A stretch of 32,000 nt of DNA, from contig NW_008806277.1 in assembly GCF_000400465.1 (NCBI RefSeq), positions 210,001-242,000 on the forward strand, given 5' to 3'. The notes under the pieces were generated by a model. The model was not told the origin of the DNA. It was given only the letters and a program-made list of their open reading frames with translations, and did not search any database. The number at the start of each line of letters is the position of its first letter. Within the stretch, counting starts at the first letter, position 1. Source of the DNA: Wallemia ichthyophaga EXF-994. Taxonomy: Eukaryota > Fungi > Basidiomycota. Positions 1-32,000 of this stretch are shown here, piece after piece. The position numbers and the translations under genes were made by a program.

Positions 1-197
1 ATTTGCTCTCTCAACAAATTGAAAGGTTGATCGTTTGTTGCAATGGCAAAACTTAGCCAAGGCAGAAGAAGGTCTCATTCTACATAAATTGTTGTATGCC
101 TGTGTCATAGAGTCTCTCAAAAGCAAATATGTTCACAGCGTCGTCGTCATAAATGTTTAGGTGAATCTGCATATGTAAATCATGTACATAAAATAGT

Positions 198-950
198 TTA
201 CTCGGCCTTTGGAGCTGGCAATGGGGCTTGTGCCTTCTTGCCACGGACCTTCTTGGCTGGAGCATCCTTCTTTTGGCCTTTAGAAGCGTAAATGGCTGAA
301 ACCTTAGCAACAGCTGGCTGAAATTGCAAGTTAATACGCAATATAGGAGTCTCAATCGAGAGTATAAACTGAGGTTTAGTTTTATCAATGTCATTCGCTT
401 GAATGGCCAGAGAGGTACGATGAAGTCTTGAAGACAACACCAATCTGGTAAAGTGATGCGAATATTTTAATATAGCAACACAAATACGCCTGACCTTTCA
501 AAAAGTATTTCGAGGGGGTTCTAGCGTGTTGCGATCGCAGTTTATACTCTCGATTGGATTGAGGTTTATCACTCACCTTGACAAGATCTGGGCGAGTAGT
601 AGCAACAACATTGGCAGTTGACTTGTAAGCACGACGCTTTCCTCCAGTGACTTGGGTCTTAGCGAAGCCCTTGTTCCATTGGTTGACTGGGGCCTTGGTC
701 TTACGAGCAACGATTACAGCACCCTTGTCGTGTGGGTTGACACCAAGAGCCTTTTGACCATTGATGGTTGAAGAGTACTTGTAAGAGTGGTTTGCGAGCA
801 AGTTACCAGGCTCAGAAGACAACTTGTGGGAACCTGGTGCACTTGGGCGAATGAAAGAGGAAGATTTACGCAACAAGAGCCATTGGAGATCACCTGACAC
901 TGGAGAATCGTTGTTAATACGTTAAAGCACATTAAATTCTAATTCTAACT
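198..950 (-). CDS. RPL28: 60S ribosomal protein eL28, about 147 aa; exons 950 (A of ATG), 899-577, 317-198
   Basis: MSGDLQWLLLRKSSSF...EPGNL...HSYKYS is the Ribosomal_L28e N-terminus. The ATG is split A|TG by a 50-nt GT-AG intron (949-900). A 259-nt intron (576-318, GTGAGT...TATTAAC...CAG) joins in phase 0 to a basic C-terminal exon ending TAA at 198-200. Confidence 0.92.
353..556. repeat. Perfect 19-bp inverted repeat (353-371 / 538-556) bracketing the intronic snoRNA
   Basis: CAATCGAGAGTATAAACTG at 353-371 is the exact reverse complement of CAGTTTATACTCTCGATTG at 538-556. Confidence 0.95.
386..537 (-). ncRNA. Intronic box H/ACA snoRNA in RPL28 intron 2
   Basis: Hairpin 1 closed by GCAACAC/GTGTTGC (532-526/481-475). 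H box ATATTA (ANANNA) at 473-468. Hairpin 2 closed by ATTCGC/GCGAAT with upper stem CCAGA/TCTGG. ACA box at 391-389. It sits in the only long intron I found in the window. Confidence 0.85.
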
Positions 951-1230
951 TTTTTCAAGAGTGCTGTATCGCAAGAGGTTTAGACCAAGCACAAAAACCT
1001 TCACGAGTGAATTTTTTTATTTTAAATATATTCGAATGCTATTTCTTGCTAATCTGCGTGTGTATATATCCTGGCCTCGTCCATCACGCACTCTAAACGA
1101 GGTCTACGCTGTCGTTTGGTCTTCTATTCGACGTCGAGCAGCGCGATCTTATAATCTGCGCCCAAGTATATCGAGTTAAACTTCAAATGATGTCTAGTAC
1201 TCTTTGGGCTGGACGTTCTCTTTCTTAACC

Positions 1231-1266
1231 AGATGCTAGATGCCAGATGCCAGATGCGAAGATGCG
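1231..1266. repeat. Five tandem AGATGC(N) units upstream of RPL28
   Basis: AGATGCT AGATGCC AGATGCC AGATGCGA AGATGCG, starting at 1231, 1238, 1245, 1252 and 1260. Confidence 0.8.
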
Positions 1267-1851
1267 CAACCTCTAAAGGCAAAATGTTCTTGTCTGGTTT
1301 GGCTACGAAGAGCATCCATCTTGAAATCCATTTCTCGTTTTTATCTCAAATGTAAAGGTAATAGCACTATACTATTATAAGCGATTCCGACATCTTCCAA
1401 CTTTCGCACAAAATACTTGTTGAAAATCGTTCTAGGTCAGAGCTTTGTGGCTAATTAAGAAGTCCAGTTTCGTTCTCGAACTGCATTGCTTGCATTTCTG
1501 AATTTCCAACTTCGGCAGTGCCTTAGATTCGGCAAAAGATGTAAAGATTTGAGGATATATTTCGGTGTTTATCTCTCTTTATTCATTTGGTGATAGTGTG
1601 AAATGATCTATACTATGTCAGTTTACATAATGCACTTTACAGCTTCGCAGACAATCATTACAGCTCCAAGATAGCCGATAATCACAATGCTCGAAAATTG
1701 TTACAATTATTACTAACAATGCAGCAATGCACTAATCACCATGTTTGTAAAGCCAGCTGCACATTCCAAGCAAAGCAGGGTAGACTTTTCATCAGTAATC
1801 TTAATATTATTCAAAAATAGGTCAATACAATAAAGCGTTCGAGTTCGTAAC

Positions 1852-3398
1852 TTAAGGAGTGTATTCATAGTCTACATCTTCATTTGGTCTTCCGTCAGAC
1901 ATCAGAATGACAGAGTAACGACCGGATAATCTCCAATCCTTCTCTTCCTTGTCCAACTTCTCCGCAACACCTGGTGGTAAACCGACGACGACATCCGACT
2001 TGATAGTCCTCATGGAGCAGACAGGTGGTGCTCCAGGTGCCGATGCTAAAGTACCGATGGCCTCACTGAATGGTGTTGTTGGTGGAGCGCGACAGTCGTA
2101 GGTCAATTTGCGGTGGTTGAGATCACCCTTGAAGAAGACCAACTTGGATTGGTGAAGATCCAAGAACAGATCAGGGCTGACCTCAAGCAAGTGATAGAAA
2201 GTGTAACCAGAGATCCAGAATGGGTGTTGCTCGTATATAATCTTTCCTTGCTGTTCGTATCTCTTCCAACGATTACCCAAAGCACGTAATGAGTTCAGTT
2301 CCTCTGCAGTACCCTTGAACAATCTACCATAGCATGCAGAGTTAATTAACCATTCCCAGTCCTTCTTAGTTACGTCAGAAACGAACCAAGCAAATCTCTT
2401 TCCATGAAATTTGACTTGATCAGCTAAGCCAGCTTGGATAAGGAAGTCAGCCAATACCAAATCAGTAAACAACTCGAAACCGGCATTGTCGAGGACAAAG
2501 TCGATTCTACCGTTTTTGTTGTTCTTCAACTGATTCCAGACTCTTTCTATGTCGTTACCGAGGATGTTTTTCTGCGTGGCAGCGAGTTGATCTCCGCCAG
2601 TTGATTGCAAGTTTTTAATATCTTCCTCAGTCATGTCGATCAGGAGGGAAAGATCGGTAGAGTTTCCCCATAAACAAACTTGGAACAATTCCATGAAAAT
2701 GAGTTTTTTGGCATCGTCATTTGGAATGTGGAAGGGCTCAGCAAAACGCGTAGCTAATTCAAAGACGGCGTGAGATGAGCGGGCGAAAGTGTCACACTTT
2801 TGTCTGAAGAATACGTCGTAGTCCTGGAAGTACTTGGAGAAGGAGAAACAAGAGTGAAGACGACGGTACTTGTAAGCTTCAGCAAAGATCCATGGAGCGC
2901 TCATAAAGTCCTTTCCTTGGAAGTACTTCGCGATTTCCTTGTTCCAGATAGCGATATCACCAGAGCCATCGTCAGGGATAGGTGTGAGCTTCTTGTTTGA
3001 TTTGAGATCGTCCATGAGTGTATCCATTCTGAGACAGGATGATTAGAAAGGAACAAACGAAAGGAGAGATCGTACCTTTCAATACAGGAAAGTAAGTCAA
3101 GAATCTCATCTTCCTTTGAAAGTCCATTTAAAGTGATGATTGTGTCTTCGATGGCTTTGCCGAGGATGGTAGGCAAACGACGGCCCATGACATCGTTTGC
3201 GAAGGAGAACGTGTGATAGCCTCGGAAGGCAGGGAATGGAGGAGATTCAGGGTTAACGTACTTTGCGTCGATCTTGTTAGGTTCGGCCATGTAGGAGCGG
3301 GATCTTGGAGGCATGTTCTTCAATCTGAGCTGCACAGAAGAAGGAACAGAGGCGTTAGGAATGTCTACGCTGCCATTTGGTGTTTGTGGTTGAGCCAT
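1852..3398 (-). CDS. DUF89/ARMT1-family damage-control phosphatase, about 499 aa; exons 3398-3076, 3028-1852
   Basis: Family motifs RLPTIL, PWIFAEAYKYRR, CLWGNSTDLSL, DNAGFELFTDL, WFVSDVT, FKGDLNHRKL, RTIKSD. A 47-nt intron (3075-3029) fuses the two listed ORFs in frame. The start codon could be a downstream Met. Confidence 0.9.
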
Positions 3399-3551
3399 AT
3401 TTGAAAAATTGAAGATGACAGTAAAGGGTTAAGGAGGATGATGAAGAATGTGTGGATTGCACTTAGCCAAAGCGACGTCATCGAGGATAATTGGAGTGCG
3501 GGGAGAGTGGAGAAGATTGGATGATATAAAGTAATGTAAGTGTGAGAGTGT

Positions 3552-4009
3552 TTATTCAGTGGCTACAAATCCTTGTATATCCAAATCATATATGGTCACT
3601 CTACCGTAAAAATCCGTCGAACTGTTGAAAAGCAATTTAATATTGTTGGATATCGTCTTATTGTGATTTATACTGAAAGACTGCATTTTGTTGTTATCCT
3701 CAGGATAAAAGCCATCCTGACCAAGCTGGTTGCTGTTGTGATAATACACAATCTGGCAGCTCTTTCCTGAGAATCCACCTTGAAATGTCAATATCAACTT
3801 ATCTATTATATAGTTTTGACCAAATTTTAGCTGGACAGACTGTGGACTGCCCTGTGCGCTTGACCAGCAAGTGTCACTCGATCCATCGATCAGATTAGAC
3901 TTGTTTGAGAACTTATCGATGTTTGATGAAACCCTGCGTTGATTTGTAAGTTGAACTGCGTAGATACATGCACATACTTGACTTTTGTCTCTTTGTTGAT
4001 AACGCTCAT
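3552..4009 (-). CDS. NR2C2AP/TRA16-like galactose-binding-fold protein, about 137 aa; exons 4009-3978, 3933-3552
   Basis: Spliced product MSVINKETKVKVSS...DTCWSSAQG...LTFQGGFS...FYPEDNN...STDFYGRVTIY matches the NR2C2AP signature I recall (TCWNSDQG, FQGGFS, FYPEDNN, TDFFGRVVIY). 44-nt GTATGT...CAG intron. Confidence 0.85.
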
Positions 4010-4035
4010 CTGCACGCTCTTGGTAATATCATCGT

Positions 4036-4674
4036 ATGAGTAGACTGGAAATTTTAAACGGCGATAATTTTAGATTTGATGGTAGGAAGCCACTCGAGTT
4101 TAGGTCTTTAAATTATAAGTTGGATGATAACAACGTTTACTTCAATCAAGGCCTGACTAAGTTGAAAGTTAACATAAGCGGTTATCACAACTTCAATAAG
4201 CAAGATATCAATATATCCGTCAACAACGTCAACTCGAACCTCTCTAAATCAAAAATTGAAAACCTTATCCAGCAATTGAAGTCCACATTCCTCTCCGTCA
4301 TCAGATTCCACTCAAAGTCATCAATACAAATCAATATAGACATATTGAACTTTGATGGTAGCTTACTATCAACCGCCATAAACGCATTATCACTTTCTTT
4401 ATCTTTAAACGGCATCGAACTACTCGATATAGTCACTTCAACAAATATTGGTGTTTTCAACAATAACCTTTTAATAGACTTGAATAATTTCGAAGAACTA
4501 GATTGCCCTTCAATAACTCTAGCCTCTTTATCTAATTTTGAAAGTTTATCTTTAATTAATCTTGATTCAAAGCTACATTCCTCCTTCTTATCTGACATCA
4601 TTTCTCTATCTACTTCGAGTAATCAAGTATTGAGAGATGATTTGTCCAGTATTTTGTTGTCAAATGCTGTTTAA
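4036..4674 (+). CDS. SKI6: Exosome RNase PH-like subunit Ski6/Rrp41 (divergent), 212 aa
   Basis: N-terminus MSRLEIL...RFDGRK..EFR; RNase PH motifs I.IDIL..DGS...AINA.SL.L and LLIDLN.FEE. Confidence 0.8.
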   Translation: MSRLEILNGDNFRFDGRKPLEFRSLNYKLDDNNVYFNQGLTKLKVNISGYHNFNKQDINISVNNVNSNLSKSKIENLIQQLKSTFLSVIRFHSKSSIQINIDILNFDGSLLSTAINALSLSLSLNGIELLDIVTSTNIGVFNNNLLIDLNNFEELDCPSITLASLSNFESLSLINLDSKLHSSFLSDIISLSTSSNQVLRDDLSSILLSNAV

Positions 4675-5575
4675 GAACTCCGTTAATGCATTCATCGTTC
4701 TATTCACATCATTGTCCTGCCAAACATTAACTCTCATCCCACCCTTGAATACGATGAACATGGTCGGTTGATACTCATTAACACCTAATATACCTCCAAT
4801 TTCCTTATTCATCATCACATCCAACCTCATGAACCCGTTGTTCATTCCAGGAATTCCTCTTTGAGCAGCTAAATGGTAGAATGCTTGTGATAATTCAACG
4901 CTATTCGATGAATATGTCGTCAATGGTGATACCTTTATTCCCTTTCAATTTCATAATACTCTATACCACGCAACTCACCGTCATCAGAATGGCTTTGTAA
5001 TTACTCATGATTATATTCTGCATCATCTCCTTTGAGATTACATTCAGCGTCGGCCATTGTGGTAAAACATCTGCTGATTGATATTGCGAATTGGGTATCA
5101 TGGGTAGATTCATTCGAATGTTATTTCTGGCATGATCATTTCCCACTCCTCCACCAAGTGCAGCCTGCGTCCCTACCATTCCTGTACCCCCAATTCCCCC
5201 GAAAGACCCCACACTTCCTGCATTGATGAATTCTGGAAACTTAGCTCCACAAAGAAAGTCGATTGCTTTGTCTGTGAACGTATTTCCATTCCTGTACGCC
5301 ACGTTGTAGCTTCCTGCGTTGAACTCACTACAAAGACCATCTAAAAAGTCCTTATATGTGTCCTCGTCTATTTCTGTAATCCCAGTATTGATGACTCTAG
5401 ATGGCGTCCCTTTGTAAGAGCTGCCCGGTGGTGCCAAGGACCTGATGCCTTCATAACTAAACTCAAACTCTCTATTGAATACCACAACGGTTGTGTGACT
5501 TCTCCCGTTACTGCTCAAGTACCTTATTGCCTCGTTGCTCCAATCATAAATGGCTATTTCGACCTTATTTCCCAT
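4660..5575 (-). CDS. PPPDE/DeSI peptidase-fold plus thioredoxin-fold protein lacking both catalytic cysteine motifs, about 289 aa; probable exons 5575-4979, 4932-4660
   Basis: V.IAIYD..., HTTVVV..REF, G.P..VI..G.TEI, SYN...RNGNTFT...FL.G..P resemble PPPDE. The C-terminal part (RLDV...GV...PTMFIVFKGG.RV..W) resembles thioredoxin. Putative 46-nt intron 4978-4933 has a strong donor but a weak branch site. Confidence 0.72.
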
Positions 5576-6509
5576 GATGGTATTAATTGTGATATTAAGT
5601 GGTTAATTGTATTTGATTATTGGGTTGTACAAATTAAATGAGCAACGTCGCGATCGCGCTATCGCTGGCGTGTTGATTGTTCAAACAAGAGTACGATAAT
5701 CGTCATTAGTCCAGTTTCTTGCTGAATTTTCTCCCTGTTGATCCCTGTTGAATATAACTTGTTTTGTGTACTCGTGTGTACAACCACAATGGCTCTTTTT
5801 CATTGCCTCCGCTTGGTCACAAGTACCAAAAAAATGAATACGTAATTTGAATGGCTACTTAATTTTGTTTAGTTGTCAAACGACTGTAGGGATGCAACAT
5901 AAAGTGGAGGTCACCTCAGCTTATTATACGATGGCTTACATTTTCAAACTTTCCTAGCTGTTAATTACAAGACAACACCATATTCATCCATACATGAAAC
6001 TTATTGGGGGTTGTCATGTACGTATCTGTAACATAAGATTCTCGGCGTGAAGATTCGAAGACTTTTCAGCGTGAATAAGATCGGCATGGATAGCGACGTG
6101 GATAAATTAAATTGTAGAATGCTAAAATTCACTAAAAATTTGGACAGCTCAAATAATCGAAGTCACACTGCGATGGATCTGATTGGCAGTACTCTAAGCA
6201 AACATCGAACTCGATTAGTGAGCTAGTTTAGGTCCACAAGGAGAAGTTTTAATAAATTGTATAATTAAAACCATTTCAGGCTGATGTTTAAGCAGCATAT
6301 TATACGTCTTTGTAAGAGAAAAGAAGTAAATAAACTGAGTGACGGATGACAAAGTGATTATATGGAATTTTGATTAGAGGCGGCCTAAACGAGATCGGTT
6401 AGCAATCTATGGGTGAGTAAATACTATTAGATGGTATGATATTCTTCAAACGTTGATGATAGATCAAAGCAGCCTCAATGAGTGCTCGTGATGTCATCCG
6501 AAAACTCCG

Positions 6510-7030
6510 AAGAGTGACTGGAAGTGAGAACCTACTGTATATACTGTACTTTTGAAATCAAGGACGGAATGAATTTACATTTCAAAATGCATGCATTCAG
6601 TTAATTTGTACTGGAAATGACCGAGAGGGAAAACAGTATGGGTTCAGCACAATCATACAGCATTGAGATTTATATTACAAAAAGTAAGCAAGGATAACAT
6701 GCTTAAAACTAAGCGCATTAACGATGTAAAAGCACGGTGGACGACATCCTACTTGCTCTGAGGCTGTTGGGACGCCATACGCGCTCTATCTCCATATCGC
6801 CCTTCCACCAGACTAAACTGCTAAATAGAAACTGCAACTTTCATTTACAATTTAATTTGATTTATTTACATATTCGCTATACTAAACATTCTCTTAATCC
6901 ATCAGCCTGACACTTACAAGACTAGCTAAAATCTTCAGTGTTCAATGGAGAAGAATTGTTAGAGTGTACTATGGGCAATCAAAATCGAAATTAAAGGATT
7001 TAGTAGTGAACGGTATAACTTAAGAAGTCA
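6510..7030 (+). repeat. Old degenerate inverted repeat, left copy (pairs with about 13245-13785)
   Basis: Anchor 6800-6820 matches the reverse complement of 13461-13481 at 20/21. Further collinear anchors fall on one anti-diagonal (coordinate sums about 20275-20296). Boundaries are approximate. Confidence 0.75.
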
Positions 7031-7408
7031 TATGGCTATACACATGCTGGATAATCTCTAAACGATGCAAATGAAATCTGAAATGCAGGCGGAAGAGCAA
7101 ACACTGAAATTGTTTTTGATCAAAAGTCTCGGATCACCATACATAAATCAGTGAATAAATGAAAACTTTCGATAATGCGTGAAATACGTAAGTATGATAT
7201 TAAATAACGCCAATGCTAAGGTTCGTTTGTGTACTTTGCAATCTAAAACAAGGGAAACATCATTTACAAATCAGAAGTACGATAGATATAAAATAAGATA
7301 GTATAATTAGGTAGAGTTAAAATGTAAACGGCCGAAACCAAAAGTAAGTCAAGCCTGTTGATTTCTAGGAAATAGAAAGTCGTCATACACTAGCCAGAAT
7401 CGTAATAG

Positions 7409-9011
7409 CACCGCTATGAATATCACAAAATGAGTACAAAAGGTTAGGTCACTATAAAAGGCAAATGAAAAGTGACCTGACTCGACATCTATGTGGCCCT
7501 TTCGTCTTGTATAAAGTCGAAAATCGCATTACACTGATTAAGAGTGTAATTATCAAACTTTTCAGTAATTTGGAATGTAATATTTCAGGATAGATAAGGC
7601 CCGAATGGGAAATAATCTGATTCAACATGAGTATTAACCAGGCCCTAACAAAACTCGCAGATCCTTATGAAATTGTATGTGATGAGATTAATTTGATATT
7701 TGTCTTGTTTTGAGTTGAGCGTGTTTATTTGGCTTGTGCATAGATAGATTAGCCAGATTGAAGGGCCAAATTGTAGAAAAGAGCCAAATAACAAGCCGTT
7801 AAGGTATCTGACACAGCTACTGCTGGATCTATTGATCCTTAGCTCGTCGCTAGTTTATAATCACCACCGAATTAATGATCGAAAGAGGAAGCTAAGTGTA
7901 ACACAGGTTTAAAAGTAGTTTACTCTCAACAGAAGAGATCGGTTTGTATTTGAAAGACTATCACTGCGATTGAAACATACGGGGAATTGTCTTTTCTGGG
8001 CGAGATGCTTCCTCATCACAGTTATAAGAATTACTTAATGATAAACAGATGAACAAAATGTACTCTTGCCATATGTAACCACAAACGTATGCAAATATAC
8101 ACATTAGAGATCAAGTCGTTACGTAGAACCTTTGAGGGCGAGTCACGATTGAATTTCAGGTCCAATTATAGAGAATATCAAAAGAAACTGACTATAATAT
8201 TTTAAAACTGACTTATTCATTGTTCAATTTGGGAGATGCACACTAGTAGACTTTAAGGGTGCAACATTGGAAAACGTTGGGGTTGCTCAACATAACATTT
8301 CTAATTTGGCTAACCGCTAGATAAAAAGCTAGACCAACCCAATAGCAATTACAAAGTGTAGCCCACCGAGTTTTAATTCAGAAAAGCTCATGATTAAATA
8401 CAAATTCTGATAGTATCATACATCGTTTCAAAGTAAAAACGGTTGGAAGGCTAGCTTACGGTACAATTACAGCTGAAGATAAAATGATTACATCTAATAA
8501 AACTACAGATCGCAAATCACCTGAGACCAACAAAATACAGAAACATTAAGCAATAGTACTTGTAGCGTGATTAGTAAAACCGTAAACGTTCATGCTTCAG
8601 CCCACTACAGGTAATCACTAAAAAGGTGGCCTTCAACGAAATGAGACACGAAAGTAAGAAATATAAAGTTTTCAAAACCATTGTAAGTTTCCAAATAAAG
8701 TGAAGGTCGTATTCAAAGCTACATTATTAATGATCAAACGATCACTATACCGAGATGAGCAGGTGTGAAAACTCTCATTTTCTGAATGAGACATAATTAC
8801 GAAATAAACTGCTATAACTTCCATCAAACAACTTCATGTTGGAAAGAAAAGCTACGCGAAAGCAGCATTATTTGCCAGACGTTCCCTATGGGATTTTAAG
8901 AACGTTAGTGTTGAGCTAAGACTTCATTCGAAAGATAGTGTTAAGAACCATTCGTTGATGTGAATCTTTTGCACATAAACTGTACATTTTAGGACCATTA
9001 TCGCAAGTCAT
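7409..9011 (+). repeat. Long inverted repeat, left arm (1603 bp)
   Basis: Line-by-line reverse-complement comparison with 10091-11693 gives a constant coordinate sum of 19102 and 5 mismatches (7539, 8897, 8900, 8992, 9008), about 99.7% identity. Confidence 0.97.
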
Positions 9012-10090
9012 CATAGAGATCCAGTTATCTTTAGATTCTTTGCATAATGTCATTTCGAAACTAAATCAGACGCGAGATAGATAATTTTCGGCTCGTTATA
9101 TGTCATTGTCATAACGGCACAAGACTTTTTTCACATTACCTTTCTATATCTATATAAGATATTCAGAATAGAAAAAGTTAAAAGTTGAAATGTCAAGTAA
9201 TATAAGACAATTAAGTTTAACAGCTACTCCTAAAGTACGCGATTTAAATTCTAGTAACAACTTTCATCTCCCCTTGATTAACGACATTTGGATTGAGGCA
9301 TGGTTGAAGTAACACTTACAATGTCGAGATAATGAATTAAAAATTCAAAGTTGAGTTTATCGATTAACTCAGAATTGCATCATTTCAAGAATTTTTAAAA
9401 GAGATATGCACCTTTTTTTTTTCAACTTATAGACTTACAAATCAATAATCTTCAAACACACATATTAGAAGGAGGCAGGATCTAGCTATATACTTACCAT
9501 ATAATCGTTACTGGATGCCCTCAGCCTTTGAGAGAAACAAACAAAATCATTTATTTTTTGGGCTTGAGTGATCAATTGTTTTTAACTTTATTGACATTAA
9601 TAGCCTGAATTTATCACAGGAAGTTGTTTCCTCTTCCTTTTGTTGTAAAAGAAAGACCAGGTTATTTTAAACGCAAACAGGTTTTTGTCGAAAATGTTCC
9701 CTATTTTTGAAAACACAGGCTTATTTAAGCATTTGATTGAGAATTTCTTTCAATCATCCTTCGATCAATAACTCAATTTAAAGCAGATCAACGCCAAATC
9801 CCCACTCACTAACAATCTGACTGTTAGCATTGAATTGTGAAATTTTGATGTCAGAACAGATTTCTGTTACAAATGAAGTACAGATCACCATTTCACATTT
9901 AAATTCTAGCAAAAGCACGAAATTAATAACGAAGTTAGGTCCAAAGCAGTGCAAATCATTTACATTTATCAGATGATGTAAATGTGATTGAAATATATAT
10001 TTTTTTGCTAATGTCTTCCTCACATCACATTAGCACTATTCGTGCCGATGGAAAAAAATAACGGAGTCCAATGATTCGTGGAGATTCAAA
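9012..10090. other. Unique AT-rich core (1079 bp) between the IR arms
   Basis: No internal palindromy seen; poly-T/A runs; sampled lines are about 22-30% GC; no credible ORF. Confidence 0.85.
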
Positions 10091-11693
10091 ATGGCTTGCG
10101 ATAATGGTCGTAAAATGTACAGTTTATGTGCAAAAGATTCACATCAACGAATGGTTCTTAACACTATCTTTCGAATGAAGTCTTAGCTCAACACTAACGT
10201 TGTTGAAATCCCATAGGGAACGTCTGGCAAATAATGCTGCTTTCGCGTAGCTTTTCTTTCCAACATGAAGTTGTTTGATGGAAGTTATAGCAGTTTATTT
10301 CGTAATTATGTCTCATTCAGAAAATGAGAGTTTTCACACCTGCTCATCTCGGTATAGTGATCGTTTGATCATTAATAATGTAGCTTTGAATACGACCTTC
10401 ACTTTATTTGGAAACTTACAATGGTTTTGAAAACTTTATATTTCTTACTTTCGTGTCTCATTTCGTTGAAGGCCACCTTTTTAGTGATTACCTGTAGTGG
10501 GCTGAAGCATGAACGTTTACGGTTTTACTAATCACGCTACAAGTACTATTGCTTAATGTTTCTGTATTTTGTTGGTCTCAGGTGATTTGCGATCTGTAGT
10601 TTTATTAGATGTAATCATTTTATCTTCAGCTGTAATTGTACCGTAAGCTAGCCTTCCAACCGTTTTTACTTTGAAACGATGTATGATACTATCAGAATTT
10701 GTATTTAATCATGAGCTTTTCTGAATTAAAACTCGGTGGGCTACACTTTGTAATTGCTATTGGGTTGGTCTAGCTTTTTATCTAGCGGTTAGCCAAATTA
10801 GAAATGTTATGTTGAGCAACCCCAACGTTTTCCAATGTTGCACCCTTAAAGTCTACTAGTGTGCATCTCCCAAATTGAACAATGAATAAGTCAGTTTTAA
10901 AATATTATAGTCAGTTTCTTTTGATATTCTCTATAATTGGACCTGAAATTCAATCGTGACTCGCCCTCAAAGGTTCTACGTAACGACTTGATCTCTAATG
11001 TGTATATTTGCATACGTTTGTGGTTACATATGGCAAGAGTACATTTTGTTCATCTGTTTATCATTAAGTAATTCTTATAACTGTGATGAGGAAGCATCTC
11101 GCCCAGAAAAGACAATTCCCCGTATGTTTCAATCGCAGTGATAGTCTTTCAAATACAAACCGATCTCTTCTGTTGAGAGTAAACTACTTTTAAACCTGTG
11201 TTACACTTAGCTTCCTCTTTCGATCATTAATTCGGTGGTGATTATAAACTAGCGACGAGCTAAGGATCAATAGATCCAGCAGTAGCTGTGTCAGATACCT
11301 TAACGGCTTGTTATTTGGCTCTTTTCTACAATTTGGCCCTTCAATCTGGCTAATCTATCTATGCACAAGCCAAATAAACACGCTCAACTCAAAACAAGAC
11401 AAATATCAAATTAATCTCATCACATACAATTTCATAAGGATCTGCGAGTTTTGTTAGGGCCTGGTTAATACTCATGTTGAATCAGATTATTTCCCATTCG
11501 GGCCTTATCTATCCTGAAATATTACATTCCAAATTACTGAAAAGTTTGATAATTACACTCTTTATCAGTGTAATGCGATTTTCGACTTTATACAAGACGA
11601 AAGGGCCACATAGATGTCGAGTCAGGTCACTTTTCATTTGCCTTTTATAGTGACCTAACCTTTTGTACTCATTTTGTGATATTCATAGCGGTG
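10091..11693 (-). repeat. Long inverted repeat, right arm (1603 bp)
   Basis: Reverse complement of 7409-9011. Pairing stops abruptly at both ends (after ...CATAGCGGTG at 11693 and before ATGGCTTGCG at 10091). Confidence 0.97.
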
Positions 11694-11914
11694 TAATTTT
11701 CCTACTGATGAATGCTTAATGTGACTTTAGTTCACACAAAGACCTCTTGTTACACTCTTCCTGTTGCTAAAATCTTAACTAACTCTTTCTTCAGACATGA
11801 AACATTAATGCCATCATGCATTAGGGGGTTCCTTACCTGAGAGATTTCTGTAACTCTTTAGTAGGGCTATCACTCCCTGAACCCCAATCGCGTTCGAAGT
11901 TGTAGAAGTAAGTT

Positions 11915-12325
11915 CGTACTTTTCGATCTTTTCTTTGTACGTGTTGTTTGGTACCAGTTCTTGGTATGATTACGATACGTGTACAAAAGTTATGAATTTC
12001 AAAATGTCATTTTCGTACGCCGTAAAATATATCGAAGGTATTCGACCTGACAAAATATAAAGTGGATACCGATTGATAGTTTCATTTAAATGAATTTTTA
12101 TTCGATAATAATTATAATTCTCATTGTATTCCAGGGAGCACAGCACGATATAGTACCCGTACTTTTCGTACAGTGAGATCGAAATGCGTACAAAGTTAAC
12201 GTCTACGGTATGAGTACAAAATTAAATAATCTGTATGAGTGCAACATTACAGAATGTTTATTAATTTGTACAATTCAATTAAAGCCAATGATGAGCTGCA
12301 CCAGAGTCGAACTTGCTTCACGTAC
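11915..12325. repeat. Cluster of 12 GTAC-core motifs, loose consensus TTTTCGTAC / CGTACAAA
   Basis: GTAC at 11916, 11937, 11951, 11981, 12015, 12153, 12159, 12168, 12188, 12214, 12268 and 12322, plus one at 12612. CGTACTTTTCG is repeated exactly at 11915 and 12158. Confidence 0.7.
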
Positions 12326-13244
12326 GAAATTACGTTTAGTGATAGCACTACTGTTCAGTAGCACTGTATTGCAGTTCCCTAAACTCTTTGAAAATGCTTG
12401 TAAGGATTCTAAACGTAGTCTGTGTATCAATAAGAAGCTTCGATGTTTGAAGTCAATGCCTCGTCGAGATTACTTAGGGTGTAAAACTGCAGATTGCTGC
12501 GCCAAATAATTTACGTATTGGACTTAAAGTTCTAAGTTATTGATCTTCGTAATGTAATCTAATGCCTTGTCCCTTTCCTACTACCTATGAAGAGCAAAAC
12601 CCGGGTTTCACGTACAAATTTCGCTGTCAAGCCTGTGCTTTTTAAGTTACTGTGTTAACTGAGCTGTTCAACGAAGGTTAATGTATCTGCTGATTCGTCA
12701 GCTATAAGCTTGTATGCATGCGTAGCTTGTTCGCGCAAGTGGCGTCTTTTTTTTCTCTTGTTCCGATTTGTTTAAGCGTTCTTTGCGAGTGATATCACTA
12801 GGCGTGTCTGGAACTTTCTGCGTAATTTCGCCCAACAGTCTAATCCATGTAATCGAAACAAGTCTCAGATTTCTATTCGTATCGGGTTTCTTGCACGATT
12901 ATCCTCTGTTTATGAGAATAAAACATCAGGCCCAAAGCCATTCTCTTCTTCCCACTTTTCAGTTTACCTTAGCCTACAATTTTTAGTACTTTTTAACAAG
13001 TGCATGTCTGTAAGGTTCTAGGAAAGTCTTGACATGTTTTCAAGTTAACTCTCTTTTCTGTGCATGACTTGGTCTGGACATATTTTAGTAGCACGCTGCT
13101 GCTTTGGATGCTTTGAAGGTCTTACGTTAGTACCTATAGCTAGATATAGTATTACATTGATGGGTGGTGGGGACACATTTTAATGCAATGATTATTTCCT
13201 ACACCATGCTTTCTTCAGACATAGCACCCACTACTATAATTCAT

Positions 13245-13785
13245 GTAATTCTTAAGTTTTTGTTGGTATCACTTAATGTTTTGATTCCATTACACAGAAA
13301 CGATTTAACAAATTGTCTAAGTTCCATATTGCTGTGTTGAGGAATTGCTTGTACAGCGATAAAACAGATAGAACAAATTTAATAAGTGAGATTAATCTGA
13401 AGTATGTCATGAGGAAAGGCGTGTTTGTACAGTAAATGTGAATTGTAGAACTCCATGCTTCAGTTTAGACTGGTGGAAGGGTAATATGAAGAAAGTTAGA
13501 CGTGAGGTGGCGCATGTGGAGTGCCAAAAGCCTAGCAGCAAGAGGAATACCATCCATCGTGCTTCTTTTTGTTACCGCGTCTTATAATATATTTTTGACT
13601 CTTGCTTAGTTTGTATAAAATACATCTCAACAATTTGCAGAATGTGTCGGGCCCAGCGGTGTTCCCTTCCGGTCGGTTTTCAGTACACCCTGACCTAATG
13701 CACGCATCTCAAAATGTGGTCTTTTGCTGATTCCTGATTTCAGAGAATGCAACAGGCGCAATCGGCTCTCACTTTTGGTCACGTT
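13245..13785 (-). repeat. Old degenerate inverted repeat, right copy (pairs with about 6510-7030)
   Basis: Anchors: TTCTTAAGTT (13249), CAGTTTAGACTGGTGGAAGGG (13461), CCAAAAGCCT..AGCAAG.AGGA, CCATCGTGCTT, CTTGCTTA, ATCTCAA, CAGTACA (13681), AATGCA.GCAT, TGATTTCA, CTCACTT..GTCAC (about 13766-13782). Confidence 0.75.
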
Positions 13786-14132
13786 CTAGTTTTTCTAAGT
13801 ACCGGTTTCATGAATATCATGATAGATTACCTTTAGCGCAATCTTGGACGGCACAAACAAGCCTAAATGAGATAACTACCTTGATGACAACATAATGCAG
13901 AGAAAGATATGTTCAATATCAGTACTCTCATATTAATTCGCAACCTTTATGCTTGTCGTATCGAGACTGTTGAGCAATTGAATAGGCTTGAATTGAGATT
14001 TTATCTTATTTTATAAATTCGTTAGTAATTATGCGATGGGTGGGTGGGTGTAGCGATCAATACCAGCTGCGGACGGTCGTATAGTCTAGAAATTTTTTAG
14101 GATGAGACAATGAATCATATCTCGATAACTAT

Positions 14133-15235
14133 CTATTTAAAATAATCCGGTAATATGTAGGACAGTTTCTCTTTCGACTCCTTCGTGAATTTGTCTTTGG
14201 ATGTAACAATGCTAAATTGCATGGAGCCATTCTGGGAAGGAATCTTGTTGGCTGATATTGCATCATGAACATGTTGCAAAACATTTTGGGCCACGAATTT
14301 TGAGTTTTCAGCGTTAGTGGTTAAAGTTTTGATCACTTCAGCGACTGTTACAGGCTCTTCATTCATTCTCCATGCATCATAGTCTGTTGATGTGCAGATG
14401 AGCGAGTACCCTAATTCTGCCTCTTTAGCCAATTTGGCTTCAGGAATAACGGACATATTAATAATATCAGCTCCTAATTGTCTGTACATCCTAGATTCGG
14501 CACGAGTAGAGAACTGAGGACCCTCCATACAAACTAGTGTAGAGTCGCGATCACCATGGTTAGTATGCAGATTCAAACCTGATGGTAAAACTTGCTTGAC
14601 AAGTGGGGCAATAAAAGACGATAGCTCAGTAGTAAAGGGTTCACCAAACATAGCATGGGCAACTACTCCCTGATTCAATCCAAAGTAAGTATGCTGTCTA
14701 ATGGACTTTGTGCGATCGATGACCTGGTTCGGAATAATGAAGTCACCTGGCTTGATCTCCTCTCTGAGAGAACCCACAGCAGAAAAGGCAACAATGGCCT
14801 TAACGCCTACGTGTTTCAAAGCAGCAATGTTAGCTTGACCATTAACTTCAGATGGAGTAATGGAGTGATTGATGCCATGCCTAGCGATGAAAGCAATCTG
14901 AGCTCCTGACGGAAGAGCAAGAATCATTACATTTGAGCTTGGTCTACCCCAAGGCTAGGAGAGAAATAAGAAGGCTGGAGAAAGGAGAAGAAGAGACTAA
15001 CTGTTTGAACACCGACATCCTTGACATGCTTCAAACTGTCAAGCTTGTAGAATCCGCTGTAATCTTGGTTAGAAAATTATGGAGTATAACGGGACAAACC
15101 TTCCACCTGTAAGAGAAATGCTTGAGTACAGGCAGAAACATAAGCAGAAGTAGGGAATTACCAATAACACCAATTAAAGGATCTAAAATATGTAAGCTTA
15201 GCTTAGTTTCCAAACACCGCCAACTCACTCGTCAT
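14133..15235 (-). CDS. MEU1: S-methyl-5'-thioadenosine phosphorylase (MTAP), about 303 aa; exons 15235-15229, 15182-15162, 15106-15100, 15056-15002, 14954-14133
   Basis: Spliced N-terminus MTNPLIGVIGGSGFYKLD...TPWGRPS; motifs [51 protein letters not shown]. Four 43-55-nt GT-AG introns give a continuous frame. Confidence 0.93.
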
Positions 15236-15262
15236 CGTCGTTTTGATACGGTCACGCTCAGG

Positions 15263-16670
15263 ATGGATAAGAAAATAGATATTTCAACAGATAGCAAAAA
15301 TCAGAGTAAACTTTCGTCTGCAGGTGAGCAGCACCACAATAAACAATTTATAGCGACTAACTTATCTAAGGTCTATCCGTTGTAAGCTATTGTCTTGCGT
15401 CGATAGCGATGACAGTAAGTAGAGGTGTACCTCAATCACGGCCTTGTTGAAGCACATTGATATTAGGTAATAAACAGTAAGCTGGTTATCCTGTGTCTTC
15501 CTAACTGACCTTGGATAGAATATATTGTGTCTGGCAGAGGCTTTGACATGAATTTATTGTTATTAGCTATACAGTCTATAGTTTCGATATCATTAGTGTC
15601 TGGTTTGAAGTCGTTGAATGTCATCAACTTCCGAAACTTCAATTGGTCAGATACCAAGTCCTGGTTTCCAGTTAGCTTTCTTTTAGCTGTCGTCATTTAC
15701 ACCGGCTCCAAGTCACTGCAGCATCTTCAAATACCAGTTTATACCATTTTCAAGAACCTAACAATCATCCTCATTGCATACGGTGAAACTTTGTGGTTTG
15801 GCGGTTCGATCTCGAAGCTAACCTTCTTTTCATTTCTTTTGATGGTCCTATCTTCTCTGGTAGCTGCATCGGATGATATTGTCAGCGCCTTTTCACATGT
15901 CGAGTCACCTGGTTCGGCCAATGGATACTGCTGGATGCTTACAAATTGTCTCTCTAGCGCTGCATATGTGAGCATCCAGATTTCAACTCTGTATCAGCTG
16001 ACGGATGCCTTAAGGTCCTCTTGATGAGGAAGAGAATAAAAGTTACCGCTTTCAAAGATTGGGATTCAATGGCGTGGGTTTGAATGGAAACTGATTCATT
16101 GTTGCTAATAGTTTTAAGATACAATAACGCTCTCTCAGTTCCTTTGCTCGTATTTGCGTCGCTGGTCAAAGAAGACTGGTCGTTAGAGTCGCTAGAGAAA
16201 AATTTCCCACCTTCAAACAGACACTTATTGTTGTCGACGATAGTATTTTCTGGAGCAGCAGCAGTTAGTTAAGACTACGATCTACTTGAAGCGAGCTAAA
16301 AATATCTACAGGTAGGGATTAGTTATACAACAGCTTGGTGCGTGCGTACAACGTCCTCAACAACTTACTCGTTCGTGAAGCTTTTGACGTTTAACTTTTC
16401 TGATAAGTTGTATAGCATGGTAGGAGCATTGAACAAATTGCCAGTCGCGGCATCTGGGTTGATATTCTTGTGTGTTTTACGTTTTACAAGAAGGATAATA
16501 AGCTAACATAAACATTCAGTAACGATCCAGCTACACCGAAGTCCATATCAGCCATAGCGATTGGATTCGTTGCCGGGGTAATGTATACAATAGCGAAGCA
16601 AAATCAAACGAGGATAGGAGCGCAAAAGCAAAACAGTTATATACCTCTAACGAGCAATAACAACAAATAA
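15263..16670 (+). CDS. VRG4: Golgi GDP-mannose transporter, multi-exon
   Basis: [84 protein letters not shown]. Internal exon boundaries only partly traced. Confidence 0.9.
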
Positions 16671-16796
16671 ATTGAAATAGCATCGATAAATTTTTTTTAA
16701 TGCACTTGAATAATTTCGCGGATTGAAGGCTGCCATTACAAAACCAAATAAAGTGAGTAGAGAGGATTGAAGAGTAATCATCTGACGAAAGTAAGG

Positions 16797-17394
16797 ATGT
16801 CAATTGAGGAAATCCAAGAAAACGTAGAGAACCTTAACTTCAGCGAACCAGGTCCTTCAAACGCAGCTACACAGAGTCGTGCAGAGAAGAAGGCCAGACA
16901 AGCGCTTCAAGGTCATGGATTGAAAAAGGTCCCAGGTGTCACCAGAGTCGTTCTCAGACGCTCACGTAATGTCATGCTCGTAGCATCGAACCCAGAAGTG
17001 CACACGGCACCAGGCTCAGGTATCCACATAGTGAGTTGCTGTCAAAATGAAGTAAAAAAAGATTACTGACGAGGATTAGGTCTTTGGTGAATTTAAGGTG
17101 GAAGACCCAAGCCAATTACAAGCCGCACAAGGAGAAGCTCCAGAAGGCCAAGACAAGTCAGAATCAAAGAAGCCAGAAGAGATCATGTCAGAAATGGACA
17201 CCCAAGCGGCAAACATTTCTGAAGCAAAGGGCAAAGACGTTGAAGACGAAGGAGAAGTAGATGAAACTGGCGTCGACGCTAAAGATATCGAGCTCGTTAC
17301 TGCACAAGTAGGCTGCACACGCGCTAAAGCAGTAAAGTCGCTCAAGGAGAAGAATGGGGATTTGATTAACGCCATAATGGCAGCCTCCGACTAA
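16797..17394 (+). CDS. EGD2: Nascent polypeptide-associated complex alpha subunit, about 182 aa; exons 16797-17030, 17080-17394
   Basis: NAC domain ([12 protein letters not shown]...[11 protein letters not shown]...IVFGE.KVED) and C-terminal UBA ([18 protein letters not shown]...GDLINAIM). 49-nt intron. Confidence 0.9.
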
Positions 17395-17576
17395 GGACAA
17401 AATTTTGACAGTACATATCGAAAAACAATGTTTATTTAGAAATAAATGAATTTAAAATAAAAAGAAGAGAGTGTGAATATTTGAATAGATATGCATTCCA
17501 AACTAAATAATTCAACATTCATAACTCCGTACTGACATGAGGCGGTCAGTGCTTGACGTTCTTGGACCAAATCATC

Positions 17577-18911
17577 ATGGTGCAATCCATCTCAGAAGCT
17601 GAATCTATTGGCATACTCAACCTGCCAAATCAGCGCCATAAGAGTAATTCCTTTCTCTGTGTCCGTCATGCCCAGCTAACGCTCTCTAGTTGGTTAGTTG
17701 CCAGGTCATCACGCTAACAAACCAATTAACTGTACCGTAGTCGCAAAGCGTGGTGGACATTTCACTATAATGGTCGTCGGTGAATCTGGCCTCGGAAAGG
17801 TTAGTAGAATTGTACGTGACACGCTTTTCTAATCACGACTATCAGTCTACACTCATCAACACACTCTTTTCCACTGAGCTTTCCGCTAAGAAGGATTACC
17901 GTCGCCGCCACGCCAAGCAGCTCGACAAAACTACTGAGATTGAGATTATCAAAGCGTACGTTTATTTATGTCTTAGATATGTCTCTGACGTGCTTTAGTG
18001 AATTGGAAGAGAAGCAATTTAAGGTTAAGCTCACTGTCATCGATACCCCTGGCTTCGGTGATTACGTTAACAACCGTGATAGCTGGTCTCCAATTATTGA
18101 TTTCATTGATGATCAGCATGAGTCTTATATGCGTCAAGAGCAACAGCCAAACCGTCAGGAAAAATCTGATATGAGGGTACACGCTTGTTTGTACTTTGTT
18201 CGTCCAACTGGCCACACACTTAAGCCACTGGACATCGAAATCATGAAGAGACTTGGTACGCGTGTCAACCTTGTTCCAGTAATCGCAAAGGCAGATACCC
18301 TTACTCAGGCTGATTTACAGTCATTTAAGAAGCGCATCTGGGAGGTCATTCACGCTCAAGGTATCAAGATATATCAACCACCTGTTGAATCTGACGATGA
18401 AGGCAACCAACAACACGTTCAAGACCTCATTGACTCTTTGCCATTCTCAATCATTGGCTCAACTGAGGATGTGAAGAATGGTGAAGGAAAGCTTGTGAAA
18501 GGAAGACAATACTTATGGGGTGTGGCTGAGGTTGAGAACGAGCAGCACTGTGACTTTAGAAAGTTAAGACAGCTCCTCGTTAGGACGCACATGCTTGATC
18601 TGATCAATACCACTGAAGAAACGCACTATGAGCACTACAGACAAGCACAAATGGAAACGAGGAAATTTGGAGAACCAAAACCAAAGAAGCTTGACAACCC
18701 AAAGTTCAAAGAAGAAGAGGAAGCTCTCAGAAAGAGATTTACTGAACAAGTTAAGTTGGAGGAAGGCAGATTTAGGCAGTGGGAGCATCACTTGATGGCT
18801 GAGAGAGACAGATTGAACAAGGATCTCGAAACTTCTCATGGACAAATCAAATCAATTGAGTCAGAGTTGGATGCAATACAAATTGGCTATGGCCGCTCAC
18901 AACGCCGTTAA
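17577..18911 (+). CDS. CDC12: Septin, Cdc12/Spn4 group; exons 17577-17643, 17690-17692, 17741-17799, 17846-17955, 17999-18911
   Basis: NLPNQRHKIVAKRG, G1 GESGLGKST, G3 DTPGFGD, G4 AKAD, GRQYLWG.AEVENE.HCDF, and C-terminal coiled coil EEEALRKRFTEQV..EE.RFRQWE..L.AERDRLNKDLE typical of the Cdc12/Spn4 group. Confidence 0.92.
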
Positions 18912-19214
18912 CGATTGACTTGAATACCCATTTACACTGATGAACAATCAAGATGAATATAATTTTACATTTCTTAATAAATTTATAAGTAATACATGAT
19001 ATGGGTTTATGTTTAGTTTTCTTTGGGTTTTGGTATATCGCTGTGCCTGTCACGCTGATAGCAGTCTTAGCCCTATCTAGACAGAGGAATGGAGGGAAAA
19101 CTGTTAATAAATCACAATCAAATAAATTTAGATTTTAGTAATTAAACTGCTATAAAAAAAGTTACCCAATTCGACTCGCACTCTTTCGTCAGTACCACCA
19201 CCGAGCGAGCTAAA

Positions 19215-21910
19215 ATGGAGGAATAGTGAGTGTATCGGCTTGTGATTCTTATTCTAATAAATTCATAGTGCACCGCTTACACCAACATCAATCCCTTCGC
19301 CCACAACTTCCTCAAAGGAGTTATACAACTACGGCTTACAGTACCCTCCCACTCCCAAACAACACAAGTCAAATTGCTTGCCAGAATCCTCTAATCATGC
19401 TGCCACCTTAAATTCATCTAATCCACCTTTGTTGAAGCTCCTTGGTATTCCACAAACAGGTGCTAAATCTAGAGTCGAGACTCAAATCAAGATCATTCTC
19501 CAGCTTGAGAACATTCCCAATAATCAATGGAACTTTATCAGACTTCCCTATGGCTCAGCTTCGAAAAAGAGATCTAAGAGAGGTGCACCAATGCCTTACG
19601 ATGTACCTAGGCACAATACCCTCTATCTGGAAACCCAAGTCAACTGTGCAACTGCTCCTTATTGTCCCGTCTATGCTTGTTCTCCTTGCAAAGAACGTGA
19701 AAAGAAGCGTTTCCAGCGTAAACGTGATGCTAGAAGACGTCCAAGATCGAAATCTGATGATGAAGGTCAAGACGACGCTCTACTCAATTCCGCTCCCTTA
19801 CCCGTTAAAGATCAATGGGAGCGTAATAAGATTACACTCTTCAATTGTGGTGAACTTGTCCCTCTCAGTGAGGATATCGCTTATGAAGGTGCTCAACCAT
19901 TGCCAACCGCTGTTCTTCCAACGCGCGTCACTTGTTACTGTAGGCATCACCGTGAAAAGACCGGTTTTACAATAGGCTTTACCCTCAAGCAACACGATGG
20001 CAGCGTTGTTGCATCAAACAAATCACCACCGATTATGATCACGGATGATCACAAGACCTCAACAGGTAAAACGTCTAATTACGGTGAGCAAAGCTCAATC
20101 AAATGTCGCAACCCATTGAAATCTACAAGAGGTATCAAAGATGACGCTCTACTTGCTCAATCCGATACCAATGACAGAAAACCTTATACGAGAAATACTA
20201 GAAGGCAAAACTCACCTTTGGAGATAAATCTCGCCAATAGTTCTAGTCAATCATTCGTATCACCATCTGATTACTCAATGAAGAATGCCCTCAACACCAC
20301 TCCCTCAACAACCCCCAGTCCACCCAGGAGCATCAAAAAGTCTTTGATAGGAGACCTTGAAGGCTCAGCAGGCTTACCCAAAACCTTGGAAGAGTCTCTC
20401 GTCAAGTTTGAACATACTGATGAGCTCGAGACGTATTTGACGTCTAGCTTGAGTGTGCAATCACCTATACAGTTGAATGATTCAGCTAATACGTTAGATG
20501 AATCCAATTCGAAAGGCAACAATCCAACGTTTGATTCAGAAGTAGATAAATACATCGAAAGTTCTTGGGTGGATGATGGTATTAGCAGAAACGAAAGCAT
20601 TAATATATACAATGGTCCGAAAATTTCTAGAGTTGTACCATTTGAGGGACCTACAAGGGGTGGTACAGAGATTACAATCCTCGGTCAACACTTTCCCGAT
20701 GGGTTGACTGTATACTTCGGTTCAAATGCTGCATCTAGGGTCACGAGATGGGGAGAATGTACACTAGTATGTTTGTTGCCGCCTTCGTCCAAGCCTGGGA
20801 CTGTAAGCGTCTCATTAAGAGGATATAATACGAGCGATGAACAACATGGAGACAATCCATTGACTTTCACGTACATCGATGAATCGGATAAAGCTTTAGT
20901 TAGTCCCTTCTCTTTCACGTATTTCAAAGCTGACAATCACCTAGATGGAGCTCGCCTTAAAAGTTCTTGGTTACAATCTCACAGGTAAATATGAGGATGC
21001 AAGAAACGTTGCAATGAGAATCGTGGGAACCGAGAATGGCGAAGGGCAAGTGGATGATAAAGCAAGCAATACTTTGAGTGCCACCAACTTTGATCTTGAA
21101 GCATTCACAATTAATGCGCTACGATTGCTCGATTACAGACAGAACGTCGATAGTTTAAACCTTCTCAATAAACAAAGACAGACGATACTACATTTATCCT
21201 GTCAATTGTCAATGGTGGAACTGACTCAAAGCCTGATTGAATGTGGTGCAGATGTAAACGCAAGGGACATCAATGGATTCACACCGTTGCATTTCGCTTA
21301 CATCAGTAAATCTGAGAATTGCGCAAGAATGTTGTATAATAGCGGCGCAGATGTTGAGGTTGTAAACGCTTGCGGTATTTCTGCAAAGGAGCTTGGTGAA
21401 CTTACGTACTCGAATAAGCTCTCGATACAAGACAGTGAAGACGCTGATGACGAAATCAACTTCTCAAGCGCTGAGGACGACTCGTCATTAGATGATAGAG
21501 TAAGTAAAAGCAACTTACTGCAATCAAATGACAGAGGGACGATTAAAGATCTTGAAAAGAAGGATAATGAGGAAGAGATTGGCTACCAAGAGAAGGCACT
21601 TGAAGTGTTTTTAACAAATCTTAGTACAAAGCTAAGTGAAAAGACCGGTTGGAATCCCGCTGGCACCACATCTCGCTTTACTAAAGTGGAAATGGAAGCA
21701 AATGGAGAAAGTCTCGTCGATGAGGAGGATTGGTCAACGAGAGCAAAGAAAAGAGCGCAAAGCGTCGTTGAGGACGTCCGCCTAATGTTGTTTTGGGCAC
21801 CGGTGCTGCTTTTATCCTTGGTTTTCTCGTTCATCTCAATAGCACCGTTCATTAATAGGGTCGGTAACCAACTAGCACCACTACTAGGACTACAAGCAAA
21901 TTCTGAATAA
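19215..21910 (+). CDS. Spt23/Mga2-like membrane-bound transcription factor (DNA-binding domain, IPT/TIG, ankyrin repeats, C-terminal TM)
   Basis: KSRVETQIK, RVTCYCRHHREK.GF, PIMITDDHK, IPT (ISRVVPFEGPTRGGTEITILG), MELALKVLG, ankyrins (QTILHLSC, NGFTPLHFA), hydrophobic C-terminus. Introns after the MEEY exon and at 20899-20944. Confidence 0.88.
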
Positions 21911-21995
21911 CTTTTCCTGAATTTAATCTGAACATTTTTGTTTTGTTTTTCTTATTTGTTGAATAATGATATATGTACTTTTGTCAAGGATCATC

Positions 21996-23971
21996 ATGAG
22001 AGTTGCTGTGGTTGGATCCGGTATCAGCGGGCTTAGTGCTACATGGGTTAGTTCTATCGGCTGTGACATGAATACAGATTAAATTTGGTATAAAGCTCCT
22101 TAATGAGTATAGTGACGTTGAAGAGGTACACATCTTCGAAGCCAACAACTACTTTGGAGGACACACGAAGTGAGTGCATCGAAAGACGTGTGAGTTTTAA
22201 TCATATTGTGGAATACAGTACCGTGGAATTCAGCAAAGGCGACAACGATAAGAGTGTTGATGTAGATACGTAAGCTTTGCCACAGTGAGGAAAACAAATC
22301 TAAAGCAGATCATCACAGGGGATTCATAGTATTTAAGTGAGAATAGTCACTTAACTTGGTTTCGTATAATAATGGTTGATAGTGAAGTGACGTATCCGAA
22401 TATGATCAAGATGTTAAACTTGAAGGGAGTCCCGATCATTGATTCCGATATGTCATTCTCAGTATCGAGGAACTCCGGCTCTTTTGAATGGTCAGGGTCA
22501 GGTTTGAATGGCTTATTTGCTCAAAAGTCAAACATCTTCAACCTTGATCATTATGCCATGATTTTGTAGGTCCGATGATTATCGATAGCCTTAATTTTGA
22601 CGTCATAAAAGTGATATAGTTCGATTCAATGCGCTGTCTTTGGACTTGCTAGATGAAAAAAACAGTATGTCCGATATTACGATCGGCGATTACCTTAGGA
22701 AGGAGAAGTATTCGGCAGCATTCATTAACAATTACCTCATAGTAAGCTTCTTTTCTCACAACATGCCATTCCCATTAAACATAATTCGTAGCCAATGAGT
22801 GCAGCTATTTGGAGCACACCACCTGATTCTGTAGCTTTAGATGTCGGTGGTGCTTTATCTCTCGTGCTTCCAAGCTAACGATTATCTTAGTTCCCAGCCA
22901 GTACTCTTATTAGATTCATGTTAGTGGCTTTTCAACGGTGAAATCAACTAAATGACGTCAACAGGCACAACCACCATTTACTTCAAATAGCGGACAGAAC
23001 ACAGTGGTTGACGATAAAAGGAGGATCGTAGGTTTGTTTTCATTGTTTTTCAAATAGTTTTAATTAAACGGTTAGTAAATACTACGTTAATGAGATCATC
23101 AAGAATATGAAGGAAGGAACAACACATTTGTCAACACCTATAAGTAGTCTCAGACGTCTACATAATGGGACAGTTGAGCTTTCAACCGCAAACGAAGATA
23201 CATGGTTTTTCGATCACGTCATTCTCGCTACACATGCTGATACTTCTATGTCAATTATCAATGAAGACTTGAGTGAAAAGGAAAAGGGTCTTTTGAGCAA
23301 CTTTAAGTTTTCTAGTAACGAGGCTGTACTTCATTACGATGAGAAGGTGTGCTAATTAGCTCACAGCATACACTTTAACCAAATACTCACAGCTCATGCC
23401 GACAAGAAGAGAAGCATGGACTAGCTGGAACTTTTTGAGCAATGCTGACGAGAAATCTAACGTTAATAATCAAGTTTCATTGTGAGTTGATACTTTTATA
23501 AAGAAATTAGACAATGACAACATTCCAAGAACGTATTGGATGAACTTATTACAAAGTTTGAGTGAAGAGAATTATGGAAATGTTCTAGTAACACTGAATC
23601 CACCACTCGAACCAAGAGAAGATTGTGTTATTGGTAGATGGAGCTATGAACACCCTTTGATAAGCGCTGATGCGGTTCAAGCTCAAGGTCCGATGAATGA
23701 AATACAAGGTAAAGATGGGTTAAGCTTCGCAGGTGCATGGTTGAAATATGGGTTCCATGAGGATGGCTTTATATCAGGTTATAATGCCGTAAAGACAATA
23801 AATGGCTTGACAGTAGCGGCACCATTTGATTTAATTTCACCTGAAAGACAGGTAGATCAGGTTAATGCACAAGTACGATTTATGCTCTACATACTGCAAT
23901 ATCTGAGAATGAACAAGGTGTTGATATCATTTGTAGTGATTATCGCGTCTGTTTACTTGTCAATTGATTAG
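21996..23971 (+). CDS. FAD/NAD(P)-binding amine-oxidase-fold protein (COG2907-like), many short introns
   Basis: MRVAVVGSGISGLSA (GxGxxG), EA..YFGGHTNT, DVDTGFIVFN..TYPN, SDMSFSVS, FDHVILATHAD, N.AVLH.D, SWN, YEHPL, FAGAW..YGFHEDGF.SG, reconstructed across introns. Confidence 0.85.
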
Positions 23972-25877
23972 ATAGTCTATTATTATAGTGTTCAATATTG
24001 CTTGATAGTCTCGATAAACCGTTTTCAGATAGACTCAGCCGATTGTCCTCTAATTGAGAAGTGATTTGATGATAATTCAATGAGTTCCCACCACTAATTC
24101 GTGTCAAACAGTCCAATAAGGCAATCTTGTTGTTGTATTCGGAAAACAGTGCAACGAAGGCGACCATGGTCTCTAGATTTTCATTGGGTATCTTATGACT
24201 GAAAAGATTTTCAACAATGTTCAAAAGTGGTCTATTGAATAGATTAGATTTGTCGAGTAAATTATGTGATATAGTCAGATGCAGGAGAATTGAATGCCGT
24301 CTATAAATAGTGAGGTGATTGTATTTAGCTAGAAGGTAAAGTTGATAATTTAATTGTGCAAGGTTGATGGTTTTACTGTTTATTGTGTGATCTAAACATC
24401 TTAATATTATGGACTTTGATGGTTTATGATGACGCGACTTATCTAATTTGATTAATAAATTAGCCACAGGACGATCGACTAATATGTGAAATTTGATGAT
24501 GATTTCTAGGAAAGGCAAAGGATCGATACTTCTTTCATTGAGATCGATCAAAATTTTATCGATCAAGTCAAAGGACTGGGTATTCAATAATTGATTAATC
24601 AAAGTGCCATACGTTTCACTAGTAGGATGTAGACCTCTATCTAAAGCGTAATTGAATAGTTGAAAGGCTTGAGAAGGAGAGTTTTGAGCTATTGATAATA
24701 AAGATAAATTGATATCCTTCAAGTCAGGCATGATAGATCTGGATAGTAGATGACGAAAGACGGCCAATGAAGCGCTAGAGTTGCCTAAATATAGACACAT
24801 TCTTGATAGAGCGTTTAATTGGATGTGATTATAATCTGAAGGTTTAGAATCCTTCAAGTAATTATCAAAGATAAGATTAGCTAGTTTGAAATTATCAGAG
24901 TTACCCTTTTGGTTTGTTAGAAGCCTTATGATTGATAAAGTGAGATTTGAAGAATGTGTTGGAGATAATTGAGATGATGGTAAGTTAGGATAAGCGAGTT
25001 TGATGATGTCAGATTGATTTAATTTACAGCAATTAATGAGAATTGAAGATTGAATGGATGGTTCCAGTAGATTGAATTTATTAGTCTCTAATAATGATAG
25101 GGTGAAAGCTTTGTGATTAGATTTTAGATTCTGGGAGGATAGATGGTTGGATATTGTTAAAAGAGATAGTTGCGGAGGTGTGTAAGTATCTTTAACTTTT
25201 AAATAAAGCTTGTATAAGTTGTTGTTGTTGTTATTGTCCTGTAATTCCACCAATAAACGGAATAAACCATCAAAATGAGTTGTAGGGAGTTGATAATCTA
25301 ACTTGATCAAGTACTTTAATAGTAGATTGATAGCTGATTTATCGCCATCCATGATAAAATGACTCATAATAGTATTTAATAAGTTATCTTTGTAGTCAGT
25401 GGATGATGAACATTTTAGTAGTGAAGATGAGTATCGTAATGCTAGATCGCCTTTACCATAACGTAAAGAGATTAAGCAGGAATAGTTGAGAATGATAAAT
25501 TTAATGTTATTCAGGTTATTCGAATCGTTAATATTATTGATATGGTTAGTGAAACCAGAGTCGTTTAGATGATTAAATAGAGATTGTGCTATTGTCAAAG
25601 AGTTTTTATCATCAGAGTTAATAAGCCATAGAATAACATTTAAGCAATCATAGAGTGAATCATAATTCTGATAATTGATTGTGAAAGGTGTGGATGGAAC
25701 CGATGAAGTCAAGAATGGTTTAAATCTATCCAAATTTTGATTTATAGTTTCCAATTTTTCATGCAATTGATTGTAATTTGATAGACTGATAGATTTATCA
25801 CCAAAAACCAACGTTCTGAATGATCTATTGATACTAAATTTAAACTTCTTATCGATTAGTCTATTCAAAATTCTCAT
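23940..25877 (-). CDS. Intronless 645-aa protein with probable degenerate PPR repeats (putative mitochondrial RNA-binding)
   Basis: Long open frame with PPR-like helical repeats (SIMPDLKDINLSLLSIA; GLHPTSETYGTLINQLL) and a basic, presequence-like N-terminus. Confidence 0.6.
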   Translation of the reverse strand: MRILNRLIDKKFKFSINRSFRTLVFGDKSISLSNYNQLHEKLETINQNLDRFKPFLTSSVPSTPFTINYQNYDSLYDCLNVILWLINSDDKNSLTIAQSLFNHLNDSGFTNHINNINDSNNLNNIKFIILNYSCLISLRYGKGDLALRYSSSLLKCSSSTDYKDNLLNTIMSHFIMDGDKSAINLLLKYLIKLDYQLPTTHFDGLFRLLVELQDNNNNNNLYKLYLKVKDTYTPPQLSLLTISNHLSSQNLKSNHKAFTLSLLETNKFNLLEPSIQSSILINCCKLNQSDIIKLAYPNLPSSQLSPTHSSNLTLSIIRLLTNQKGNSDNFKLANLIFDNYLKDSKPSDYNHIQLNALSRMCLYLGNSSASLAVFRHLLSRSIMPDLKDINLSLLSIAQNSPSQAFQLFNYALDRGLHPTSETYGTLINQLLNTQSFDLIDKILIDLNERSIDPLPFLEIIIKFHILVDRPVANLLIKLDKSRHHKPSKSIILRCLDHTINSKTINLAQLNYQLYLLAKYNHLTIYRRHSILLHLTISHNLLDKSNLFNRPLLNIVENLFSHKIPNENLETMVAFVALFSEYNNKIALLDCLTRISGGNSLNYHQITSQLEDNRLSLSENGLSRLSSNIEHYNNRLSNQLTSKQTR

Positions 25878-25953
25878 TTGCTGATTTATTCGTTAACATC
25901 AACTCCTCTGTATCCGCCTTATCAACTCACGATCCCCTATATCAATTTAGCTC

Positions 25954-26202
25954 ATGGGCAAATCTGCTAAATTCACAAAGAAACCTTTAAATAAAAAATT
26001 ATCAAAAAACAAAAATATAAATGCATCGTCTAGCTCTAATACTACAAGCCAGAAACATCCCACAACGAATCCTCCGCCACCTTCACACTCCGCAAAGCGT
26101 AGAAACAGAATTGTACAGCTATCAAATCAAGCAAAGGAAGCTAAATCAAAGGGCAGAACTGTGTTAGACGATAAAGATTATTTGAAATTATATGAAAAGT
26201 GA
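25954..26202 (+). CDS. Small basic hypothetical protein, 82 aa
   Basis: ATG in an A-rich context, K-rich MGKSAKFTKK start, ends VLDDKDYLKLY. Function not recognised; a further 3' exon is possible. Confidence 0.55.
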   Translation: MGKSAKFTKKPLNKKLSKNKNINASSSSNTTSQKHPTTNPPPPSHSAKRRNRIVQLSNQAKEAKSKGRTVLDDKDYLKLYEK

Positions 26203-26412
26203 AATATTTGTAAAATTATTTTGGTTTTGCAGAGAAAATGAGAATACATATTATATTTTACACATAAGGATTATTATACATCAAAGAATATCATCTATGG
26301 AGTCATCTGCTGCTCACGTTTGCGCGATTGAGTTTGGTTGGTTCCCTACAATCTAAATAAGTAAGTAATTAATTCTGATATTAAACCATCTTATCAATAT
26401 ATGCACCTCAGT

Positions 26413-28472
26413 ATGACTGCTTATCTACCCCGTCAACAGTCTCAGCCCGCTTCCTCCTCCCCTATCGAATCTGAGTTTCCGCCAATCTATCTCAATACTC
26501 CAAACACTTCCCCTAAAATCAAAGATCAAGATATCGACGAAGAAGCTCTAGCCGACGTGTCTTTCGCGTCTTCAATCTCCATAACAACGAACTCTCCTTC
26601 ACCTCACAAATCTCAACCGAATTCAAACTTACCTTTGAATGATCTAAGTTTAAATGAGAATCAGACTATTAAGTCTAACAATCCTTACAATACCACCTCA
26701 AGAGGTAAAAAGCGCGTTGGCTTACCTGCAATGTGGTCCGTCACAAAGCAATCTATATCCCCACCCAACTCTTCTAAAAACAAAAGAAATGCTGTTATGT
26801 TTGAGCCTAAATCTGTTAGTTTTCACCTCTTTAAATGCGTTTTTGACTTATTCATTCCCTACAGACTATTATCCCTTCCTCGCCTCCATCCTCTCACCAC
26901 CATTCTGGTAGCTTAGATAAAGCTGATGAAAGTTCACAATATGTCTCTCAAAACAGTTATCAGGACTCGTCTCCAGAGTCTAAGTCTTCAATTAGACCTA
27001 GAGCTCCTTCTGAACCTTCAAAACCCGACATCTATTATCATAACCCATCCTCTCCGGAAAGAGTAAAGAAACCAAGACTTTCTCCTTTGAAACCCCCTTT
27101 CATGTCTATCAAGACCTTAGGTAGAGCTTATTCTGCACCAGACAACTACGTTGGTCAATCAAAAACTATCTCAGGCACTCTCTCTCCTTATCAATCATCT
27201 CAATCTCCTAATTATTCAAAGTATAAGTCTGCCCCAATACGCGAGCGTAGACAAAACAAAAAGAGCAGACCTCCAATGCCCTCATTCGAACAACAATCAC
27301 CTTCATTGTTCAATAATGACCATCAATCTGAAAACCAACCTGATAAATCAAACAAAAAACCCTTCGCTAAACCCGCATTCAGAAGAGCTTTCTCTTTAGT
27401 TGCTCCAAATCCAATGAACAATGTCCCATCACCGGGTGATATTGACTCTTCACCATGTGCTGATGCTTCTCCGTCAATAAGACCTTTATCACAACAAATT
27501 CAACAAAAAAACACTTTTAATAGACCTTCAGGTCCTTTGAGAGCTCTATCTTCTTTACAAGGTCCTGCGATTTCTCCTAGAGGTGTTCAAATTCCTGGTT
27601 TCGGTCATAGTGAAAAGGAGGGTAAACTTTTACCTTGTTTCAACGTTAAGGATGATGGCTTAATGAGAGTAAACCCTGATGTCGTTGATGACTTGATATC
27701 CAACCCTCTGCCAAACAATATTAGTGATTTACACATCGTTGATTGTAGATTCCCATTCGAATATGCAGGTGGTCATATTCCAGGTGCTGTTAATCTTGGT
27801 ACTCTTCAAGCTGTTGAGAATCATTTCTTAATACCAAACTCTGGTATTAATCAATCATCTTTCTCTTTACCTACACCCTCAACTTCTGCATCTAATAATG
27901 AAAATAGTCGAAAAGTTATTATTTTCCACTGCGAATTCTCAAACATGAGAGCACCTACACTCGCAAAGCACCTTAGATCTTTAGACAGAAGTCGCAATGA
28001 ACATCCTAACCTAAATTTTCCGGAACTCTATATTTTATCAGGAGGTTACGCGGAATATTACAAACAATATAATTTTAAAAAACCTTACTTGAGATATACA
28101 CCGATGGATGCACCAAACTTCCATCCAGAACGAGAAGCTCATCTAGCTGCATTCAGAGCCTCATCAAAACCATCTTCCATGGGTGGCGGACCAAATATGG
28201 GATTAAGGTCAAAATCGTTTACATTTGCAACTAACAGCTCTAGATTGACAAATGTTTCAAAACTACTACAAGATCAGACAGTACATGAGGAGTGTAGTGA
28301 GATTTCAATGGATGCCTCACCTTGCGCGCCTTCACAGAAAAGTAACAGACCTCCATTACTTAATAGACACAAATCACTCGCTAAGTTGCAAAGCTCGCCT
28401 CTTAAATTAGACAGCGACAACGATTCACCAATGAAGATAAAAAGGGACTTGACTTTTGTTGATCGGTCATAA
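26413..28472 (+). CDS. MIH1: M-phase inducer phosphatase Cdc25/Mih1
   Basis: Rhodanese/Cdc25 domain VDCRFPFEYAGGHI.GAVN, active-site IFHCEFSNMRAP, YILSGGY..Y, PM. S/P-rich N-terminus joined by an intron GTTAGT...CCTACAG (about 26815-26862). Start codon uncertain (26401 or 26413). Confidence 0.87.
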
Positions 28473-28598
28473 TCATCAAAACGTCTCAAACACTCTTTCT
28501 CAAACACACTCTCTCAAACATTCTTTCTATTCAGTATTTTGTTTATAGTTGTATATGTTTATATAAATACACGGTATTATTCAAGCTCAAACTCAAAA

Positions 28599-29307
28599 TC
28601 AAATACCCAATCGCTCTTCTAACTCCTTGTTTTGAAGTTTCAGTGTTTCTATAGTGTTCATATCTGACTTTTGCTGTGTTATATGCCCAAGATATTCCTT
28701 GCGTAGATCTTCATATTGAGATTGTAATTCTGTATACATTCCTGCACGCTCTTTGACATTTGAGAGTGTTGAACGATGTTCATTGTCTAATTCGAGCTGC
28801 CTTTCTTGTTGTAATACATATAATCTCTTTGATAATTCGTTAACGGTGGTATCCTGGAATGTCTTTCTAGCCGCAAGTCCAACACTCAGTTGATTCTCCA
28901 GCAAACTTATCTTTGATAGTAACTCCTGATTCTCCTTACTCAACGCAAAGGCTGCTTCAGATGATTGCTGGTATTGTTGCCTTAGGAAGTCATTATCCTC
29001 TACTAAACCGTTTATACGTCTGTCATTATCTTCAACTTGTGCGCCTAATCTGACATTCTCGCCAACATTCCTTTCGTGATCCCCTTGGAGGGCATGAGCA
29101 AACTTTGTGAATTGATCGAATGGATTGAGCGGCTAATAATGTTAGATGATTTTTCACTTTAACTTACTACCTTACTGTTTCTGGTGCTTCTTCGACATTG
29201 ACGTCCTTTGACTCGTTATCTTTGACTCTCACATCATCCTCATTTGGCTGCTCAATAATTACCGCTTCAACTACTGCATCATCTTGCATCGGTACATTAT
29301 CCTCCAT
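28599..29307 (-). CDS. Hypothetical coiled-coil protein, two exons; start uncertain
   Basis: An acidic N-terminal exon joined by a GTAAGG...TTAG intron to an open frame with E/Q/L/K heptad character that includes the listed ORF 28599-28943. Confidence 0.55.
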
Positions 29308-29472
29308 TTCTTGTGTACTGGCAGAATAACTTGATGATGACCGTTGGTTCTTATCCGTTAACTCATAAGACTTGTAATAAGAATAATAAATTCACTTTAC
29401 AATTATATAATGCTAATTTGTAATCGTACAATGCGAAATAGTTATGCAATGAAGTGATTGCCGTTACGGAAA

Positions 29473-32000
29473 TCAAAGCTGATCGTCATCAACAACAAAA
29501 CCATCCTCATACTAAAGAAATCAAAGTTAGAAATATTTTAGTGTATAAGTTTACCCAAACTCACATCATATGTATCATCTGGATCAGCTACGTTTGGACT
29601 ACTAGAAAGCAACATCGGCCTATGGGCTGCCTCTTTCGAACCAAGCATAAACCCTACAGGATTCCTTATAGGTCCTGCATTAAATTGTGGTCCACCTCCG
29701 TTTGGTACCTGAGTTGCTAAACCCATTACATAAGCTGCTTGCTGATTATAATCAATGTCATTATTAATGAGCTGACTTTGATCACCAGCAACAAAATCAA
29801 TATCACTTTCCGATAGTGCTTCTACGTCACTTGATCTCTCATCTCCAGAAGCATCTTCATTTTCAGAGACTTGAGCATCCAGATCTAAATATTCACCATG
29901 CGTCATCATCGTTCTACTACGCTTTGTTGTTGGCTGAGGAGGCATTGGTGATGTATTCGATGATGATCTCTGTCTTAATCGTTTGAATGGATGATAGGGT
30001 GTACCACGGGGTGAGGATGAGATGAGTGATTTGCCTGTTGTGCGAGGTGCAATAAGACTCTGACCAGGTTTACGGACAACCTGTGATTGATCGGGCGATC
30101 CATTACTCAATATTGATTTCGGTTCATAATGAAATGGCTTGATATATGTGTTCTCCTGAACATTCATTCGTGTGTTGTTGACAACAAGCGGAGATGAGTC
30201 AACTGACATGCAGCTGTTGTTTGCATTTTTACCACCCAATGGTCTTGCTGGCGTTTTAAATGTTTCATCTTTACGCTTAGCGTTGTCATTCTTTCCGGGA
30301 ACGACCACGGGACTGTCAACTTGATCAGAATCAAGGTCAATGACTGGTGAATCTTGAAATAGTAGTCTAGGTGCTTTAAACCCTTTTTTACTTCTCTTCT
30401 TGCTTCCAAATGGTGGCTCTGACGGTGACTTTAAGATCGGTGGTTTGTTCAGGACCAAGACTGGTGAAGATGTTGGTGACATTGGCGTTGGTGATCTCGT
30501 ACGCTGTCTTTTTGTACTCTGTGTAGGCTTGGGAGACTCTACCTCTTCTTCGTCATCATGGAGAGTGATTGAATGAGTTCGCAATGACAACGTCTTTGAT
30601 AAAGCGGCCACTGATTGATTGGATTTACTTGCTTGACTTGCTTGCCGTCTTACAGCATGACTTGGCTGCCTTTGTAATTGGCTGGGTTTATTCTTCAACT
30701 TCTCGTTTCGCTTCGACGAAGGACCTGAGGGCTCAAGCTTCAAGGGCTGCACTTCCTTCTGTGACTGAAAGTCATCTATGCCCTTTTTTAGTGCTTCATC
30801 TTCAGAATCTGATTCGACGTTCATAGCAGCAGTGTCTGTTTTCTTTTCAACGAGATCACTAGCATTAACAAACCCCGAGGTAGCTTGTTCTGGGACGTTA
30901 CGAAGAGGATTTTCATTTCTTTTCCGCTTTGGCTTTGAAGCCTTCGTGAAGTTACGGATGTTTGAACTAGAAGAGTCTTTCTTGATGTTTTTCTTAGTTA
31001 AGCTTTCCCATTCTTCAACCTGAACATGTCTCTTCTCACATTCAGGTTCAACGTCATGTGGAATTAACCGTTCAACATCGTTGTATAATGCCACTTGATC
31101 TCCCGAAACAATATATGCTTGAACATCCTGGTGCCTAGCTTGTGCTTCATCCCAATTTTTATCTTCAAGGTCTTCAGCCATGAGTGTGTGAACGTGTCCC
31201 TGACGCTTTCTGCCAGTACGACCAATCTTTTGTAACATACTGATAGAGCTTCTTCCAGGATCATAGGTTATAGTAAGATCGATATCACCAATGTCCAAAC
31301 CTTCTTCACCGATAGATGTTGAGACTAACACATTAAAAGTCCCATCTTTATATTCATTCATGACTTTCTGTTGTTGTTTTTGATTTAAACCCTTTTTACC
31401 ATTAGATGCTGCTTGTCCGACGAATGCCGCCGCCTATTATGAATCTTGTCAGATATATACTTTTGCATTATTTCCTAACCCACTCTAAGAATAGGAGAAT
31501 GGGTATTGATTTGTTCCACTACTTCGTCCACTGTCTCTCTAAGTGCTGTATGAGTGTGAGATACTGATCTTAAGACAAAGAAAAAACGCACATGCAAAGA
31601 CTATGGCTCTAGTTTCAGTCTTTTCCGTTGAAAAGTTGGTAAAGTGATCCAATAACAGTGATTCTACTTTCTCCATCTTTGGATGACTGAGTCTGCCATT
31701 GCGTCTGGATCGTTCAGACTCTATTGATAACATAAGTTTTTCTATAGTCTTTTTGGTATCTGGATCTTGCTTTTTGCCGCTCAGCTCTTGCAAATTTTGA
31801 TAGAATATCTCAATGCTCTGGATTTGCTGTAAATTGGTTAGCCTTTTTTCTAGCGCAATTAATTGTGAGCTCACCAAGTTCCTCATAGCACGCGTGGCAT
31901 CTCCTGCTTTATTCAAACTACCAAACAAATATTTTTGATGTGGTAATATCCTGCTACGAAGAGCAGTGATCGAATATGGATGAAGCTTCCTCAATTTGTT
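29473..32000 (-). CDS. MPH1: Mph1/FANCM DEAH helicase, 5' part lies outside the window
   Basis: HPKMEKV..LL.DHF, TRAIVF, FVGQA, FNVLVSTSIGEEGLDIG.IDL...YD, motif VI LQKIGRTGRKR, long disordered tail. Last intron 29564-29512, then terminal exon YEDGFVVDDDQL*. Confidence 0.9.

Follow-up and report, generated by a model that had tools for sequence, protein, structure and literature searches.

Gene content and organization of the locus

The window analysed here is the 32-kb stretch at positions 210001–242000 of scaffold KE007227.1 of the salt-loving fungus Wallemia ichthyophaga EXF-994, whose genome is very compact (9.6 Mb); according to its published analysis, coding sequence makes up 73.6% of it and repeats 1.67%, and a gene is accompanied by about 0.5 kb of non-coding DNA (PMC3849046). 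The window contains a single large gene-free stretch (5576–14132; 8.56 kb), which is AT-rich and about 16-fold the average amount of non-coding DNA that accompanies a gene in this species. It is bounded by a PPPDE peptidase gene, whose ORF is 98% identical to W. ichthyophaga protein P0121 (reference annotation at L010 7824–8739), and by a methylthioadenosine phosphorylase (MTAP) gene, whose ORF is 100% identical to W. ichthyophaga P0001 (Table 1). Neither the reference annotation nor those of other strains place a gene between them, and ORFs of at least 100 aa are absent as well; a 99-aa ORF (12210–12509) in the right gap has no family match. A six-frame search of the gene-free region revealed no Pfam domain relics, reverse-transcriptase, integrase and transposase relics were found nowhere in the region, and searches for tRNA genes and for Rfam families at E ≤ 1 likewise returned nothing. 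The left outer flank is presumably the promoter and 5' region of the PPPDE gene; its sole match in the sister species is a faint one at 5626–5680, beside that gene (E = 0.086). Low GC also occurs elsewhere in the window, at 25001–26000, which lies inside a gene and has 30% GC.

From the outside inwards, the stretch consists of a decayed outer repeat, a gap, a 1.6-kb near-identical repeat and a 1.0-kb AT-rich core, followed by the mirror image. A self-blast of all 32 kb identified these two inverted repeats (IRs) as the sole repeats of the window. The old pair bounds the gene-free stretch and the young IR lies inside it, off-centre.

Table 1. Coordinates of the features of the locus within the window
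Feature	Position	Strand	Remarks
PPPDE (Peptidase_C97) gene, first exon or ORF	4961–5575	-	Left boundary of gene-free region; Pfam PF05903, E = 2.3e-20
Left outer flank, unique	5576–6500		925 nt, 37.1% GC
Old IR, left arm	6501–7031	+	531 nt, 36.5% GC; alignment against shuffles; in six other strains
Left gap between old and young arms	7032–7403		372 nt
Young IR, left arm	7404–9038	+	1635 nt, 35.7% GC; 99% complementary to 10064–11698
Central core	9039–10063		1025 nt, 31.3% GC; most AT-rich segment of region
Young IR, right arm	10064–11698	-	1635 nt
Right gap between young and old arms	11699–13205		1507 nt, 37.7% GC
Old IR, right arm	13206–13793	-	588 nt, 39.1% GC; alignment against shuffles; in strain L001
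Right outer flank, unique	13794–14132		339 nt; downstream of MTAP stop codon
MTAP gene, last exon or ORF	14133–14927	-	Right boundary of gene-free region; Pfam PF01048

The young inverted repeat

The young IR has a coordinate sum of 19102 (axis 9551) and surrounds a core with no palindrome of its own. Its arms differ by 19 mismatches, 18 of them near the ends and one in the body (7409–8896; 1 in about 1490 sites). The inner ends are frayed, with 13 mismatches in 9008–9036, and the outer edges are sharp rather than graded. The outer flanks (...AGAATCGT on the left, TTCCTACTG... on the right) share no direct repeat that would represent a target-site duplication. We considered whether this palindrome is a foldback or terminal-inverted-repeat DNA transposon and rejected the assignment, as the target-site duplication is absent and no transposase domain was found in the region.

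The EXF-994 reference was assembled from short reads with SOAPdenovo at K=21 (PMC3849046). The assembler may have reused one contig for both young arms, and the near-identity of the arms, the arm-core junctions and the orientation of the core could partly reflect such repeat handling. Short-read contigs of other strains stop about 120 nt into the left young arm, and that of strain L001 stops 132 nt into the right one. The repeat junctions are identical among strains that differ by 1.1–1.4% in the surrounding non-coding DNA. The repeat thus predates these strains and yet carries one body difference in about 1490 sites, which, subject to the assembler caveat, would point to ongoing homogenization of the arms.

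The outer pair is an old inverted duplication

The original prediction had placed a second, older IR outside the young one and on a different axis, with arms at 6510–7030 and 13245–13785, which we refined slightly (Table 1). Using Smith-Waterman alignment (+1/-1, gap -3/-1), 6501–6848 and the reverse complement of 13432–13793 matched at 237 of 367 columns (64.6%) with a score of 81, while 200 dinucleotide shuffles scored 14.3±1.45 and never more than 21; blastn with word size 7, as proposed, detected the pair at E = 7.6e-12. The similarity extends inwards, 6850–7031 matching 13383–13206 at 62% identity (score 28; shuffles 14.2±1.5, maximum 19), and when the arms are aligned globally, 360 of the 518 pairs that align are identical (69.5%) and gaps take up 83 columns; the estimate by eye had been roughly 60–70%. 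The predicted anchor (6800–6820 against 13461–13481) is present at 20/21 identity. All four arm ends are sharp, and there is no alignment between the outer flanks (5576–6500 and 13794–14132). The pair, with arms of 0.53 and 0.59 kb, is a genuine but old inverted duplication.

Independent assemblies from further strains contain the arms too: the left one is present in six (L008 and L011–L015; 0–1.3% differences) and the right one in L001 (5 of 588 nt differ). The old IR is therefore not an assembly artefact. The pair evolves roughly neutrally: identity is roughly uniform along its length, transitions and transversions number 89 and 69, and strain polymorphism (0.75–1.3%) is about that of neighbouring non-coding DNA.

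Coordinate sums of the old IR decrease from 20294 for the outer ends to 20237 for the inner ones, which puts its axis at about 10120–10147, as compared with the 10140 predicted and with 9551 for the young IR. The excess of about 1.2 kb on the right that had been deduced from this offset holds as a net asymmetry of 1135–1192 nt; the extra DNA itself cannot be assigned to 11694 to about 12900 or to any other place, since the two inner gaps cannot be aligned (7032–7403 against 11699–13205: score 13, shuffles 13.5±1.6). The proposed age strata are borne out by the single difference in the young body as against a Jukes-Cantor distance of about 0.39 between the old arms. As no alignable DNA links the old and young IRs, two separate duplication events are a simpler account than one smoothly decaying repeat.

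The same position in other Wallemia species

At fourfold-degenerate sites, the sister species represented by locus L009 differs from W. ichthyophaga by p = 0.44 (Jukes-Cantor 0.66). Upstream of its PPPDE gene, at the same position, this species has at least 7.8 kb of gene-free DNA, which contains an IR of its own with arms of 553–601 nt (80–82% identical) around a middle of 1.77–1.88 kb (32.8% GC). The comparison with related species that had been suggested for dating the strata thus uncovered an IR of intermediate age at the same gene-free position, with no sequence detectably alignable to the IR locus of the window and no detectable counterpart of the old arms. A marginal similarity between the core (9627–9706) and the L009 middle (57 of 83 identical) was equalled by none of 1000 shuffles, in a set of 80 comparisons made. 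Because the distances between the old arms (about 0.39) and between the L009 arms (about 0.20) are both below the species split (0.66), both repeats were last homogenized after that split. In W. mellicola, gene order is kept up to MTAP and is then broken exactly at the locus.

Comparison with known centromeres

In IR-type centromeres, CENP-A nucleosomes occupy the core and the inner arms, and the arms stay similar by recombining with each other. Three of the features by which such centromeres are recognized are seen at this locus: several kilobases without genes although the genome is otherwise gene-dense, a unique core between inverted arms, and a position that is kept between species while its sequence turns over and gene order breaks. 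Going by its anatomy, the whole locus is best read as a small regional centromere built on inverted repeats, like those of Komagataella phaffii (Pichia pastoris); centromeres of this kind have yet to be described in this fungal lineage.

K. phaffii centromeres consist of a 2-kb repeat around a 1-kb middle with 37–41% GC (Coughlan et al. 2016, PMC5010909). Like the W. ichthyophaga locus, they are gene-free, enclose a core of about 1 kb between near-identical arms (about 2 kb, against 1.6 kb in W. ichthyophaga), have a GC content modestly below the genome average and consist of unique sequence rather than satellite or transposon DNA; the K. phaffii set also includes a patch of 518 bp that is 65% identical, which is close to the old pair in both respects (PMC5010909). 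However, K. phaffii is an ascomycete with centromeres confirmed by Cse4 ChIP, whereas W. ichthyophaga is a basidiomycete (Wallemiomycetes) whose locus is known from sequence alone, and the K. phaffii description includes no counterpart of the decayed outer repeat that surrounds the young one on a shifted axis (PMC5010909). The centromeres of Candida parapsilosis, C. orthopsilosis, C. metapsilosis and C. tropicalis are similarly gene-free over 5–7 kb, with repeats of 0.44–2.6 kb (85–99.8% identical, some fragmented into sections) around a unique middle (PMC7263194, PMC4741521), and they coincide with interspecies gene-order breaks, as reported for the C. parapsilosis clade (PMC7263194). Their repeat sequences are common to several chromosomes (PMC7263194, PMC4741521), and separate age strata with unalignable DNA in between are not described for them.

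The centromeres of Schizosaccharomyces pombe (central core, imr, otr) share the nested symmetry, with inner IRs flanking a core and outer repeats inverted, but span 35–110 kb and include heterochromatic dg/dh arrays and tRNA boundary genes, while the entire W. ichthyophaga structure measures 7.3 kb, lacks tRNAs and has an outer pair that is decayed and apparently unmaintained. Malassezia is, like Wallemia, a basidiomycete with a small genome (about 9 Mb); the abstract on its centromeres describes AT-rich cores and mentions no inverted repeats (PMC7025860), unlike the core flanked by long repeats seen in W. ichthyophaga. We found no description of Wallemia centromeres in the literature searched. 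Basidiomycete centromeres known to date are either retrotransposon-rich or short and AT-rich without inverted repeats, which counts against an IR-type centromere at this locus.

Alternative explanations

Instead of two nested IRs, the locus might derive from a single one with original arms of about 2.5 kb (6501–9038 and its mirror), in which indels in mid-arm freed the outer 0.55 kb from gene conversion, so that this part alone decayed and no second palindrome ever formed. The frayed inner ends of the young arms indicate that the limits of homogenization do drift, and centromere repeats of C. parapsilosis and C. metapsilosis are reported to be broken into sections of differing identity (PMC7263194). 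Nevertheless, we regard this history as rather unlikely, since the 372-nt and 1507-nt gaps are dissimilar even though a 180-nt piece of old arm at 62% identity is easily detected, and a single IR would consequently need independent sequence replacement on both sides; the sharp outer edges of the young arms argue against it as well. It is unlikely, too, that the nested IRs are real but mark no centromere, the gene desert having its origin in an old local rearrangement or in a foldback-type element that has decayed, or serving as a source of hairpin RNA (siRNA), with the L009 repeat being the same ancestral repeat in concerted evolution. Any IR can persist through inter-arm conversion without a function, low GC is not unique to the locus, and foldback-type transposons share its long near-identical arms and short non-coding centre without an ORF. 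The locus differs from such elements in that no target-site duplication and, in the DNA searched, no other copies were found, and in that its position is conserved between species and its sequence is not. Moreover, the size of the gene-free stretch, the retention of gene-free state, repeat and AT-rich middle at one position despite 0.66 neutral divergence, and the coincidence with a gene-order break favour a centromere; the same criteria found one locus per chromosome in C. parapsilosis, which Cse4 ChIP confirmed (PMC7263194).

The old arms could also be separate insertions, in opposite orientation, of a dispersed element, perhaps with a preference for centromeres, such as a solo LTR or non-autonomous transposon. 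Each copy has sharp ends and a length (0.53–0.59 kb) typical of solo LTRs, and in Cryptococcus and several yeasts centromeres are where retrotransposons cluster. We consider this origin quite improbable: the termini read AAAACT...(A/G)CAT rather than TG...CA, with no terminal inverted repeats or target-site duplications visible, mobile-element domain relics are absent from the region, and repeats make up little of the genome (PMC3849046). When about 40 kb of W. ichthyophaga DNA, the L009 locus and two of the W. mellicola loci (L002 and L005) were searched with a two-arm nhmmer profile, no further copy came up; the W. ichthyophaga part covers about 0.4% of the genome, which leaves room for such an element. 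The conserved 21-mer had no match in a metagenome collection, a weak result. An assignment as LTR retrotransposon or solo LTR was accordingly rejected on termini, duplication, copies in the searched DNA and domain relics. Finally, the arms might be a selected functional pair, either non-coding RNA genes or boundary elements; tRNA genes, for instance, flank fission-yeast centromeres in the latter role. The 21-nt block conserved at 20 positions and the symmetric placement at both edges of the gene-free domain would fit, but folding energies are no better than those of shuffles on any of the four strands (z-scores -0.95 to +0.76), Rfam (E ≤ 1) and tRNA searches are empty, identity is fairly even along the arms, strains vary as much here as in the adjacent non-coding DNA and no sister-species counterpart is detectable. 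A selected pair is therefore hardly credible, and we rejected structured RNA genes as a class for the arms.

Proposed history of the repeats

The original prediction proposed a persistent function that generates or requires IRs. A requirement gains support from the separate IR of L009; that the locus itself generates palindromes is not shown. We propose that the old pair may be what is left of a former repeat-middle-repeat unit, of the size still found in L009 (arms of about 0.6 kb, middle of 1.8 kb), which stopped being homogenized. A new 4.3-kb palindrome would have arisen inside the middle of this unit and pushed the old arms 6.2 kb apart, whereupon exchange between them would have ceased and they would have decayed to about 65–70% identity. 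We give the full explanation, combining a neutrally evolving old IR, an IR-type centromere and this history, a probability of roughly 0.5. More tentatively, Wallemia centromeres in general might be set by dyad symmetry, with repeats turning over in place as new palindromes form inside old ones whose arms decay, and with the sister species retaining at this site a repeat of different sequence. If so, an early-branching basidiomycete lineage would specify centromeres as some ascomycete yeasts do, there would be convergent evidence for selection on IR structure (cruciform or other non-B DNA) rather than on sequence, and the nested strata would preserve, as is rarely seen, the replacement of one repeat by another.

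One observation runs against an origin of the palindrome within the old middle. Under this history the L009 middle should be orthologous to the gaps rather than to the core, yet the only cross-species similarity, itself marginal, involves the core. The dimensions fit the history: the two gaps together measure 1879 nt, near the length of the L009 middle, which could be coincidence, and the old arms, at 531 and 588 nt, resemble those of L009 in size.

Two nested inverted repeats of different age

It had been predicted that a second, much older inverted repeat lies outside the near-identical palindrome at 7404–11698, on a different axis of symmetry. The observation proved accurate, with coordinates almost exactly as claimed. 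In local alignment, 6501–6848 matched the reverse complement of 13432–13793 with 237 of 367 columns identical and a score of 81, compared with 14.3±1.45 (maximum 21) in 200 dinucleotide-preserving shuffles, and blastn at word size 7 returned the same pair at E = 7.6e-12. Chance similarity is ruled out (z ≈ 46). Since homology was also found in an inward block (6850–7031 versus 13383–13206; 62% identity, score 28 versus 14.2±1.5 in shuffles), we define the old arms as the full intervals listed in the table below. A global alignment of these arms contains 360 identical residues among 518 aligned pairs (69.5%) and 83 gap columns; identity is fairly even over the length of the arms, and all four ends are sharp. 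The old axis falls at ~10120–10147, that of the young repeat at 9551.

Two origins of this pattern could be discarded. Both old arms are found, varying by ~1%, in other strains that were assembled independently, which rules out an assembly artefact, and RIP-like decay was rejected because the ratio of transitions to transversions among the arm differences is just 89:69. When the whole window (32 kb) was compared with itself, the old and young repeats were the sole repeats found. The 372-nt left gap and the 1507-nt right gap that separate old from young arms show no alignment to each other, nor do the outer flanks of the old pair, and no further strata were detected among the inner gaps, the outer flanks, the two core halves or the flanks of the sister-species repeat. 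A metagenome scan for a conserved 21-mer of the old arms (20 of 21 positions identical, 6800–6820 versus 13461–13481) gave no match.

Anatomy of the gene-free region

The repeats lie within a gene-free stretch of 8557 nt, extending from the start codon of the PPPDE gene (5575, minus strand) to the stop codon of the methylthioadenosine phosphorylase (MTAP) gene (14133). This is approximately 16-fold the genome-wide mean of non-coding DNA per gene; the genome, of 9.6 Mb, is 73.6% coding and just 1.67% repetitive (PMC3849046). The stretch contains no ORF of 100 amino acids or more and no annotated gene, either in the reference or in the other strains. A Pfam six-frame scan of 5576–10063 and 11699–14132, with stops read as X, found no family at E ≤ 0.1; no tRNA and no tandem repeats of note were found in the region, and Rfam yielded no match, either across the window at gathering score or across the gene-free region at E ≤ 1.

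Features of the gene-free region (window coordinates)
Feature	Position	Length
Unique left flank	5576–6500	0.93 kb
Old left arm	6501–7031	0.53 kb
Left gap	7032–7403	0.37 kb
Young left arm	7404–9038	1.64 kb
Core	9039–10063	1.03 kb
Young right arm	10064–11698	1.64 kb
Right gap	11699–13205	1.51 kb
Old right arm	13206–13793	0.59 kb
Unique right flank	13794–14132	0.34 kb

The GC content of the region is 35.9%, versus about 40–41% in the flanking genes, and reaches its minimum of 31.3% in the core. Low GC by itself is no marker of a gene-free locus, since it falls to 30.4% at 25001–26000, within a long ORF (23940–25877) encoding a PPR-like protein. The right gap holds a 99-amino-acid ATG ORF (12210–12509, plus strand) that has neither a Pfam match nor an annotation; it is intact in strain assembly L001, with two nucleotide changes, one of them replacing E by Q, and is probably a chance ORF.

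Comparison among strains

Short-read contigs of seven other W. ichthyophaga strain assemblies (L001, L008 and L011–L015) end ~120–130 nt inside one or other young arm, indicating that both outer junctions of the young repeat are real and common to the strains. The two young arms differ at 19 positions, 18 of them near the ends and only one in the body (7409–8896). We infer that the repeat predates strain divergence, and the near-identity of its arms would then imply homogenisation, but the assembler may have used one contig for both of them; the reference is a short-read assembly made with SOAPdenovo at K = 21 (PMC3849046). The outer ends of the young arms are sharp, while the inner ends (8897–9038 and 10064–10205) are frayed, the terminal 142 nt holding 16 of the 19 mismatches and the terminal 31 nt alone holding 13. 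The fraying suggests either that conversion seldom extends to the core-facing side of the arms or an older junction on that side.

Relative to the reference, the most divergent strains show differences of 1.1–1.4% in gene-free DNA and 0.4–0.76% in genes. Strain variation in the old arms (0.75–1.3%) equals that of their non-coding neighbours, so that these arms would appear to be under no special constraint.

The locus in related species

In six strains of W. mellicola, the order PPR–SPT23–septin–X–MTAP is preserved, and a glycosyltransferase gene follows within 138 nt after MTAP; neither a gene-free stretch nor the W. ichthyophaga left-flank genes are present there. The break in gene order thus falls precisely on this locus. 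No orthologue of the left flank from W. mellicola was among the protein-search matches. A scan for relatives of PPPDE gave no match.

The left-flank genes are retained in a sister species, represented by a contig (L009) of the Logan read-set assembly of run SRR25399871. Its ARMT1 protein is 95% identical to that of W. ichthyophaga, and at fourfold-degenerate sites the two loci differ at p = 0.44 (Jukes–Cantor distance 0.66). Upstream of PPPDE, at least 7.8 kb of L009 lack convincing genes, and this stretch contains one inverted repeat (3312–3863 and 5739–6291; 82.5% identity ungapped, or arms of ~600 nt with 80.5% identity when gaps are admitted). Its middle of 1.77–1.88 kb is, there too, the most AT-rich part (32.8% GC). 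Just outside the right arm, at L009 6240–6695, a 35-nt motif occurs four times at a spacing of 140–141 nt with 60–77% identity; Tandem Repeats Finder makes no call there.

One marginal match apart, blastn, tblastx, nhmmer and Smith–Waterman alignment with shuffles detected no nucleotide or translated similarity passing controls between the gene-free regions of the two species. With neutral sites at a distance of 0.66, alignment of DNA free of constraint would not be expected, and the comparison neither demonstrates nor excludes homology of these regions. The marginal match joins 9627–9706, in the core, to L009 4959–4877 (57 of 83 columns identical, score 27) in the orientation expected of orthologues; its score was reached in none of 1000 shuffles, but it was found among 80 comparisons, and it could be a trace of core orthology or chance.

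A candidate centromere

The locus shows every sequence-level feature by which inverted-repeat centromeres have been predicted in ascomycete yeasts: a gene-free region of several kilobases, an inverted repeat enclosing a unique middle that is richer in AT, the absence of transposons and satellites, a position that is conserved while the sequence turns over, and coincidence with a break in gene order. In ascomycete yeasts, predictions based on the same features were later confirmed by Cse4 ChIP (PMC5010909; PMC7263194). The dimensions of the locus are, moreover, nearly those of K. phaffii centromeres. Given these features and dimensions, we consider the locus to be best explained as a small regional centromere built on inverted repeats, with a probability of roughly 0.6; it would be a new candidate case within a known class. 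That it is instead a non-centromeric gene desert, or the relic of a foldback element or of a hairpin-RNA locus, seems unlikely, as these readings account poorly for the conservation across species of the gene-free state, the AT-rich middle and the repeat.

The original prediction had gone further, proposing that palindromes formed here at least twice through a persistent function that generates or requires inverted repeats, with an additional ~1.2 kb on the right, between 11694 and about 12900. Both strata are real, and a function requiring inverted repeats is plausible, a centromere being the concrete candidate; self-generation of the repeats and the placement of the additional 1.2 kb were not established.

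To our knowledge, inverted-repeat centromeres have so far been demonstrated only in ascomycetes, namely fission yeast, Komagataella, Pichia and several Candida species. In the accounts that we found, basidiomycete centromeres are described as large and retrotransposon-rich in Cryptococcus, and as short and AT-rich in Malassezia. Our literature search found no account of Wallemia centromeres or of an inverted-repeat centromere in Basidiomycota. If confirmed, the locus would provide the first centromere map for Wallemia and, given its phylogenetic distance from the known cases, would imply that the inverted-repeat architecture arose, or survived, well beyond ascomycete yeasts. Furthermore, the nested strata would record one repeat replacing another, and these repeats of different age, together with a sister-species repeat that is in the corresponding place yet unrelated in sequence, make it testable whether selection at centromeres acts on symmetry rather than sequence. 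Should the locus prove not to be a centromere, it would be no more than a modest curiosity: a gene desert that has been rearranged repeatedly, within a genome that ranks among the most compact of fungi.

Origin of the old pair

The events can be placed in order by their Jukes–Cantor distances, which are about 0.001 between the young arms, about 0.01 between strains, about 0.20 between the sister-species arms and about 0.39 between the old arms, with the species split at 0.66. The old repeat and its gaps have the dimensions of the sister-species unit: without the young palindrome of 4295 nt, the old spacer of 6174 nt would measure 1879 nt (7032–7403 plus 11699–13205), close to the length of the sister middle (L009 3864–5738; 1774–1875 nt), and the old arms of 531 and 588 nt resemble sister arms of 553–601 nt, a numerical match that could be due to chance. 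The sharp inner edges of the old arms and the lack of alignment between the two gaps also bear on how the pair arose. The most economical history, we infer, begins with an ancestral unit of ~0.6-kb arms around a ~1.8-kb middle. A new palindrome would then have formed within that middle in the W. ichthyophaga lineage, and the old arms, left 6.2 kb apart, would have ceased exchange and decayed. The marginal similarity of the core to the sister middle speaks mildly against this course of events.

A single repeat whose outer part escaped conversion is a rather doubtful alternative, as it requires independent sequence replacement in both gaps. Less probable again is that each old arm is a copy of some dispersed element: no third copy was found in the searched DNA, which amounts to just 0.4% of the genome, and neither LTR or terminal-repeat hallmarks nor protein relics were found. 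Paired RNA genes or boundary elements maintained by selection, for which no support was found, are highly improbable. For the combined account, a centromere whose old arms descend from such an ancestral unit, we put the odds at about even.

Genomic setting

Positions 1–13398 of the window are 100% identical to reference scaffold KE007227.1 (strain EXF-994), so that the whole window lies at scaffold positions 210001–242000. The gene-free region is flanked by eukaryotic genes (septin, SPT23/MGA2, ARMT1, PPPDE and a PPR protein), and the right neighbour, MTAP, is 100% identical to a W. ichthyophaga protein. The ORF pairs 1852–3027 plus 2901–3398 and 19378–20988 plus 20945–21910 are exons of ARMT1 and SPT23/MGA2, respectively, each a single intron-containing gene. 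At the left end of the window, 96–312 (217 nt) is 93% identical to positions 15232–15444 of the reference-scaffold locus L010, ~2 kb to the left of the window start; the similarity falls in the area of two tandem Kre9/KNH-family paralogues, a local duplication of genes that has no connection with the nested repeats.

Follow-up and report, generated by a model that had tools for sequence, protein, structure and literature searches.

Near-identical 1.6-kb inverted arms surround a unique, AT-rich core of about 1 kb in the genome of the salt-loving fungus Wallemia ichthyophaga, and "candidate centromere" is a fair label for this locus. The structure lies at a synteny breakpoint in DNA that is free of coding and mobile content; it is fixed in the species, its arms evolve in concert, and an older inverted repeat (IR) is nested outside them. 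From this architecture we infer a link to chromosome segregation, and the locus could well be the small regional IR-core-IR centromere of one W. ichthyophaga chromosome, a reading that we hold tentatively. To our knowledge, centromere DNA is known for few basidiomycete lineages and for none of the Wallemiomycetes. The latter are an old sister group of the Agaricomycotina (PMC3849046).

A palindrome in a gene-free interval

The window (the whole 32,000-nt stretch analyzed) is KE007227.1:210001-242000 of the non-pathogenic halophile W. ichthyophaga EXF-994, with 100% identity to the scaffold and zero Ns; the source that the initial annotation had guessed to be a basidiomycete-like fungus is indeed a member of the Wallemiomycetes. 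Within the 553-kb scaffold the IR locus occupies an internal position, 217-222 kb. The W. ichthyophaga genome is 73.6% coding, with 514 genes per Mb, 1.67% repeats, and 45.35% GC, and its reference, APLC01, is a short-read assembly of 82 scaffolds (PMC3849046). The features that make up the locus and its borders are as follows.

5576..14132 (8557 bp), no strand: gene-free, non-coding interval containing the whole structure (ORF, gene-model, domain, RNA, and repeat scans)
4660..5575, minus strand: left boundary gene, PPPDE / Peptidase_C97 protein (Pfam PF05903, E 2e-20; reference model L001:7824-8739)
14133..15235, minus strand: right boundary gene, methylthioadenosine phosphorylase (MTAP) (Pfam PF01048; model L013:10001-11103)
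7404..9038 (strict 7409-9011), plus strand: left arm (repeat search and base-by-base check)
10064..11698 (strict 10091-11693), minus strand: right arm (repeat search and base-by-base check)
9039..10063 (1025 bp; 1079 bp between the strict arms), no strand: unique AT-rich core (GC and A/T runs)

The gene desert is bounded on the left by the PPPDE start codon and on the right by the MTAP stop codon, both of which face it, and these genes, the closest to the arms, are 1.8 and 2.4 kb away from them. The MTAP protein is 100% identical to W. ichthyophaga P0121. Because the genome is so compact, a non-coding interval of 8557 bp is an extreme outlier: across ∼64 kb sampled from elsewhere in W. ichthyophaga, the smallest annotated intergenic gap is 16 bp and the largest about 1470 bp, so the desert is at least 5.8 times the next largest gap seen. 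The spacing of 0 to 150 bp that had been given for the flanking genes is roughly right.

The claim that 8.56 kb lacks a credible gene was borne out. Between 5576 and 14132 there is no ORF of ≥100 aa and no gene model in either the reference annotation (L001) or the MAKER annotation of another strain (L013), and six-frame searches of the desert, with stops masked as X, found no Pfam domain at E≤1. Its stop-codon density equals the random expectation, and its longest ORF does not exceed those of shuffled sequence. Scans of the desert also revealed no Rfam match at E≤1, no tRNA, and no tandem repeats. The supplements of the genome paper (PMC3849046) give expression at the gene level only and do not itemize intergenic transcripts. 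The genes of the window encode L28e, ARMT1, RNase PH-like, PPPDE, MTAP, NAC, septin, SPT23/MGA2, PPR, rhodanese, and helicase proteins; no exact-protein match to the 645-aa PPR ORF is on record. Neither the PPPDE protein nor a 29-nt arm pattern gave matches in metagenome scans.

The repeat search returned arms of 1635 nt each, 99% complementary and 1025 nt apart. Checked base by base, the strict 1603-bp arms differ at 5 positions (7539, 8897, 8900, 8992, and 9008) with 0 indels, which reproduces the coordinates and counts of the initial annotation to the base. The arm pair is the sole long repeat in the 32-kb window, which has no direct repeats. Arm identity drops to random outside 7404 and fades across about 27 bp toward the core.

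The core that had been described between the strict arms is likewise unique and AT rich. Its GC of 0.313 is the lowest in the desert, versus 45% for the genome (arms, 0.357; desert, 0.359; window, 0.389), and A/T runs of ≥6 occur at 4.9 per kb in the core versus 0 to 0.8 per kb elsewhere, a difference of about ten-fold. The core contains no ORF, domain, RNA family, or telomere repeats. Two aspects of base composition count against a centromere: the window is also 30% GC at 25-26 kb, so the core is not the sole GC minimum there, and CpG depletion hinting at methylated heterochromatin was not seen. The CpG observed/expected ratio is 0.93 and the TpA ratio 0.83, and no mutational signature of RIP or methylation is apparent. 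We also rejected a telomere-fusion scar, as desert and core lack TTAGGG repeats, and an origin from nuclear mitochondrial DNA or rRNA is unlikely given no Rfam or Pfam matches.

Concerted evolution, an older outer repeat, and synteny

Assemblies of other strains break inside the arms. The contigs of 5 other strains stop 119 to 132 nt inside the left arm, at 7527-7535, and SPOM01000038.1, from another strain (L013), stops at window position 11567, mirroring the left-arm break. The assembler was IDBA-Hybrid with a maximum k of 120 (PMC6738226), for which k-1 is 119. Breaks at k-1 = 119 nt within both arms in independent short-read assemblies show that the repeat, together with its boundaries, is species-wide; all strain assemblies examined carry the IR with identical boundaries, and no presence/absence polymorphism was seen. 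Public resources for the species comprise assemblies, 21 resequenced strains, and RNA-seq at 10% and 30% NaCl (Zajc et al. 2013).

Strain differences within the arms are paired. The left-arm difference 7493 G>A (L002) is mirrored by 11609 C>T in the right arm (L013), and 7477 C>T (L004) lies within a 120-mer necessarily common to both arms. Arm-arm divergence is 0.31%, versus a flank divergence of 1.2 to 1.3% between strain groups (∼four-fold; Poisson P about 7e-5). Because substitutions are paired across the arms and arm divergence is four-fold below that of the flanks, we conclude that the arms evolve in concert and, as this pattern of changes indicates, are kept alike by gene conversion.

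Comparison of the left flank with the reverse complement of the right flank by blastn uncovered an older IR nested outside the arms; it spans about 530 bp, and its copies are about 64% identical.

6501..7031, plus strand: older outer IR, left copy (blastn, left flank versus reverse complement of right flank)
13206..13793, minus strand: older outer IR, right copy (blastn, left flank versus reverse complement of right flank)

The match consists of two collinear and inverted pieces: 6501-6848 aligns to 13793-13432 at 64.6% identity across 367 columns (E 1e-29), and 6850-7031 aligns to 13383-13206 at 61.8% (E 7e-7). The outer IR is 0.37 kb from the arm on the left and 1.5 kb on the right, and indels have therefore built up between the two layers. 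Since a diverged, older IR is nested outside near-identical arms, IR architecture appears to be long-lived at this locus.

Synteny of the flanking genes in sister species had been proposed as a check on the centromere, and the comparison made did not support a conserved position. The right flank is syntenic in Wallemia mellicola, but there the next gene after MTAP, a GT22 gene, is 138 bp away, without a desert. Conservation of position thus lacks support at that flank, and the 138-bp gap places the desert at a synteny breakpoint. A third Wallemia lineage retains part of the W. mellicola-like gene order, which looks ancestral, and with W. mellicola lacking a desert beside MTAP the junction of MTAP and desert appears to be derived in W. 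ichthyophaga. Yeast centromeres tend to hold their position (PMC12711049), and in contrast to this a derived junction speaks against a centromere; in compact basidiomycete genomes, however, centromeres are often rearrangement breakpoints (Malassezia, PMC7025860). The possibility that the desert consists of decayed W. mellicola MTAP neighbors (GT22 and a 269-aa gene) was rejected, as it shows no blastn or tblastx similarity to them and no Pfam match. A homologue search with a chimeric query (the RNase PH-like protein plus the two W. mellicola MTAP neighbors) was swamped by low complexity and returned only a bromodomain family, whose W. ichthyophaga locus has neither a desert nor an IR.

A possible centromere and its relation to known systems

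If the locus is a centromere, CENP-A nucleosomes and the kinetochore would assemble on the unique, AT-rich core with its many A/T runs, and CENP-A chromatin would spread from there into both 1.6-kb arms. Recombination between the arms would keep them nearly identical and could flip the core, and the surrounding 8.6 kb would be gene-free because transcription units are not tolerated there. The structural case for the IR-type centromere proposed in the initial annotation has become stronger, in that the repeat is fixed and homogenized, has an older IR around it and a core rich in A/T runs, and resembles the centromeres of Komagataella phaffii in size; conservation of position was left unsupported by W. 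mellicola. Two further considerations weigh against this reading. In the literature searched, no IR-type centromere is known from Basidiomycota, and because the reference consists of 82 scaffolds, repeat-rich centromeres could hide at scaffold ends.

The closest parallel is K. phaffii (Pichia pastoris), also an organism with a compact genome, in which near-identical inverted copies of 2.0 to 2.7 kb with 0 or 1 difference flank a mid region of 0.88 to 1.33 kb within 6 to 9 kb of non-transcribed DNA (Coughlan et al. 2016, PMC5010909). The likeness to these ∼2-kb IRs and ∼1-kb cores that had been pointed out is close in dimensions, with 1.6 kb, 1.03 to 1.08 kb, and 8.56 kb gene-free in W. ichthyophaga, and both systems combine arms kept alike by recombination, unique sequence, and a lack of transposons. 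They differ in that K. phaffii belongs to Saccharomycotina and Wallemia to Basidiomycota, and in that the Wallemia arms are shorter, have 5 differences rather than 0 or 1, and are accompanied by an extra, older and degenerate IR layer. For K. phaffii, Cse4 binding, early replication, one locus per chromosome, and polymorphism for core inversion have been shown, whereas the Wallemia locus is known from its sequence.

Among basidiomycetes, Cryptococcus, Kwoniella, and Ustilago have gene-free regional centromeres with tens of kilobases of retroelements. Unlike these, the Wallemia desert spans only 8.6 kb, and in six frames it contains no relics of reverse transcriptase (RT), RNase H, integrase, or gag domains, nor are there direct repeats. 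Malassezia and W. ichthyophaga both have compact genomes of ∼9 Mb, and in both the gene-free region (≥3 to 5 kb) contains an AT-rich core, lacks transposons, and is associated with synteny breaks. The core lies at the chromosomal GC minimum in the Malassezia type and at the GC minimum of the desert in W. ichthyophaga. Malassezia centromeres have no long IRs and carry a 12-bp AT-rich motif (PMC7025860). The same layout as in Wallemia, a core flanked by homogenized IRs, is occupied by CENP-A in Candida tropicalis and in the cnt/imr regions of Schizosaccharomyces pombe (PMC4741521, PMC7292649). In C. tropicalis the IRs of different chromosomes resemble one another, whereas the about 64 kb of Wallemia DNA searched outside the window gave no second copy of the repeat. 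S. pombe has, in addition, large outer repeats that are heterochromatic, whereas the Wallemia desert is without outer tandem repeats. Arm-to-arm gene conversion is also familiar from the palindromes of sex chromosomes and the IRs of plastids, in which the arms carry genes that conversion protects; near-identical arms, a unique spacer, and concerted evolution are common to all of these, but the Wallemia arms are non-coding.

By extension from this one locus, W. ichthyophaga, and perhaps Wallemiomycetes generally, may have IR-core-IR centromeres that are independent of those in Saccharomycotina and Schizosaccharomyces, with each chromosome bearing its own palindrome of unique sequence homogenized by conversion, a proposal that we put forward with reserve. 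If true, this would be the first IR centromere in Basidiomycota, and CENP-A binding by the palindrome would imply at least three origins of IR-type centromeres among fungi, one of them in a lineage beyond the yeasts studied. Palindrome-plus-core geometry would then appear to be a recurrent way to specify CENP-A chromatin in very compact, transposon-poor genomes, and this would bear on the question of whether a centromere can be defined by the structure of its DNA and not by sequence or heterochromatin. The old nested IR would represent a centromere renewing itself in place, and 4 to 9 kb of DNA would provide a candidate element for stable vectors in an extremophile.

Alternative explanations

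The main rival to a centromere is a functionally inert inverted segmental duplication in lineage-specific non-coding DNA that reached, or was generated by, a rearrangement junction. Such a repeat would have no role in segregation and would survive only through efficient intrachromosomal conversion between inverted copies lying close together, as in palindromes of the Y chromosome or IRs of organelles. The desert lies exactly where gene order departs from that of W. mellicola, concerted evolution of arms requires no selection, and searches of the locus for functional motifs, RNAs, and domains were negative. In the flanks, strains differ by 1.2 to 1.3% (in the genic part, by about 0.5%), a level of polymorphism that is usual for non-coding DNA under neutrality and another point against a centromere. 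Yet 8.6 kb without a use would rarely be tolerated by a genome with 73.6% coding sequence, and this locus is fixed in all strains examined. Moreover, two nested IR layers of very different age suggest that the architecture, and not just the sequence, has been retained, and the dimensions closely match those of proven centromeres. We regard an inert duplication as possible but rather unlikely; even so, it would clearly exemplify how non-coding DNA can evolve in concert within a minimal fungal genome.

The unit bounded by the terminal IRs is 4.3 kb long with sharp outer ends, its GC is below that of the genome, and W. mellicola lacks it at the orthologous MTAP flank, all of which would suit a mobile or foreign element with long terminal IRs that has decayed and lost its genes, such as a foldback element, a long-TIR DNA transposon, or an integrated linear plasmid (invertron). 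We consider this improbable. The absence of a transposase, tRNA, and target-site duplication noted earlier was confirmed by six-frame Pfam searches, a tRNA scan, and reading of the flanks: the boundaries (marked by a slash), ...GAATCGT/AATAG and TAATT/TTCCTAC, have no direct repeat, and no frame contains a transposase, polymerase, reverse transcriptase, or integrase domain. The about 64 kb of other Wallemia sequence holds no further copy and no IR of ≥60 nt at all, and the strains show no polymorphism for presence of the unit. The near-identity of its arms reflects gene conversion, not youth, and the older outer IR would be unexpected for a single insertion.

An IR with a 1-kb loop also fits the shape of a hairpin transcript, and a core rich in A/T runs could be a nucleosome-free promoter or an origin-like region. 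The locus would then be either a source of small RNAs, with an arm-core-arm transcript processed into siRNAs, or an invertible segment that flips its core to switch a promoter. Both are quite improbable: in the sequences at hand, the arms have no homology to genes beyond a 15-nt chance match, and there is no annotated transcript here, with the nearest genes kilobases from the arms. A flip-flop mating-type switch such as the IRs of Ogataea and Komagataella is excluded, because, whereas those systems have MAT genes beside the repeats, the window has no MAT, homeodomain, HMG, or STE3/pheromone-receptor genes.

A trivial explanation, that the palindrome is an assembly artifact, is hardly credible: although the reference was built from short reads, is the only assembly that places the core between the arms, and could have the core in the wrong orientation, as K. 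phaffii reference genomes did, the arms carry 5 fixed differences, the window has no Ns, and independent assemblies of other strains run into the repeat from each of the unique flanks, in opposite orientations, before breaking at k-1 nt.

An inverted repeat around an AT-rich core in a gene desert

The window derives from a compact genome (W. ichthyophaga, 9.6 Mb, 45.35% GC, 73.6% coding, 514 genes/Mb, 1.67% repeats, 82 scaffolds; PMC3849046), and the reference assembly GCA_000400465.1 (EXF-994) matched it at every base over the 13,398 nt compared, which places the window at KE007227.1:210001-242000. The initial annotation had called the source a basidiomycete-like fungus, correctly so: the species belongs to the class Wallemiomycetes, and a 391-aa ARMT1 open reading frame (ORF) is 100% identical to a W. 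ichthyophaga protein.

A repeat search revealed a single long repeat in the window, with inverted arms of 1,635 nt (7404-9038 and 10064-11698) that are 99% complementary. Base-by-base comparison confirmed the arms originally delimited (7409-9011 and 10091-11693; 1,603 bp, exactly 5 mismatches, 0 indels). The outer edge of the arms is sharp; four of the five mismatches lie ≤115 bp from the core, and identity then decays across a further 27 bp. Within the desert, GC content is lowest in the core (0.313, against 0.357 for the arms), where A/T runs of ≥6 nt number 4.9 per kb, versus 0 to 0.8 per kb in arms, flanks, and genes.

The surrounding desert spans 8,557 bp, from the start codon of a PPPDE (Peptidase_C97) gene (5575) to the stop codon of the methylthioadenosine phosphorylase (MTAP) gene (14133); elsewhere in W. 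ichthyophaga, the annotated intergenic gaps across ∼64 kb measure 16 to 1,470 bp. It lacks ORFs of ≥100 aa, neither the reference annotation nor the MAKER annotation of another strain places a gene model in it, and its six-frame translations gave no Pfam domain at E≤1. Its stop-codon density equals random expectation, and shuffled sequences yield open frames as long as its longest. Searches of the desert found no tRNA, no Rfam match even at E≤1, and no tandem or telomere repeats, and its composition shows neither CpG depletion nor RIP-like bias; no target-site duplication was found at the inverted repeat, and the sequence contains 0 Ns. The original observation, including the lack of a transposase, tRNA, or target-site duplication, was thus confirmed in full.

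When the left flank was aligned at high sensitivity to the reverse-complemented right flank, an older inverted repeat emerged outside the first, 0.37 kb beyond the left arm and 1.5 kb beyond the right arm.

Repeat features of the locus
∼217.4-221.7 kb of the 553-kb scaffold KE007227.1: near-identical inverted repeat
6501-6848 with 13793-13432: outer repeat, piece 1, inverted (64.6%, E 1e-29)
6850-7031 with 13383-13206: outer repeat, piece 2, inverted, collinear with piece 1 (61.8%, E 7e-7)

Gaps break the reading frame in the outer copies, which are therefore non-coding. Two layers of very different ages mean that an inverted-repeat architecture is long-standing at this locus.

Arms across strains and gene order across Wallemia

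A further 21 strains have IDBA-Hybrid assemblies made with k up to 120 (PMC6738226). In four strain groups, the left-flank contigs end at 7527, exactly 119 nt (k-1) into the arm starting at 7409, and these terminal 119 nt are also found, reverse-complemented, in the right arm. The right-flank contig of another strain ends at the mirror position, and the breaks of a more divergent strain group (7535 and 11567) are exact mirror images. Both unique flanks therefore enter one sequence in opposite orientations, in independent data sets and with conserved boundaries; the placement of the core between the arms and its orientation are supported by the reference alone. Strain indels in the desert flanks comprise a 5-nt insertion at 7287 (left-flank contig L003) and a 4-nt deletion at 13810-13813 (right-flank contig L013, SPOM01000038.1), the latter just beyond the right end of the outer repeat (13206-13793).

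Relative to the reference, the divergent group carries G>A at 7493 in the left arm (left-flank contig L002), mirrored by C>T at 11609 in the right arm (L013); over their final 119 nt the two contigs are identical, and both reference arms have the other base. In another strain (L004), C>T at 7477 falls within a 120-mer that, given where the contig ends, has to be common to both arms. Flanks diverge by 1.2 to 1.3% between strain groups, versus 0.31% between arms within the reference. Because both strain groups share the repeat, at least ∼20 differing sites would be expected had the arms evolved independently, versus the 5 observed (Poisson P about 7e-5). These paired substitutions and the deficit of differences indicate that the arms are kept alike by gene conversion, and their near-identity is no evidence for youth.

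Synteny of the flanks in a sister species was an originally proposed check, and six W. mellicola assemblies share the gene order of the window's right side (MTAP, a 342-aa gene, NAC/septin, SPT23/MGA2, a PPR protein, and a rhodanese protein), but their MTAP flank lacks the desert: a GT22 glycosyltransferase gene lies 138 bp away, followed by a 269-aa gene, a bromodomain gene, ThiF, cobW, and Rad21. In W. ichthyophaga, the Rad21-cobW-ThiF-bromodomain block is on another contig and continues into unrelated genes, with no desert, inverted repeat, or trace of the 269-aa and GT22 genes there; nor does the desert resemble the W. mellicola genes expected beside MTAP. A third Wallemia lineage, represented by a Logan contig, has the bromodomain gene adjoining the 269-aa gene as in W. 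mellicola; the W. mellicola-like order is therefore probably ancestral, with the desert at a W. ichthyophaga-specific breakpoint. This 25-kb contig (SRR25399871_546, public sequencing data), useful for polarizing Wallemia rearrangements, shares 77% DNA identity with W. ichthyophaga over 10.8 kb and 62 to 72% with W. mellicola; the lineage may be W. hederae or an undescribed relative. Beside the bromodomain gene, a ∼2,800-aa gene model (L014:13681-22209, a further Wallemia locus) marks the opposite side of the rearrangement specific to W. ichthyophaga; almost certainly several merged genes, it has dynein light intermediate chain, Methyltransf_8, and P-type cation ATPase domains.

A candidate centromere and its alternatives

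The structure is real and unusual. Our first-ranked, though tentative, reading is a candidate inverted-repeat regional centromere, because of its Komagataella phaffii-like dimensions, the recurrence of such centromeres, and the short AT-rich centromeres of Malassezia. ChIP-proven K. phaffii centromeres have inverted repeats of 2.0 to 2.7 kb with 0 to 1 differences around a central region of 0.88 to 1.33 kb, within a 6- to 9-kb non-transcribed region; their sequences are unrelated between chromosomes, and their arms recombine (PMC5010909). These dimensions are close to those of the W. ichthyophaga locus. As a centromere, the locus would be defined by CENP-A binding, a single such structure on each chromosome, and a transcription coldspot. 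Inverted-repeat centromeres recur among other budding yeasts (PMC4741521; PMC12711049), and those of Malassezia, basidiomycetes with compact genomes, are short, gene-free, AT-rich, and coincident with synteny breaks (PMC7025860). A literature search found no paper on Wallemia centromeres or on inverted-repeat centromeres in Basidiomycota. Counting against a centromere are the W. mellicola MTAP flank without a desert and the fragmented reference, whose 82 scaffolds could hide repeat-rich centromeres. The reading is plausible and improved, though unproven.

An inert palindrome at a rearrangement junction, maintained by gene conversion, is a somewhat unlikely alternative that would fit all the data but for two points: 8.6 kb of non-coding DNA would be costly in this genome, and the architecture has two layers. 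A decayed mobile or foreign element with long terminal inverted repeats is improbable, given that it has neither a target-site duplication nor a domain, that ∼64 kb of other Wallemia sequence contains no second copy, and that the strains show no insertion polymorphism. More doubtful still is a hairpin-RNA or invertible regulatory locus, as the arms lack target homology in the sequences compared and the window has no MAT genes. The independent assemblies of other strains contradict an assembly artifact, leaving it a negligible chance.

Low GC alone fails to single out the candidate centromere, since a second trough as low as the core (30% GC, 25000-26000) is formed by an Asn/Ser-rich PPR-like gene and its upstream region.

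Other genes of the window

Protein-coding features
4036-4674, + strand: complete 212-aa ORF with a weak RNase_PH domain (Pfam E 9e-9)
19378-21910, + strand: SPT23/MGA2-like gene (DNA-binding domain, IPT/TIG, ankyrin repeats) in two overlapping ORFs
23940-25877, - strand: 645-aa PPR-like protein gene; W. mellicola orthologue equal in length

The 212-aa ORF is probably an exosome subunit and probably a missed gene: the stretch from the PPPDE gene to the ARMT1 gene is empty in the reference and strain annotations. An intron near 20.95 kb could account for the split of the SPT23/MGA2-like gene, annotated as a single 848- to 868-aa protein in other assemblies. NAC-domain and septin genes share one 560- to 584-aa MAKER model in W. 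ichthyophaga and W. mellicola (16767-18911, + strand; L007:6513-8589, a further Wallemia locus; L013:6322-8436), through either a genuine fusion or an annotation merge that recurred. At the left end of the window, a 217-nt segment (96-312), within which the contigs of four strains end (at 184), is 93% identical to L001:15232-15444 of the reference locus, ∼2 kb beyond the window and within the second of two tandem Kre9/KNH genes.
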